Part shown: positions 1-64,000 of the stretch, piece by piece | Numbering within the stretch: the stretch's first letter is position 1 | How the letters are laid out: each line of letters opens with the position of its first letter | From: a virus | Taxonomy: Duplodnaviria > Caudoviricetes | Virus record (IMG/VR): IMGVR_UViG_3300035208_003581 | Location: 32,001-96,000 of that record | Reading direction: 5' to 3' (one strand) | Length of the DNA: 64,000 nucleotides | Notes under the pieces: model-generated | Told to the model about the DNA's origin: nothing | The model's input: the letters and a program-made list of their open reading frames with translations, nothing else | The model's database searches: none | Translations under genes and position numbers: made by a program

Positions 1-2
1 GT

Positions 3-2036
3 GCAACGTCACGATTTCAATACTTACGTTATGCTGAAATTTTACGTGTCGATTACGAATCTCTTATAGCTGATATAAAATTTATTGATTCTACTGGTAC
101 ACGTTCTGAAGTACCACTCACACAAGCTATGGTTGGACCTCGATCTTTTTTAGGTGGTATACCAGAGATAGGTAGTGTTGTAGTTATTGGGTGGCGTAAA
201 TTTGCAGAAGCAAATGCGGTTCCAGTTATTCTTGGATATATTCCTCGTGGTTATCTATCTAAGATAGAATATGAACCGACTAGTTTAGTTGATCCAAATA
301 GTACAGCTCCAATAGATGAGTTTCCTGAGTTATTTGGTACTTCACGATCTAAATATCGTAAAATATATCCAGGTGATATATTAGCTTCTTCTTCAAGAGG
401 AGCTGATTTTATTTTAGATAGTAATGCAAGAATGTACTCGTCTGGTGGAGATGAAGTTTTTCTTAAATCAGATGATCATAGTTTTTCAGTGAACACATTA
501 AATGATATACGTTCACTTGCATCTGGAAGACACACTAGTGGTCTAATCACTCGTAACAAATTATTATTTGTTGAAGATATTTTTAATGAGGATGGGATGA
601 TTATAACTGATCATCCTGCAAAGACTATATTAGAAGATTGGGGTTGGTTATCTGAAGATGGTGTTTTATTACCATCTATTGACTTTTCTTTTTTTAATAA
701 AATCATTCTTCCAAATGGTAAACCATATTATGTTGTACCAGGTCCACAAGATTATAATAAATCTTATAATGCTCAGATATTTTCATACACTGAGGATAGA
801 TTAGAGTTAAGTCATTTGTCTGATGGTACTTTGAGGGTAACAGAAGCTATTGATGGTGTGGAAATTGATCGTGAGTTACCTCTTATTGAACGTGTTTATG
901 GTACTTATGTTGGTAATTCTATTCTATCAGATTCTGATAGAAACTTATATGGTAGGGTTTTACGACCAATTTTATTTACGGGTAATAATGTAATACCTGG
1001 GGATGTAATACCTGGTTTTGTACCATGTTCTCGTGGTATTGACGCAGAAGATGAAAGATTAGCTGCTGCATATACTTATATTTTAAATCGTGTAGATGGT
1101 CGCGGTAAAATTTTTATATGCCATGATAAACAAGGTCATGGATATTATCATTTTCCATCTACTTCAGCAGATCACCCACTTGGTGCTGGTAAATCATTAT
1201 CTTTGAATACAGTTGGTAATATTAAAACTGTAATTGGTAAAGATTTAAATGGTACAAGTGTTGATATCACTACATCGGGATCACTTGATGCAAAACTTGG
1301 TAAAAATGATGATGGTTACAGTATTAATTTAGATACTGTTGGTGCAGCGTATATTAATTTAAAAGGTAAAGATTCTAATGGTTTTAGTTATAGATTTTTA
1401 TGTTCTGGGCAAGCAAATGAACAATACCAAAACAGTAAGTCTGTGATAGTTACAGGTTCATATAAAGAAATTGTAAGTGGAACTAAAGACGCTCAATATT
1501 CAAAATACACATTAAAAACACAAGGTGAACTTTCTGAATTCGTAGGAGAAAAAAAATCAATTACTGTAAAAGCAAATGTTGATGCTTCATACGGTGAGGG
1601 TATTGCCGAAACTGTTATTCAAGGTGATTTTGAACAGACAAATATGCTTGGTAGTCATAAAACAAAACTTCTAGCTGGGGATAAAGTTGTTGAAATTGTT
1701 CTTGGCAATAAGAAAAATACCATTATAACTGGTAATGTTACAGAAGACATTACTACTGGTAATTATGAAATAAAAGTTAAAGCTGGTAATATTACATTAG
1801 GTACAAAAGCAGGGAACATTGATATTTCTACAAAAGCTGGTACCATTACATTGGATGCAACATTACCTGTTACCGTAAAAAGTGCAATTAAAGTTGTTAT
1901 TGATGCTCCTATGGTTGATATTGGTAAAGTGCTTGCAGGTGGAGTTGTTTCTGGTACTGGTCCACCAAATCCAGGTGGTCATCTTGATTATATCACTGGT
2001 GTACCTATCATGGGATCTCCTACAGTTAAGGTTTAA
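3..2036 (+). CDS. Baseplate central spike (gpV/gp5/VgrG-like), 5' end outside window
   Basis: Frame is open from position 3 (ATSRFQYLRYAEILRVDY...). OB-fold-type motif GIPEIGSVVVIGW; C-terminal beta-helix-like repeats (ITTGNYEIKVKAGNITLGTKAGNIDISTKAG); heads a baseplate operon. Confidence 0.75.
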   Translation, partial: ATSRFQYLRYAEILRVDYESLIADIKFIDSTGTRSEVPLTQAMVGPRSFLGGIPEIGSVVVIGWRKFAEANAVPVILGYIPRGYLSKIEYEPTSLVDPNSTAPIDEFPELFGTSRSKYRKIYPGDILASSSRGADFILDSNARMYSSGGDEVFLKSDDHSFSVNTLNDIRSLASGRHTSGLITRNKLLFVEDIFNEDGMIITDHPAKTILEDWGWLSEDGVLLPSIDFSFFNKIILPNGKPYYVVPGPQDYNKSYNAQIFSYTEDRLELSHLSDGTLRVTEAIDGVEIDRELPLIERVYGTYVGNSILSDSDRNLYGRVLRPILFTGNNVIPGDVIPGFVPCSRGIDAEDERLAAAYTYILNRVDGRGKIFICHDKQGHGYYHFPSTSADHPLGAGKSLSLNTVGNIKTVIGKDLNGTSVDITTSGSLDAKLGKNDDGYSINLDTVGAAYINLKGKDSNGFSYRFLCSGQANEQYQNSKSVIVTGSYKEIVSGTKDAQYSKYTLKTQGELSEFVGEKKSITVKANVDASYGEGIAETVIQGDFEQTNMLGSHKTKLLAGDKVVEIVLGNKKNTIITGNVTEDITTGNYEIKVKAGNITLGTKAGNIDISTKAGTITLDATLPVTVKSAIKVVIDAPMVDIGKVLAGGVVSGTGPPNPGGHLDYITGVPIMGSPTVKV

Positions 2037-2037
2037 T

Positions 2038-2628
2038 ATGCCTTTAGTACCTACTGCATTACAAGGTTTAATGACACCACTTGCTAGTGCGGGTTCTATT
2101 GCAGGTATGTATTCTCCACAGTTGATTTTAGGTTTATCAAATGGTATAACAGCATATCTGCTTACACTCCAAGTGAAAACAACAGATGTTGGTACATTAG
2201 GAGTAGGTATAGGTACAGGTAAAGTTATTATTACACCTCCACAATTGGTAGGTCCATTAATGGGTGCAGCATCCTCAAATTCATTAACAGGAACATATGT
2301 AGCAGGATTAATGTCTGCTATAGGTACAGCAACTGCTTCATTTATTGTTAGTGCTGGTATGGTAACATCTCAACATCCAACAGTAGCTATAGGGTCTGGG
2401 ATAGGTCAATTTATCCCCACAGGTCCAAGTCCATTGCAGGGTCAACTCATGGGTATGCTTTCAGCATCAGGGTTTACAGGGCAATATTTAGTATCTTTAG
2501 CGACTGCAGTAGCACAAGGTATAACACAGGGATTAGGAACAGCACAGATTATACAAGTGATTACAGGTACACCTATAACTCCTCCACCATTACCTGGTTC
2601 TGGTGTTGGTATTGGGAAATTAATATGA
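2038..2628 (+). CDS. Gly/Ala-rich hydrophobic three-repeat protein, putative spike-tip protein
   Basis: ATG 2038 lies right after the spike stop; three ~65-aa repeats ending GxGxGxG[KQ]xI; almost no charged residues. Confidence 0.6.
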   Translation: MPLVPTALQGLMTPLASAGSIAGMYSPQLILGLSNGITAYLLTLQVKTTDVGTLGVGIGTGKVIITPPQLVGPLMGAASSNSLTGTYVAGLMSAIGTATASFIVSAGMVTSQHPTVAIGSGIGQFIPTGPSPLQGQLMGMLSASGFTGQYLVSLATAVAQGITQGLGTAQIIQVITGTPITPPPLPGSGVGIGKLI

Positions 2629-5600
2629 GTTCTATTAAATTAAATTTAGATGGTTGGGTGCTTAGAAAACCTCGTGTTGCTTCAGCAAATGCAATTACGA
2701 CATCATCTCCAGATACTGTAGAAAATCCTTCTTTTGATCCACAAGAGCGAGCAGATTATTTTGTTAGTTGTATGAATAACAGTCAATTACGAGATTCTGA
2801 ATTTGCATGGTCAAAAAGTACATCTGATAGATTGAGAATGGGATACTCTGATGTAGATCAGAGATGGGTACCACTTCCAGGTATATCACCTATAAATATT
2901 GGTATGATACAAAATGACCCACGTATAAAAGTACCGTATTTACCAAATATTAATTTTAATTACAGATTTTTTATAACAGATCCAAGTGCTCAGAATCTTA
3001 TAACATGTAATTTGGTGACATCATTTTCAAATCCAGTATCACTTTCATCTGGTGTATTTGAAATTAATACTGATACTCTTGAAATGAATTTTTCTCAGGA
3101 TGATGTTGATATATATGAGGGAGAAAATGTTTATTATCAAGGTCATCAATTTGTAGATATTAAAGATCCATTACGTGCAAATATTGGATTAATGTCTTCT
3201 ACTGGTTATAGATTAGCATTATCTCCTATACCAGAACATGGCATGCATCCAATTATAAGAATTGGTTATCAGATATCATTACATACTATTGAAGTAGACA
3301 CTGAGAGTAATTTTACATCAGTATCATCAGGTACTGTGCAATGGAGTTTAGATAAAGGGACATTAAATTTTAATACATCAGATATCATTTCTAATGAGAC
3401 ATCACCAGTATATTATTGGGGTGTATATGATTATATTTCAACACCAGGAACATCACCATTATATAATCCACAAATAGGCACAGTTAATTTAACGGGTATT
3501 GTTGGTACATACCCTGGATCACTTCCATTAAATGATTCAGATTTGATAATATATTTTACAAATGGTGTTGATTATAAACAAATTGAGAAAACTATTGAGG
3601 TTGACGAGCATTCTACAGTAGTAAAATATGGTACAGCACAAGTTCGTTTGGATAATGGTTTGGTTAAATGTAATGTTTCAGAAGTTCGTAAGTATTTAGG
3701 GTGGCAAGTTTATGCTGTTTTAGGAGATTTTAATTTAGATGGGGAAGACATTAAATTACGTTTATTCCGTTCATTTGTGAATAAAAATGGTGCAGATGAA
3801 ACTATATTTGATGTATCTTGTTTTGTATCTATAAATAATGTTACTTTTGTTGAAAAGTTAATTGCTTCACCTATATTACCAATTCCAATATCACCAATAG
3901 AACCACCTATCTCAGGATATGATTCTCCAAGTTTTACAGTATCAGGTGAGTTTGATTCTATATTAAAAGATTTGAAAACATATACTGGTGTTGGTGATGG
4001 CTTTATCATCGACTATCATAATAGATTGTTGACATTATGTGAGAGAAAATCTTTCAATGTTACTCTTAATGCTGTTTCACCTCATTATAATTTCCCAGAT
4101 GTTGGTATTTTAGAGTATGATTTTCAATTAAATAGAATACCTGAAAGTGGTCCTATTCAAGCTCTTACAGAAGATGACTATATTTTAGATTCAAATGCAG
4201 GTGTAGTATTTTTTACTGATAGGAAAGGGAAAGTATTATCACAAAGTACTACTGGTTATGTTCTTTCTAATGATGTTTTGCAAGATACAAAGGTGAATTT
4301 CACATCTGTGTTAATCGGGAAACAATTAGTTATTTTAAGTGGGGCAAATAAAGGGTCATATATAATTGAATCTGTACTTTCTACACATCAGATACAGATT
4401 TCATCAGACATACCGTTCCTATCTATTTCAAAAACATCATATGAAATATGGGATAATCCTGAGATTTTATGTGATAGAGTATGGGAAGAAACTACAGTAC
4501 CAGAGGATTTATTTAAACTTTATCGTGAATCACCGCTTGGATTGATAACAAATTCACCAAGATTGTCTGTCCCAATTGTTGATGTAAATTCTCGATTATC
4601 ATTTATGGTTAATGGTAATAATATTACTGTAGAATATGTTAATGATGATACTGATTTCACTTCAACCATTCAAGGTACTGCACAAATATCAATAACTACT
4701 GGTAATGTTAATTTTTCAACAGATGATATTTTGGATAATGCGGGATTTACTGTATATGGTTTTCTATGGTTATATCGTTCAGAATATATTCTTAACTCTA
4801 GTAATGGTGCAATAATATTAAACACACCATTATCATCTGGTGAGCGTTTAAAAGTATATTATTATTTAAGTGAAGATGAGTCATTTATAAATGAATATCT
4901 TCCTATAAAAATTTTAGGTGAACAAGCTACATTTACTGTTGGTTCAACAATAGCACATTTTAATCCTGATAATAAAGGTACACTCTCTTCTCGTGGTGCA
5001 TTAATTTGGATAGGTAATAAAGAAACTGATGTAGGTAGGTATTATAGATTAAATAGTGTGAAAACAAGTGATAAAGTTTCTATTAATTGGGATACAAATA
5101 CTATTCAAGTTTCAACACCTTTTACTTCTGAGAGTGAAGTTATTATTGAGTACCATGTAATGGATTCTTTTGGCGGTGAGATTTCATTTTCTTTAAGTTC
5201 TTATCCTATTTTTCTACCAAAATTTGAAATAATTAGTGGTGAAACAGCATTTGAAGTATATGGAGAACAAACTGCACTTTATAGCCCAGGAAAATTCATT
5301 TTATTAGATGATAGTGAAATTTATAAAGTTAGTGAATCTATATCACAGACTACATCAACTATAGTTGTTGTAACTACTCCATTTAAGTCTAATTTTTCTT
5401 TATCAACTCTTAAAATTACCAGTGAAGAATTACAAGCAAATTATTTTGAACCAATAGCATATAAATTTGAACAGACAATATTGAATTCGTATGAAATGGT
5501 TTTTAAAGATTCATTTCAAATGAAGTCTGGGACAGTGTTGGATTTAGACGATGACTTTTATATGGTTTTGCGTTCTTTTATAGATGAAAATGGGAGAACA

Positions 5601-8600
5601 CATGTTCAAGTGAGTAGTAAATTTTCTCGTGAATATACATATTCTTATGGTGTGTTAGAAAGGTCAATTCGACCAGTTTTTACAGATTTTTCATCAGCAT
5701 TTATATCTGATATGAGTATGTATATTTCTCAACCTGTTACATTAAATATTAGAAAATCAAATTCTTTAGAAACATTAATACTTGGAAATGATTATACAGT
5801 ATCTGAATCAGGTTTGGTAACACTCCTTACCACTGTTATTAGTGGTGGAGATTCTGTAGAATTAAATTATACTGGTAGAAAATTTTATCCTGTATCAACT
5901 AATTTTACTGGTAAGTATATCTATAGGATAATCCCATCTGCAAGTAATGGGTATCTAGGAGCTACATTAAAAGCTACATATACTGTATATAGCCCTGATA
6001 CTTTTTATTTTCGTGTTGAGCCATTTCAGACTATTTCAAATGAAGTGAGTGTTGCATTAGGAGAGATTGCAGTTGTTGGTGTACCTTCTTCTGGTCCACC
6101 TTCACCACCACCCCCACCACCAGGATTGAATGAAAAAGGTGGTGAGTCTTTTTATTGGAATTATGGCGATCTCAGTGATAGTGATTCAGTTTCAAGACGA
6201 TATCTTTTATTCTATACTGATGTAGTAAATGCCTTTGAGGATTTCTTTAAATATTTTGATGGTAGAGTAGTTGGTGATGTAAATGGTAAATTTTTATTTG
6301 ATGGTAATTTACATTCTGGTAATCCTGTTGAACCAAGTGTAGCTACAAACCACATAGACTCTGTAATCTACACAGACCCATTATGGCCTGTTTTTCCAAG
6401 CCCACCATTTCCATCTGGTTTCCCATTTAGAAGATCAAAGGCTATGTGGAAAGGTTCAAAATATAGTAGATTTTATCCAGAACGTGGTGTGTTCTTTACT
6501 ATGAGTTCTCCTTCAGAAGAAGGAGGTCTAACATATGCATTTCCTACTGAATTTCAAAAAGAGATTGCAGAAATAGGTCGTGAAGACCTTGCCTCAGTAT
6601 CAAATGTAAAGATGAGATTGGCACGGACTCGATTATTGAATATTGTCAATTCAGGTGTTAGTTCTGCTACATTGGAAGTAGAGAGTACTCTCGCAAACAG
6701 TGAAGAATTAAGATTTACTAATGAGACTTTTACAACACCGTCATTTGAAATAGGTGATCAATTATCTGTATCTCGTCCTGGTTACCCATTACCATTAGCA
6801 ATAGCACAAATCGTATCAAAAACAGATACATCACTAGTAGTACTATTTTTGCAACTAGATATAGCACCAATAATACCAACTACCCCTCAAGCATTATCAG
6901 TTGATTTATTACCAAATGACACTGTATCTCATAATGTATATTGGTGGGTAGATAATGGGGATGGTGATCCTATATCAGCTATTGAATATTATAGACAAGG
7001 TTTTGATTATATTGCAGATTTAAAAGAAGGTAAAATAATCAATATAACATTCCCTATACCAATAGGTCAGGTTCCAATTGATCCTGAAACATATATTGAT
7101 GGGGTATTAAGTTTCGGTAATAAGTTAACAACTCCATATAGATTCCCAGCATTAGATGGTTCTGTTAAAAATGATCAAGGTGATTTATCTATTCCGTATC
7201 TGAGCCCGTCATCAGATGTAGTTGATTTTAATAGTATATTTTCAATTGAGAACTTAAATATTTCAAGTATTGAAAATGAAACTATTGAAGGTTTTAAAGG
7301 AGATAATGGTTCAATATCAATAGATTTGAGAACATTTGATCTTGGTAAGTCTCCTACAGGTTTAAATTTATATGATACTTTATATATTTTAACAGGTTCA
7401 AATTCTGGGAAGTATTTAATTACAAGTATTACAGGTACAAGTGTTGGTGTTTCAAAATTCAAACACCAACAAGATAACTATGATGTGCTTAACCCAAGTT
7501 TTACTTGGGATGTATCGTATACAGTGTACGATGGTGTTGGTCCAACTGTGAGATATACTAGTACAGATGGTCAGATTCTATCGGATTTGAACACATTAAA
7601 AGATACTACTGTAAATTTCTTGACTTTGGGTAATGAAGTACAGACAGGTGATACCATAGTTATTAATAGTTCTTCTAATTATTTTAATAATGGTACATAT
7701 ATAGTTTTATCTGCTACAAGTACAGAATTATCCATACAATGTTTTAATACTGCTGAATCAAATATTGATTATGTTGTGGAATATGGTACAGCACGTGTGA
7801 ATAGCACACATGGTTACTTTAGTGTAAATAATATATTATCAGATACATATTCACCTGATTTTTCATTTGTGGTAAAAGGTGATATATTAGTAGTAACTAC
7901 AGGTAAGAATATTGGTAAATATGTGGTTGATACTGTATACAGTACAGTGTTTCAAGTTATGATAAGTGGTTCATCAAGATTATTAGAGAGTGATACAGCC
8001 ACACTTACATTATCAGATTCATCTCTAACAACAGTATCGGATTATTTTCAAGTAAGTGATGTAGGTCGTTATATACTGATTACAGATTCTGTTTCATATG
8101 ATGGGGAATATGTTATTTCAAGTGTGTTGAGTCCGAATAAAGTAGTATTATCTGGTCTTATTATAAGTTCTGATGAGTCTTGTAATTTCTCACTTGAGTG
8201 CTCATATCATATTGATAATGTCCGTCGAGGGTCATCATATGTGACATCGTGGAAACAGACACTTTTAAATGAGCAGTCTGCATTACAAGATATAAATTTA
8301 CAAAATAAAATACAGATTTTATTTTACACATTGTATAGTGAGACACCTAATATATCAGGTATTTCAGGTTCTGTTATTAGCACATATATATTTAAGGATA
8401 TTGGTAAGGATTATTCTACTGCTGAATCTGGGGATTGTTTAGAGATCACAAGTGGTGACAATATTGGTTTTTATTTTATAGAAGAAATAAATGGTGATGA
8501 GATAACAATAGACACTACAGGAAATGAATTTGTTCTTATTGGTGAATCATCTTTATCATATAACTTATTTAAAGGTAATTCAAGATTTTCTGAAGATTTG

Positions 8601-8954
8601 AGAAATCCTATTTTATCATATCGTAATGAGATCATACATATGCTATCTACAATAGATGAAGCATTATTATATGCAACTATAGGTTTAAATGTTGATTATG
8701 GTGATCCAACTAATATATATTTAAATGAACGTAATGTATATGTGGATGAATTTTTATTTAATTTATCTCTTCTTATAGAAGAGATTGAAAATGCAGTAAC
8801 ATATATTGATAAATTATATGATAAAAGATTTTCTTGGATTGATTTTAGAATAAATCTTGAAAAAGGGACATTGCCAAAAATTGAAAGACTTGTGTCTGAA
8901 AGAGATAAAAATATTTTAGAACTAGAGAAGAAAATACTTATGTTAAACTCTTAG
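2625..8954 (+). CDS. Very large virion structural (baseplate-associated) protein, 2109 aa
   Basis: Long ORF in tail operon; repeated beta modules (GDxLxIxxGxNxGxYxIxxV); poly-Pro linker near 6094-6122; helical C-terminus. Confidence 0.7.
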   Translation: MSSIKLNLDGWVLRKPRVASANAITTSSPDTVENPSFDPQERADYFVSCMNNSQLRDSEFAWSKSTSDRLRMGYSDVDQRWVPLPGISPINIGMIQNDPRIKVPYLPNINFNYRFFITDPSAQNLITCNLVTSFSNPVSLSSGVFEINTDTLEMNFSQDDVDIYEGENVYYQGHQFVDIKDPLRANIGLMSSTGYRLALSPIPEHGMHPIIRIGYQISLHTIEVDTESNFTSVSSGTVQWSLDKGTLNFNTSDIISNETSPVYYWGVYDYISTPGTSPLYNPQIGTVNLTGIVGTYPGSLPLNDSDLIIYFTNGVDYKQIEKTIEVDEHSTVVKYGTAQVRLDNGLVKCNVSEVRKYLGWQVYAVLGDFNLDGEDIKLRLFRSFVNKNGADETIFDVSCFVSINNVTFVEKLIASPILPIPISPIEPPISGYDSPSFTVSGEFDSILKDLKTYTGVGDGFIIDYHNRLLTLCERKSFNVTLNAVSPHYNFPDVGILEYDFQLNRIPESGPIQALTEDDYILDSNAGVVFFTDRKGKVLSQSTTGYVLSNDVLQDTKVNFTSVLIGKQLVILSGANKGSYIIESVLSTHQIQISSDIPFLSISKTSYEIWDNPEILCDRVWEETTVPEDLFKLYRESPLGLITNSPRLSVPIVDVNSRLSFMVNGNNITVEYVNDDTDFTSTIQGTAQISITTGNVNFSTDDILDNAGFTVYGFLWLYRSEYILNSSNGAIILNTPLSSGERLKVYYYLSEDESFINEYLPIKILGEQATFTVGSTIAHFNPDNKGTLSSRGALIWIGNKETDVGRYYRLNSVKTSDKVSINWDTNTIQVSTPFTSESEVIIEYHVMDSFGGEISFSLSSYPIFLPKFEIISGETAFEVYGEQTALYSPGKFILLDDSEIYKVSESISQTTSTIVVVTTPFKSNFSLSTLKITSEELQANYFEPIAYKFEQTILNSYEMVFKDSFQMKSGTVLDLDDDFYMVLRSFIDENGRTHVQVSSKFSREYTYSYGVLERSIRPVFTDFSSAFISDMSMYISQPVTLNIRKSNSLETLILGNDYTVSESGLVTLLTTVISGGDSVELNYTGRKFYPVSTNFTGKYIYRIIPSASNGYLGATLKATYTVYSPDTFYFRVEPFQTISNEVSVALGEIAVVGVPSSGPPSPPPPPPGLNEKGGESFYWNYGDLSDSDSVSRRYLLFYTDVVNAFEDFFKYFDGRVVGDVNGKFLFDGNLHSGNPVEPSVATNHIDSVIYTDPLWPVFPSPPFPSGFPFRRSKAMWKGSKYSRFYPERGVFFTMSSPSEEGGLTYAFPTEFQKEIAEIGREDLASVSNVKMRLARTRLLNIVNSGVSSATLEVESTLANSEELRFTNETFTTPSFEIGDQLSVSRPGYPLPLAIAQIVSKTDTSLVVLFLQLDIAPIIPTTPQALSVDLLPNDTVSHNVYWWVDNGDGDPISAIEYYRQGFDYIADLKEGKIINITFPIPIGQVPIDPETYIDGVLSFGNKLTTPYRFPALDGSVKNDQGDLSIPYLSPSSDVVDFNSIFSIENLNISSIENETIEGFKGDNGSISIDLRTFDLGKSPTGLNLYDTLYILTGSNSGKYLITSITGTSVGVSKFKHQQDNYDVLNPSFTWDVSYTVYDGVGPTVRYTSTDGQILSDLNTLKDTTVNFLTLGNEVQTGDTIVINSSSNYFNNGTYIVLSATSTELSIQCFNTAESNIDYVVEYGTARVNSTHGYFSVNNILSDTYSPDFSFVVKGDILVVTTGKNIGKYVVDTVYSTVFQVMISGSSRLLESDTATLTLSDSSLTTVSDYFQVSDVGRYILITDSVSYDGEYVISSVLSPNKVVLSGLIISSDESCNFSLECSYHIDNVRRGSSYVTSWKQTLLNEQSALQDINLQNKIQILFYTLYSETPNISGISGSVISTYIFKDIGKDYSTAESGDCLEITSGDNIGFYFIEEINGDEITIDTTGNEFVLIGESSLSYNLFKGNSRFSEDLRNPILSYRNEIIHMLSTIDEALLYATIGLNVDYGDPTNIYLNERNVYVDEFLFNLSLLIEEIENAVTYIDKLYDKRFSWIDFRINLEKGTLPKIERLVSERDKNILELEKKILMLNS

Positions 8955-8966
8955 TGGAGTGAGAAA

Positions 8967-9134
8967 ATGTCTGAAAATTTTGAAGATAAAAAAGAGTATA
9001 AATGGATACAAAAAGATCCTTATGAAAACATAAGAAATGCAGTGATAACTCCATTAGAGGAATTAAAAAAAGAACTTATAGCAGAACGTAATAAACTGAA
9101 ATCTCAAATTAAAAATTTGAAGAAACAAAATTAA
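8967..9134 (+). CDS. Small coiled-coil protein (55 aa, not in ORF track)
   Basis: GGAG upstream; MSENFEDKKEYKWIQKDPY...KLKSQIKNLKKQN* fills the gap between two operon genes. Confidence 0.75.
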   Translation: MSENFEDKKEYKWIQKDPYENIRNAVITPLEELKKELIAERNKLKSQIKNLKKQN

Positions 9135-9135
9135 T

Positions 9136-11016
9136 ATGGCTGAATGGGATAGTTTTAAAATACCTGGAACTGAAGAAATTGCAGATTTAGCAGATTCTGT
9201 AAGTAAACCTTTAAAGGGTATACGAACAGTTCTTAATCTTATAATGACAATAATGGATATTGCTAAAGCATTCCTTATTGATTTAGGTAACCCAGTTAAA
9301 GCATTACTCGAAGCATTAGTTTCTGTTATTATTAATTTATTAAATAATTTGAATCAAACAGGTAGTGTGTATTCATTAATGATAGTACCTGGATATCAAG
9401 GTCAAACATATCTGGATTTAAAGGGTGGTATAGAAAGATTTAAACGTACATTTTCAGATTCTATAAATGATACTGCTGATGCTCAACGTCCTCAATTTAG
9501 TTCGAGTTCTATTGTTGATACAGGTGCTTTTTTCTTGGTATTTGATAGTGGTGATGCTGGAGCTGTATTTGAAAATTTTTATAAATTATTCAAAGCAATG
9601 GGGATTTCAATTGAGTCTAATATGCCAGCACCAAGTAATATTAGAGGTTATCCATCTAATAAAGATGGCGAGTTAATTATTTCTAGTTTAGATATGTTAA
9701 AACAAAGTACTAAACCAGAAGCTGCTACTATTATGTGGGATACTACTACTACAACTGGAGCATCACTACTAGATGCATTTATACCACCAAAATGGAGAAT
9801 AGAACGTGATAGTACAAAAGAAGGTACTAAGTTATTAATAGATGAAACTGTTAAAAATGCTAATGGTGACGAGGTAGTTATACAGAGACAAGTTTATGAT
9901 GAAACCGGTAGACCTGTATATGAATATGAGTATTCTGAAGATATTGATACTAATGATAAAACTTTTTGGATAGGTGGCCTTCTTACAGGATCTTACCAAT
10001 GGATTGATAAAAGTGTTAATCCTGGAGATACTTGGTATTATCGTATACGTGGACTTATTGGAGATCCACAATCAGAAGTGATTGATGGTGTTCAAAGATT
10101 AAAAAATGGTCTTCTTGGAGTACCATCATCTCCAATTATGGTTGTGATGCCACCAGAGATGTCAGATATAGATTTCAGTAAAGATGATCCTGTAGCAGCA
10201 TTACTTGATACTTTATATGCGGGTTTAATTTTAGGTTTCCATTTACCATACAAAACAAGTCCTCAATTCACAGGTCATGGTCTTTTATATGAATATTTCC
10301 CATGGATATCCAATTATTTAACTGATGAAAAAGGTGATTTTTTTATTGTATCCCGTATGACATGGGCAGCTAGTTTAAGTGACTTTACAGCACATGGTAT
10401 CTCCAAATCAAAGGAAGTATTCCAAGCATTTTGGGATAAGTATAAAGAACACGGTAATGAAATTACTGATCTTATAAATACATATGGTCAAAAGGATGAA
10501 AGTTGCCCATATTTAAATGAAACTTCAATACCAGGACATAATATAGATACTTTTAGACAAGCTGTATATGAAGTTTTAATCCCTATTACGGGTACAATGA
10601 AGTTAAGTGGTACACCACCTAATTGGACTTCTGTTTTCAGAATAAATCAAATGATACCAGCAGAAGTATTTTCTATGATTCGTAAAGTAGAAGCAGAAAT
10701 AAGAGGATTATCTGAAGCATATGCTGGTGTAGTCGGTGATATTATTACATTTATTGGAATGTTAGAGAATAAAATAGATGCATTAAATGAACTTATCACA
10801 TATATTGAATCTATTATTGATTTATTTAAATCATTTTCATTTCCAGGTATGTATATGCTTTATATTGAACCACAAGGAGATGGTATTTCTGGTATAGTAT
10901 CTGCATTAAATTCAGCTACAGGTGGTCCAGAGCCAAGTCCTAATAATTTTACTGCTGGTATATGCTTAGTTTTTGGTGCACCTTTAAGTACATTTTTTGA
11001 TTTAATTGCAGGTTAA
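9136..11016 (+). CDS. Structural protein with FN3-like domain and helical termini
   Basis: WIDKSVNPGDTWYYRIRG FN3-like signature; operon context. Confidence 0.6.
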   Translation: MAEWDSFKIPGTEEIADLADSVSKPLKGIRTVLNLIMTIMDIAKAFLIDLGNPVKALLEALVSVIINLLNNLNQTGSVYSLMIVPGYQGQTYLDLKGGIERFKRTFSDSINDTADAQRPQFSSSSIVDTGAFFLVFDSGDAGAVFENFYKLFKAMGISIESNMPAPSNIRGYPSNKDGELIISSLDMLKQSTKPEAATIMWDTTTTTGASLLDAFIPPKWRIERDSTKEGTKLLIDETVKNANGDEVVIQRQVYDETGRPVYEYEYSEDIDTNDKTFWIGGLLTGSYQWIDKSVNPGDTWYYRIRGLIGDPQSEVIDGVQRLKNGLLGVPSSPIMVVMPPEMSDIDFSKDDPVAALLDTLYAGLILGFHLPYKTSPQFTGHGLLYEYFPWISNYLTDEKGDFFIVSRMTWAASLSDFTAHGISKSKEVFQAFWDKYKEHGNEITDLINTYGQKDESCPYLNETSIPGHNIDTFRQAVYEVLIPITGTMKLSGTPPNWTSVFRINQMIPAEVFSMIRKVEAEIRGLSEAYAGVVGDIITFIGMLENKIDALNELITYIESIIDLFKSFSFPGMYMLYIEPQGDGISGIVSALNSATGGPEPSPNNFTAGICLVFGAPLSTFFDLIAG

Positions 11017-11019
11017 CAA

Positions 11020-11844
11020 ATGGCTTTTAATTTCTTAGGGACATTTTCTACAGGTCAATATAAATTATTGAAAGAATTTTCCCTTTTTCAAAAAAGGGAT
11101 ATAGAAAATAGAATTAATTATTTAACTGGAGAGATAAGAAGAACAGGAGTATTAACAGTTACTTTTGATACTGAGACTGGATTAATAGATACTATCAGTG
11201 CTTCTGGTAAAAAAAGTATCCTTGGTAAAATATTTTCTGCATATACTTTATTAGGTGGTATCCCTAAAAATGAATTGCCAATCAGAGCATTTACTGACCC
11301 AGTTTTTTTACCACCTGGTACTCCATCTGGTTTAAGCACTCAGTTCTCTAATAAGAGGAATATTCGTAATTCATTTCGTAATGATGCATATGTTGGGATG
11401 TTAATTGGTAATTTAAAACAATGGATAATTAATTCAATTAAATTTAAACGTGAGGATTTAGAGTTTAAAATAAAAAAATTAGTTGATTGGTCTGACCAAT
11501 GTTCTATGGAAATACTTATGTTGCAAATAGTTGGAGATATTACTGGTAATGAGTCATTAGAAAAAACTATTATCAGCTCAGTTCCAGAGGCAACTCGTGC
11601 ATGGATAACAGAGAGAACTAAATTATTAGTGGAAGACACACAAGAGGATTCATCAAAAAAATTAATAGTATTATCATCATTAGATGATATGATTACTTTT
11701 TTAGACGAAGAGGCATATTCACAATCTCATCCTAGTGTTACTATTGATGATAGTGATATTTTTGGATATTCAGCAGGAAAAATTCAAGAAAGTTTTGATA
11801 CAAATGCTTCTATAGAGGATGATATTACAACTGTAGAGAAATAA
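11020..11844 (+). CDS. Hypothetical virion protein
   Basis: 274-aa ORF tightly packed in the baseplate operon. Confidence 0.6.
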   Translation: MAFNFLGTFSTGQYKLLKEFSLFQKRDIENRINYLTGEIRRTGVLTVTFDTETGLIDTISASGKKSILGKIFSAYTLLGGIPKNELPIRAFTDPVFLPPGTPSGLSTQFSNKRNIRNSFRNDAYVGMLIGNLKQWIINSIKFKREDLEFKIKKLVDWSDQCSMEILMLQIVGDITGNESLEKTIISSVPEATRAWITERTKLLVEDTQEDSSKKLIVLSSLDDMITFLDEEAYSQSHPSVTIDDSDIFGYSAGKIQESFDTNASIEDDITTVEK

Positions 11845-11847
11845 TAC

Positions 11848-12909
11848 ATGAGTTATGATTTTAGATTAGACATATTGTGTCCCCATAAAGTTATTTTAGA
11901 AGAGTTAGTACTTACTAATTTTCAAGAATTACGTACAATTAGTAAATTAGCATCTTCTATTGTTGAAGTATGGGTTGATTCAAATTTAATACCAAATGAT
12001 GGTTTATATTCTAAAGCAACTACAGCGGCTAAAAATACTGGTGTTTTACAGATAGTACGTGATTTAAATGATACAATAGAAGTTTCAGTTGATGATGGTT
12101 CTATGCAAACATATATAATTAAATCTGGTTTAGTAACACTATATCAAATTATGTCAGATTTAAAGAAAAAAATGAGTGGTGTTGATCTTACTATTCAAAA
12201 TAATATTTTAAGATTTTCAACACAATCAAGGAATAAAAATTCTAAGTTAGTATGGGGATCTGGTTCAGCTCATCTTACATTAGGGTTACCTAATAACAGA
12301 GTATATGTAAGCAATGAGATTGTTCCAAGTTGGAATATAGTAAATGATCCAATTAGTATTGAATCTAGAATGGTGTATTTTAATAAACCATTGAAATGTT
12401 CTGATAGTATAATTGAACTTACTTATTATACATCTTCTGATTATTGTCGTAGATGTAATGGGTTACGTATAGAAAATGATTTTATATATAATGATCTTGG
12501 TGAAAAGGTTTTAGTAAAAGAAGAAAATTTATTATTACAAGAGTTAGATAAAGCTATCATAACTATAAAAAATTCTAATCCTTTTCATTTATGGATAGGT
12601 ACAAGAATAGCATCATTATCTGGGAGTAAATATCTTAATGTAATAAAATCAGAAATATTATCAGAGATAACAGACACATTATCTAATTTAAAGGATATTA
12701 AAATACAACAAGCACAGATACAAGAGGTAACACCTGGAGAATTCCCTGATGTGCTTCAAATATCTAAAATGAATCAACTTGAATCTGATATGACTATTCT
12801 TGAAATAACTATTGATGTTATATCAAGAAGAGGTAAACAAGTATCATTAAATCGTTATTTGAAATTATCTATTGATGGATCAACTCAAGGTTATTTAAGA
12901 AGAGGGTAA
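11848..12909 (+). CDS. Baseplate wedge protein with C-terminal gp25/gpW-like domain
   Basis: LLQELDKAIITIKNSNPFHLWIGT resembles the gp25 signature; directly precedes the J-like gene; has a CRRC motif. Confidence 0.65.
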   Translation: MSYDFRLDILCPHKVILEELVLTNFQELRTISKLASSIVEVWVDSNLIPNDGLYSKATTAAKNTGVLQIVRDLNDTIEVSVDDGSMQTYIIKSGLVTLYQIMSDLKKKMSGVDLTIQNNILRFSTQSRNKNSKLVWGSGSAHLTLGLPNNRVYVSNEIVPSWNIVNDPISIESRMVYFNKPLKCSDSIIELTYYTSSDYCRRCNGLRIENDFIYNDLGEKVLVKEENLLLQELDKAIITIKNSNPFHLWIGTRIASLSGSKYLNVIKSEILSEITDTLSNLKDIKIQQAQIQEVTPGEFPDVLQISKMNQLESDMTILEITIDVISRRGKQVSLNRYLKLSIDGSTQGYLRRG

Positions 12910-12913
12910 TTAC

Positions 12914-15900
12914 ATGGCTTTTAATGCTCCAAATATATCATTACCTGATAATTCTGGTTTTTCTAATTATATTGTATATTCGTCAAATATAAAAGAACAC
13001 TTTATATATGGTAATGTTGATCCCAATACAATTGATGTACAAGTACAAATACGCGGAGGTGGTTTTGTATCTGATTCTACATTAGTTGCTTTAGATTTAC
13101 CAAATTTTATAATACCTAATCAATCAAACTATCCAAATGGAATTACATTAATTCCTGGTGTAAACCAAATTGATATTCGTGCAATTGATGTAAATGGTAA
13201 TGTAAGTCCAATCTCATCTGTTCTTATAACATATGTTACAGATAAAGAACTTTCATTACAAATATCACAGCCTACAGGATTGCAAATATATCGTCACCGA
13301 GATGAAATTACATTAACAATTATTGGTGATGGTAATGAAAATATTGTAGGGTATAATGTTTATGCTTCTAAAGAATCTGGGGGTATATCTACTGGATATT
13401 TTAAATTAAATAAATCTATTATTTCTGAATATGTTAATGAGTTTGAAGATTTACAAGTTTCTAATGAACAGATAGTATATTCCCATTCAGATGGAAATTT
13501 ACATATACTTCTTACAGAAGAAGATAATGATGGATCTGTTCAGCGTGTTATTTCAGATTCTGTTATACCTTTAGTTAATACACCAAGTAGTCAAATTACT
13601 TCTATTTCTGTGGTGGGTAAAAATACCCTTCCAACATATTCATTTACTCATAATAGATTAAGTACAGAAGATGATGGTATCACAAATAATGAACAATTTA
13701 TTGATGTTACTGATGATCAACCTTTATACTATGTTGTAACGGCAATTGGTTATGATTCAAGAAATAGAGAATATCTTGAAAGTAAATATAGTTCTGAATT
13801 AGTAGGTGTTCCTTTAATTATTGATTCAACTATAAAAGATATGGTACCAATATCACGTCAAGATATCATTTTGGATGAGATTAAAAGTATTCAGAGAGTT
13901 AATCCTTCTGTGAGTTTAATACCAGGGTCATCTACTCGTGATATTCATATTGATCCACCTGCATCTGAACTTGAACGTTTAGCATTTATATCAGATTTTA
14001 TACATCGATCACAAAGTTTTCTTACTCTTATGGAGATTGATGATGCTAACCATGATGGTATTTCAGACCCTGTAGCAACATCCCCATATAAATTAGCTTT
14101 GAAATCAGCATTATTTATTGTTGATAATGATGATGTGCAGTATCTCATTGATGATGCATTTGATAAGTTAGCTGGTAATTATAATACTCCAAGAAAAGGT
14201 GCCCAAAAATCAATTGGTCAAGAAGTTTTCTATACCACAAAAAAACCCACAAAAACACTTACTGCTGAACGTGGTGCTATTGTATCCACAACTTCTAATA
14301 CAGATCTTGGTATACCATCGGTATCGTATGAAGTCACATCCCAAGTCTCTATGCAAATAACAAATATTGATTCTTATTATGTCCCATCTCGTCGTAGATG
14401 GGAAATAACTGCAAATATACGTGCATTGGATACTGGATTAGCTGGTAATAGACCAGCTAATCAAATTGATAAAGTAACATCTGGTGCTGCTGGTTTAAGT
14501 GTTATAAATTTAGAACCAACACAGTATGGTTATGATATTGAATCTAATAGTTTATTAGCTGAGAGAGCTATGCTTGCATTATCTAGTGTTGATTCTGGAA
14601 CTAAAGGTGGTTACTTAGCATCTTCTATTAGTGTATCAGGTATTCAAGAATCACTTGTTATTTATGCTGGTCATCCATTAATGATGAGAGATTGGGATGA
14701 AGTACGTAAAAAACATATTGGTGGTAAGGTAGATATTTGGATTAAAGGATTGAATGAACAGGAAGTTACTGATACATTTTCTTTTTCTTTTGATATTGTT
14801 CAAAATAAAAGATTTGAGATAATTGATTCTACTAATTTTATTTTTAGATCATTAGATTCTACTTTAACTGAAAATAATCCACTTGTTGAAATGTTAGATG
14901 ACCCAATAAAAGGATATGGTTTTAGGAATACTACAAAAGGTTATGATTTTGATCTTACTGATGTAGTAATTGTTGATTATCGTACCATTCAATTAAGCAG
15001 TTTAGTATCACAGCCAAGTTTTGATTTTGATGATATAATTGTTGGAGACTATCGTTATCAGTCTTCAAATTATTATATACCAATTCGTCAACCATTACGT
15101 AGAGTTATAAGTATTATTGGTGAAGTATCTGGTACCTTAGATTTTGAACATGGTTATAGTCTTTTCAAATTAGATGATCCATTACTATATGGAGAATCAG
15201 TTAAAAGTAATGACTATATTGCTATTTATCCATATAATGGTATACCTTCTGGTGCATCAATCATTGTTAACGATGAAATCCATATTTTAGTAGGTACTCG
15301 TTCAGAATTACTAAGATCTATAGGTGTAGATCTGACATCTATTAGAGTATTTAATTCTACTAGAACAATTGAATATTCTGGACCTGAATCATCAAATCCT
15401 GATTATCTTATTATTCCTGGTACAACAAATACAGCAGCTAGTATTGTGCGTGTCCAAGGTGGTTCTATTTTTAATGGACAACAAGTATCTATTGATTATG
15501 AACACGATGAAAATTTTACTGTACGGTATGTTGTGAATGACCTTATACGTATTGTGCAAGAAAAAATTGATTCAAAAAAACATATTACTGCTGATGTATT
15601 AGTTAAACAGGCTATTGAGAATTCCATAACTATAGAAAACACAGTAGTATTAAATTCAGGTTCGGATAGAGCATTAGCTGATAGTAAAATACGTACTGGT
15701 GTTTCAAATGAAGTTTCTTCACGGAAGATAGGAGGCGGTATTCATCAATCTGATATAGTTAAAATTTATGAAGAAACACCTGGCGTGGATTATGTAATAT
15801 TACCATTTTCTACAATGATATGGTCTGATAGTTCTCAAATGATTAGAGATGAATTATTGAGTGATTATATTGAGTTACCATCACTACATTCTGGCAGTAA

Positions 15901-16336
15901 TAAAGCATACATACTTATTACTGCATTATCATCAAATACTATTGATGGTGGTGGTTACGAAAATCAGCATCGAGGTGTTTTTAAAGATGGTCAGATTATT
16001 ACTTTAGTAACTAATCTTGAAACTATATGTGATGAATATGATAGAGCGTATATCATTGGAAAAAATGGTGCTATTATTGTTGGGTATTCTGATGATGCTA
16101 CTCTTATAGCTGATGGGTTTATTGAAGATGTGGATATAGCTCAAGAGAGATTAAATAGGACATCAAATAGAATTGTATTAAGTCTTGAATTTGATCCTAA
16201 TATGGTGATGCCTGATGATCATACTTGGACATGTTCATACATAGTATATGGAGACACAGGAGCGCGAGATTTAAATGCAAATAAATTGGAAGCATTAACT
16301 TTAGGTGATTTTAATATCATTTATAGTGAGGGATAA
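12914..16336 (+). CDS. Baseplate J/gp6-like wedge protein with N-terminal Ig/FN3-like domains
   Basis: FDKLAGNYNTPRKGAQKSIG, ALDTGLAGNRPANQI, GYDIESNSLLAER, GGKVDIW, TPGVDYV. Confidence 0.8.
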   Translation: MAFNAPNISLPDNSGFSNYIVYSSNIKEHFIYGNVDPNTIDVQVQIRGGGFVSDSTLVALDLPNFIIPNQSNYPNGITLIPGVNQIDIRAIDVNGNVSPISSVLITYVTDKELSLQISQPTGLQIYRHRDEITLTIIGDGNENIVGYNVYASKESGGISTGYFKLNKSIISEYVNEFEDLQVSNEQIVYSHSDGNLHILLTEEDNDGSVQRVISDSVIPLVNTPSSQITSISVVGKNTLPTYSFTHNRLSTEDDGITNNEQFIDVTDDQPLYYVVTAIGYDSRNREYLESKYSSELVGVPLIIDSTIKDMVPISRQDIILDEIKSIQRVNPSVSLIPGSSTRDIHIDPPASELERLAFISDFIHRSQSFLTLMEIDDANHDGISDPVATSPYKLALKSALFIVDNDDVQYLIDDAFDKLAGNYNTPRKGAQKSIGQEVFYTTKKPTKTLTAERGAIVSTTSNTDLGIPSVSYEVTSQVSMQITNIDSYYVPSRRRWEITANIRALDTGLAGNRPANQIDKVTSGAAGLSVINLEPTQYGYDIESNSLLAERAMLALSSVDSGTKGGYLASSISVSGIQESLVIYAGHPLMMRDWDEVRKKHIGGKVDIWIKGLNEQEVTDTFSFSFDIVQNKRFEIIDSTNFIFRSLDSTLTENNPLVEMLDDPIKGYGFRNTTKGYDFDLTDVVIVDYRTIQLSSLVSQPSFDFDDIIVGDYRYQSSNYYIPIRQPLRRVISIIGEVSGTLDFEHGYSLFKLDDPLLYGESVKSNDYIAIYPYNGIPSGASIIVNDEIHILVGTRSELLRSIGVDLTSIRVFNSTRTIEYSGPESSNPDYLIIPGTTNTAASIVRVQGGSIFNGQQVSIDYEHDENFTVRYVVNDLIRIVQEKIDSKKHITADVLVKQAIENSITIENTVVLNSGSDRALADSKIRTGVSNEVSSRKIGGGIHQSDIVKIYEETPGVDYVILPFSTMIWSDSSQMIRDELLSDYIELPSLHSGSNKAYILITALSSNTIDGGGYENQHRGVFKDGQIITLVTNLETICDEYDRAYIIGKNGAIIVGYSDDATLIADGFIEDVDIAQERLNRTSNRIVLSLEFDPNMVMPDDHTWTCSYIVYGDTGARDLNANKLEALTLGDFNIIYSEG

Positions 16337-16337
16337 C

Positions 16338-17120
16338 ATGACTCAGACTCCATACCCATTAGTTTTTAATGGTAAAGATTATAATAGAAGAGTTAAAGCA
16401 GAGTCTGATATTATAGTTCGTAATATGATGTCATATCTACCATCATATTATTTATCTTCTATACCATCAACTAATTATGCTATTGAAATGCAGGCTTTTT
16501 CTAAAGAATTAGCTAAAATAAAAGTTATTTTAGATGATATTAGCCAAGATCAAATATTTATTAATACACGTTCTGAATTTCTTTATCAGGTAATTGGATA
16601 CTTGATATTTGCTAATGGTGAGTTACCATCTACTACATTTAATGATATAGAATTTAAAAATTTTCTTTTAGCTATTATTACTATTTATTTTCAAGGATCA
16701 ATACCAGTTTCAATAAAACATGGTATTGAATTATTTTCTGATCGAGAAGTTATAATCACTGAAGATTATTTAGAAATAGAAAATGGTTCGGAAGGTTATG
16801 ATATATCGGATCAATTTTCATTTGAGATACAATTTCAAATTGATGGTAATTCAATTCCAGAAAATTTTATTGATTTAGATAATAATATTAGTTTAATATT
16901 AGATATTATTAGACCTGCTCATACGCTTTTTAAATTACGTTATATTTTTTCGGATGATTATGAATCATTAACAAATATAACAGATGAGTCATCTTTTAAA
17001 TTACAGAATTATACTTACGATGATATAAGAACAAATTGGAATGGGTTATATTCTGTGGATAGGTTAGGGTCTAAAAAAGAATCAAGTATTGTAGGTGAAA
17101 ATGTATCTTATCAATTTTAA
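16338..17120 (+). CDS. Baseplate wedge protein (P2 gpI/gp7-like)
   Basis: Follows the J-like gene; LPSYY and IIRPAHT motifs; ATG 16338 after GAGGG. Confidence 0.65.
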   Translation: MTQTPYPLVFNGKDYNRRVKAESDIIVRNMMSYLPSYYLSSIPSTNYAIEMQAFSKELAKIKVILDDISQDQIFINTRSEFLYQVIGYLIFANGELPSTTFNDIEFKNFLLAIITIYFQGSIPVSIKHGIELFSDREVIITEDYLEIENGSEGYDISDQFSFEIQFQIDGNSIPENFIDLDNNISLILDIIRPAHTLFKLRYIFSDDYESLTNITDESSFKLQNYTYDDIRTNWNGLYSVDRLGSKKESSIVGENVSYQF

Positions 17121-17140
17121 AATTTTATGGGATATCCACA

Positions 17141-20100
17141 ATGACAGTATATGATTCAATAGGTAATCCAATTATACCTTTTGGTACTGAAGGTTTTCTA
17201 TATGGTAATCCTGGTACTTATATCAATAGGTATTTAAGGACACAATATGGCCCTATTGTACGAGGTGATGGTACAGGTGCAATTGCAGATGATCCTTCAG
17301 ATGTTATTGTTTATATTAATGGAACACCTGTAACTGTTGTTGCTGTATTTGGTTTATTAGGTATTATTGTCCTTGAAAGTTCACCATTGACTGGGGATGA
17401 TATTAGAGTTAACTATACACATTTATCAAGACCTACAGTAGAGATAAGACGTTTAAATTCTAAAGAATTTGTATTAAATGCAGATGGTAAATCCTCGTAT
17501 CAATACCAAAAATATCAATGCACTAATGTTCTTATAGATCCAAGTTATTCTGATAAAAATGGATTTAATGGTGGTGTACAGCCAACAAATCCAACATCAT
17601 ATGGATATTTTTATAGAGCGTATGAACGTGCATATTCAATAGCATTAAATGACCCTAATTTATTACTGTTAAATAGTCCACATCATCGAGTATCATACCC
17701 AGCATTTAATCGTATACTATCAGAAATACTTGTTAGTTATGATTGTAATATTTTACCAGAAGATCATACTCTATATCCATGGGTACAAGAAGGTGATGGT
17801 ACTGCAAGTATACTTAATGGTATTCTTACACTTGTTGATTCATCTAGTGGTATATTTCCAGATGCTAAAGGTTTTTATTATTACAGGCCTGAAAATTTAT
17901 CTTATTTATATAATGCATCATTATCTTTTAGAAATCGAATTATTTCTTATACATTGAATGGATGTTTTACAGGTGTTGCTGCAGGTATTTTGGATGGTAA
18001 CCATACATCTATTTTATCATTTATTGAATATAATGGTATTAAATATATTGGGATTTTAAAAGATAATGGTGATGAAACTATATTTGATTCTTACGAATCA
18101 TATCCATTAAATTGGTCTGATTACAATATATATAGAATAACGAAAACTGTAGATTCATTAAAAGTTTTTGTGAATAGTGATTCTGTTGAAGTGATATCTG
18201 TACTTACAAATGAATTAGCAAAACAAAATGAATTAGAAATAGCACTTAATTTTCAAAGTGGTGTTTTTATTGGTTCTATGAATAGAGAATGTGTTAATGT
18301 TTCAGAATGGGATTATATTCGATATCTCATTACACCAACTTCAATAAGTGAATCATCTCATGTAACTAATATATTATATGAATGTAACCAATTACCAGAA
18401 GTATCATCACAGCCATGGTTTACATTGGGTAGATTTGGTAGAGAAAAAATAATTGGAGATGATTATCTCCATATCACAAAGTATTCTGCATCTATGCATG
18501 CTGGTATAGATGAAAATGGTTTAATTAGTGGGGAAGTTTTTGGATACAATCGTGATGAACCTTTTCTTTCTTCAGATGCTAAAATTGTAATAGACTGGAA
18601 TGTTAGATCTCCGATATGGACACATAGTATTAATTCAAAGGCATTAGGTATTTTTTCACATAATAACGAAAAAAATATTTCAATTTGTTTTTTGAGTGAT
18701 AGTTCAATTCCAAGTTTATCATATAATGGCCAAACATTACCAGATTCAGATCCTGATAATCCATGGATAGTCACAGGTGAAGGGATTGTATCTATAGTTG
18801 ATAATGTATTAAATATTAAAGATTATTCTTCCTCATTGAATATGAAATATACTTGGGTTGATATATATGAGCAAATATTAAGTTCCAGTTTTATTATTGA
18901 ATATTCAAATAAAATAAATGATTTCACACCTGATTTTGTAGGATCTTCTGTCATAGTTCAAGGTGATAATTTTGAAATTTATATTGAACATACTAATGAT
19001 GATGGTGATAAAAAAATAGTTTTTTTAGATGATGGAAATGTTCTTGCTTCTATTAATTTTGATTGGAGTGATAATATATTTCATTCATATAAGGTTATAT
19101 TTAATATTACATCTAATCTTGTTCTATTTTTTATTGATGATATTTTATCTACTACATTTCCATTTACTGACATTTCAGTAAGAGCACAGCCTGAATATTC
19201 TCTATCATTTGGATCTTTTCAGTTTGAACGGAATGGAACAAATTCAGATGTTGATTGGGATTATATCTATGCTATACCATTACGAGATGATACATCAGGA
19301 TATGTAGGTATTTATTTAGGTGGTGATGAATCATTAATAAGTTCGTATAATGTATCCCCTATCTCTGATTTAACCAGTTATCATGATTACCGTATTATTT
19401 GTGACCCAATTGGTGATGTGACTTTATTCGTAGATAATATCCCTAAGATAATTATAGATTACAAAGATTTACCTACATTTGAAAATTCATTTTTTAATAT
19501 ACCAGGAAGTGGTCCAGGAGTATATTTTGGGTCATTTGATAGTAGATCAATTGTTAAAAGTGAATGGGGTCATATTAGATATACTATTTCTGGTGCGTAT
19601 GGTAATACACTTATAGCACCACATCATCAAATATTAAATCATCAAAATGTTATGGCAAGTCCTGATCATTTATTTACAAATGGACATACACATACTAATT
19701 TTGAGACTTCATCAACAGGCATACCTATTTCTCAATATTACGATGGTAAATTGGCAAATGATGCATACACTATTTTGAATAATACTACTCCAATAGTTCC
19801 AATTACTGAAGAAGCCATACTAACAAAAGTTGAAACTCCAATAAGTACATTCAATGACCCATCATTGATATTAAATGATTCTCATTTTTTAGTTGGTGAT
19901 GGTATTAACGTAGTTAATATTGAAGTCTCAGAGAGAGGTTTATATAATACTGTTGATATAGTATGTAAGAAAAATGGTAATGATACTGATTTAATTTATC
20001 CAGCAGAAGATGTATTTTCTGGATTAGAATTTTCTGAACAACATGATGAAGTTATAAATTCACAATTAAATACAGTTGGAACATGTTTCTTTTTAAATGC

Positions 20101-20395
20101 AGTGAGTGATTATGAGTACACATCTCAAACTGTACCTGCAAAGTCATTATTAAATTCATCGAATCTTATTTATGCAGGATCAAAGTTTAACGAGAATCAC
20201 CCTGAATTACTAATTGATATTTCAAACGAAGAAGTATATTCTACACAAGAAGATGAAGCATTAGAAGCATATTTGACATATACATGGGGTGGTAACATTT
20301 TGAATGACCCTAATTCAATTATGGAAAACAATGTGATTACAGGATTTATTTTAAATGATTTCACTTTAGGATCAATTGTAGATGTACTTCCTTAA
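17141..20395 (+). CDS. Structural protein with repeated beta-sandwich (lectin/LamG-like) domains
   Basis: Repeating units Y.C..LPE....PW, FDW...H.Y.I and SEWDYIRY/SEWGHIRY. Confidence 0.6.
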   Translation: MTVYDSIGNPIIPFGTEGFLYGNPGTYINRYLRTQYGPIVRGDGTGAIADDPSDVIVYINGTPVTVVAVFGLLGIIVLESSPLTGDDIRVNYTHLSRPTVEIRRLNSKEFVLNADGKSSYQYQKYQCTNVLIDPSYSDKNGFNGGVQPTNPTSYGYFYRAYERAYSIALNDPNLLLLNSPHHRVSYPAFNRILSEILVSYDCNILPEDHTLYPWVQEGDGTASILNGILTLVDSSSGIFPDAKGFYYYRPENLSYLYNASLSFRNRIISYTLNGCFTGVAAGILDGNHTSILSFIEYNGIKYIGILKDNGDETIFDSYESYPLNWSDYNIYRITKTVDSLKVFVNSDSVEVISVLTNELAKQNELEIALNFQSGVFIGSMNRECVNVSEWDYIRYLITPTSISESSHVTNILYECNQLPEVSSQPWFTLGRFGREKIIGDDYLHITKYSASMHAGIDENGLISGEVFGYNRDEPFLSSDAKIVIDWNVRSPIWTHSINSKALGIFSHNNEKNISICFLSDSSIPSLSYNGQTLPDSDPDNPWIVTGEGIVSIVDNVLNIKDYSSSLNMKYTWVDIYEQILSSSFIIEYSNKINDFTPDFVGSSVIVQGDNFEIYIEHTNDDGDKKIVFLDDGNVLASINFDWSDNIFHSYKVIFNITSNLVLFFIDDILSTTFPFTDISVRAQPEYSLSFGSFQFERNGTNSDVDWDYIYAIPLRDDTSGYVGIYLGGDESLISSYNVSPISDLTSYHDYRIICDPIGDVTLFVDNIPKIIIDYKDLPTFENSFFNIPGSGPGVYFGSFDSRSIVKSEWGHIRYTISGAYGNTLIAPHHQILNHQNVMASPDHLFTNGHTHTNFETSSTGIPISQYYDGKLANDAYTILNNTTPIVPITEEAILTKVETPISTFNDPSLILNDSHFLVGDGINVVNIEVSERGLYNTVDIVCKKNGNDTDLIYPAEDVFSGLEFSEQHDEVINSQLNTVGTCFFLNAVSDYEYTSQTVPAKSLLNSSNLIYAGSKFNENHPELLIDISNEEVYSTQEDEALEAYLTYTWGGNILNDPNSIMENNVITGFILNDFTLGSIVDVLP

Positions 20396-20409
20396 ATTTT
20401 AGGTGTATC

Positions 20410-21066
20410 ATGGTAAGCGACTATTTAAGAAGAATTTCTAAATATATTGAAAGTGAATCTAATTTAGATGATGCTGAAATATCACGTAGAAAAAAATGGC
20501 TAGAAGATGCAGAGAAAATCACTGGTAAAAAATTCAGAGAATCAGATTCAAATGATTATTTGGATGGGGAATATGATGAATATGATATTATTCGTTATAA
20601 TATAGATGCTTTATATCATGCAGGTCCAGATCCAGATTTAAAGAAAAATTTTAAAAATGGAGCTGGACTTTTTGGGTCAGTTTTATTTTTCACGCATAAA
20701 GAGGGTGGGGCATCAACTGGTGATGGCACATATGTTTATGCTATAGATAAAGATTCATTGGATATTGCATCTGATTTGACCAGAGAACCTTTATGTGCAA
20801 ATACACCTGAAGTGAAGTATCTAGTTAAAGAGCTTGAATCAATTGTAAATATCAACGAATATAGAGAGAATTATGATATATCTGAAGATATGTCAGATCA
20901 AGATATGCTTGCAGATTTGGCAATGGATTTAATATTAGGGAATACTACTTTAATTAAATATGATTTTTATGATGCTGGAGATTTAGATTGGAAAATACAG
21001 AGATGGAGAGTAGAAATAGATATGAGTGCTCATGGGAATTTGAATAAATTAATTCCTATGCAATAG
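20410..21066 (+). CDS. Acidic hypothetical protein, possible ADP-ribosyltransferase-like fold
   Basis: LYHAG...GLFGSVLFFT...YVY pattern; composition unlike the flanking beta-rich tail proteins. Confidence 0.45.
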   Translation: MVSDYLRRISKYIESESNLDDAEISRRKKWLEDAEKITGKKFRESDSNDYLDGEYDEYDIIRYNIDALYHAGPDPDLKKNFKNGAGLFGSVLFFTHKEGGASTGDGTYVYAIDKDSLDIASDLTREPLCANTPEVKYLVKELESIVNINEYRENYDISEDMSDQDMLADLAMDLILGNTTLIKYDFYDAGDLDWKIQRWRVEIDMSAHGNLNKLIPMQ

Positions 21067-21119
21067 ATAATTTTTAATAATCGTTAATTGATTAATTTTT
21101 TTATAAATAGGAGAATAGA

Positions 21120-21776
21120 ATGCTTTCTAAAGAAAAATATTATGGAGTTAAAGACAAAATGACTGCTTCTTTATCTAGTAAAGACAAATATACTGGTCCA
21201 AAAGGGACTTTTTATGGTTTTATAGGACCTGTTATTGATTCACCCTCTCTTGAGAAATTAAAATCAAGTTCAGAACACATTCCTGTTTTGGAAAAACACA
21301 ATCTTATTGTAAAAGATATGTCAATACTATTAGCTCGACTGATAAAAGATAATCAAGAAGCACCTTTTGGTGCTTATGTGCTTGCCGTAGGTAGCGGGGA
21401 TACAGGTTGGAATGTTATGAGTCCTCCTGCTGCTACTGATTCGCAACGTGCTCTCTATAATGAAATAGAGCGTAAAACATTTGCTACTACTCAATTTATT
21501 GATGATGGTGGTAGTCAAGTGGCATATCCAACAAATATTGTTGATTTTATAACAACATTTACAGAATCTGAAGCAGTTGGGCCACTGGTAGAAATGGGTT
21601 TATTGGGTGGGAATATCTCTACAAATTTAGCTATTAAAAATCCTGTTCCTGCTGGTACATACGATGCTACTGTTGATTTAACAGCATATGAAACTATGAT
21701 TAATTATTTGACTTTTCCAGTTATAAATAAGCCAGCAACTGCTTCATTAACATGGGTATGGCGTCTTACATTTTAA
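21120..21776 (+). CDS. Baseplate/tail-fibre attachment protein
   Basis: AGGAG RBS; HNLIV, LAVGSG, LYNEIERK, FTESEAVGPLVEMGL and WRLTF motifs typical of myophage fibre-anchor proteins. Confidence 0.6.
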   Translation: MLSKEKYYGVKDKMTASLSSKDKYTGPKGTFYGFIGPVIDSPSLEKLKSSSEHIPVLEKHNLIVKDMSILLARLIKDNQEAPFGAYVLAVGSGDTGWNVMSPPAATDSQRALYNEIERKTFATTQFIDDGGSQVAYPTNIVDFITTFTESEAVGPLVEMGLLGGNISTNLAIKNPVPAGTYDATVDLTAYETMINYLTFPVINKPATASLTWVWRLTF

Positions 21777-21799
21777 TTTAGCATTCTAAGGGTGACCCG

Positions 21800-24352
21800 A
21801 TGAATAAGAAATTTTCTGGTACAGTAACACGTTATCTTGATCCTGAAAATAGATCCTATGAAACTGTAGTATTTCAAAGTTCGAAACCAGTTCTTGATAG
21901 CGAGTTAAATTTAAAACAAGATGTTTCGTTAGAAACTGGTTTATTTGATACCATAAAATCTTCTATTCCAAGTGGTTTTATTTATGGTGATTTTTTAAAG
22001 GATTCTGTTGATTTCGAAATTACTGGTGCTGCAAATACATTTTATTTTAAAAATAAACCTACAGCATTAGTAAATGGATTTAAAATAGTAGCTGAGTTTA
22101 CTGATTCAGATGTTGTTGGTGAAAATTTAATTACATTATCAGCACCGCCATCATCTGGTCTTCGTACTGATTTAGTTTTTATGGAAGTGTGGCGTGCATT
22201 ATTAAATGCATCCCCTGATGTAGAAAATAAATCATCTGGTGGACGTATTTTTAGATATGGTAATACTGGTATAACTAATGATTCTCTTAATTATGTTGAT
22301 GATATTTTAGATCCTACTGCAAATATAGAAACTACAAAAAGAGTTCAAATACAATATCGTTTTAGAGTATTTGATGGTGTTGATTTAGATACTTATCCTA
22401 ATGGTTTAGGAGATAAAAATATTTATGGTTGGGGAGCTGCTGGTTCTGATTCAACCTATAATTTTTCTAATATGGAGTCTATAAACGGTGATCCTGGTTT
22501 ATGGAGATCTGGTAACGGTGATCCAGATACATCTGGTTTAGATACTATAGATGGGTATACTTATGCTATCCCTATTTGTGCAGTATTTAGGCGTAATACA
22601 ACTGCATTCTCACAGACATCAAATCATAATGGTGGTGTTGTATACCCAGGACCATCAGATCGTCCTGATGGTTTATTTTCAGATGTTATATCACTTGGTG
22701 ATATTTTGGACATGAGACATGGGGTATCATTATCTGGGTGGGATTATAGTGAGATTTTAGAAAGAAATTTTAATGCATTATTGGATAATACTTTAAGTCA
22801 GCATTATCAAAATACTTCAGCAATTCCTGGATATACAAATGGTTCAAAGGGGTGCAATGTTCTTCATTGTGATGAAATTGGGATTAGTTCAGGCGGTTTA
22901 GGGGGTTCAAAAATTGGGGAGCATGATGGTGTTCGAAAAAGATTTTCTGATAGAGCTATTATTGAACACCCCATAGTTATTGCTACACCAACAAATGATG
23001 GTACTCCTACTGCTACATGGGTAGCAGGTGCAAAACTTATTATGGATTTAAGTAGTTTTAATCCATATCCATATACAACCTTAGATGTAGCTTCTGCATC
23101 ACCTGCTGGTACAGTAATTACTGGTGTTCGTTCTGCTTATTTTGACGGAGATGGTGTTACAACAGGTAAGGTAGAGGCACAATTTCAATTAATTCGTGAT
23201 TTAGGTACAGATCAAGTACAATTATGGTTATCTGATACAGGAGAATGGTTAGGTGAAAGTTGGGATTTATGGCTTGAACTTGAAGTGAGCTATCCATCTG
23301 GTTGTGGACTTACATTCACACCAAATAATGATTTTGATTCTGATTCTTTTACAGAGAATGATTCTGCATTAAGAATTGCTGCAATAACTGATTTTTCTGA
23401 TTTTGTATTACCTGAATTTGTTTATAATAATCGTGAAATTCAAGATATGTATGTAACCACATCAAAAACAATAGATGTATATTCCTTAGATGATGTTACT
23501 ATTATATTACCCGAAAGATTTTCAACTATCGTATCAGTTACCGAAGACCCTCTTGGTAGTCCTGTGGTTAAAACTGTTGATGAAGCTGTAGCGAATAATC
23601 CTGATAGAGAATTAACTATAATTTCTGGTGATCCTCTTTCAGCTCCAAATGTGCTAGTTAGAGTTGTATACACAGCTATACGACCATGGAAAAATATTAC
23701 TGGATACTATCATGCTATATATTATGCTTCAAAGGCATTTCAATGTTTGGGTGATGTTGAGCTGGTTAATGCTTCAAATTTATCTTATAGAGCATTACAT
23801 ACTAGTTCCTATATTTATTCATTGACAGCAGGTACTGGTACTAATGGGACACCTTATCCATTTGAAGTACCACATATTCATATACCAGTTCATAAAGGTA
23901 CCCATACATTTAATGGTGAACATGAGTTAGATTCACCGTTAGATGCATTTACAGATGACTTTGATGCAGCATCTGGTTTTTTACGTGTAGATCAAAACAT
24001 ACCATTTATACCAATTAGCGAAGCTACATTACAGCGAACAATATCAACGCATGTTGATATTGAAGGTAGATCATTTTATCCAAACGTGCCTATTACTGAA
24101 TATCGACCAGCAGCATTTGGTAAAAATTTATCTTTTCCACAACGACATAAAGTATTTGTACCTGTTCTTGCAGAATTATTAGATGATTATGGATTTTTAC
24201 CTAAACATGCATTAGTCATGATCATAATGACTCGTTGGGCTGATTTTGATCAAGAAAATAACATCAGATTTGTTGACACACCATCTGATGATACTACTTG
24301 TGCTGCAGTTTATAAGTTAAAAGGTAATTTATTATTAAATAGAAGGAATTAA
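21800..24352 (+). CDS. Tail-fibre/baseplate-associated protein, paralog A1
   Basis: VVFQSSKPVLDSELN N-terminus; shares N-terminal region with 35142..39173. Confidence 0.65.
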   Translation: MNKKFSGTVTRYLDPENRSYETVVFQSSKPVLDSELNLKQDVSLETGLFDTIKSSIPSGFIYGDFLKDSVDFEITGAANTFYFKNKPTALVNGFKIVAEFTDSDVVGENLITLSAPPSSGLRTDLVFMEVWRALLNASPDVENKSSGGRIFRYGNTGITNDSLNYVDDILDPTANIETTKRVQIQYRFRVFDGVDLDTYPNGLGDKNIYGWGAAGSDSTYNFSNMESINGDPGLWRSGNGDPDTSGLDTIDGYTYAIPICAVFRRNTTAFSQTSNHNGGVVYPGPSDRPDGLFSDVISLGDILDMRHGVSLSGWDYSEILERNFNALLDNTLSQHYQNTSAIPGYTNGSKGCNVLHCDEIGISSGGLGGSKIGEHDGVRKRFSDRAIIEHPIVIATPTNDGTPTATWVAGAKLIMDLSSFNPYPYTTLDVASASPAGTVITGVRSAYFDGDGVTTGKVEAQFQLIRDLGTDQVQLWLSDTGEWLGESWDLWLELEVSYPSGCGLTFTPNNDFDSDSFTENDSALRIAAITDFSDFVLPEFVYNNREIQDMYVTTSKTIDVYSLDDVTIILPERFSTIVSVTEDPLGSPVVKTVDEAVANNPDRELTIISGDPLSAPNVLVRVVYTAIRPWKNITGYYHAIYYASKAFQCLGDVELVNASNLSYRALHTSSYIYSLTAGTGTNGTPYPFEVPHIHIPVHKGTHTFNGEHELDSPLDAFTDDFDAASGFLRVDQNIPFIPISEATLQRTISTHVDIEGRSFYPNVPITEYRPAAFGKNLSFPQRHKVFVPVLAELLDDYGFLPKHALVMIIMTRWADFDQENNIRFVDTPSDDTTCAAVYKLKGNLLLNRRN

Positions 24353-24357
24353 TTACA

Positions 24358-26997
24358 ATGCCATCAAAAATTAATCCTGGATTATTAAAAGTTGGTTCTG
24401 GTAAATCATCACAAGATAGTGTATCTGTGTCTTCACTTGATTTTGCTAATATAATTGATTTCCAAGCAGCATTAGATGGTCATATAAATGATCCTAGTGA
24501 TGCTCATTCAGCAAATTCAATTTCAATACTAGATACTTATGAAAAATATGATTCTACACAGGTAGAAGGATCTTTAACTGAAATATCTGATTTACTTCCT
24601 ATTACTCCAAATGTATTGGGATCAAATGTATCTGGAATACCTAATTCTGGTGTTCCAAGTTGGGGAGCCATGGATGCTTCTGTATCTGGAGCATTTACAT
24701 GCAATACTGCCGATCATGGTCATCATTCATGGTTAGACTTAGGATCAACTAATCAAGGTAGTTCTCCTGAGAATTGGATGGCAGAATCATCTAGTTTAAT
24801 TCCTTCTACCATCACAACTTTTTCTGTATCTGGTATATTATATCCAGCAGATCGTGGTGTATTGTGTTTACTTTATTCTCCAACTGGAGAATTTAATAAT
24901 AGTGATGAAGAAATAGTTGCAATGTTGAATTTATCAGCTCATTTTGATGAGACTCGTCGTAGAAATCCAGCAGTAGGGTATAAACAGTTAGATTACACAC
25001 CTGCTGGTACTGGTGTCGATTTATTTACATTAACAAATCGATTACCAATGTTGAAAGAGTATTCATCTGCACCTTATACTCCATTTGAATACAATTATTT
25101 AGCATATCAATTAGCAACATTTTCTACAAATACATTTGATTTAACAAGTCTTTTAGGTAGTTATAATATATCATTAACTGTAGATTTTGGTAGTCTAAGA
25201 TTAGTACATTTTAAAACATTCACAAATGTTTTAACTGCTAATTATTCACAATCAAATATTTATGGTGAATCAAATAAATATGATATCTACAGTGATGTTG
25301 TGAATGCAGCACCTGTTGGTACAGGTACGTATACAGTGGAACCAATATATCCTCTTGGAACTGAAACAGCAACAGGTGCTGCTGCTGGTGCAGCAGGTGG
25401 TACAAACACATTGACAGCTAGTGGATTTACTTCTGGTGATGTGGGTAAACTCATTACCGTTTCTGGTAATGGTAATGATGGTGATTATCAGATTTTACAG
25501 TATATTGATGCTGCAACAGTAAAGGTGATACCAGATTGGTTAGGATCAAATGGTGCTGTATCAATTGCATGGGTAAGTCCTATAATTAAGAAAACAGTTG
25601 GTGTTAGTTCATATAATAGCGGTAATGCTTTTAAATTTGGTATATCAGAGCCAGATGTATTTAATTATACTTATGGTACTAAATCATCAGTAGATTCAGA
25701 TGTTACTATTCCAAGTATAGTAGAGCCAATAGTAGTTGGTCTTGATGAGTTTGGAGCTATTGATTTACCTATACCATATTATGAATTAGATAATTTTGAT
25801 TTGGAAAACAGTCCAGATGGTTATAATAGAGAAAAAGGTAATGCACCTTCATCAAGTGATGCTGGTATAGTGAACGGTGTTTTTATCTCTGGTGATGATG
25901 CTCAGAATGTTGATGCAGAGATAAATTTACATTTATATAAACCTGTTGGTGGTGAAACAGTTGTTGGTGTTGGTGCTACTGGTAGAACGATTTTAGTTAA
26001 TACATATGATGATTCTCTAATTGGTAAAAGTCAGATAGAAGATTTTACATCTTCTATCATGCATTACTCAATGGATTCTGCTGATGTGTGGCCTGATATT
26101 TATAATTTTGATTTTTTGAGATGTTCAGTAACACCAAAAAGTCATGCACTTGGTGGACTCAGCGTATTAAATTTACCTGGAGATGTTCCTGGTTCAAACA
26201 CATTAAGTGCCCCTAATATATTTACAGTTGGAGGTGCTTCTTGGTTTACAGAGGAAGCTGATTTAGGTCGTATTTTACATATTGCAGGTTCATCAAATAA
26301 TGATGGTGATTATTATATTTCACAAATAGTAAGTGGTAATATCATCAATGTTATACCAGATTTTCCTAGTCCCACATCAGATTCAGATGTGCTTGCACAT
26401 ATAGCTGGTAAACGTGGTGACTCTCTTACTTTAGTGGGTGCTAACGGTGATAAACATGCTGCTGTATATGGGGGTAGATTACAATATCCATACTTAGATT
26501 TATCTACTACTGCTTATCCATCAGGTAATGATGACCTAGCATCAAATCCTTATTCTACAGATGCTGCTGATACAATACGTTATTTTCAACGTGCGTTTGA
26601 TACTGAAGCCCCTGTAAATATGGGTAAATTAAAAATAACAATGCCAGTAGGTTCTGATTTATGGGCAGCTATTGCTGCAGATGTATTTACAGGTGATTTA
26701 GCTATTGATCATTCTGGCGGTGCTGTAGTATTAATTAAAGTACCAGGTATAAGTGGTTGGTTAGATTTAGGTCGTTATAATGGTGATCCCGATTTGAATA
26801 AAGAGAATGATTATTATGGTTGTTTAATCACTCAAGAGGTTATTTCTTCAAATCAAATAATATTTACATATGCTACAGATTTTTATACTCAAAATAACGG
26901 TGGTGATGAATATCCATTAGCAATAAGAGTTGGTTTGGTAAAAAATGGTACAGGTGAATTTTTATCGTTTGAAGAAATTGAATGGATTGCATATTAA
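24358..26997 (+). CDS. Virion structural/tail-fibre-like protein
   Basis: HINDPSDAHSA motif; two DxGxxxxxxGxxNDGDY modules; operon context. Confidence 0.6.
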   Translation: MPSKINPGLLKVGSGKSSQDSVSVSSLDFANIIDFQAALDGHINDPSDAHSANSISILDTYEKYDSTQVEGSLTEISDLLPITPNVLGSNVSGIPNSGVPSWGAMDASVSGAFTCNTADHGHHSWLDLGSTNQGSSPENWMAESSSLIPSTITTFSVSGILYPADRGVLCLLYSPTGEFNNSDEEIVAMLNLSAHFDETRRRNPAVGYKQLDYTPAGTGVDLFTLTNRLPMLKEYSSAPYTPFEYNYLAYQLATFSTNTFDLTSLLGSYNISLTVDFGSLRLVHFKTFTNVLTANYSQSNIYGESNKYDIYSDVVNAAPVGTGTYTVEPIYPLGTETATGAAAGAAGGTNTLTASGFTSGDVGKLITVSGNGNDGDYQILQYIDAATVKVIPDWLGSNGAVSIAWVSPIIKKTVGVSSYNSGNAFKFGISEPDVFNYTYGTKSSVDSDVTIPSIVEPIVVGLDEFGAIDLPIPYYELDNFDLENSPDGYNREKGNAPSSSDAGIVNGVFISGDDAQNVDAEINLHLYKPVGGETVVGVGATGRTILVNTYDDSLIGKSQIEDFTSSIMHYSMDSADVWPDIYNFDFLRCSVTPKSHALGGLSVLNLPGDVPGSNTLSAPNIFTVGGASWFTEEADLGRILHIAGSSNNDGDYYISQIVSGNIINVIPDFPSPTSDSDVLAHIAGKRGDSLTLVGANGDKHAAVYGGRLQYPYLDLSTTAYPSGNDDLASNPYSTDAADTIRYFQRAFDTEAPVNMGKLKITMPVGSDLWAAIAADVFTGDLAIDHSGGAVVLIKVPGISGWLDLGRYNGDPDLNKENDYYGCLITQEVISSNQIIFTYATDFYTQNNGGDEYPLAIRVGLVKNGTGEFLSFEEIEWIAY

Positions 26998-27014
26998 TAT
27001 TACAGGTTTAAAAA

Positions 27015-30000
27015 ATGACAGAGTATAATTCACATTTAAATGATTTACTACATTTTGCTATAAACAATATGTTGAATAAAGTCCATATAACTTCAAAAGA
27101 TATGAACTCACAAAAGGTTAGAGGTGATAATTCTTTTGTTACTGGACTTGATAATGTGGGGAGTACAGGTTTAATAGATTTTTGGTACCCACTTGGATTT
27201 AGGAAACCATCAGCAACTGATCTATCTACAAATTTATTTAATTTCAATTCAAATACATCCACACCTAAATATGGTCGTATTGGTACTGTATTTGGAATTA
27301 CTGAAATAGCATATTCTGATAAGGATACTGCAAATAAGGGTGCATTATATCTTGCTCCATGTAGATTTATACATGACAGTGAAAACCTTCAAACTACAGG
27401 TGTGGTTGCAGGTGATATTTTATTTATTTTAGATACAAATACTTTTCATGTTATTGAATCTGTACTAGGGAGTGTTTTACAGTTTGCAGATGGGTCTTTT
27501 ACATTAACTGGTGATGTAAATGCATCTATTTTAAAATTAATACCTCAATCATTACTATCTATATCTGGACCAGATACTGAATTAGGTAAAGAACAAACAT
27601 TTATATTTTATGACCCAAATAGTCCTGTTGAAACTAACCCTGATTATTACAGATCTAATCTTAGTGAGTTAGATCAATATAGATTACGACCATTATTTCC
27701 AAATAGATCAAATATACGTATTGATGCTATTTTTAAGACTACTCTTGAGAATATGAATGAAGATTGGGATTTTCAATTAGTACTTTATCCCGATGATGGT
27801 ACTGGTAATCCTGACATAACAAAACCTATATTTGATAGACAAGTTATAATTGACACATCTTTACCAATAAGTGAGCAAGCACTTATTGTTGATTATATAC
27901 AAGGTGAAATAAGGTTAAGTGTCCCCTCAGTTGCTGGGGGGATGCTTAACCCTAATTCAGTTTCAGGACCATTAAAATTATGGGCGGCATTTGCCGTTAT
28001 TAGCAATGGTATTGTAAATAGTGTAAGTAAACTTCAAAGTTTACCACAAGTAACATCTGGTGATGGGCGTACTAATGTAGAATCGTATATTAAATATGAT
28101 TCAGATAAACAATTATGGTCTATACTTTCTGGTAAAGGTTATCAGAGTACAGTTCCAAGTGAGAAACCAAAACATGGATTTGGTATCACAGAATTCAGCT
28201 CAGATGAAGCAATTCCAGCATTTTATTTTGATGAAATTACAGAGTCTTGGAAAGTTGTATCACATGGTTCTGATACTGTTGATGTTGGTGCGGTTAATTT
28301 AGAATCAGCTGTTAAAGATGTAAATAATGGTAAAATTGGATTTTCATTTGTGGATGGTGAATCTGGTCTTCAATATAATAAAGATGAATTAAGATTATCT
28401 TCAAATATTACTCGTATAACTGGTTCTCAAAAAAAAGGTTCTGTATCAAACCAACAAAAGAATCATAATGGTATATTTTCAAATAACTCAAATATATCTA
28501 CAGATGGATCTGCACGTAAATATTCAAAAATTATAATTTCAGAAGAATATAATTATACATATACATTATCAGCATCAAACCATGTATTGGATTTAACGAT
28601 TGGTATTGATGAGGATATTAATTTAGATCTAGCTGGGTCTTATATTCCTGTAACTGGTGTTACATTAGGATATTTTGTATCTACGATACCACATGGATTT
28701 AAACCAGGCGATATGGTAGAGTTTGATAGTGCTATTATAGGATTAATGATCAATGCATTTTTTAGTTTCTACATTACAAATGGTTCTATTATTTCTGATA
28801 CTCAATTTAAACTTTCAGATACCTATGCAGATGCAATAGCTGGTACATCACATAATTTTTCAAATGTCGTTTCTAGTGTAAACATATTTAAAGCAGTTAA
28901 AAATTCATATGCTGGTAAATATGTTGCTGTAAAAGGCACTTCTAGTTCAATGTTTTCAAAAATAATTTCTAACACACATAATTCTTTATATACTGAAGAT
29001 GCTTGGACAAATTCAGAGGGAAATGGAACTATAGGACCTGGTATTGCTAATATTTATAATTGGTATTATGGTGTTAATAGAGAACAGTTAACATTATCTC
29101 AGTATATAGGTACTTCTACAGCTCCTTTTAATGGTGGTTTTTTTGATGGGGATAATATATGGCTATTCCCATATATTATGAATGGGGTAGATAATTTAAC
29201 ATTATTGAAAATAAATCAAATTTCTAAAAAAATAGATAGTTTTCCTTTACCTGTAGATATATATACATTTTCATCATGTGATACATGTGTATTTGATGGT
29301 TTATTTATTTGGATATATTCAACTCCATATTATTGTTATAAGTTTAATACAAAAACTTATGAGTATACAAGTTATACTACACCATATAATTCAACAGCAT
29401 TTAGATCAATATTTGATGGGGAAAATATTTGGTTGGATTGTGGATCTGATGGTATATATATTATAAATATACTAACAAATGAATATGAAAATATATCTAT
29501 AGTTGGTGGTTATAATTATATTTTATTTGATGGTGAGAGTATATGGTTAATACCATATACTTCTGATAACTTCTGTAAAATTTCAAAATCAACACATTCA
29601 GTAGAATATATACCTAATCCAATTTCAGGATCATGGTTGTTTTCTAGTGCTGTGTTTGATGGGGAACATATTTGGTGTATCCCTGATCAATCAACTTATT
29701 TTTTGAAAATTGATGTATCAACAAATTTGATGAAGGAAATACCACATATTTACACTGGTACAAATTTTTTCAGAGATTCTGCTTTTGATGGAGAACATAT
29801 TTGGTGTATTCCACATGACACAGATACTTTAGTATGTATTGATATTTCTGACGAGCACTTTTATGATTTCCCAGGGTTTTCTGGTGAACAATACAAAAAT
29901 ATCCTATGTGTGGATGGGAATTTATATGTATTTCCAAATGGTGATGGTACAAATCTAACAATTTTACATCCTTTAAATTTCCCTAAAAATATAATTAATT

Positions 30001-32078
30001 CTGAATCAATTACAACTAAAAAATTACAAATATCAGGTACACATGAAATCGAAGAACTCAGTACATTATCTACTATTTCTCAGAAGACATGCTTTCATAG
30101 TTTTGGAGATATTGGTGTAACTGTATCTGATGGTTATTTTAGAGTATATGATATTAAAAATCCATCATCTTTAACACTTCTAGGTTCGTATAATGTAGGT
30201 AGTTATACTTATGTTGATGTGTACACTAATGGTAAATATGCTATAGTATTGAAAGATGATACAATAGAATTGTTAAATATGAGAGTTCATACAAATATTT
30301 ATAATATGAGTACATATTATATTACTGGTGGTAGGGGTAAATTAGAGATTATTGATGGTGTTTTATTTGTATCCAGTACTACAGGTATTGTAATATTAAG
30401 TATAGAAAACACTGGTTGGTATGTTATTAATACCATAATAGGTTCTGAAGTATATGATTTTAAAATAAAAAATGACTTGTTAGTAGCGTCTACTTGGACT
30501 TCTCCAAGGGGTATTCATATTTATAATATATCAGATGTATTTAATGTGTATTCTATATATACTCCATCTGATATTGGTTTATATTGTTATGGTTTAGATA
30601 TTGTTGATAATTATGTATATCTAATTATTTCAAATTCCATTAGAATTTATGATATTACAATTTTAACTTCACCTGTTCTTTTACAGACTTTATCTCTGAG
30701 CAGTTTAGGATGTAATTTTGGTTCATCAACAAAATTGTTTATTGAAGGTGATTATTTATATTTATACAATACACATATTTACATATTTAATATTTCAAAT
30801 AGAGCATTTCCTGTATTAGAAACATTTTATGATATTTCAAGTACATTTTTATATAAAAATAATCAATATGTATATTCTATTTCTGGAGATAATATTTATA
30901 CTTATAAAATAGATACCATGAAACTTGGTAATGCACATACATCTTCGTTATTATCTAAAAATATTTATACTTCTAGATTAGAAGTGTCAACTAATTTAGA
31001 AGCAAAATCTATAAACGTTTCAGATGGTATTGTAAGTAATGGACGTATTTCTGCTTGGGGAAATATACGTTCTAATGATTTAATATCAGATAAATACTCA
31101 AACCTCAGTATGCTTTCTGTGATGAATTGGTCATCACTTAGTTTTACAGGATTTCCAACTAACCTAACTAGTATAGCATATGCAGATGATACTTCTACAC
31201 GAGAAAATGGACCTATTTGTTTGGTAGTTGGCGGTGCAGATATTTGGGAATCTTTTGATGGTAACTACTTTTCTATTAATATAAATAAAACTTTGGATGA
31301 TGTTACTCATAAAGTAGTATATGGTGATGGTAAATATGTTATAACGGCCACTGATGGTGGTAATGATTTTCCTATTAGTGTTACAGACGATGGTGTTAAT
31401 TTTACAGATTCATCTTCAATCTATAATCAACAAGGCCTCGCACATAATGGTCTATCAGGAGTTAATTCAATTTGGGTTTTAGTATGTGCAACAGGTGTAT
31501 TTTCTCAAAATGTTATCTATACCTCCCAAGATGCTACGAGTTGGACATCAAGATTGACTAGTGCTAGTATATCGTTTAATTCGGTTGCATTTGGGAAAAA
31601 TAGTTCTTGGCAAGATCTTTGGGTAGCAGTAGGGTATGAAGAGATATGGTATTCATCCGATAGTATAACTTGGTATGCAGCATCTTCAGTACCTTCTAAA
31701 CAGATATTATCTGTAGTATGGTCACAAGGTCGTTGGATTGCTGTATGCTCCAATAATACTATTCTCACATCTCCAGATGGGGATATATGGACAGCAATTG
31801 AAAATGTTTTTCCTTGGGCAAATTTTGACTTAGGTGGTAGCGGTGATGATTTAATAGATATTAAAACAGATGGTAATAATACTTTTGTTATTGTTGGTAA
31901 TAATGGGGTTATTGGAATATCCATATATCAAAATATATGGAAAAGAGCAGATTGTGTATACCCTAACATAAGTACAGTTCCAAATATTGTTGCATTAGAT
32001 TATGATCCTAATAGACGAACATTCATTGCTGTTACTGATAGTGGTTTTTTAGTAAAGAATTTATGTTCTTATATATAA
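27015..32078 (+). CDS. Multi-propeller tail fibre/receptor-binding protein, paralog B1
   Basis: Seven FDGxxIW-type repeats, then LVIVD-like repeats, then BNR-like SxDxxxW repeats; N-terminus shared with 32093..34198. Confidence 0.7.
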   Translation: MTEYNSHLNDLLHFAINNMLNKVHITSKDMNSQKVRGDNSFVTGLDNVGSTGLIDFWYPLGFRKPSATDLSTNLFNFNSNTSTPKYGRIGTVFGITEIAYSDKDTANKGALYLAPCRFIHDSENLQTTGVVAGDILFILDTNTFHVIESVLGSVLQFADGSFTLTGDVNASILKLIPQSLLSISGPDTELGKEQTFIFYDPNSPVETNPDYYRSNLSELDQYRLRPLFPNRSNIRIDAIFKTTLENMNEDWDFQLVLYPDDGTGNPDITKPIFDRQVIIDTSLPISEQALIVDYIQGEIRLSVPSVAGGMLNPNSVSGPLKLWAAFAVISNGIVNSVSKLQSLPQVTSGDGRTNVESYIKYDSDKQLWSILSGKGYQSTVPSEKPKHGFGITEFSSDEAIPAFYFDEITESWKVVSHGSDTVDVGAVNLESAVKDVNNGKIGFSFVDGESGLQYNKDELRLSSNITRITGSQKKGSVSNQQKNHNGIFSNNSNISTDGSARKYSKIIISEEYNYTYTLSASNHVLDLTIGIDEDINLDLAGSYIPVTGVTLGYFVSTIPHGFKPGDMVEFDSAIIGLMINAFFSFYITNGSIISDTQFKLSDTYADAIAGTSHNFSNVVSSVNIFKAVKNSYAGKYVAVKGTSSSMFSKIISNTHNSLYTEDAWTNSEGNGTIGPGIANIYNWYYGVNREQLTLSQYIGTSTAPFNGGFFDGDNIWLFPYIMNGVDNLTLLKINQISKKIDSFPLPVDIYTFSSCDTCVFDGLFIWIYSTPYYCYKFNTKTYEYTSYTTPYNSTAFRSIFDGENIWLDCGSDGIYIINILTNEYENISIVGGYNYILFDGESIWLIPYTSDNFCKISKSTHSVEYIPNPISGSWLFSSAVFDGEHIWCIPDQSTYFLKIDVSTNLMKEIPHIYTGTNFFRDSAFDGEHIWCIPHDTDTLVCIDISDEHFYDFPGFSGEQYKNILCVDGNLYVFPNGDGTNLTILHPLNFPKNIINSESITTKKLQISGTHEIEELSTLSTISQKTCFHSFGDIGVTVSDGYFRVYDIKNPSSLTLLGSYNVGSYTYVDVYTNGKYAIVLKDDTIELLNMRVHTNIYNMSTYYITGGRGKLEIIDGVLFVSSTTGIVILSIENTGWYVINTIIGSEVYDFKIKNDLLVASTWTSPRGIHIYNISDVFNVYSIYTPSDIGLYCYGLDIVDNYVYLIISNSIRIYDITILTSPVLLQTLSLSSLGCNFGSSTKLFIEGDYLYLYNTHIYIFNISNRAFPVLETFYDISSTFLYKNNQYVYSISGDNIYTYKIDTMKLGNAHTSSLLSKNIYTSRLEVSTNLEAKSINVSDGIVSNGRISAWGNIRSNDLISDKYSNLSMLSVMNWSSLSFTGFPTNLTSIAYADDTSTRENGPICLVVGGADIWESFDGNYFSININKTLDDVTHKVVYGDGKYVITATDGGNDFPISVTDDGVNFTDSSSIYNQQGLAHNGLSGVNSIWVLVCATGVFSQNVIYTSQDATSWTSRLTSASISFNSVAFGKNSSWQDLWVAVGYEEIWYSSDSITWYAASSVPSKQILSVVWSQGRWIAVCSNNTILTSPDGDIWTAIENVFPWANFDLGGSGDDLIDIKTDGNNTFVIVGNNGVIGISIYQNIWKRADCVYPNISTVPNIVALDYDPNRRTFIAVTDSGFLVKNLCSYI

Positions 32079-32092
32079 GATAGGGTTTCATC

Positions 32093-34198
32093 ATGACATA
32101 TTTTGAAGAACTTATATTGAAAAGTGTGAAGCAATTAAATGGTAAATTACACACTTCTTCAATAGGGATTAATAAGGAATTATTAGATATACCTCAAAGT
32201 TCTGTTGCTCCATTTGATAGAGATATAAATAATGGCGTGGTAGACTTACCAATCTATCACGGATTCCGACACCCATCAGCTTCTAAAGCTGATGCAAATT
32301 TGTTTACATGTGCAAAAATAAAAAATCAAGTTGGAGATTCATATCGTGGCAGGATTGGTACGTATTATGGAATCACCGAAAAATCATACAGTGATTATAT
32401 GTCTACTGCTGCAGTACAAGGTGATCTTATCACACTTACTCATAGCTCATTTGATTTTGAATCAGATGGTGTTGAACCAGGGGATATGCTCCTTACATGC
32501 AGTTTGAATGCTGATGTTGGTAATGCTGGTATCCGTAAAATTTCAACTGTATCTGGTTCTAGTTTAACCATACCAGGAGCGAATAGTTTTGGTAATACAG
32601 GGAATATAAACTCTATTATTTTAAAACTTGAACCTGTGCAATTATTCACAGTCCCTAGTTCAGGTGTACCTGGTAAAGAACAAGTATTTCTAACAGTTGA
32701 CCCTGTGTATCTTGATGAAAGTTGGAACACATTTGTTCCAGATTTATATTCTGAGTTACAGAGTGATTACAAAACTATTAATCAATATCGTATTTATCCC
32801 CTTTTACCTGCACATAAAAATAAACGTGCTGATGGTGTATTTTATCGAGTTTCAGATAAGACTTCATCTGCTAATTTAGATGCAAATGAATGGGGTTATG
32901 GGATGGTACTCTATCCTGCATTGTCAGATGGTAGTGGTCCTGACCTAACTAATCCTATCATACCTAGTAGTAATGTACTTGATGATTCCAAGCTATTAAG
33001 TGAGCAAGATATAATTGTAGATTACAGAAATGGTGTAGTTACATTAACTGTTTCTCCACAACCTGGTAGTCAATTAAATCCAAATAGTTATGAAGGGCCA
33101 ATTTTCAAATTATGGGCAGTATATGCTGCATATACTTTAGATACATATCTTGGATTAGATAAACAAAATGCTGTATCAAATATGTTATTTGATTTCCCTT
33201 CAAATGGTGATGTAGATAATGATAATCCTGCATATATCCAATACAATACAAATTCTGGTTTGTGGCGTTTACATTCTGGTCGTGGGGTTAATGCTAATTC
33301 AGAATTTCATGGTATTGAGGTGGGATATGAGTCTTTTAGTTCAGAAGTAGTACCTTCTATTATATGGGATATTACAAATTCACAATGGTCAATGTATTCT
33401 CAATACGGTGATTTAGCAGATAGTTACCCAGTACATTTAGTATCTGGTTATTCAGGTATAAATGATGCTGGTGTTGGGGTTAATATTTCCAGTGTTGAAT
33501 ACGAATTTAAATATAATTCTACTAGAGGTGGTTGGTATTTAACTGGTACAGGTATGCAGATAGAGCAAGATTTAGGCACTATTTCTGTTGATAGTTTAGT
33601 TCGATTTAAACACGACTCAATTTCACATGGTTGTTCTGGTGTACTGCCTGTGAATATTGGAGGTGATATTTTATTCTTAGATTCAACAGGTGGTTTAAAG
33701 ATACGTGGGTTAGATGAAAGTACTGATGGTGTTACTATAGAAGGTTATACAGGAGATTCAGATACAGTTAATTCTGCAGAATCTCATTCTGCTGTCTCAA
33801 TTAATAGTTTTAAAATAGTTTCAAATAATGGTAGTGATTTTTCTGATACTGAAAATATTTTCAGTATAAAAAATAATAACTCTAATAAATTTATTCTTAA
33901 AGGGAATGGTGATTGTTTAGTTACAGGTTCTTTTGATAATTATGATAATGAAAGTGATGCATTAGCATGTCAAGATATGGCCTATGTACTCAGTGGTAAA
34001 TATAATCAAGTCATACAATATAATCGTGATAATTTAGAAAAAATAGGTGTTATGTCAAATGGTTATATTCATGTTAATAATTTAATAGGTTTGATGTTAG
34101 GAGCTATTGGAGAATCATATAAAATAATTGATGTTCTTTGTGGTAAATTAGGATTGAATTATGCTGAAATTCGTACTATAGTCCGTGATGTTAAATAA
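32093..34198 (+). CDS. Tail fibre-like protein, paralog B2
   Basis: N-terminal region homologous to the 27015 ORF; helical C-terminus loosely like a fibre chaperone domain. Confidence 0.65.
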   Translation: MTYFEELILKSVKQLNGKLHTSSIGINKELLDIPQSSVAPFDRDINNGVVDLPIYHGFRHPSASKADANLFTCAKIKNQVGDSYRGRIGTYYGITEKSYSDYMSTAAVQGDLITLTHSSFDFESDGVEPGDMLLTCSLNADVGNAGIRKISTVSGSSLTIPGANSFGNTGNINSIILKLEPVQLFTVPSSGVPGKEQVFLTVDPVYLDESWNTFVPDLYSELQSDYKTINQYRIYPLLPAHKNKRADGVFYRVSDKTSSANLDANEWGYGMVLYPALSDGSGPDLTNPIIPSSNVLDDSKLLSEQDIIVDYRNGVVTLTVSPQPGSQLNPNSYEGPIFKLWAVYAAYTLDTYLGLDKQNAVSNMLFDFPSNGDVDNDNPAYIQYNTNSGLWRLHSGRGVNANSEFHGIEVGYESFSSEVVPSIIWDITNSQWSMYSQYGDLADSYPVHLVSGYSGINDAGVGVNISSVEYEFKYNSTRGGWYLTGTGMQIEQDLGTISVDSLVRFKHDSISHGCSGVLPVNIGGDILFLDSTGGLKIRGLDESTDGVTIEGYTGDSDTVNSAESHSAVSINSFKIVSNNGSDFSDTENIFSIKNNNSNKFILKGNGDCLVTGSFDNYDNESDALACQDMAYVLSGKYNQVIQYNRDNLEKIGVMSNGYIHVNNLIGLMLGAIGESYKIIDVLCGKLGLNYAEIRTIVRDVK

Positions 34199-34218
34199 CC
34201 AAAGGATAGTAATAGACT

Positions 34219-34461
34219 ATGGATCATACTACATATATTAATAGTACTCTAAAATTAAATTCTCCACCAGACCATTTTTCTGAAATAGAAAAAGAAATGT
34301 TTACACAATTAAAAGAAATACGTAAAAATTATGAAATAACACAAAATCAAATAGTTGACTTAAAAAATAATCTGTTAATACTCGAAGGTGAAATGAATAT
34401 CTGCATTAAATGTTTAATAAAATATAAGAGTAATACAGAAACTACAAGTGAGGTTGAATAA
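34219..34461 (+). CDS. Small coiled-coil protein
   Basis: 80-aa ORF with heptad pattern; stop overlaps next start. Confidence 0.65.
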   Translation: MDHTTYINSTLKLNSPPDHFSEIEKEMFTQLKEIRKNYEITQNQIVDLKNNLLILEGEMNICIKCLIKYKSNTETTSEVE

Positions 34462-35129
34462 TGCGATTTGTAGTAGATCGATTTACAAATAGAGTAAAAG
34501 GTAGCTTTCCAAGTGTTGATTTTCCAATAAATGGTAATTTCATTATAAAGATACCATCTGCAGTATCAGTATCCGTAAATTCAGACACTGATTTGGATGC
34601 TTTATTAGTTAAAAAGGCAGAAGGTATTTTAGCATTTTACCCTAATTTTTCAAATATAATTATGGAAGATTTTTTGAATGCTTCAAATGTAGAGGTTCCT
34701 GTTTCCCCAGATCCTACTATTTTATGTGCTGCAATACCATCTACATCAGATTTGGTATCTAATCCTTTTTGTACATATCTTCTTCCAAATGATGGGGTGA
34801 ATAATGGTGTATTGACATCTAGTACATATACATTAGCATCTCTTCCATCAACTACGGATGTGATTGTTATTTGGGAAGTATTTCAGCTTTCGTTTTCTGA
34901 AACAGTAGATGGTATATCTCAAATGTATTATTCAGAGATAGATTCTGATTCAATTACATGTGAAATTTCATTTGATAATGGTGCAAATTGGGAACAGGTT
35001 TTTGATACAACTTTTACTACTTTAAATGGTTTGTATACTGGTCAAAGTGTGAAGATTAGATTTATAAATAATCTTAGTTACAGTGACCAAAAAGTGTGGT
35101 TAGGTGGATATTCAATTTTACATACCTAA
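34461..35129 (+). CDS. Structural protein, beta-rich
   Basis: ISFDNGANWEQV motif; translationally coupled. Confidence 0.6.
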   Translation: MRFVVDRFTNRVKGSFPSVDFPINGNFIIKIPSAVSVSVNSDTDLDALLVKKAEGILAFYPNFSNIIMEDFLNASNVEVPVSPDPTILCAAIPSTSDLVSNPFCTYLLPNDGVNNGVLTSSTYTLASLPSTTDVIVIWEVFQLSFSETVDGISQMYYSEIDSDSITCEISFDNGANWEQVFDTTFTTLNGLYTGQSVKIRFINNLSYSDQKVWLGGYSILHT

Positions 35130-35141
35130 GAGGATATAAAA

Positions 35142-38100
35142 ATGTCTGATAATTTTGGTAATGGTGTGAGCCGTACTTTAAATAGTAAAGATCATCAATT
35201 TTCAAATGTGGTATGGCAAAAAGGTAAACCACCTCTTGACAGTGAATTTAGTCTTATCACTCAAATGATTCAGGAGATTCAGCATAAATTTTCTGAAGCT
35301 CATTATCCAAGTGGTTGGATGGGTGACCCTTTAATGTGTATAGAAGATTATGTGACAAATAAGTCTTGGTCTAACTATTTTAAGTTTGGTTATCAATACA
35401 GTGGTGAAAAACGTGGTTTTCCAATTGCAACAGTAAATGGTTGGGTAATTCCTGTTACTGCTACTCGTGTAGGTAATCCTCCCACTGCTCCAAATGATAC
35501 AGAATATTCAAATCGTGTTGAACTAGATCCACCTCCATCATCAGCAGGTGATAATAGAATTGATTTTGTATTTTTAGAAGTGTGGAAAGCTCAGTTATCA
35601 CCTGGTGGTACTATTTCAAAACCTACTGCAAGTAGTATATATAACTTTGGTAATATAGAATTTGGTGGTACTAATTTATCTGATGATATAAAAGACCCAG
35701 CAATAGGATTTGAGACATCAGAACGTGTTCAAATTCAATACTGTATTCGTGTAGTGTCTGGTATTTCACTCACCAATGTGAATAATGGATTTGATCCTTC
35801 AACAGTCTTTGCTCGTGGTACAGCATCCAGTAATACAACTTTTACATACACAAATATGTATTCCGAACTTGGAGATGCTGGTTTATGGCGTGCTGGTGAT
35901 GGAGATTATGCTAATTCTCTTGGTGCCGTTGATGGGTATTCTTATGCGATACCAATTTGTTCTGTATTTCGTAGAAATAGTGTTGGTTATAACCCTACAT
36001 CGAATCAAAATGGTGGTGTAAATAGGAATAACTTAGCTCAAACTCGTGATGATGCTACAGAGTTTGTTAATATTCCTACATTATTAAATGAATTATCTTT
36101 AAATGCAACTACTCTCACACTTTCTAATATTACCAGTACAGGTATACCAACTTATTCAAATTATATTAGAATTGATGATGAAATAATGACTTATTCTGGT
36201 GTGCAGGGTAACAATCTTATAAATTTAATACGAGAGAGTGATCCACCTCTTTCTGTATCTACTTATGGATCAAAATCTCAAACACATAGTGCTGGTACTC
36301 AAATTAATTTATTACCTATACGTCCAGATGGTTTATTTTCTGATGAAATAACTCGTGACGATATTTTGGATATGCGCCATATTGTTTCTCTTGGTAACAT
36401 TGATTATCATTCATTATTAATCAGTAATTTAACTAATTTACTGCATGGAGAATTGAAAACTACCTGGAAACGTAGTGGGGCTGCTGGTATTCGTGGAGTA
36501 AAATTGCTCTATGTTGATCAAATAACAAGTGTATCACCAGCAATTGGTGTTACCCAATTGGATGCACCTGATAATCATCGTATATTATTTTCTGATGCTG
36601 CTATACTTCAACCTGGTAATTTATGTATTATGTTTCCTCCATCGTCAGTAGGGGATGAATATTCGTCTCGTTCTACATTTGATTTAAATCCATCAACATG
36701 TTTTGCTACATTACATGCAACAAGTGGTGGTAGTGTTTGGTCTGGGGGCACAGGTGATGATTCTTTACGTATTCCAATCTCACCATTTAAAACTGGTTTT
36801 TTGACAGGTCATTCTGATTCTGTTCGTTTTGTGTTACCTACAGAGGTATCTGATTCAGTTGTAATTTATGTAGATGGTGATACTACAAAGTATACTGCTG
36901 ATGGAGGGTATTTTACGGTAACAGGTAGTGTAAACGGTGCTTCTACTGATCCATCTGATGATTTAATCATTACATTGGATCATTCAACATTTCCAAATGT
37001 TTCTTCAAATATTTATATTTTCTTTGCATTACAATATTCACCTGGGCGTGGTTTAAGTCGTAAACCAGATGATGTTTATAACATTAGGTTTACATCTACA
37101 CCAAGTGATACATTAGCAAGATATCATGATACACTTCATATTGAACCTATACATTTATGGGGTAAAGTTAATCCAAATGGATATCGTGGTGAATCTGTAA
37201 AAAATAGTGAGGCATATATTGATTTAGGATCAAAAACACTAGTAGTGTGCCCTTATCGTAAATTAACATTACCTAGAATAAAAATTAAAAATGGTGCTGC
37301 ATTAAATGGTGGTTTAGGCCTTATGCCTATTGGATCTGCACCTAAAGATGTAATTGATCCACTTGGTCTTTTTGAAAATCATAGTCAAGATGATTTATAT
37401 GTGGAAATTCAAAAAGAATGGTTAAGTATGCCTACATTAGGTGATGTATACACTCCAATTGTTCATACAACTGATGGATCAAATTTTTCTCAAGGTATTA
37501 ATTTCTTTTTAAAACATACTATTGGTTTACATGCTGATTTAGGTAATTATGAAAAAAACTATGTGAATACTTCTTTAGCGACTTCACAACAATTTTTTAC
37601 AACAGTTACTGATGTTGGTGTTCCTGCTGCGTATAACAGATCTGTTGTAATTACAGGTGATTCTAGGGTAGCTTCTGGAATTCGTTTATATAACTCAAAT
37701 GGTCGTCAAGGATTAGAATTACCACCATTTTATGGTGTATCTCGTTTATGGGCTGTATATGAAGCCAGTGATTTCATAGATAATCATGGGAGTTTTAATT
37801 CGTCTGATCGTACTGAAATAACAGGTAATGCTATTAACTTATTACGTCCAGATTTTGATGGTCCAACATTATTCATTATAGAAGATGATGATGGTGATGC
37901 TACATTTGTTTTAAATGCAGAAGCTATTGACCTGAATCGTCTAAGTTCACCTCCATCAGATTTTCTTAGTGGTGAATATGTGGTTGAAGCTTCTGTATTT
38001 GGTTTTGATCGTGGGTTTTTAAGTGATAATGCACGTATTGTACTATCGAGAGTACGAGATGAAGGTGTTGCAGCAGGAGATGATATTGATGCTCCTCAAT

Positions 38101-39173
38101 TTATAGTTCCAGCACCACTTGCATCAAATACTTATGTGTCAGTTGAATATGCACGTACACCATACCAGGGGGATGTTGGTGGGACACAAGAAGGTACTTT
38201 GGATGTGTCTTATAAATCTGGTTCATTAACAAGTCAGGAAATACGAGATTTAATAGATAATCCATTAGATTATGATAATTTAGATTTAGCATATCAAAAA
38301 TCTTTTGAAGTTTTAGCTTCAACAAATTTTATCACTTCTAATGGTAGTGGGTCACTTTCATTTCCAATATCTTTTTTCGATGGTCAAATAAAGGTAGGTT
38401 CAGAAGATACTGCCTATTGGCCACCTATCAATGGAAGTGTTGATAATCCAGTTGTACATGCTTCTGTAATGGACTCTAATAATTATGATTTAATGAAACC
38501 CTCAGAAAGTAATGTGATATCTAATTTGCCTTTAGGTTCATTTTTCAGAGAGAAAGACTTTAACGGTCAGCTCATTGAATCCTCACATGGGAAGGTTAAT
38601 TTAGCTATTCTAAATAATTATTTTAATTCTCATAAATTATTTATGGAATTACCAAGGTCTTCTGAGTATTTACATTCATCTCAGAATATATTTGGTAAAG
38701 AATATACATCATTAAATGGTGCGGGTTCATGGATTACATTAGTGGATGGCGTGACAGATAATTTGTTAGATACGTCTGGATTTAGAACATCACATGGTGG
38801 ATCTGCATATATATCAAGTAGACCAATTCCAGGAGGTCCAATAGATAGTTATCTTGGTACATTTACATTTGATAGCGACTTCACATCTTCATTTGTTGTT
38901 GGTAAAGCATTATTAGTACGTAATAATAAAGAAGTATATGCAAATGAAACTTCGTCTGGGGACGAGTTACAGCTTGTTATTATCACACAAGCATACAAAC
39001 CAGTTGGGTTATCTGGGACTTCTGGGGAGATATCTATAGCTATATCACCTACAGGTACAGGTGAAGGATATTCAGCAGCAGATAGATTTAAACTCTCAGG
39101 TAACCCATTGATTAAGAATCATTCAAGGTATCAACCAGATACAAGTACTATCACATTAGCAAAGAGGATTTAG
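35142..39173 (+). CDS. Tail-fibre/baseplate-associated protein, paralog A2
   Basis: VVWQKGKPPLDSE; shares motifs with 21800..24352. Confidence 0.65.
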   Translation: MSDNFGNGVSRTLNSKDHQFSNVVWQKGKPPLDSEFSLITQMIQEIQHKFSEAHYPSGWMGDPLMCIEDYVTNKSWSNYFKFGYQYSGEKRGFPIATVNGWVIPVTATRVGNPPTAPNDTEYSNRVELDPPPSSAGDNRIDFVFLEVWKAQLSPGGTISKPTASSIYNFGNIEFGGTNLSDDIKDPAIGFETSERVQIQYCIRVVSGISLTNVNNGFDPSTVFARGTASSNTTFTYTNMYSELGDAGLWRAGDGDYANSLGAVDGYSYAIPICSVFRRNSVGYNPTSNQNGGVNRNNLAQTRDDATEFVNIPTLLNELSLNATTLTLSNITSTGIPTYSNYIRIDDEIMTYSGVQGNNLINLIRESDPPLSVSTYGSKSQTHSAGTQINLLPIRPDGLFSDEITRDDILDMRHIVSLGNIDYHSLLISNLTNLLHGELKTTWKRSGAAGIRGVKLLYVDQITSVSPAIGVTQLDAPDNHRILFSDAAILQPGNLCIMFPPSSVGDEYSSRSTFDLNPSTCFATLHATSGGSVWSGGTGDDSLRIPISPFKTGFLTGHSDSVRFVLPTEVSDSVVIYVDGDTTKYTADGGYFTVTGSVNGASTDPSDDLIITLDHSTFPNVSSNIYIFFALQYSPGRGLSRKPDDVYNIRFTSTPSDTLARYHDTLHIEPIHLWGKVNPNGYRGESVKNSEAYIDLGSKTLVVCPYRKLTLPRIKIKNGAALNGGLGLMPIGSAPKDVIDPLGLFENHSQDDLYVEIQKEWLSMPTLGDVYTPIVHTTDGSNFSQGINFFLKHTIGLHADLGNYEKNYVNTSLATSQQFFTTVTDVGVPAAYNRSVVITGDSRVASGIRLYNSNGRQGLELPPFYGVSRLWAVYEASDFIDNHGSFNSSDRTEITGNAINLLRPDFDGPTLFIIEDDDGDATFVLNAEAIDLNRLSSPPSDFLSGEYVVEASVFGFDRGFLSDNARIVLSRVRDEGVAAGDDIDAPQFIVPAPLASNTYVSVEYARTPYQGDVGGTQEGTLDVSYKSGSLTSQEIRDLIDNPLDYDNLDLAYQKSFEVLASTNFITSNGSGSLSFPISFFDGQIKVGSEDTAYWPPINGSVDNPVVHASVMDSNNYDLMKPSESNVISNLPLGSFFREKDFNGQLIESSHGKVNLAILNNYFNSHKLFMELPRSSEYLHSSQNIFGKEYTSLNGAGSWITLVDGVTDNLLDTSGFRTSHGGSAYISSRPIPGGPIDSYLGTFTFDSDFTSSFVVGKALLVRNNKEVYANETSSGDELQLVIITQAYKPVGLSGTSGEISIAISPTGTGEGYSAADRFKLSGNPLIKNHSRYQPDTSTITLAKRI

Positions 39174-39175
39174 TC

Positions 39176-39358
39176 ATGGGACAACGTATAATCAGTAAGA
39201 AAGATGTTACATCTGATACTCGTAAATGGGGGTTAGATGTGGAGATTACACGTATCAAAGAGAAACTTCAAGATCCTGAGTTTAATACACCAGAAAAATC
39301 TCAGCAATTAAAGGATAAACTTAATTCTTTAATTGCTGAAAAAAGAACATTAAAATAA
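39176..39358 (+). CDS. Small hypothetical protein
   Basis: 60-aa ORF with GAGG upstream. Confidence 0.6.
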   Translation: MGQRIISKKDVTSDTRKWGLDVEITRIKEKLQDPEFNTPEKSQQLKDKLNSLIAEKRTLK

Positions 39359-39384
39359 TATATTCAAATACTATAGGATTAAAA

Positions 39385-39807
39385 ATGTTGTGGTTATCAA
39401 ATGTTTGGTCAAAGTTTAAAACTATAATTATAGCTTTTGTTGCTGGTATGTTTGCAGTAATTGTTTATATTATTGTAAATAAAACACAAAAAAGTTCTCA
39501 TCCTGTAAATGATATACCAGATGATCGTGTAGATGAAAATGGTAAACCTATCCCTATTGGTACTCCTGATGAAGTTGGATATACACAATGGGAAGTACGA
39601 GAATTTTCTCCAGGTGTTCTTCAAGGTAACTCATCTACGTTAATTGTCACAAATGAAGCTGGTAAAAAAGAAAAAGTAGTTCTTCCAACAGGTATTAAAG
39701 CTAAAGATGTGTCACATGTGATACAGGTTAAACCAGATGTATATGCTATCTCTGTTCGTGATGGTTCTAAAGTAGATGCTACATCATTACTAAATGCTTT
39801 AAAATAA
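39385..39807 (+). CDS. Single-pass membrane protein
   Basis: N-terminal TM segment IIIAFVAGMFAVIVYIIV; AGGA RBS. Confidence 0.7.
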   Translation: MLWLSNVWSKFKTIIIAFVAGMFAVIVYIIVNKTQKSSHPVNDIPDDRVDENGKPIPIGTPDEVGYTQWEVREFSPGVLQGNSSTLIVTNEAGKKEKVVLPTGIKAKDVSHVIQVKPDVYAISVRDGSKVDATSLLNALK

Positions 39808-39822
39808 TTTGGAGAATGACAT

Positions 39823-40377
39823 ATGTTTTCTTTATTTCTACTTTTAGTATCAGTGTATCCACAAGCAGATCATTGTATTTCTGATGAATTATTTGATAGT
39901 GTAACTGAGACTATAGGTAATTATGCTTGTCTTCAAAAGAATAAACCAAATATACATTTGGATAATTACAATATTATTTTAGATGAAAATGGACATATAT
40001 TTAGTGGGCCGGATGCTCAAACAGATATTAGTGGTTCTATTTCATGGTGTTCATTTTCCGTTGATTTTAGAGTAAAACAAAAGTTAGTTTTACATAAAAA
40101 AAAACCCAGTACTTTAGGATTCAGATTAAAATTTAAAGCTTATCTTTATGGTAAATTTATTTATATATTAACACCTAAAGAAATGATAGATGCTGGTATA
40201 GGTATAGATTTTTTCTATATATGGAAGTTTAACGTTCAGTTTATTTTGGGGTTTATGTCTTTAGGATTTGGGGTTGGATTTGATATAACCCAAAATTTTG
40301 GTGCTGTTATAGGCATAGTAAACCCTTATTGGAAATTTGAATTATCTCCTATACTTGGTTTTTACTTCACATTTTAA
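39823..40377 (+). CDS. Exported protein with amphipathic beta-strand C-terminus
   Basis: Hydrophobic N-terminus; alternating strands; ends GFYFTF; GGAG RBS. Confidence 0.65.
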   Translation: MFSLFLLLVSVYPQADHCISDELFDSVTETIGNYACLQKNKPNIHLDNYNIILDENGHIFSGPDAQTDISGSISWCSFSVDFRVKQKLVLHKKKPSTLGFRLKFKAYLYGKFIYILTPKEMIDAGIGIDFFYIWKFNVQFILGFMSLGFGVGFDITQNFGAVIGIVNPYWKFELSPILGFYFTF

Positions 40378-40435
40378 ATTTTTACTGTCTTTTTGTAGTA
40401 TACCATGTTTCATTTTGTACTATTGGAGATGTATC

Positions 40436-42028
40436 GTGCCTTTAGCTATACCTGCTGTATATGAGAATTTGAAAAAAGTAAGAGTTTCTAAAACTGTGAG
40501 TCTTAAACCAAGTCAAGGTGTTCGAGATACTATCATTGCTGAAAATGGAGATAAGATTCAATTTAAACTAAGAAATTATCAAAGCATTGGTGTATATCAT
40601 CTTCTTACAATGAAGAGATTTCTATTAGGTGACGATACGGGGTTAGGTAAAACCATTCAAGTGCTTTCAACATTTTCATATTTATATGACCGTAATCCTA
40701 ATTATAAATGCATTATTATCGCTCCTAAAAGTGCTTTAGTTCAATGGCAAAATGAAATGGAAAGGTTTTTATGTGACCTTCGTGGGATTCATGTAAAAGG
40801 TACATTAAAAGAACGTATACAATTATATTCTGACTTTTTCTCTTCTAAAAATAAAGATAAATGTTCTTTAATTCTTAATTATCATACTTTAACAAGAGAT
40901 TGGGATGAAATTAAAGAATGCATAGATGCAAACAAACCTTTAGATATTTTAACGGTATTTGATGAAGCTGTAGCCTTTAAAAATCCTAAGACTAAAACAC
41001 ATGAAATATGTTCAGAACTAAGTGTTATTTCAGACAGAGTTTACGGTCTTACTGCAACTGTTCTTAAAAATAATTTAATGGAAGGATTTGGAGTATTTAA
41101 AATAATAGTCCCTGGTATTTGGAAAAATAAAACTAGGTTCATGAACGATTTTTGTATTACTCGCATGCAGAAGGTGACAAATAAAACTGGTCGTAAAATA
41201 CAAATACCTATTGTGATTGGTTATCAGAATTTAAATAAATTCAGGAATGATATAGATCCTTATTTTTTAGGGCGTGCTAAAAATGAAGTTTCTGATGAGC
41301 TTCCTAAAATTATTACCAGAGAAATAAATCTTGATCTCACACCAGAACAAGAGAAAAAATATGCTGAATCACTCGAAGGTTTCTTAATATTATCTGATGA
41401 AGTAAAGGAAACTACTAAACTTACTCAATTGATTTATTGTCAACAAATTGTTGATAGTCTTTATTTATTAGGTATAGAAGCTAAATCAAATAAAGAAGAA
41501 GAGTTATTTCGTCTTTTAGAGGAAGAATTAAGTAATGAAAAAGTAATTATTTATTCAAATTATCGTAAAATGGTAGATAGATTAGAGACATTATTTATTG
41601 AAAAGAAAATTAAATGTACTCGTATTACAGGTGTTGAAAAAGATAATGAAAGAGAAGATAACAAAAGAGCATTTCAAGATCCTAATAGTGGTATAGATAT
41701 CATTATGATCACGAATGCGGGTAGTGCTGCAATTAATTTACAAGCAGCATCTACACTTATATTTTTTGATTCTCCATGGTCATATGGTGATTATAAGCAA
41801 TTATTAGGTCGTATGGTACGTATAGGTTCTAAACATTCAACAGTATTGGTACTTCATTTTGTAGTAACTAATACTATAGATAAATATGTATTAAAAACAT
41901 TACAGAAAAAAAAGGGTATAATAGATCCATTAATAAGTGGTGACAGTGATGCATTAGATTTTGATTCAACTTCAGATATAGATGAGATTTTTAATCTTTT
42001 GAAAAAAGATGCTGAGAGGATTAAATGA
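40436..42028 (+). CDS. SNF2-family helicase/ATPase
   Basis: LRNYQ, LGDDTGLGKT, FDEAV, LTAT, AINLQAA, QLLGRMVRIG; GTG start after GGAG. Confidence 0.9.
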   Translation: MPLAIPAVYENLKKVRVSKTVSLKPSQGVRDTIIAENGDKIQFKLRNYQSIGVYHLLTMKRFLLGDDTGLGKTIQVLSTFSYLYDRNPNYKCIIIAPKSALVQWQNEMERFLCDLRGIHVKGTLKERIQLYSDFFSSKNKDKCSLILNYHTLTRDWDEIKECIDANKPLDILTVFDEAVAFKNPKTKTHEICSELSVISDRVYGLTATVLKNNLMEGFGVFKIIVPGIWKNKTRFMNDFCITRMQKVTNKTGRKIQIPIVIGYQNLNKFRNDIDPYFLGRAKNEVSDELPKIITREINLDLTPEQEKKYAESLEGFLILSDEVKETTKLTQLIYCQQIVDSLYLLGIEAKSNKEEELFRLLEEELSNEKVIIYSNYRKMVDRLETLFIEKKIKCTRITGVEKDNEREDNKRAFQDPNSGIDIIMITNAGSAAINLQAASTLIFFDSPWSYGDYKQLLGRMVRIGSKHSTVLVLHFVVTNTIDKYVLKTLQKKKGIIDPLISGDSDALDFDSTSDIDEIFNLLKKDAERIK

Positions 42029-42786
42029 GTGTATATGCAGACCCAAATTGTACATTATGTTATGGATCTGGATCAATACGTCATATCAGTGAGCAGCATG
42101 ATTTGTATGGTGAAAATTATGAATATTTTACTAAATGTACATGCGTTCAAAAACTCGAAATAAAAGCAAAATTAGAAAAAACATATCCTGATTTTTTATT
42201 TATTGGAAATTCAGATATGATCACTACAATTCTCACAGAAAAATCAGATACTAATATGCTTCTTTATGGTGATTTTAGACAGATACTTATACATATACGT
42301 TATTATCTTATCCAACAATATCTTAAAAATTCTAACTATTTTTGCATGGTTAAGACAGATAAAGAGCTTTTGGAAATGTGGTTTCATAAAAAAGATGATA
42401 TATCATATTTCACAGACTTACTTAAAACACCAGATTTAATAGTTGTATTAGCAGATCATGTTTCATATAAAATGAAGCATTTATCAGGTGTATTATGTGA
42501 AGTTTTACAATCACGTAATAGATTTGGAAAAGGTAAATTACCTATTTGGTTTTATGCAGGTGAGTTTGATCCTATTACACGTAGTAATCAATATCTTTAT
42601 ACAGATGCTAAAATTTTAAATATATTGAAAACATATGATCAATTTTATATTGAACCAGTTGAGAATATGGTGGTAAGACATGTAGACCATTCTGAATCTT
42701 CATCTCTTATGGAAACTGTATCAACAACAGTTCCATCTGAAACTAGTTCACAATTTGCTGCAGCTAAATCAATTTTTGATGCTTAA
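42025..42786 (+). CDS. Degenerate DnaC/IstB-like helicase loader with N-terminal Zn site
   Basis: CTLCYGSG...CTC; PDLIVV and EVLQSR resemble the Walker B/sensor region; no Walker A; directly upstream of DnaB. Confidence 0.5.
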   Translation: MSVYADPNCTLCYGSGSIRHISEQHDLYGENYEYFTKCTCVQKLEIKAKLEKTYPDFLFIGNSDMITTILTEKSDTNMLLYGDFRQILIHIRYYLIQQYLKNSNYFCMVKTDKELLEMWFHKKDDISYFTDLLKTPDLIVVLADHVSYKMKHLSGVLCEVLQSRNRFGKGKLPIWFYAGEFDPITRSNQYLYTDAKILNILKTYDQFYIEPVENMVVRHVDHSESSSLMETVSTTVPSETSSQFAAAKSIFDA

Positions 42787-42801
42787 TTAAGGTATGTATA
42801 T

Positions 42802-44280
42802 ATGAAACGCATTTTACGGTCTCTTATTGATGTATCGGATGATCGTGGATTTCCAACAATTTCAAACGATGATTTGAAAAGTAATTTCATTAAAGTTAGG
42901 GATATAAAACTTGAAATGAAATTATCTGAAGATCATGATATATTTGAATTTATAAGGTCATATTTTCATTCATTTAGAGAGTGCCCAAGTATACTTACTA
43001 TTTATGATAAATATAATGATGGAGAACACCAAAGTTTAATTGATCGACTTGATGAAATTAAAGATACTCGTCCCTATATAAAATCTAATTTTGAAAATCT
43101 TATAATTCACCATATTGAAGAACAGCATGAAGATAAATGTAAAGATGTTTTAAGCACTGCTATTGAAATTTTAAATAGTGGTGTAACAATTAATATCAGT
43201 AAAAGAAAACAAGAGCATAAAAAAGGTTATCGAGATGCCCTTAAATATATTGTAAAAGAATCCGATGAATTACTTTCAACAGATTTAAAGAATACAAAAT
43301 TAAAAGGTAATGTTCGTGATAATATTGATATGATTCAAAATGTGTATTTTGAAACAAAAAATGATCCATCAAAAAAAATAGGTAGATTTTGTGGGTTATC
43401 TAACATTGATATGAATAATAAAGGTATTAAAAAAGGTGAACTATGGATACATGCTGCCTATACTGGTGAAATGAAAACTACATTTGCTGTAAATTGGGCA
43501 TATAATAATTGTACTCGGTATGGTTGGAATTCATACTATTTATCATTAGAGATGCCATATGAACAGTTAAATGCTATGATATGGTGTTTACATTCAGCAA
43601 ATAATAAATTTATATCACAGGGATATAAACCTGTTGATTATAGAAAATATCGCGATGGTAATTTAACCAATGAAGAAGAGGATTATTTCTTTAATGTGGT
43701 ATGTCGTGATTTTTCAGAGTGTGACTATTATGGTAATATTTTTGTTGAACGTACTGTTGAAGATTTAACTATACCTGAGATAAAATCATTAGCAGAAATG
43801 TATCACCAAGATAACCCTATTGATTTGATGTTTATAGACCATGGTGGTTTAGTGCCTCCTACAATACATACTTCTGATTTTAGTTTAGCTCAAAATTCTG
43901 TTATTCGAGATGCAAAAAAACTTGCTTTAAATTTTGATAATGGTCAAGGAATACCATTAGTACTTTTATTTCAAATTAATCGACAAGGTAAAGCAGAGGC
44001 TGATAAAAAAGATGGTCATTATCGTATGCGTGATTTATCATATGCTAATGAAGCAGAAAAAAGTGCTGATGTAATTACATATACTTATTTAGATGATGAG
44101 CTAAGGAAAGATTCTAAAGTTAAATTTGGTAATTTGAAAAATAGAGATAACCCATTATTTGATCAATTCCAAGCTGAAGTTATATTTTCATGTCGTCGAA
44201 TTTATAATCTTGAGTTAGGTACAATATCGGATACGCAAGTAACCGAGCAAACAAGTGATATACTTAAATTTTTAGGGTGA
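42802..44280 (+). CDS. dnaB: Replicative DnaB-like helicase
   Basis: KGELWIHAAYTGEMKTT, YLSLEM, FIDH, LFQINR, AEKSADV, LKNRD. Confidence 0.85.
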   Translation: MKRILRSLIDVSDDRGFPTISNDDLKSNFIKVRDIKLEMKLSEDHDIFEFIRSYFHSFRECPSILTIYDKYNDGEHQSLIDRLDEIKDTRPYIKSNFENLIIHHIEEQHEDKCKDVLSTAIEILNSGVTINISKRKQEHKKGYRDALKYIVKESDELLSTDLKNTKLKGNVRDNIDMIQNVYFETKNDPSKKIGRFCGLSNIDMNNKGIKKGELWIHAAYTGEMKTTFAVNWAYNNCTRYGWNSYYLSLEMPYEQLNAMIWCLHSANNKFISQGYKPVDYRKYRDGNLTNEEEDYFFNVVCRDFSECDYYGNIFVERTVEDLTIPEIKSLAEMYHQDNPIDLMFIDHGGLVPPTIHTSDFSLAQNSVIRDAKKLALNFDNGQGIPLVLLFQINRQGKAEADKKDGHYRMRDLSYANEAEKSADVITYTYLDDELRKDSKVKFGNLKNRDNPLFDQFQAEVIFSCRRIYNLELGTISDTQVTEQTSDILKFLG

Positions 44281-44287
44281 TATCATA

Positions 44288-44860
44288 ATGGCAAATCCTT
44301 GGGTTGAGTACATAAAATCTAATGTATCTATGAAAGATGTACTTAGGTTTTATAATGTTGGAATGAATCAACCATCTGCAGATATCACTCAATTTGCATG
44401 CCCTCTTCATGGTGATTCACAAGATGGCACACCTTCAGCTCGTTTATATGAGACAGATACAGCTTATTGTTGGGGATGTGATAAATATTACGATACTATT
44501 TCTTTTGTACAGACATACGAAGGTAAAAATTTCCATGACACATTAAGGTTCATAGAAAGAACATTTAAGTTAACTCCATTCCAAATTAAAAATGAAAAAG
44601 AAAAAAAAGAGAAGTTTATAGTTAATCTTGAAAAAGAAGTAAAAATTGATCCTCAATCACATTTAAGTTCACTGGAGAAAATTTTAGTAAGGAATAAAAA
44701 ATATTGTACTTTTGAAGAATATGTAAAATTTTGTTATGCTTTGGATGTTCTTAATCAAATGTATAGTAAGAAATTAAAAGTTGATGATGAGATCATACTT
44801 ATGTCTAGAAAATTAAAAGAAAAAATACTTTTAAGAGTACATGATGACTCAAACTATTAA
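44288..44860 (+). CDS. Stand-alone CHC2 (primase-type) zinc-finger protein
   Basis: CPLHGD...PSA...YCWGC...DTISFV; 190 aa with no TOPRIM domain. Confidence 0.8.
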   Translation: MANPWVEYIKSNVSMKDVLRFYNVGMNQPSADITQFACPLHGDSQDGTPSARLYETDTAYCWGCDKYYDTISFVQTYEGKNFHDTLRFIERTFKLTPFQIKNEKEKKEKFIVNLEKEVKIDPQSHLSSLEKILVRNKKYCTFEEYVKFCYALDVLNQMYSKKLKVDDEIILMSRKLKEKILLRVHDDSNY

Positions 44861-45272
44861 GATAGTAGGTGCTCCTCTGTTTGAGGTGTATTTTAACCCT
44901 ATTTTTTCTAAAAATGGTGTATGGCAAGAAAAATATAGAGTATTACAAGATCATTATAAATCTAAATATATAATATCTTTATTCTCATATTCTACAAAAG
45001 AGCATTATGAAGATGCTATTTATGGATATGTTTTACCTTTTATGAAAGATCTTACATTAAATCCAGAAACATGTTTATTAAAAATAGGTGGTAAATCCGT
45101 TGAATGTTGTGAGAGAAATTTTTGTACTATGTATAATAGTAAATGCTCTTTGCAATTAGGGATGAGCTTATGTTTCGAATTGTGTGCTGCAGAGTCAATC
45201 ATCGATGTACTTATCCGTGACATAATTCGTGGATGGTCAGAGAATAAATATTGGGTAGTTATTAGGGAGTAA
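44841..45272 (+). CDS. Cys-rich hypothetical protein
   Basis: 143-aa ORF overlapping the upstream gene in the replication operon. Confidence 0.65.
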   Translation: MMTQTIKIVGAPLFEVYFNPIFSKNGVWQEKYRVLQDHYKSKYIISLFSYSTKEHYEDAIYGYVLPFMKDLTLNPETCLLKIGGKSVECCERNFCTMYNSKCSLQLGMSLCFELCAAESIIDVLIRDIIRGWSENKYWVVIRE

Positions 45273-45274
45273 AA

Positions 45275-47797
45275 ATGGCTTCAAAAAAAGATATTAATAT
45301 TCAAGATATGGTATTTGATTTAGGAGGAGTTGATGTTTCAATTCCATCTTGGATTAAAAACAAAAATTTTAGATGTGCAAAAACTATTGAAGAGGTAAGA
45401 GAATACATTGATAAAGCTATTTCAAATGGTATTGCAAGCTTAGATACTGAAACTGAAGGGTTAGATACACGTGTCTATTTGAATGAAGAAACAAATAAAT
45501 ATGAAACTGTACATAAAATCGTAGGATTTTGTGTTTCAGCTGATATAGATTCAGGTATGTATATACCAATACGCCATAAACGTGGTATAGAACACAATTT
45601 AGATATAGACTTGGTTGAAAAGGAAATTACTAGATTAGGTGAAAATACATTACTTGTATTTCATAATTCAAAATTTGATTTGGAAATGTTAGAATTTATG
45701 GGGAATCCATTATCAATTCTTAAACACACTCAATTTGAGGATACTCAAATTGCTTTATTTATTCGTGATCCTAATGACAAACGTACAGGTTTGAAAATTG
45801 CTTCACAAACCCATCTCGGTGTCACTCAGATTGAACTTGAAGAATTATTCCCAAAAAGTACTACAAATTTAGATTTTTCAGAACTATCTCCTACTGATAA
45901 TGGAGTAGCTGAGTATGGTTGTTCGGATGCATGTTGCACATTGATGTTATGGGAACAAATAAAGTGGGTAGCTGAAAAATATAAAGTATCATATACATTA
46001 GAAAAAGCATTGATTGGTCCTTTACGTCGCATGGAACGTAACAGAGTGTTAATTGATGTTGATTTAATTAAGCAATTAAAAATTGGTGCTGAAGAACGTA
46101 GAGAAGAGATTGTGAGACTCTTCTTAGAAGCTCAGAAACCTTACTGTAATGAAAATGAAACTTTTGAGATATCTTCACCTCAACAAATATCTACATTGCT
46201 GTACGAACGAATTGGGATACCTACAGAGGATATTTTAGAGAAAGGTGAAACTGACCATTTATCTACGAGTAAGAATGCTGTAGATCTTTTGAAAGAAAAG
46301 TTTGAAGATCGATATCCAATTTTAGATTATATTATTGAATATCGTATGCTTCATAATGTAATTACAAAATTCCATATTCCTATGATTGAGAATGTTGATA
46401 GTAATAATGAAGGTAGGTTACAATTTAATGCTTTAGTGGCAGATACTGCTCGATTATCATCTTCAAAAGGTAAAGACGGTCATGGATTTTTAGGTATTAA
46501 TTCCCATGCTATTCCAAGACCTAAAGATAATACAAAACCTGAATTTTCAAGATTGATACGTAAGGCTATCAAAGCTCGTCCTGGTTTTGTAATAGCAAAA
46601 ATAGATTTCAGTGGTGAGGAATTAAGAATTGCAACTAATCTTAGTAAAGAACCTAAATGGATTAAAGAATTCAATGAAGGTTCTGGTGATCTTCATACAC
46701 TCATGTCTATAAATATATTCGGTAATATTGATGGTAATAATAGAAGTTATGCAAAGAATGTAAATTTTGCATTGTTGTATGGTGGTGGGCCAGGTGCAGT
46801 AAAACGTAATACAAAATTACCTATGATCACATGTAAGGATATCGTTAAAAAATATTTTGAAAAAGTACCAATATTGAAGAAATGGATTGATACTCAAAAG
46901 AAATTTGCTAAGGCAAATAAAATAGTTTATTCCGCAATGGGTAGACCGTTTCCATTACCTCAAATGGAATCTGGAGATCCTTCTATAATTGCTTTTGGTG
47001 AACGTAAAGCTATAAATTCCCCAATTCAAGGTACTGGTGCTGATATCATTAAAACATCAATTGTTCGGGTTGATAAGCTATTCCGTGATAAAAATTGGTG
47101 GCCGGAACAAGCTCGATTACTTATGAATGTTCATGATGAGTTAGTTATAGAATTGAAAAAAGAAATTTTAGAAGAAGCTCTTCCTCTCATTTGTGATGAA
47201 ATGACACTATTTGGTCGTCAAATGAAATGGGAAGTCCCATTAGAAGTTGAACCATTGATAGGTGAATCTTGGTTTGTGAAAAATGATTGGAATAAAATGA
47301 AATTAGGTGAAGAAGAAATACCTGATTTTCTTAAAGGATTTATCACAGTAGATCGTAAATTGAGTGGTGTAGCACGTATCCCAGAGATAAAATTAGAACC
47401 ACAGGTAAAAAAACAAACCGTGCTTGAATCATCACATCTTATATCTAATACTACTATTGATGATAGTGAACCTTTAAATACAGATAGTAAAGATAATAAA
47501 GAACCACAACATATTAAACCTCAAATGAATGAAAGACAAAACTCTATGGTTAATGTAAATCAATTATTTGATATACCAGAAGTATATAAATTTGATTTGA
47601 CTAGTCCACTAAATACAAGAACGTATAATACATTAAAAAACATATGCACATGGGCTTCAACTCCTACTCTTGTACCAGCTTCTACAATTCTTGTTATAAA
47701 GAATATGGCAGATGGTAAAGAAATTATCGGAGAAAATTTAAATATTCGTGTAGACTTATTAAAGTTTATTGTTTTAGCAGAAACATTTAATTTATAG
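45275..47797 (+). CDS. polA: Family A DNA polymerase with 3'-5' exonuclease
   Basis: Exo motifs LDTETEGL, HNSKFD, YGCSDA; motif A IDFSGEELR, motif B RSYAKNVNFALLYG, IQGTGAD, motif C VHDELV. Confidence 0.93.
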   Translation: MASKKDINIQDMVFDLGGVDVSIPSWIKNKNFRCAKTIEEVREYIDKAISNGIASLDTETEGLDTRVYLNEETNKYETVHKIVGFCVSADIDSGMYIPIRHKRGIEHNLDIDLVEKEITRLGENTLLVFHNSKFDLEMLEFMGNPLSILKHTQFEDTQIALFIRDPNDKRTGLKIASQTHLGVTQIELEELFPKSTTNLDFSELSPTDNGVAEYGCSDACCTLMLWEQIKWVAEKYKVSYTLEKALIGPLRRMERNRVLIDVDLIKQLKIGAEERREEIVRLFLEAQKPYCNENETFEISSPQQISTLLYERIGIPTEDILEKGETDHLSTSKNAVDLLKEKFEDRYPILDYIIEYRMLHNVITKFHIPMIENVDSNNEGRLQFNALVADTARLSSSKGKDGHGFLGINSHAIPRPKDNTKPEFSRLIRKAIKARPGFVIAKIDFSGEELRIATNLSKEPKWIKEFNEGSGDLHTLMSINIFGNIDGNNRSYAKNVNFALLYGGGPGAVKRNTKLPMITCKDIVKKYFEKVPILKKWIDTQKKFAKANKIVYSAMGRPFPLPQMESGDPSIIAFGERKAINSPIQGTGADIIKTSIVRVDKLFRDKNWWPEQARLLMNVHDELVIELKKEILEEALPLICDEMTLFGRQMKWEVPLEVEPLIGESWFVKNDWNKMKLGEEEIPDFLKGFITVDRKLSGVARIPEIKLEPQVKKQTVLESSHLISNTTIDDSEPLNTDSKDNKEPQHIKPQMNERQNSMVNVNQLFDIPEVYKFDLTSPLNTRTYNTLKNICTWASTPTLVPASTILVIKNMADGKEIIGENLNIRVDLLKFIVLAETFNL

Positions 47798-47805
47798 GAA
47801 GTAGT

Positions 47806-48216
47806 ATGCATCGTTTAAAAGAAAGAGTAGAACAATTGGAAAGTATCCTTGTTGGGGTTGTGAAAGAAAATGATAATCCTCTGTTATCAAACAGATTAGA
47901 TACTGCTATATCTTTTGTTAAAGATACTTCTATGGAAGTGGCAAAGATAGAAAAATTGTTAGAAAATCTTTTAAATGAACTTGGATATAAAAATATATTA
48001 TCAAGTTCTAAAATAAATGAAATAAAGTTAAGTTCTGATTTACAAACTGAATTGAGTTTTAATAAATCAAAATTAGCAGATTTAATTCGTAGAGAAAATG
48101 AAATAAGTATGCATCAAATGCCACTAGAATTAAAAGAAGGTATTAAAAAATCAAAAAAAGATTTAGTTGATAAAATTAATAGTTTGGAATTACAATTAAA
48201 AATGGTGAAGGAATGA
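47806..48216 (+). CDS. Coiled-coil hypothetical protein
   Basis: 136-aa ORF with AGGA RBS. Confidence 0.65.
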   Translation: MHRLKERVEQLESILVGVVKENDNPLLSNRLDTAISFVKDTSMEVAKIEKLLENLLNELGYKNILSSSKINEIKLSSDLQTELSFNKSKLADLIRRENEISMHQMPLELKEGIKKSKKDLVDKINSLELQLKMVKE

Positions 48217-48413
48217 AAAATACAATCATAACTGCGGTATGTAGTGTTGGAGATCAATTTCCACCACAACATGCATTACAAGGTATCGTTCCAGACCCAT
48301 CAAAAGAATTTAAAGCATATGAACTTTATGAACGGTGGAAGAGACTTTGCTATAAAACAAAGATGGGTATTGGGTGTGAGAAGTGTCAGTTTTTTAAAGT
48401 TATTTGGAAATAA
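48213..48413 (+). CDS. Small Cys-containing protein
   Basis: ATGA overlap with the upstream gene; CEKC motif. Confidence 0.6.
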   Translation: MKNTIITAVCSVGDQFPPQHALQGIVPDPSKEFKAYELYERWKRLCYKTKMGIGCEKCQFFKVIWK

Positions 48414-48419
48414 ATAATT

Positions 48420-49004
48420 ATGATACAAGATTATATGAGTGTTTGTAATAATTTTGAAATATCAAATGAGCAATTCGAAAAAATTTGGTGTGTGCGTTGT
48501 AAAAATACAGAATGTCAGCGTTCTTTTTCACAATCAGCATGGCTAAAGAGAGTATCTACTCAAGTAGATACTATGTTAATAAATCCTACTATTGTTGATA
48601 AAAATGACCCTCAATATGAAGGAATACGTAAACAACATTTTGATTGTTTAAATCCACAAAAAGATGGCCCAACAACCACATATTCAATTGCAGATATACG
48701 AGAACCAACTAATTTTATTCTAAGTACGAGTGACAGTAAAGAAGAATCAAAAAATGTTGAAACAACAAAACATTCACGAAATATTATTATTGAAAATGTT
48801 GATGTTGTAGTATCTGGAGATACTATATTAGAGAATGTAGATGCAAAATCATTCAATAAGAATTTGAATGAGATATTAAATGAACCAGATACTGTGAGTT
48901 TTAATAAGGTTGATGATACTATGAAGAGTGTACGTACTGAAAGTAAATTTGAAAAGACTATTTTTATAAAACCAGGTGATACTGTAACTATGAGTGGGAA
49001 GTAA
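48420..49004 (+). CDS. Hypothetical protein with N-terminal Cys cluster
   Basis: [13 protein letters not shown] followed by a low-complexity tail. Confidence 0.65.
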
Positions 49005-49006
49005 TT

Positions 49007-49207
49007 ATGCCAACATACGAATACAAATGTTTAAAATGTGGTGAAATTTTAGAAATTGAACAAAGTATAAAAGATGATAAATTCAGTACTCATAAAGAAT
49101 GTGGTTCAGAATGTGATGGAGAAGTCACTAAATTGATTTCAGGAACATCATTTCAACTAAAGGGAACTGGATGGTATGCTACTGATTATGGTTCTCATTC
49201 ATTGTAA
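49007..49207 (+). CDS. FmdB-family zinc-ribbon protein
   Basis: [12 protein letters not shown]...[20 protein letters not shown]. Confidence 0.88.
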
Positions 49208-49268
49208 TCCTTTGAAAATACTGCCGCAAAGGCAGCTTAGAGATATATATGACGAGGTATTTATGGAG

Positions 49269-49322
49269 GGATAGTAACAGATAGTGTGTTGATAACCTAT
49301 TAATACTTTCTATTAATAGGAG
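49269..49322 (+). repeat. 54-bp direct repeat, copy 1 (hairpin plus SD-like end)
   Basis: ggatagtaacagatagtgtgttgataacctattaatactttctattaataggag, identical to 51290-51343. Confidence 0.97.
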
Positions 49323-49444
49323 GTGAGAAGATGTTATAAATGGAGCGAGAAACATATTATGTTTCTCATTGGGAGATACACCCTATGTTAGAAATAACAT
49401 AGCTAATGTTAATATTTATTAACAGAAATGTATCGGAGAATACA

Positions 49445-49615
49445 ATGATGAAAAAAACAGGCGATGCTAAACCAGCTAAAATAATAGATACAAATAAAAA
49501 AATAGATTTTTGGAATATGAGTGAGCAAGAACAGAAAAATCTAGCAAATACAATGGGAATGTCTCTTGAAGAATTAAAATTATGGCTTCAGACTAAACCA
49601 ATTCTAGAACAATAA
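49445..49615 (+). CDS. Small hypothetical protein
   Basis: GGAG RBS before ATG 49445, in frame with track ORF 49406. Confidence 0.6.
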   Translation: MMKKTGDAKPAKIIDTNKKIDFWNMSEQEQKNLANTMGMSLEELKLWLQTKPILEQ

Positions 49616-49684
49616 TTTACAATATATTAAACTGCCTATTCGGCAGTGAATTTATACCGATCTTTAAATATAAGGATTATTGAA

Positions 49685-50062
49685 ATGAGTAAGAAAATAT
49701 TATTAGATTTTGATGGAGTATGCAATACATATAATGGTGAGTATAATCAAAATGTTTTACCACCTATACGTAATGGTCTTGAAGATTTCCTTAAATCTTT
49801 AAAAGAATTAGGATATACTATTATAATCTTTACTGCTCGTAAGCCTATAAAAAAGATTGTAGAGTGGTTTATAAATTATGGTTTAGGAGATTATATATAT
49901 GATGTGACAAATATAAAAGAACCAGCTCAATTATATTTAGATGATAGTGGTATTACATTTAAGGGTGATTTTAATGAATCCTTGAAAACAATTAAGGAAT
50001 TTAAAACGTATTGGAAAACTTCTTCAAAATTGAGGTTTATAGCAAGAAAGATTATAATATGA
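49685..50062 (+). CDS. HAD-superfamily phosphatase-like protein
   Basis: ILLDFDGV, IFTAR, K.PA.LYLDD. Confidence 0.8.
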   Translation: MSKKILLDFDGVCNTYNGEYNQNVLPPIRNGLEDFLKSLKELGYTIIIFTARKPIKKIVEWFINYGLGDYIYDVTNIKEPAQLYLDDSGITFKGDFNESLKTIKEFKTYWKTSSKLRFIARKIII

Positions 50063-50493
50063 AGGTGAATAAAGTAAAAAAAATTTGGAATCCTAAATTT
50101 AAGTCTATAGTTGATTTTTTGAATACCTATGTTGAACCAGATTCATTGATTTCTATTACTAACATTAAAGAAAAAGATAATTATGTACATGAACTTTTGA
50201 AGAATGATTATATGTTGGCATATTTGAAAAATCATATTTGGTTTTTTTACACTTTTGATATTATAACAACACATATAATCGAAAGAGCATCTGAAGAAAA
50301 TATTGAAATTTATCTTGAATCTATTGGTAAATCTTGGTCTTTTGCATATAAATATATTACAAAAGAACGCTTACTGAATTTATTGTGTACGTATAATGTA
50401 ACTGATTTAATGATTTCTGATATGTATTTATATATAAATACTACTATAAATATTGATATTAAACCATCAATTTTAATGAATAATTTCAATTAG
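50059..50493 (+). CDS. Hypothetical protein
   Basis: ATGA overlap with the HAD gene stop. Confidence 0.55.
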   Translation: MKVNKVKKIWNPKFKSIVDFLNTYVEPDSLISITNIKEKDNYVHELLKNDYMLAYLKNHIWFFYTFDIITTHIIERASEENIEIYLESIGKSWSFAYKYITKERLLNLLCTYNVTDLMISDMYLYINTTINIDIKPSILMNNFN

Positions 50494-50495
50494 AA

Positions 50496-51086
50496 TTATT
50501 CATCCCAATTCATAGAGCTTTGTATTTTATAATCAAATGGATTTGCTCTATTGCCTATTGTAGTTGTTAAATAAGCTATTATTTTTAATGGGTTTTCTGA
50601 TATCTCATTTTCAAAATCTTCTAATGTATATTGTGATGGATAATCATGTTGTTTTTTTAGTTGTACTAAAATATCTTCTATATTTAATTCTATTTTTGTT
50701 TTAGACTTACCAACAGTTACAGAAGTAGATATTGAATTAAGAGTATCTTCTATAACATTTCTACCATCTATAGAAGCAATCCCATCTTCGTGTTCATAAA
50801 ATATACCATTTCTATAGAAGTCATCTACTTCACCTATTAGGTGGTCCATTAAATCCTTTGTATTTATTGTTATTGAAAAGCTTTTATCAGCTTGTACATT
50901 TTTAATTGTGCTTCTTATAGTGTCATCTTTATTTGATATATACCCAGATAAAAGGGAATAAATTTCTGTTTCAAGTGCATGAGGGTCTATTTGAAGAGTG
51001 TCAGCTAAAGCATGAATGTCCTCATCTTTAGGATTTGGATGTGTTATGAAGTAACGTTTTATTTGATCTTGTACTGATTCACTCAT
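50496..51086 (-). CDS. Hypothetical protein with small N-terminal three-helix domain
   Basis: Likely start MSESVQDQ at 51086 after AAGGA; the upstream extension in the track is low-complexity AT. Confidence 0.65.
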   Translation of the reverse strand: MSESVQDQIKRYFITHPNPKDEDIHALADTLQIDPHALETEIYSLLSGYISNKDDTIRSTIKNVQADKSFSITINTKDLMDHLIGEVDDFYRNGIFYEHEDGIASIDGRNVIEDTLNSISTSVTVGKSKTKIELNIEDILVQLKKQHDYPSQYTLEDFENEISENPLKIIAYLTTTIGNRANPFDYKIQSSMNWDE

Positions 51087-51289
51087 TTTAATTTCCTTTA
51101 TAATTATCATTGTTATTGTCATAATGTTTATATTTATAAAAAAAATATTTAGAATTTGAAATTTTTTCTGTATACTCAAATGAAACAAAGAGGAGTTATA
51201 TAATGTTTCCATCAAATAATCTTTTAAAAGAATACATTGAATCATTAGAAAATATCTCTATTTATGGACACAGAGTTCAAATTATTAGA

Positions 51290-51343
51290 GGATAGTAACA
51301 GATAGTGTGTTGATAACCTATTAATACTTTCTATTAATAGGAG
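51290..51343 (+). repeat. 54-bp direct repeat, copy 2
   Basis: Identical to 49269-49322; ends at the probable IS left junction. Confidence 0.97.
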
Positions 51344-51413
51344 TTCGGATAGGTTACCATAATTATTAACAACTATGGTTAATTTCTACTAATAATTAAC
51401 AATAAGGTAAGTT

Positions 51414-51992
51414 ATGACGAAATACGTAAACACAAGAACTGCTTGTAAAAATTTAAATGTACATCCTAATACTCTACGAAATTGGGATCGGGACGGCAAG
51501 GTAAGAACGATGCGTACGCCCGGCGGGCGTCGGCTTTATGATTTATCATCCTTATCCCAATCTAATCGTAGTAAAATTATATACGCAAGAGTTTCTTCAA
51601 AAGGACAGAGCAATGATCTTGACTCACAAATACAGTATCTTAGAACAAGATATCCAAACCATGAGCTTATCCAAGATATCGGATCTGGTCTCAACTTCAA
51701 ACGCAAAGGGCTTACAGCCCTTCTGGAACGATTGCTGTCTGGAGATGTCGAAGAGGTTGTTATTGCACACCGCGACCGGCTCTGCCGGTTCGGATTTGAA
51801 TTATTCCTTACCATTGCAGAGAAATTTAATACCAAAATCGTGGTTCTCGACGATGCACAGCAGTCACCACACGACGAACTCGTCGCCGATTTGCTCTCAA
51901 TTGTCCACGTTTTCTCCTGTAGGCTTTACGGACTCAGAAAATATTCTAAGAAAATCAAAGAAGATAAGGATTTATCCGAACAAAAACAGTAA
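51414..51992 (+). CDS. tnpA: IS607 TnpA serine recombinase
   Basis: N-terminal HTH (VHPNTLRNWD...RTPGGRRLY), YARVSS, DIGSGLNFKRKGL, RDRLCRFG, FSCRLYGLR. Confidence 0.95.
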   Translation: MTKYVNTRTACKNLNVHPNTLRNWDRDGKVRTMRTPGGRRLYDLSSLSQSNRSKIIYARVSSKGQSNDLDSQIQYLRTRYPNHELIQDIGSGLNFKRKGLTALLERLLSGDVEEVVIAHRDRLCRFGFELFLTIAEKFNTKIVVLDDAQQSPHDELVADLLSIVHVFSCRLYGLRKYSKKIKEDKDLSEQKQ

Positions 51993-53043
51993 AGAATTAT
52001 TTAATAAATACCTGGGGTTATCTCGTTATTGGTATAATAAAGGTGTAGAGTATTTGAAAATTCCAAACACTAAGGCGTATATGCCTGAAGTAAGAAAGAT
52101 TCAATATAATCAACAACATGAGCCGTGGGCTCTTGATTGCCCTCAGCGAATTAGAGAACATGCTTTGTCATTAGCGTGTCAAGCAGTTAAGAATGCTAAA
52201 AAGAAATTTGCAATAACTAAATCATTTCAGATGGTTAGCTTTAAAAAGAAAAAAGATGTCCGTCAATCCTTTGGATTTGACCGTCAAAGTTTAGGAGGCG
52301 ACTATGTATTCAAGCAGCTGAAATATAAAGTTAATTTTTATTCTACTGAGAAATTTGATTCTGAATTAGAAGGAACAAGAATAATTAGAGAAAACCACAG
52401 GTGGTTTTTAATAGTTCCAGCTACAACACTTATAAAAATTCCCGATAACCAAAGGAATAATATAGTTGCTTTAGATCCTGGAATCAAAACTTTTGTTACT
52501 TTTTATTCTGAATTTAATCATGGTAAGATTGGGAGTGCTGATTTTAATAGAATATTTAGACTTTGCTTGTGTTTGGATAAATTAATTTCTAAAATATCCA
52601 AAGCAAAGTGTAAAGCTAAGCGCCGCATGCGGCGGGCCGCTTCAAGATTACGTTGGAAGATTAAAGACTTAATTAATGAATTACACCACCAAACAGCTAA
52701 CTTTTTAGTTAAAAATTTTAATGTAATTCTTCTTCCAACATTTGAAACGCAGCAGATGTCTTCAAAATTAAATAGTAAATCAGCAAGGAACATGTTAAGT
52801 TTTGCACATTTCAGGTTTAAACAATTTTTAAAGTTTAAAGCGAAAGAATATAACTGTAAAGTACTTGATGTATGCGAAGCTTATACTTCCAAGACGTGTT
52901 CTTACTGCGGTGAAATGCAGGAAATTGGAAGTAAATCTATTTTAAAATGCACTAATTGTGGTGTAAAAGTAGATCGAGATTTAAACGGCGCTCGTAATAT
53001 TTATTTACGAGCCTTGGCGGTTACGCCCTTTGGGCTCAATTAA
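51538..53043 (+). CDS. tnpB: TnpB RNA-guided nuclease with Fanzor-type rearranged RuvC (start uncertain)
   Basis: KIRIYP, ALDPGIKTF, ILLPTF, VCEAYTSKTCSYCG, CTNCG, DRDLNGARNI. Confidence 0.92.
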   Translation: MIYHPYPNLIVVKLYTQEFLQKDRAMILTHKYSILEQDIQTMSLSKISDLVSTSNAKGLQPFWNDCCLEMSKRLLLHTATGSAGSDLNYSLPLQRNLIPKSWFSTMHSSHHTTNSSPICSQLSTFSPVGFTDSENILRKSKKIRIYPNKNSKELFNKYLGLSRYWYNKGVEYLKIPNTKAYMPEVRKIQYNQQHEPWALDCPQRIREHALSLACQAVKNAKKKFAITKSFQMVSFKKKKDVRQSFGFDRQSLGGDYVFKQLKYKVNFYSTEKFDSELEGTRIIRENHRWFLIVPATTLIKIPDNQRNNIVALDPGIKTFVTFYSEFNHGKIGSADFNRIFRLCLCLDKLISKISKAKCKAKRRMRRAASRLRWKIKDLINELHHQTANFLVKNFNVILLPTFETQQMSSKLNSKSARNMLSFAHFRFKQFLKFKAKEYNCKVLDVCEAYTSKTCSYCGEMQEIGSKSILKCTNCGVKVDRDLNGARNIYLRALAVTPFGLN

Positions 53044-53107
53044 GAGTTCAATGCATTTGTTAACAATTGTTAGCAGAAAAGTAGCAGATTTCTGATATTT
53101 GTGTATC
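52930..53107 (+). ncRNA. Putative omegaRNA (scaffold plus flank-derived guide); 5' end unknown
   Basis: Expected position at the tnpB 3' end/right end; stems gctcgtaa/ttacgagc (52990-53012), gagcc/ggctc (53009-53037) and ggcg/cgcc. Confidence 0.55.
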
Positions 53108-53750
53108 AGATGACATTTCTCGTTTACTTCCATCTGAAATGATGAAGTTGGTGAATCCGAAATTAAAACTTTTATTCTATAAAGATTTTTATGAAAAATC
53201 TTTATTATCATATGAACTGAAAGGTATGGAAAAAGAGGGTAAAGGTCCAATAATTATTGCTGTTGATAACTCTGGTTCCATGTCAGGGAATAGAGAAATA
53301 TGGTCTAAGGCTATTGCACTTACTCTTCTTGACATTGCTATTAAACAAAAACGTAACTTTGTTCTATACCATTTTAATACTCGTGTGACTTTTACATATG
53401 AAAAAATAAAAAATGACTCTGTAGATATTGAAAATTTATTTTCAGCTATGGAACACTTTTCAAGTGGTGGAACTTCATTTAAACAAGTTCTTGATTCTGC
53501 TTTAAATAAAATGGAACAGGATGAATTTAAAAAAGCAGATGTTATTTTAATCACAGATGGTGAAGCAGATGATCATGATGCAAAGATGTATAAAGAAAAA
53601 GCACATAGGTTAAAAACTACAACATACGGTATTGTAATTGGTAATAAAGATTCTGCACGTCAATGTGTTGAGAAATTCTGTGATTCCACATATACATTAA
53701 ACGATCTAACTCAAGATTCAACTATTACTTCAAATATATTTTCTATTTAA
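53088..53750 (+). pseudogene. 5'-truncated ViaA/CoxE-like VWA-domain gene
   Basis: ISDICVSDDISRLLPSE in frame before ATG 53139; KGPIIIAVDNSGSM (MIDAS), GGTSF, LITDG; in-frame TAG at 53082 lies inside the IS end. Confidence 0.75.
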
Positions 53751-53779
53751 TTGACAATCATTTTATGTTCTGTTATAAA
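53751..53779 (+). promoter_or_regulatory. Sigma70-type promoter
   Basis: TTGACA-17 nt-TATAAA with TGn extension, intergenic, upstream of AGGAG and ATG 53813. Confidence 0.7.
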
Positions 53780-53812
53780 AAATTGATAGTTTAATAATTA
53801 CTATAGGAGATT

Positions 53813-54067
53813 ATGATGGATTTATTAAAGATTACTTCTGTAACTCAATATGACCAGAAAACAGAAGAAAATTTAAAACTTGCTGTTGATATGTCCGATA
53901 TTGCTCGTATTGAGCCATGCCATATTGATGACGAGCATGATGGTAGTGCTATATACCTGAAAAGTGTAGAGAAATCTGAATCTATTCAAAATAAAGTCCC
54001 TATTTTGGTTTTAGAACATTACGATGACCTAATTAAAGAAATGTCAGACCATCAATATTTTCTTTAA
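53813..54067 (+). CDS. Small hypothetical protein (FlbD/YlzI-like pattern)
   Basis: AGGAG RBS; IARIEP...IYL...V.E..DDL pattern, weak. Confidence 0.6.
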   Translation: MMDLLKITSVTQYDQKTEENLKLAVDMSDIARIEPCHIDDEHDGSAIYLKSVEKSESIQNKVPILVLEHYDDLIKEMSDHQYFL

Positions 54068-54124
54068 AATTACCTAACATACTTGTATATTAAGATGTAA
54101 CAGATAACTTCATAGGAGAAAGTT

Positions 54125-56047
54125 ATGAAATCGTCTTTTTATGCAGTATTGATTGCTATCAGTCTAATCGGTTGTGGTCAAAATGTAGTGACCTCTGAAC
54201 CAAATACAGAGTCATGTACTATCCAAGGTACAGTTATGATATGCCCAGATGGGACATCTTATGACATGGCTCAAACAAATCCAGTTTGTACGATCAAGCA
54301 TATTAGCACACAAGTAGCTATTGTGTGTGACGATGGTACAAGAATAAATGTATATGACGGTGCTGATGGTCAAGACGGTTCATCATGTACAGTATTGGAT
54401 AATCTAAACGGTACTTATACAGCATCATGTACCGATGGTACTTCAATTACTTTTGAAGATGGTCAAAAAGGTGATGATGGTAATTCATGTTCGGTATATT
54501 CTACTCCTGCTGATAATACAATGACCATTACTTGTACTGATGGTACTGCTATTACCTTTTATAATGGTAAAGATGGTCAGGATGGTGTTGATGGTCAGGA
54601 TGGTCAGGATGGTCAGGATGGTCAGGATGGTGTTTCTTGTACAATTAATAATAACTTTGATGGTACACATACCATGGCATGTACTAATGGCACTTCTATT
54701 TTGTTACATGATGGTGCTGATGGTCAGGATGGTTCTGATGGTCAGGACGGTGATTCTTGTACTGTTCATGATAATTTGAATGATACGTATACGATTTCAT
54801 GTACTGATGGTACATCAGTCACTTTTAGTAATGGAGCCGATGGAACCAATGGTACGAATGGTACTAATGGGACAGATGGTGTAGACGGAACAAATGGTAC
54901 AAATGGTACAAATGGTACATCTTGTACAGTTCACGATAATTTAAATGATACCTACACAATTTCTTGTACTGATGGTACGAGTGTGACAGTACATGATGGT
55001 GAAGATGGTGTTAATGGAACTAATGGAACAAACGGTACTAATGGGACAAACGGTACTAATGGAACTGATGGAACCAATGGGACTGACGGGACAGATGGTT
55101 ATACTTCATTAATCCGCACTGATTCAACCACAGACTGTTATTATGGTGGTGATTTAGTTCTATTCGGTATTGATACAGACCGTGATGGGTATTTAGATGA
55201 TGATGAAGTTCAAGATTCATATTTGAATTGTTTCACAGATGGTAGTCAGTATAAGGTATATTATGGTAATTTTACAGTATATGATTATTTAGACCTTATG
55301 TATATACGTGAGTATAATCGTATCGAAGGCACATTGACTATAACTAATACTGCAATTACAGTTATTGAACTACCTAAATTAGAGTATGTAAATGCAATTG
55401 CAATTTCAGGTAATTCAGTACTAACAACAATAAATTTCCCAGTATTAAAGCAAATAGGTGATATTGGTATCACAGGTATGGGTAGTATTGGTATTTTAAG
55501 TATTGATTTAAATCAAAATTTAACCAGTGTCCATTTTGATGCCTTAGAAGTTCTTGTTGGTTTTACAAGCAGAAGTGCTTGTAGTCATACTGAAGCAAAA
55601 ACACAGATACTTATTCAAAGAAATTTCCGTCTTGAAGAGATAGATACATTTCATAATGTTCAGCTTGGAAATATAAAAATTTGTATGAATGATAACCTTC
55701 AGGTAATAAATGGCTTTGAGAATGTTGGAGCTAGTATGGATATTAATGGTTCCGTATATGATTATCGTTTTTACTTAGATAATAATCCTGTACTAGTTGA
55801 TTTAATAACTTCATTTACAGATAAAGAATTAGAAACATTGGAGCTACTACGTAATGTATCATTAAGTTTTGAATCTGCTTCATTAGTTGGTGAAGCTCAC
55901 TTAGTGTCTTCTAAACTGAATGTTTGGAATGATTCTCCAGTATTAGCATATTCACGTTGTGATGCTTGCACCATAACACGGTCAGTAGACATTGTAAGTG
56001 CTTTCCAATCTCCTAGCGTAGCATCTTGTGATCAAGATTGTCCATAA
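54125..56047 (+). CDS. Lipoprotein with collagen-like repeats, Cys-pair repeats and LRR/receptor-L-like C-terminus
   Basis: Lipobox LIGC; (GQD)n and (GTN)n; SCTVxDNxxxTYTISCTDGT repeats; GIDTDRDGYLDDDEV; IxxNxxLxxIxFxxL repeats. Confidence 0.8.
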   Translation: MKSSFYAVLIAISLIGCGQNVVTSEPNTESCTIQGTVMICPDGTSYDMAQTNPVCTIKHISTQVAIVCDDGTRINVYDGADGQDGSSCTVLDNLNGTYTASCTDGTSITFEDGQKGDDGNSCSVYSTPADNTMTITCTDGTAITFYNGKDGQDGVDGQDGQDGQDGQDGVSCTINNNFDGTHTMACTNGTSILLHDGADGQDGSDGQDGDSCTVHDNLNDTYTISCTDGTSVTFSNGADGTNGTNGTNGTDGVDGTNGTNGTNGTSCTVHDNLNDTYTISCTDGTSVTVHDGEDGVNGTNGTNGTNGTNGTNGTDGTNGTDGTDGYTSLIRTDSTTDCYYGGDLVLFGIDTDRDGYLDDDEVQDSYLNCFTDGSQYKVYYGNFTVYDYLDLMYIREYNRIEGTLTITNTAITVIELPKLEYVNAIAISGNSVLTTINFPVLKQIGDIGITGMGSIGILSIDLNQNLTSVHFDALEVLVGFTSRSACSHTEAKTQILIQRNFRLEEIDTFHNVQLGNIKICMNDNLQVINGFENVGASMDINGSVYDYRFYLDNNPVLVDLITSFTDKELETLELLRNVSLSFESASLVGEAHLVSSKLNVWNDSPVLAYSRCDACTITRSVDIVSAFQSPSVASCDQDCP

Positions 56048-56070
56048 TATAAATCAAGTATAGAGGTGGT

Positions 56071-56619
56071 ATGATGAAAATTGAAAATTTACAACCTGGC
56101 ATGTTTGTAGCAATAGGTTCTAAATTGGATATGTCTCAAGACACAGTATCAAAAGCATTAATACTCTGTGTTGGTAAAGAATTAAAACAGACTAAAGAAG
56201 ATGTAATTCTTATTGAAAATCCAAGGTCTGTTATTGTGCTACTATCACCATATGGTGAAGAATTTCCAGAAGTTATTAGAGATATTCTTAATATGGATGT
56301 ATATGATGCTATTATTTCATTACGATCAAGTTCACGTCTAATAGCACGTACATATTTAGCAAATCAAATACCTATGTCTTGGCCAAATTGGATTATTGAA
56401 AAACAAAAAATTCTACCTGAAATTGATTTAAACAGTTCTAAGAATGAATTAAAACGCCGAGTGAGTGAAGAAATCCCTCACCTATTAAATGAACTTGATA
56501 AGATAGGTATACAAGCATCATCTTCAAGTACAACTCCACCAGGGTCAATTACACTGCAATTATGTGATATTAAAAAGTGGATTGGTATAACAAAAAAATT
56601 AATGCATCGATATAATTAG
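56071..56619 (+). CDS. Hypothetical protein
   Basis: GAGGTGG RBS; 182 aa. Confidence 0.65.
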   Translation: MMKIENLQPGMFVAIGSKLDMSQDTVSKALILCVGKELKQTKEDVILIENPRSVIVLLSPYGEEFPEVIRDILNMDVYDAIISLRSSSRLIARTYLANQIPMSWPNWIIEKQKILPEIDLNSSKNELKRRVSEEIPHLLNELDKIGIQASSSSTTPPGSITLQLCDIKKWIGITKKLMHRYN

Positions 56620-57047
56620 TCTTCATTTTCTGGTATTGGTGGGACTTGTCGTGGTTCAGGATCTTCATCCTTCATAGGTAAATTGTCTATAATGGTTATT
56701 TTCTTTGTTGTTTCAGGGATATCTTTTTTAGACATTGCAGCACTTACAGTAGAAGATATTTTATCTGTAAGTGCTTGTGGGAGTGAAGCTTTTAATTTAT
56801 CAGCACCATTATGAGCAAATTTTCCTACATTATTAAACAAACCAAATGATGTTGCATTCCCAATAGTAAAATATGCCCAAATTTCAAATATGTTTATCAA
56901 TGTACTTGCTTGTTCTTTTGCATTCATTGCAGTTTTAACAATAATATCAAATGCATAATACGTGAGTGTAGTAGCAGCAATTTCAATAGCTACAGCAATA
57001 AGAAATTTACGAGTGAAGAAACTGAGGATGAGAGATTTGCAATTCAT
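56616..57047 (-). CDS. Two-TM membrane protein, holin-like
   Basis: TRKFLIAV followed by two hydrophobic segments and a charged tail; AAGGAG RBS. Confidence 0.55.
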   Translation of the reverse strand: MNCKSLILSFFTRKFLIAVAIEIAATTLTYYAFDIIVKTAMNAKEQASTLINIFEIWAYFTIGNATSFGLFNNVGKFAHNGADKLKASLPQALTDKISSTVSAAMSKKDIPETTKKITIIDNLPMKDEDPEPRQVPPIPENED

Positions 57048-57140
57048 GTCGAACTCCTTTGAAATAATGTTCTAAATATATTGTAAAAATAATATATTAT
57101 TGTATAGTGTTGTTGAACCTTAATTTGAAAGGACTTGAAT

Positions 57141-57539
57141 ATGACTACTAAAATCAAAGTTAACAAATCTATGATGAAAAAATCCATTACAAAAATTTCT
57201 CTTGGAAATGTATGCCGATATACAGAATCAGTTTTAAAACAAGAATTGGATACATTATGTATTGCAGGTAATGGGTTTAACCATATCATTCCAAAGAAAG
57301 AATTAAGTTCTGGAGATGCCTGTTTATTATCGGCAGTATTGCAGGGTAATCATGAGATAATAAAAGTGATAACACTTTTTAAACAGATGGAAAATCATTT
57401 GTTTGTTTGGATTGAGACTTATTTTAAAACTGATCAAATTGGACAAATAAAAATTGCAGTATCTTCTTTACCAGAATTGAAGTATCAATTGAAAAGTTCA
57501 ATTGATACTTTACGTAAAAAAAATATCTGTTTAAAATAA
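57141..57539 (+). CDS. Hypothetical protein
   Basis: AAGGA upstream; in frame with track ORF 57135. Confidence 0.6.
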   Translation: MTTKIKVNKSMMKKSITKISLGNVCRYTESVLKQELDTLCIAGNGFNHIIPKKELSSGDACLLSAVLQGNHEIIKVITLFKQMENHLFVWIETYFKTDQIGQIKIAVSSLPELKYQLKSSIDTLRKKNICLK

Positions 57540-57562
57540 TTTTTCTAAAATGGATATGGATC

Positions 57563-57719
57563 ATGACTAGTCAAAAAAAGTGATGAAAGAGTAAAGGAAC
57601 TTCTCACAGAAAATTGTGAGTTAAAAGTTCAAATAATGGAATTAAATAAAAAGATAAGAGAACTTGAATGTAAAGTTCAAACTATGAAGAACTTTGCAAT
57701 GTCAATACTTGATCAATAA
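57563..57719 (+). pseudogene. Small coiled-coil gene frameshifted in an A7 tract
   Basis: ATG ACT AGT C-A7-GTGA stops at once; removing one A gives MTSQKSDERVKELLTENCELKVQ...SILDQ*. Confidence 0.5.
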
Positions 57720-57776
57720 ACAGTTTGTATACTCATTATATGTTAGTGTCTTTAACATTTAAGAGGGAGATGAAAA

Positions 57777-57950
57777 ATGGGACAGTATCGTTATTTGAAA
57801 TGTATAAGTGCTAGTATTTCTGATAGTGAGAAATTTGAAACTTATCTTGATGAGGCTATGCATGCATTGAATAGTGCATGGAATTTTTCTAATGATAAAT
57901 TACTACAAGATGATAATAAAGAATTTAGAAAAGCTTATGAAGCTCTTTAA
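57777..57950 (+). CDS. Small hypothetical protein (57 aa)
   Basis: GGGAG RBS; MGQYRYLKCISAS...KAYEAL*. Confidence 0.55.
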   Translation: MGQYRYLKCISASISDSEKFETYLDEAMHALNSAWNFSNDKLLQDDNKEFRKAYEAL

Positions 57951-58048
57951 AATGTGTATAAAATACACAACATATCTGCTAGATAATATCTATAGTCTAT
58001 TTATATTTACCCTATCATAGATTTCTTTAATTCACATATGGGTGAAAG

Positions 58049-58222
58049 ATGCACAAGTATAGAGTTACTTTTGGGTCTGTTGATTTAAATACTGGTGACG
58101 AGTGGAGAGAATCAAAAATAATGTCAGGTGAAGATGATCAAGAGATTGGTCGCAGGGTGTTTAAATATAACCCTAAAATTCAATGGTTATCTATAGAGTT
58201 AGTTGATTCCGAAATCAACTAA
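58049..58222 (+). CDS. Small hypothetical protein (57 aa)
   Basis: GGTGA upstream; MHKYRVTFGSVD...ELVDSEIN*. Confidence 0.55.
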   Translation: MHKYRVTFGSVDLNTGDEWRESKIMSGEDDQEIGRRVFKYNPKIQWLSIELVDSEIN

Positions 58223-58363
58223 AAAATCAACTTCTGGCTCAGAATATACAGCAGGATCATTTTTTATTTCTTCAAATAAAAAATGATCTTCAATTTGAAT
58301 AGTCTCTTGAATAGTCTCTTGAATAGCTTCCTGTTTTAGAGTATCAATAATCCAAGCTTGCAT
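58199..58363 (-). CDS. Small acidic protein (54 aa)
   Basis: AAGGAG RBS; MQAWIIDTLKQEAIQETIQETIQ...LVDFGIN*; contains a 12-bp tandem repeat at 58295-58326. Confidence 0.65.
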   Translation of the reverse strand: MQAWIIDTLKQEAIQETIQETIQIEDHFLFEEIKNDPAVYSEPEVDFLVDFGIN

Positions 58364-58449
58364 GACAGCTCCTTTTTTTGGTTCTCTCTTATATATAAAT
58401 ATTAATTCTAAAATTAAAATTTTTTTGTATTATATTTTGGAGGTGATCT

Positions 58450-58896
58450 ATGAATTTTTATGATGATGATGAAATTTTTAATGTTGATAAAGATTCCCTT
58501 ATTAAAAATTCTAATTTTTCTGAATCTATCCAAAATTTGAAGTGGATTGAAAAAGATTTTGAGATAACTGTAGGGGAGAAAGAAATCATACAAAAAATAA
58601 AAGTGAAAGGTTTTGTTTGGGGAGTATGGGGGATACAACACATTAAAGATGAGGGTGGAGAACCTTTTTATCGTATCACATATATACCAAATGGTTATGC
58701 AGTATCAAATACTCGTATATATGATTTACATGATGCAAAAATGATAGCTGAGGAACTTCAAAAATATTTAAATAAAGATAATTCACTTCCTAAAAAAATA
58801 AATAAGATGAGAGAGAAGTATATTTCCTTAAAAGAAATTATTCTAAGTAGGACGGATTCATTGATTGGAGTTGAAGAGCAATGCGTGGTAAAGTAA
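58450..58896 (+). CDS. Hypothetical protein (GxWGIxH domain)
   Basis: GGAGGT RBS; shares a domain with 63364..63891. Confidence 0.7.
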   Translation: MNFYDDDEIFNVDKDSLIKNSNFSESIQNLKWIEKDFEITVGEKEIIQKIKVKGFVWGVWGIQHIKDEGGEPFYRITYIPNGYAVSNTRIYDLHDAKMIAEELQKYLNKDNSLPKKINKMREKYISLKEIILSRTDSLIGVEEQCVVK

Positions 58897-59083
58897 TGAT
58901 ACTTCCACATTCCTGACATTTTACAGTTATTTGACATAGGATAGAGTCTTTGAAATCGACAGGTAACCAATCAATTTTTTCACAATTAGGACATTCCAAA
59001 TTAAATATTTTTTTTACTTCTTGTTGTTGTTGTTGGATAGTTGGTAGGATTTCTTTACTGATACGGAGGTCAGACATTAACAT
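58838..59083 (-). CDS. Zinc-ribbon protein
   Basis: CPNC...CQEC; AAGGA upstream. Confidence 0.6.
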   Translation of the reverse strand: MLMSDLRISKEILPTIQQQQQEVKKIFNLECPNCEKIDWLPVDFKDSILCQITVKCQECGSIITLPRIALQLQSMNPSYLE

Positions 59084-59149
59084 GGGTAGTCCTTTCGGTT
59101 ATATTTTATCCATAGTACAAAATAAACAAAAAAGATAAAGTGGAAAATG

Positions 59150-59177
59150 AAGGGTTATTTTACAATAACCTTTTTTT
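59150..59177 (+). terminator. Putative intrinsic terminator
   Basis: aagggttatt-ttac-aataaccttt stem running into a T7 tract, intergenic. Confidence 0.45.
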
Positions 59178-59232
59178 AAGAGTAATTAACGTGTTATCAC
59201 GTATAGTTGTAAACTAAAAAAAGGAGTTTATT

Positions 59233-59529
59233 ATGTCTGGACCTAAAACTGATACATATGATTTAAATGATGAAGTAGATAATGTCTTATTTGATTCATA
59301 TGACGAAGATTACGAAGATGATGACGAAGATTACGAAGATGATGACTTTGATCCTAACAATATCATTCTTTTAGATGATGACGAAGATGAAGATGACGAA
59401 GACGAAGATGAAGACGAAGGTCTTGATGACCTTGATGACTTTGAAGATCTTGATGAAGATTTAGATCCTGATAATACTGTATATAATGTCTTTGATGACG
59501 ATAATGATGATGATGATAACTACTACTAA
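59233..59529 (+). CDS. Extremely acidic protein
   Basis: AAGGAG RBS; about 53 of 98 residues are D/E, one K, no R. Confidence 0.8.
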   Translation: MSGPKTDTYDLNDEVDNVLFDSYDEDYEDDDEDYEDDDFDPNNIILLDDDEDEDDEDEDEDEGLDDLDDFEDLDEDLDPDNTVYNVFDDDNDDDDNYY

Positions 59530-59602
59530 TCTATATCATTTTTAAATTAATAAATATTTTTGTATTATGATTGAATCACATCTTATAAGGAAAGGTGTCA
59601 TA

Positions 59603-61516
59603 ATGAATTTTTATGCAATAGAATCAGATAATGTTCCGTTTAGAGTACGAGAATTAGAAAATTTAATTCGTAAGCACAAACAACTCTATTACCTTGGTAA
59701 TACTGAAATATCAGATGAAGCATATGATTTATTAGAGCAAGAGTTAAGGAAATTATGTCCAGATTCATATGCTCTAAATATTGTAGGACATGAAAATTTA
59801 TCAGATAGTAAAATACAACATGAACCACCAATGTTGTCTCTTGATAAGATAAGAGATCCACAGATATTACATACTTGGATAGAAAATAATGAATGTATCA
59901 TGTCATATAAAATAGATGGTTCATCAGCATCGTTACGATATGAGAATGGTATGTTTGTTAGTGCAAGTACCAGAGGTAATGGTGAATTTGGTGAGAATAT
60001 TACAGAACATTTTCTTTATATAGATTTCCCTCGTAAAATACAAAAGTCAAAAAAAGATCATATAGAAATCCGTGGAGAAGTTTGTATCAGTAAAAATGAT
60101 TTTGAAAATTTATCTAATGAAATGGTAAAGAGAGGTTTAGAGAAACCTAAATCTATAAGAAATATAGTAGCTGGGTTATTACATAAGAAAAGTAACTTGG
60201 ATTTATGTAAGTATTTAACATTTCTCGCATATAAAATAGAAAATACAGATATTGATACTTATAGAAATGAGCTTAAAATACTTGAACATTTTAAATTCAC
60301 AATCCCAAAATATAGTATCATTCAAAAAGATTTAGAGGCATATCACATTCAAACTATTATTGATAAGTACGCTTCAGATACAGAATATTCATATTTAACT
60401 GATGGATTAGTATTTTCTTTTGATAGTATTGCTTTACAAAAATCAAAAGGGTTTACCAGTCATCATCCACGAGGTAAAATAGCCTTTAAACTTCAATCAG
60501 AAGTGAAACAAACAAAGTTATTAGGTATAGATATTGATGTTGGCAGGACAGGTCAATTGTCTTTTACTGGTATAGTAGAACCTGTTGAATTGTCAGGGGC
60601 TATGGTTGAAAGAGTTACCCTACATAATAAACGTTATATTGAAGAACATCAGATAAACATAGGATGTACTATTGAAATAACTAGATCTGGTGAGGTAATT
60701 CCAAAACATATGTCTACAGTGACTCCTAATGGTGAGTATGTATTTCCATCAAATTGCCCCATATGTGGTTCTATTTTATCTGAAACAGATACACAGGTAA
60801 CTCTTATATGTAAATCCCTTGGATGTCCAGCAAGAGGGAAAGCAGCAATAAATCATTGGATTAAGACATTGAAAATTGATACTCTTGGAGAATCCACCAT
60901 AGATAAATTATGGGATGCTGGTCTTTTATTGAATATAAAAGATATTTACTCTCTCACTGAAGAAAAACTTTGTATCATTGAAAAAATGGGTGATAAGTTA
61001 GCTTCAAAAATAGTATCAAATATTAAAAGTAGAAGAGAAGTGAAATTCCCGCATCTATTAGATGCACTTGGTATTGATGGGTTGGGTACTGGTATATCCA
61101 AAGTAGTAGTGAGAAAGTTCACTACATTTGAAGCATTATTAAATGCATCAGTGATTGATCTCACTACTATTGAAGGTATTGGTGATATTATAGCAAATAA
61201 TATTTATTCTGGTTTACATCGATTTGGGTTTGAATTGTTAAAGTCATTAGTTGAAAATAAGCATATTGAGATTATATATGATACTCAATTAAGTACAAAG
61301 TATAATGGGTTGATTTTTGTCATTACGGGTGATTTATCTAAACCAAGGGATGAAGTCAAATTGTTTATTGAAACAAATGGTGGGAAAGTTACAGGTAGTG
61401 TATCAAAGAAAACTAATTATTTAGTATGTAATGATCCTTCGAATTCATCAAAGTATAAAAAGGCACAAGAACTGAACATTCCAATTATTACAGAAACAAT
61501 ATTATATAATATGTAG
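59603..61516 (+). CDS. ligA: NAD-dependent DNA ligase
   Basis: ISDEAYD, MLSLDK, KIDG, TRGNG, EIRGE, VGRTG, C4 Zn finger, HhH, BRCT (FVITG...GGKVTGSVSKKT). Confidence 0.95.
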   Translation: MNFYAIESDNVPFRVRELENLIRKHKQLYYLGNTEISDEAYDLLEQELRKLCPDSYALNIVGHENLSDSKIQHEPPMLSLDKIRDPQILHTWIENNECIMSYKIDGSSASLRYENGMFVSASTRGNGEFGENITEHFLYIDFPRKIQKSKKDHIEIRGEVCISKNDFENLSNEMVKRGLEKPKSIRNIVAGLLHKKSNLDLCKYLTFLAYKIENTDIDTYRNELKILEHFKFTIPKYSIIQKDLEAYHIQTIIDKYASDTEYSYLTDGLVFSFDSIALQKSKGFTSHHPRGKIAFKLQSEVKQTKLLGIDIDVGRTGQLSFTGIVEPVELSGAMVERVTLHNKRYIEEHQINIGCTIEITRSGEVIPKHMSTVTPNGEYVFPSNCPICGSILSETDTQVTLICKSLGCPARGKAAINHWIKTLKIDTLGESTIDKLWDAGLLLNIKDIYSLTEEKLCIIEKMGDKLASKIVSNIKSRREVKFPHLLDALGIDGLGTGISKVVVRKFTTFEALLNASVIDLTTIEGIGDIIANNIYSGLHRFGFELLKSLVENKHIEIIYDTQLSTKYNGLIFVITGDLSKPRDEVKLFIETNGGKVTGSVSKKTNYLVCNDPSNSSKYKKAQELNIPIITETILYNM

Positions 61517-61524
61517 GTAATGTT

Positions 61525-62325
61525 ATGTCAAAAAACCTTTTACCTGGTTCTTCATTTAAGTTAATGGATAGAAACAATATAGAATATTCTGCTATTGTTG
61601 TATGTCCTAATGCTCAAATAGAATTTGGATATTTTCCTAAATACACTTCAGATAATTATCATATTGTAAATGGTAATTGTTATAAAAGTTACAGAGTATC
61701 TTATAATCCAGATACTCTTATTGTATATATTTATAACAATATTTATGATGTTAGAAATGTTCAAAAAAAAGTGATACAATATTATTATAAACAGTATGTA
61801 AAAAATATGACTGTATATGATGGTAAATCAATTATACAGTACTCTAATTTTTTAGAAATATATCTAGAACAATTAGCTACACATATACATGATTTACCAG
61901 GTAATTTATCTGATGAATATTCTTATGTATTCAGTAATCCAAGTCTTTCAATGCCCTTCATATCTGTTAAAAAAAATAAATTAGATAATAAAATTTTAGA
62001 ATCTAAATTTATAGATGAAATTTTAGTAAAATATTCATTATTTAAGAAAATTTATAATAATATTTTTGAAATTTCTGATGTATTACCATATCATAGAGAA
62101 TTAACGTGGTTATCAAAACGTGTTTGTATTAACACTGATTTATTATATAAGTGGGTTAAAAACGCACATATATCTAGTAAAATATATGGTAATGATACAT
62201 ATATTGATTTGTGTGGTTTATCATGTTTTATAGATAATTCAAAACCATCATTAAAGTATATCCCATATTATATAGTAGTAGATATACTTGATTCTATCAT
62301 ATATCAGATACAATTTAGTTCATAA
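61525..62325 (+). CDS. Hypothetical protein with C-terminal HTH-like region
   Basis: LSKRVCINTDLLYKWVK; paralog of the next gene. Confidence 0.6.
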   Translation: MSKNLLPGSSFKLMDRNNIEYSAIVVCPNAQIEFGYFPKYTSDNYHIVNGNCYKSYRVSYNPDTLIVYIYNNIYDVRNVQKKVIQYYYKQYVKNMTVYDGKSIIQYSNFLEIYLEQLATHIHDLPGNLSDEYSYVFSNPSLSMPFISVKKNKLDNKILESKFIDEILVKYSLFKKIYNNIFEISDVLPYHRELTWLSKRVCINTDLLYKWVKNAHISSKIYGNDTYIDLCGLSCFIDNSKPSLKYIPYYIVVDILDSIIYQIQFSS

Positions 62326-62337
62326 TAGGAGCTTACT

Positions 62338-63255
62338 ATGAGTGATTTTTATCCAGGTCAGATTATTAAAGTAGTAATATCTAATAATCCTAAAGAAATA
62401 CGAGATGGTATTGTTGTATTTGTTGGAGCACGTTGTGCTATGTTACCTGGAAATAGAGAGAGATATTCTGCATCATATGATGATGAGTATACAATTGTAT
62501 CTATTTATAATAATACATCACAGATAGATTGGTGTTCTCAAAAAATAAGAGGGAGTGATGCTATAAAATATTTTTTTAGAAAACATTTTGTAAATTTGAA
62601 ATTCCCTCAACAGAATGACATGTTTAGTACTATAAACTTAGAAAGATATTTATATGATCTCAGATATACAAAACCTATTTTAAAAGATAAAGGTTGTTTA
62701 TATCGTAAAGTTTTTTTACCACATGTGTCTGTAAAAACATGTCATTTGATACCTCAAGAAAATATAATTAATCATGGTGTTAGAGAAGAACAAATACATG
62801 CAGCATTAGAGTATACTATTAATAAAAATATATCTGTAGTACCAATCAATAGTAATGATTATATGATGATTGAAAAAAATTCACTCATGGATATAATAGA
62901 TATTATACGTGAGAAAAAAGAACCAATAGTTTTTGAATCAGAATCAAGTGTACTAGACTCTAAACTTATAATCCATGAACCTGTTAATATCCCAGTGTTG
63001 TTAAATGTGGAGCCTGGTTATCATAGTATTTCAGAGGTAGCATCAAAGTTAGGTATTGGTAAATCTACATTACGACATTGGGTTAAAATTGGTGGTGTTA
63101 ATGAACCTATTAGAGTTAAAAATTCAATTTACGTGAAATATTCGTCTGTTGAAAAGTATATTAAAGATTATGGATATTCTTCTAAATTTGAATATCCACG
63201 ATACATATATATATTGGAAATATGTAATAAGTATAAAGATATTGAAAATCCTTAA
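62338..63255 (+). CDS. Protein with C-terminal excisionase/MerR-type HTH
   Basis: SISEVASKLGIGKSTLRHWVK; AGGAG RBS. Confidence 0.7.
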   Translation: MSDFYPGQIIKVVISNNPKEIRDGIVVFVGARCAMLPGNRERYSASYDDEYTIVSIYNNTSQIDWCSQKIRGSDAIKYFFRKHFVNLKFPQQNDMFSTINLERYLYDLRYTKPILKDKGCLYRKVFLPHVSVKTCHLIPQENIINHGVREEQIHAALEYTINKNISVVPINSNDYMMIEKNSLMDIIDIIREKKEPIVFESESSVLDSKLIIHEPVNIPVLLNVEPGYHSISEVASKLGIGKSTLRHWVKIGGVNEPIRVKNSIYVKYSSVEKYIKDYGYSSKFEYPRYIYILEICNKYKDIENP

Positions 63256-63363
63256 AATACATTTTATTTTTAATAATTATCATAATATATTGACTCATAA
63301 ATTGTAATATGTTATTACTTTGTAAGTAAGTACTGTAAACTTATTATTATTTTGAGGTGATAT

Positions 63364-63891
63364 ATGTTGAGTATTAAGGAATTAATGAAGAAAACAGGAC
63401 TATCTGAGTCAACAATAAAAAGACGACGTGCAAAAGGTTGGGATGAAGCTAAAATAATAGCTGTACCAGCTCAATCTACTAATCAGTATACTAAGAAAAA
63501 AGTATCAAAAGTATCAAAAGTATCAAAATCATTAGATGATACATTTGAAATTTCTGCATTTGATATGTTAAAGAAAAATAAAAAAGATATTTGGATTGAA
63601 ACAGAAATTAAAATTCTATATAAAGCAGATGCCTTAGCTTCTAAAGTAATTAGTGTCCCTGGTTTGAAAAATGGTATATGGGGTATTGTACATAATGAAG
63701 CGAAAGAGCCAGTATTAATACATATAGCTTCTATGCGACGTGTGACAAAACCCAATTCAAAATTATCTTTAAATGATGTGAAGAACCTTGCTCTTTCCTT
63801 AACTAAATTTTTTAAAGAAGATGGTTCTGTACCTTATGGAACAAAAAGATCTGAAGTTATAAAAATAATAAAAGAAGCTTATGTTCAGTAA
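63364..63891 (+). CDS. N-terminal HTH plus GxWGIxH domain protein
   Basis: SIKELMKKTGLSESTIKRRRAKGW; (KVS)3 linker from a 9-bp tandem repeat at 63499-63525; GAGGTG RBS. Confidence 0.7.
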   Translation: MLSIKELMKKTGLSESTIKRRRAKGWDEAKIIAVPAQSTNQYTKKKVSKVSKVSKSLDDTFEISAFDMLKKNKKDIWIETEIKILYKADALASKVISVPGLKNGIWGIVHNEAKEPVLIHIASMRRVTKPNSKLSLNDVKNLALSLTKFFKEDGSVPYGTKRSEVIKIIKEAYVQ

Positions 63892-63893
63892 TT

Positions 63894-64000
63894 ATGTATA
63901 TTACTGAGATTTATAAAATAATACCTCTCAAGCTTACTAATGATGTAATGGTAGCTACATATGAAATTACTATACCATTTACACCATATATTGGATTAGA
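63894..64000 (+). CDS. Hypothetical protein, 3' partial
   Basis: ATG just after the previous stop; frame open to the window end. Confidence 0.45.
   Translation, partial: MYITEIYKIIPLKLTNDVMVATYEITIPFTPYIGL

Follow-up and report, generated by a model that had tools for sequence, protein, structure and literature searches.

A viral DNA stretch of 64,000 nt (the window; positions 32,001 to 96,000 of IMG/VR record IMGVR_UViG_3300035208_003581) encodes, in overlapping reading frames, a transposase and a nuclease with a rearranged catalytic site. The question raised by this locus is whether the nuclease is an ordinary TnpB or a pro-Fanzor, that is, a member of the IS607-associated prokaryotic lineage related to the eukaryotic Fanzors, and whether the element that carries it is whole. 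At the level of sequence the nuclease is confirmed as a pro-Fanzor, and the ~1.75 kb segment at window positions 51340-53087 is very probably an intact IS607-family insertion sequence with a pro-Fanzor (TnpB2)-type TnpB. Its products are two proteins, TnpA and the TnpB nuclease, and one predicted RNA, the omegaRNA. Nucleases of this kind have already been published (Yoon 2023, Jiang 2023, Altae-Tran 2023), and the protein presented here is therefore a new member of a described family. The features of the locus are listed in Table 1.

Table 1. Features of the element, its products and its flanks, in window coordinates. ApmFz2 is the Fanzor2 of Acanthamoeba polyphaga mimivirus (protein L79, PDB 9b0l; PMC11832414); A1 and A3 are the alignments, of 16 and 59 sequences, in which invariance was judged.
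Feature	Position	Strand	Evidence
Promoter-like sequence, 54 nt, 3' end is the conserved GGAG	51290..51343	+	Repeat of 49270-49323
IS607 left end	51340..51413	+	Left-end alignment of 10 clade members; D12, I9 and I16 repeats
tnpA, IS607 serine recombinase, 192 aa	51414..51992	+	NF033518; Pfam Resolvase, MerR
tnpB open frame, pro-Fanzor nuclease, 501 codons	51538..53043	+	NF040570; Pfam domains
Dual-coding stretch, nuclease N-terminal domain in the tnpA +1 frame	51538..51992	+	Selection, profile alignment
RuvC-I catalytic Asp313 in D-P-G (aa 313-315), codon GAT	52474..52476	+	Aligns to ApmFz2 D324
Pro400 at the canonical RuvC-II Glu position	52735..52737	+	Aligns to Gly in ApmFz2
Alternative RuvC-II Glu447, codon GAA	52876..52878	+	Invariant in A1 and A3; aligns to ApmFz2 E467
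C4 zinc finger, C454, C457, C471, C474	52897..52959	+	Pfam PF07282
RuvC-III catalytic Asp481 in RDLNGARNI	52978..52980	+	Invariant in A1 and A3; aligns to ApmFz2 D501
Predicted omegaRNA scaffold (5' end approximate)	52900..53087	+	Conserved block, RNAalifold, pair counts, fold z-score
Inferred guide segment, flanking phage DNA	53088..53107	+	Analogy with TnpB and ApmFz2 omegaRNAs (PMC11832414)

Organization of the IS607-family element

The element lies between genes of a huge tailed phage, immediately upstream of a VWA-domain gene. Its architecture is that of IS607: a serine recombinase with an N-terminal HTH is followed by a co-oriented tnpB gene, and both ends carry subterminal repeats. In TnpA, a MerR-type HTH is followed by a resolvase catalytic domain with the motif YARVSS (Pfam), and the protein matches NF033518 (E 5.7e-55) with 185.8 bits where the cut-off is 110, the match covering model positions 2-187 of 187. 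The first-pass annotation had assigned the nuclease to an IS607 element and described both genes as uninterrupted; the score of the upstream, overlapping tnpA bears out the assignment, and the extent of its match together with a nuclease frame open from 51538 shows both genes to be intact.

In a left-end alignment of 10 clade members, the first family-conserved position is the GGAG at 51340-51343. It is followed by GTTACC and by two direct TAAT(T/A)ATTAACAA repeats (51360-51372 and 51390-51402), which are probably the binding sites of TnpA. A direct repeat (D12) is also present, as are two inverted repeats (I9 and I16) that pair with the right end; TTAACAA is repeated at the left end and recurs inverted at the right. 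On the right the insertion sequence ends at 53087 (…GTAGCAG). Its last bases are CAG and the left junction reads TAGGAG, so that an AG core is possible; no usable empty site was found in IMG/VR by the exact pattern of the right flank or by the downstream VWA protein. The 54-nt promoter-like sequence is 100% identical to window positions 49270-49323. It may be flanking DNA on the left that bears a TAM-like GGAG, or else the left end may extend outward to include it; the left boundary would be the GGAG at 51340 in the first case and ~51289 in the second. Only one autonomous copy of the element is present in the 123-kb contig, and blastn with the element against 50,697 phage records returned no match. 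A second contig encodes an identical nuclease protein.

Catalytic residues of the nuclease

The nuclease matches NF040570 (guided_TnpB) with an E value of 1.2e-37 and contains the Pfam domains Cas12f1-like_TNB, OrfB_IS605 and HTH_OrfB. The positions at which DPG, ILLPTF, VCEAYTSK and DRDLNGARNI had been read within 51538-53043 all agree with the 501-aa translation, and the catalytic rearrangement proposed from them held up at each point. In place of the canonical RuvC-II motif, I-x-x-E-D-L-x-x-x-x-M, the nuclease has ILLPTF (aa 397-402, from nt 52726), with Pro400 in the glutamate slot. The alternative glutamate, Glu447, lies within VCEAYTSK (aa 445-452), six residues ahead of a zinc finger with the knuckles CSYC (454-457) and CTNC (471-474). 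The DPG of RuvC-I is invariant in both alignments, and RuvC-III, expected to be intact, retains the RDxNGAR motif within DRDLNGARNI, which begins at aa 479 (nt 52972). The catalytic aspartate of RuvC-III is Asp481 and not Asp479: position 479 varies among relatives, whereas Asp481 is invariant and is the residue that aligns to ApmFz2 D501. By alignment to D324/E467/D501 of ApmFz2, the catalytic triad of the nuclease is D313/E447/D481.

The published pro-Fanzor expression, DPG-x(120,160)-E-x6-CxxC-x(12,18)-CxxC-x(4,8)-D (PMC10711439), is matched exactly, with spacings of 131, 6, 13 and 4 residues. The same expression misses most of the close relatives, whose second zinc knuckle is altered to CxC or lacks cysteines; these misses are no evidence that the relatives are without the relocated glutamate. 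It is highly improbable that the protein is an ordinary canonical TnpB in which Glu447 is a chance residue and Glu403 (PTFETQQM) serves as the RuvC-II acid. Glu403 is only three residues past the canonical position and is common in relatives (xFET consensus), but position 403 is not invariant in the 16- and 59-sequence alignments and Glu447 is; Glu447 also aligns to ApmFz2 E467, catalytic by mutation (PMC10530073) and by structure (PMC11832414), and the lineage of the nuclease is separated from canonical TnpBs at 99% support.

Lineage and host virus

Trees were built with FastTree and, on 64 rows, with IQ-TREE (LG+G4). The first-pass annotation had named clustering with canonical TnpBs as the outcome that would speak against a pro-Fanzor; in the IQ-TREE tree, 7 canonical TnpBs are instead split from 57 sequences with DPG and the alternative glutamate at 99% SH-aLRT. 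The nuclease falls, together with four phage contigs and five bacterial MAGs, in a clade with 100% support, its nearest relatives being MAGs of Luteolibacter, Parachlamydia, Desulfobacterales, Myxococcota and Pseudomonadota along with phage contigs. The cyanobacterial clade is separate, and the nuclease departs in this from the cyanobacterial distribution published for pro-Fanzors. Searches at E values below 1e-30 recovered ~1,200 clusters at 50% identity, with members in many bacterial phyla, one archaeon and dozens of phage contigs. This spread is far wider than reported, and the case for an origin in cyanobacteria in particular is the weaker for it.

The contig carries the phage markers Baseplate_J (a gp6-like wedge protein), family A DNA polymerase (DNA_pol_A) and DnaB helicase, and its genes are densely packed on one strand. 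It is that of a tailed phage, and the nuclease is therefore a pro-Fanzor and not a Fanzor. The GC content is low, and the contig encodes a collagen-repeat protein and an NAD-dependent ligase; mimiviruses have these features as well, and they would suit a giant virus of eukaryotes with a true Fanzor2, as would the fact that the best structural matches among viral proteins (all of the best 20 in the viral structure library) are giant-virus proteins. Such an origin is nonetheless scarcely credible given the phage markers and the tight one-strand gene packing; further, no NCLDV capsid was found in the contig by a search that recovered five copies in a giant-virus control bin, and the nearest relatives are bacterial MAGs and viral contigs free of that capsid. 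Pfam Terminase_6N had no match in the 123-kb fragment, which is uninformative as the contig is ~27% complete.

The proposal that a large phage acts as a vehicle for the lineage fared less evenly. The tailed-phage setting stood, and phage and bacterial copies are interleaved in the tree; the role as vehicle gained little from the trees, in which this phage clade lies no nearer than the cyanobacterial one to giant-virus Fanzor2.

An N-terminal domain encoded over tnpA

The first 455 nt of the nuclease ORF (~130 codons) lie inside tnpA, in its +1 frame. Profile alignment places this dual-coding stretch on the N-terminal domain of ApmFz2 (residues 78-130), and it holds an invariant S101-W102-F103 (51838-51846). 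Over the last 420 nt of 41 distinct tnpA genes, the +1 frame has 4 stops where 182 would be expected, and the +2 frame has 434 where 476 would be. All of 57 further prokaryotic loci likewise have the overlap in the +1 frame. At the S-W-F site the tnpA codons are fixed at their synonymous positions: GTG is used there 75 times, when only 14% of Val codons overall are GTG. The overprinted nuclease frame is under clear selection, and by these sequence measures the N-terminal domain is translated. In the AlphaFold2 model this part has low confidence, and its homology to the Fanzor2-type RuvC-R and thumb rests on the profile alignment and on the selection at S-W-F.

Translation of the nuclease must begin upstream of 51838. 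The start is likely ATG 51613, which has AAGGA 7 nt upstream and would give a protein of 476 aa, or ATG 51538. The last ATG ahead of the TnpB core, M106 (51853), was rejected as a start, since it would lose the invariant and selected S-W-F. A search for one start codon common to the whole family found none. This, and the constancy of the +1 frame relative to tnpA, would also be expected if the overlap served a TnpA-TnpB fusion produced by a programmed +1 ribosomal frameshift, with no independent nuclease start inside tnpA. Such a fusion is decidedly unlikely: no slippery or shift site was seen to be conserved, ATG 51613 has its own AAGGA, an ATG at the corresponding position or ~120 nt farther upstream occurs in many relatives, and ApmFz2 is active on its own, as a protein of 520 aa (PMC10530073, PMC11832414).

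We lean slightly towards the view that overprinting on the transposase gene, in its +1 frame, encodes a functional N-terminal domain of the nuclease throughout the pro-Fanzor/Fanzor2 lineage, be it in phages, bacteria, archaea or giant viruses. On the same reading, this domain would consist of the DNA-clasping thumb and of RuvC-R, the part in contact with the omegaRNA pseudoknot. If it is correct, overprinting locks the two genes together physically, and a domain described as unique to Fanzor2, and already found in prokaryotic and phage copies, is older than the move to eukaryotes. No mention of the tnpA/nuclease overlap was found in the literature searched. The overprinting bears on annotation, on cloning, where the right start codon is needed, and on the engineering of such compact editors.

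Predicted omegaRNA and solo scaffolds

The predicted omegaRNA starts within the tnpB codons for the zinc finger and runs to the right end of the element. RNAalifold on eight relatives gave a scaffold of five helices, one of them formed at long range between 52905-52908 and 53084-53087. In the alignment, 93% of cells are paired, compared with 38-57% in slid controls; there are 12 compensatory pairs, the observed covariation was reached in 0 of 500 shuffles, and the fold z-score is -4.8. Sequence conservation among the relatives breaks off sharply after 53087, and by analogy with other systems, transcription running into the adjoining flank would give the omegaRNA its 3' end, which would act as the guide. 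A scan of 50400-53400 matched no Rfam family, and the definition of the omegaRNA thus rests solely on covariation among the eight relatives.

By analogy with TnpB and Fanzor2 systems, TnpA would move the double-stranded element via recombination at a short core sequence, and the omegaRNA would carry the adjoining flank as its guide. The TnpB-omegaRNA complex would then cut the rejoined empty site beside a G-rich motif, for which the conserved left-junction GGAG is a candidate TAM, and repair from a sister copy would restore the element. The intact genes, the intact ends and the covarying omegaRNA are the grounds for supposing that the nuclease may be active; RNA-guided cleavage and present-day mobility are likewise presumed.

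Three further sequences resembling the right end and omegaRNA are found in the phage on the same strand, each ending in GTATCGG no more than 12 nt from a start codon. The element may also work with these solo scaffolds, which lie just ahead of phage genes. The scaffolds, the single autonomous copy and the position of the element behind a promoter-like sequence repeated elsewhere in the phage are what might be expected if the copy were immobile or domesticated, the phage keeping the nuclease and the scaffolds for its own use and not for transposition; possible uses would be the cutting of competing DNA or an action on the genes that follow the scaffolds. We regard domestication as unlikely, since tnpA retains its full length and its catalytic motif, the family repeats are kept at both ends and the nuclease triad is complete, whereas published domesticated TnpBs are typically inactivated or without a transposase (PMC10691335). 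As a compact nuclease (~476 aa) with a defined candidate guide RNA, the protein of this apparently intact element is a reasonable candidate for testing.

Comparison with known systems

The canonical TnpBs of IS200/IS605 and IS607 elements (ISDra2 TnpB, PDB 8H1J/8EXA; ISXfa1) share with the nuclease the WED-REC-RuvC-ZnF architecture at ~19% identity, and the logic of an element made of transposase, nuclease and right-end guide RNA. They differ in having the RuvC-II glutamate where the nuclease has proline, and D-hydrophobic-G in place of DPG; the nuclease also has ~110 additional N-terminal residues, encoded over tnpA. The same phage encodes a canonical TnpB as well (DSG, FEDL; G000:C1:109997-110632), with 25% identity to the nuclease and FEDL where the latter has its Pro400 region.

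Catalytically rearranged TnpB branches have been found specifically in viruses, and their spread by viruses and plasmids has been proposed (PMC10691335). The nuclease resembles those of that census in having a RuvC-II rearrangement in a virus, and is assigned here to no named branch (RIIr-4 or others). The pro-Fanzors, or TnpB2 proteins, are IS607-associated TnpBs with DPG and a relocated RuvC-II glutamate (PMC10711439; PMC10530073). The nuclease is like them in its DPG, in the glutamate six residues before the zinc finger, in the upstream IS607 TnpA and in the right-end omegaRNA, and trees group it with cyanobacterial members and giant-virus Fanzor2. It differs in that its carrier is a huge tailed phage and in its clade, which spans Verrucomicrobiota, Chlamydiota, Thermodesulfobacteriota, Myxococcota and Pseudomonadota, apart from the cyanobacterial one. 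It also has the full CxxC…CxxC zinc finger, the cysteines of which are gone in many cyanobacterial and Poribacteria relatives. It is thus a well-documented phage-borne, zinc-finger-intact member of the lineage thought to have seeded the eukaryotic Fanzors.

The closest solved relative in both sequence and fold is ApmFz2, which, with the exact match to the published expression and the pairing with an IS607 TnpA, upholds the pro-Fanzor type first proposed. In single-sequence searches ApmFz2 was the best solved match (E 3.2e-26, against ~5e-9 for ISDra2 TnpB), and in a profile search of solved structures it scored 3.3e-43, with an alignment extending into its N-terminal domain. The AlphaFold2 model (pLDDT 80) likewise had 9b0l as its best PDB match in Foldseek (E 5.4e-23), followed by ISDra2 TnpB (6.8e-17). 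The two proteins have aligned triads, a C4 zinc finger and an IS607 context in common, as well as an S-W-F/Y motif in the N-terminal domain, where the RuvC-R residues N82-S83-W84 are located, and in both the terminal bases of the omegaRNA are paired to a stretch ~180-190 nt upstream. Their sequence identity is only ~20-30%, and the host here is a phage of a prokaryote, hence the protein is not a Fanzor by definition and an NLS is not expected. The TAM of ApmFz2 is GGG, whereas the conserved left-junction GGAG is a TAM-like candidate only. The omegaRNA of ApmFz2 comprises ~200 nt after the ORF, whereas that of the phage element lies mostly within the ORF and extends 44 nt past its stop codon.

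The carrier phage

The window spans positions 32001-96000 on an IMG/VR contig that is 123 kb long and has an estimated completeness of 27%. This contig encodes a Baseplate_J / gp6-like wedge protein, a tail protein, DnaB, a family A DNA polymerase, an NAD ligase and a helicase, and its genes are closely packed on a single strand. No NCLDV capsid was found in the contig by a search that gave five copies in a giant-virus control bin, nor in 43 other IMG/VR records with relatives, a set that includes eight with a completeness of 90% or more. Because of the phage genes, the one-strand packing and the absence of an NCLDV capsid, the contig is that of a large tailed phage, and the carrier proposed in the first-pass annotation stands. 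Several very large ORFs (2,109, 1,687 and 1,343 aa, and others) with no PHROG or Pfam match sit in the apparent tail and baseplate module. Directly downstream of a VWA-domain gene lies a 640-aa lipoprotein-like ORF with collagen triple-helix repeats (GxDGxDG, GTNGTNG) and collagen-flanked surface repeats.

Coordinates of features in the window and, where marked G000:C1, on the whole phage contig
Feature	Position	Basis or detail
tnpA	51414-51992	ORF upstream of nuclease
Nuclease	51538-53043	translation, 501-residue open frame
Nuclease-tnpA overlap	51538-51992	455 nt open, +1 frame
DPG (RuvC-I)	aa 313-315, Asp codon 52474	translation
ILLPTF	aa 397-402	translation
Glu447 in VCEAYTSK	codon 52876	translation
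Zinc finger, CSYC…CTNC		translation
DRDLNGARNI (RuvC-III)	from 52972	translation
Left end, GGAG	51340-51343	start of conservation
Long-range helix, CTGC	52905-52908	within zinc-finger codons
Long-range helix, terminal GCAG	53084-53087	
Extra right-end/omegaRNA-like sequence	49344-49436	same strand
Extra right-end/omegaRNA-like sequence	G000:C1:5195-5259	same strand
Extra right-end/omegaRNA-like sequence	G000:C1:120965-121032	same strand
54-nt repeat	49270-49323 and 51290-51343	100% identical
VWA-domain gene	53139-53750	
Collagen-repeat ORF	54125-56047	
Very large ORFs	2625-8954, 27015-32078, 35142-39173	
Canonical TnpB (locus L002)	G000:C1:109997-110632	- strand, outside window

Identity of the transposase and nuclease

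The ORF upstream of the nuclease matches NF033518 at 185.8 bits (cut-off 110), contains MerR-type HTH and resolvase domains, and is an IS607 transposase, tnpA. The nuclease matches guided_TnpB (NF040570, E 1.2e-37) and carries the Pfam domains TNB, OrfB and HTH. Pro-Fanzors were defined by Yoon et al. in 2023 (PMC10711439) by the regex DPG-x(120,160)-E-x6-CxxC-x(12,18)-CxxC-x(4,8)-D, which the window protein fits exactly, with spacings of 131, 6, 13 and 4 residues; together with the NF033518 match upstream, this upholds the initial reading of a pro-Fanzor-type nuclease paired with IS607. The element is a member of a characterised family. Since it is carried by a tailed phage, its protein counts as a pro-Fanzor; the definition of a Fanzor excludes it.

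All of the motifs originally named for this frame were recovered by translation at their coordinates, including the loss of the usual RuvC-II motif at ILLPTF: set against I-x-x-E-D-L-x4-M, the place of the canonical Glu is taken by Pro400. The RuvC-III catalytic residue is D481 rather than D479: D481 is invariant among aligned relatives, position 479 varies, and in mimivirus Fanzor2 (triad D324/E467/D501) the residue aligned with D481 is D501. The catalytic and zinc residues of the nuclease are intact.

Relatives and phylogeny

Among all PDB sequences, the best match to the window protein is L79 of Acanthamoeba polyphaga mimivirus (ApmFz2, 9b0l) at E 3.2e-26, against about 5e-9 for ISDra2 TnpB; with a family profile, the 9b0l match rises to E 3.3e-43. 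An AlphaFold2 model (476 aa, pLDDT 80) also has 9b0l as its best fold match (E 5.4e-23), followed by ISDra2 TnpB, and the top 20 matches in a viral structure library are all giant-virus proteins, with known phage TnpBs ranked much lower. With 1,227 clusters (50% identity) scoring E < 1e-30, the family is very large, and the highest identities among close homologues reach 55-64%. Relatives are encoded on 196 IMG/VR stretches and on at least 497 stretches of prokaryotic genomes, whose hosts include Cyanobacteria, Poribacteria, Verrucomicrobiota, Chlamydiota, Desulfobacterales, Myxococcota, Bacteroidota, Clostridia, Synergistota, Planctomycetota and Methanothrix. Altered zinc fingers occur in loci L088-L158 (cyanobacteria, Poribacteria) and in many IMG/VR loci. 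Of the cyanobacterial and Poribacteria relatives, most have no zinc-finger cysteine left (…EAYTSKTVSWTGE…) but keep the relocated Glu, and in the sequences closest to the window protein the second CxxC is CxC; the published regex therefore misses most of the lineage.

Two trees were constructed, one by FastTree (117 rows, rooted on the canonical TnpB of the same phage) and one by IQ-TREE under LG+G4 from a hand-picked subset of 64 rows that included seven canonical TnpBs (same phage, cyanobacteria and Poribacteria); open frames shorter than 430 aa and near-duplicates were excluded. Both trees set the canonical TnpBs apart (99% support) from every DPG/alternative-Glu sequence. The window protein therefore does not cluster with canonical TnpB, and the phylogenetic check proposed at the outset did not refute the pro-Fanzor reading. 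In both trees the protein falls in a clade of ten (100% support), separate from the cyanobacterial clade and composed of four IMG/VR contigs and MAGs of Luteolibacter, Parachlamydia, Desulfobacterales, Myxococcota and a Pseudomonadota bacterium. Rooting on canonical TnpBs leaves the giant-virus Fanzor2 sequences as a basal grade, inside which the prokaryote-plus-phage sequences are nested as one clade (98% support), the reverse of the published transfer direction; long-branch attraction and compositional bias are likely and make this branching order unsafe, and so no direction of transfer is drawn from it. The phage TnpB used as outgroup, a second TnpB of canonical type (D-S-G, LVFEDL, CxxC…CxxC, DHADRNGAINI), is only 25% identical to the pro-Fanzor.

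An N-terminal domain overprinted on tnpA

Throughout the pro-Fanzor/Fanzor2 lineage (loci L003-L161), whether in phages, bacteria, an archaeon or giant-virus MAGs, tnpA carries the N-terminal domain of the nuclease overprinted in its +1 frame. Every related locus with a full tnpA has this overlap, namely the IMG/VR loci with full-length tnpA and, among prokaryotic loci, 57 of 57, where the overlap has a median length of 533 nt. Over the last 420 nt of 41 distinct tnpA genes, the +1 frame contains 4 stops versus 182 expected from codon shuffles, and the +2 frame 434 versus 476; the last 360 nt are free of +1 stops. The encoded peptide can be aligned among relatives, with an invariant S-W-F, and the family profile aligns it to residues 78-130 of ApmFz2, which belong to its N-terminal domain; in that domain the omegaRNA pseudoknot is contacted by the RuvC-R part (N82, S83) and the DNA is clasped by the thumb (PMC11832414).

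Decisive evidence for translation of the overlap comes from 97 distinct tnpA genes, at the site that aligns with K-I-V-V-L, where the three codons of interest are NTC (96/97), NTG (94/97) and GTT (92/97); GTG is used 75 times at the second, although it accounts for only 14% of Val codons in the same genes. These fixed codons are exactly those that preserve Ser-Trp-Phe in the other frame. The N-terminal domain is therefore translated, from a start upstream of 51838, and is under selection. Members of the family share no conserved start codon; the best candidate here is ATG 51613, which AAGGA precedes by 7 nt, and ATG 51538 is a possible alternative. The overlap is not mentioned in the searchable Fanzor papers.

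Element ends, predicted omegaRNA and related repeats

In an alignment of the ten clade members, a noncoding block, GCATTTGTTAACAATTGTTAGCAGAAAAGTAGCAG, follows the stop codon, and conservation ends abruptly at 53087. RNAalifold predicted five helices from eight members, among them a long-range helix between CTGC and the terminal GCAG. In the named structure 93% of cells are paired, compared to 38-57% with partners slid; twelve pairs show compensatory changes, the observed covariation was reached in 0 of 500 shuffles, and the window sequence alone has a fold z-score of -4.8. The element thus has a covarying right-end RNA. At the left end, the conserved GGAG precedes GTTACC and two TAAT(T/A)ATTAACAA repeats, of which the right end has an inverted copy. 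A search of IMG/VR with the right flank and the downstream VWA protein gave no empty site.

Right-end/omegaRNA-like sequences occur at four places in the phage contig. The three extra copies follow the pattern …GTTAAT/C…TTAA/GC.GAAA.GTATCGG, show compensatory changes in the terminal hairpin versus the autonomous element, and each finish no more than 12 nt from a start codon; mini-IS607 derivatives and solo guide-RNA scaffolds are the two candidate identities. A repeated 54-nt sequence is promoter-like in appearance (TTGATA…TATTAAT) and terminates in TAGGAG. At both of its sites an IS607-type left end or mini-element starts exactly where the repeat stops, the mini-element following the 49270-49323 copy. 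It could represent a shared target/TAM context, or else belong to the left end as its outer part.

Comparison with known systems

Pro-Fanzor and TnpB2 were published in 2023, the structure of Fanzor2 followed in 2024, and Altae-Tran et al. reported that RuvC-II-rearranged TnpB branches are enriched in viruses. This kind of nuclease is therefore not claimed as new. What is added is the broad non-cyanobacterial and phage distribution of the lineage, and the finding that the "Fanzor2-unique" N-terminal domain exists in prokaryotic copies and is overprinted on tnpA. By analogy to ISDra2, ISXfa1 and ApmFz2, TnpA would mobilise the element as double-stranded DNA, acting at a short core sequence, the omegaRNA would run on into the flank from 53088 onward as its guide, and the nuclease would cut the rejoined empty site next to a G-rich TAM, favoring retention of the element. 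Jiang et al. report no collateral cleavage by nucleases with a relocated Glu, and none would be expected here. The left-end GGAG may be the TAM or may contain it; ApmFz2 uses GGG. The long-range pairing of the predicted RNA resembles the geometry of the ApmFz2 omegaRNA, in which the partner of positions -4 to 0 lies about 190 nt upstream (PMC11832414).
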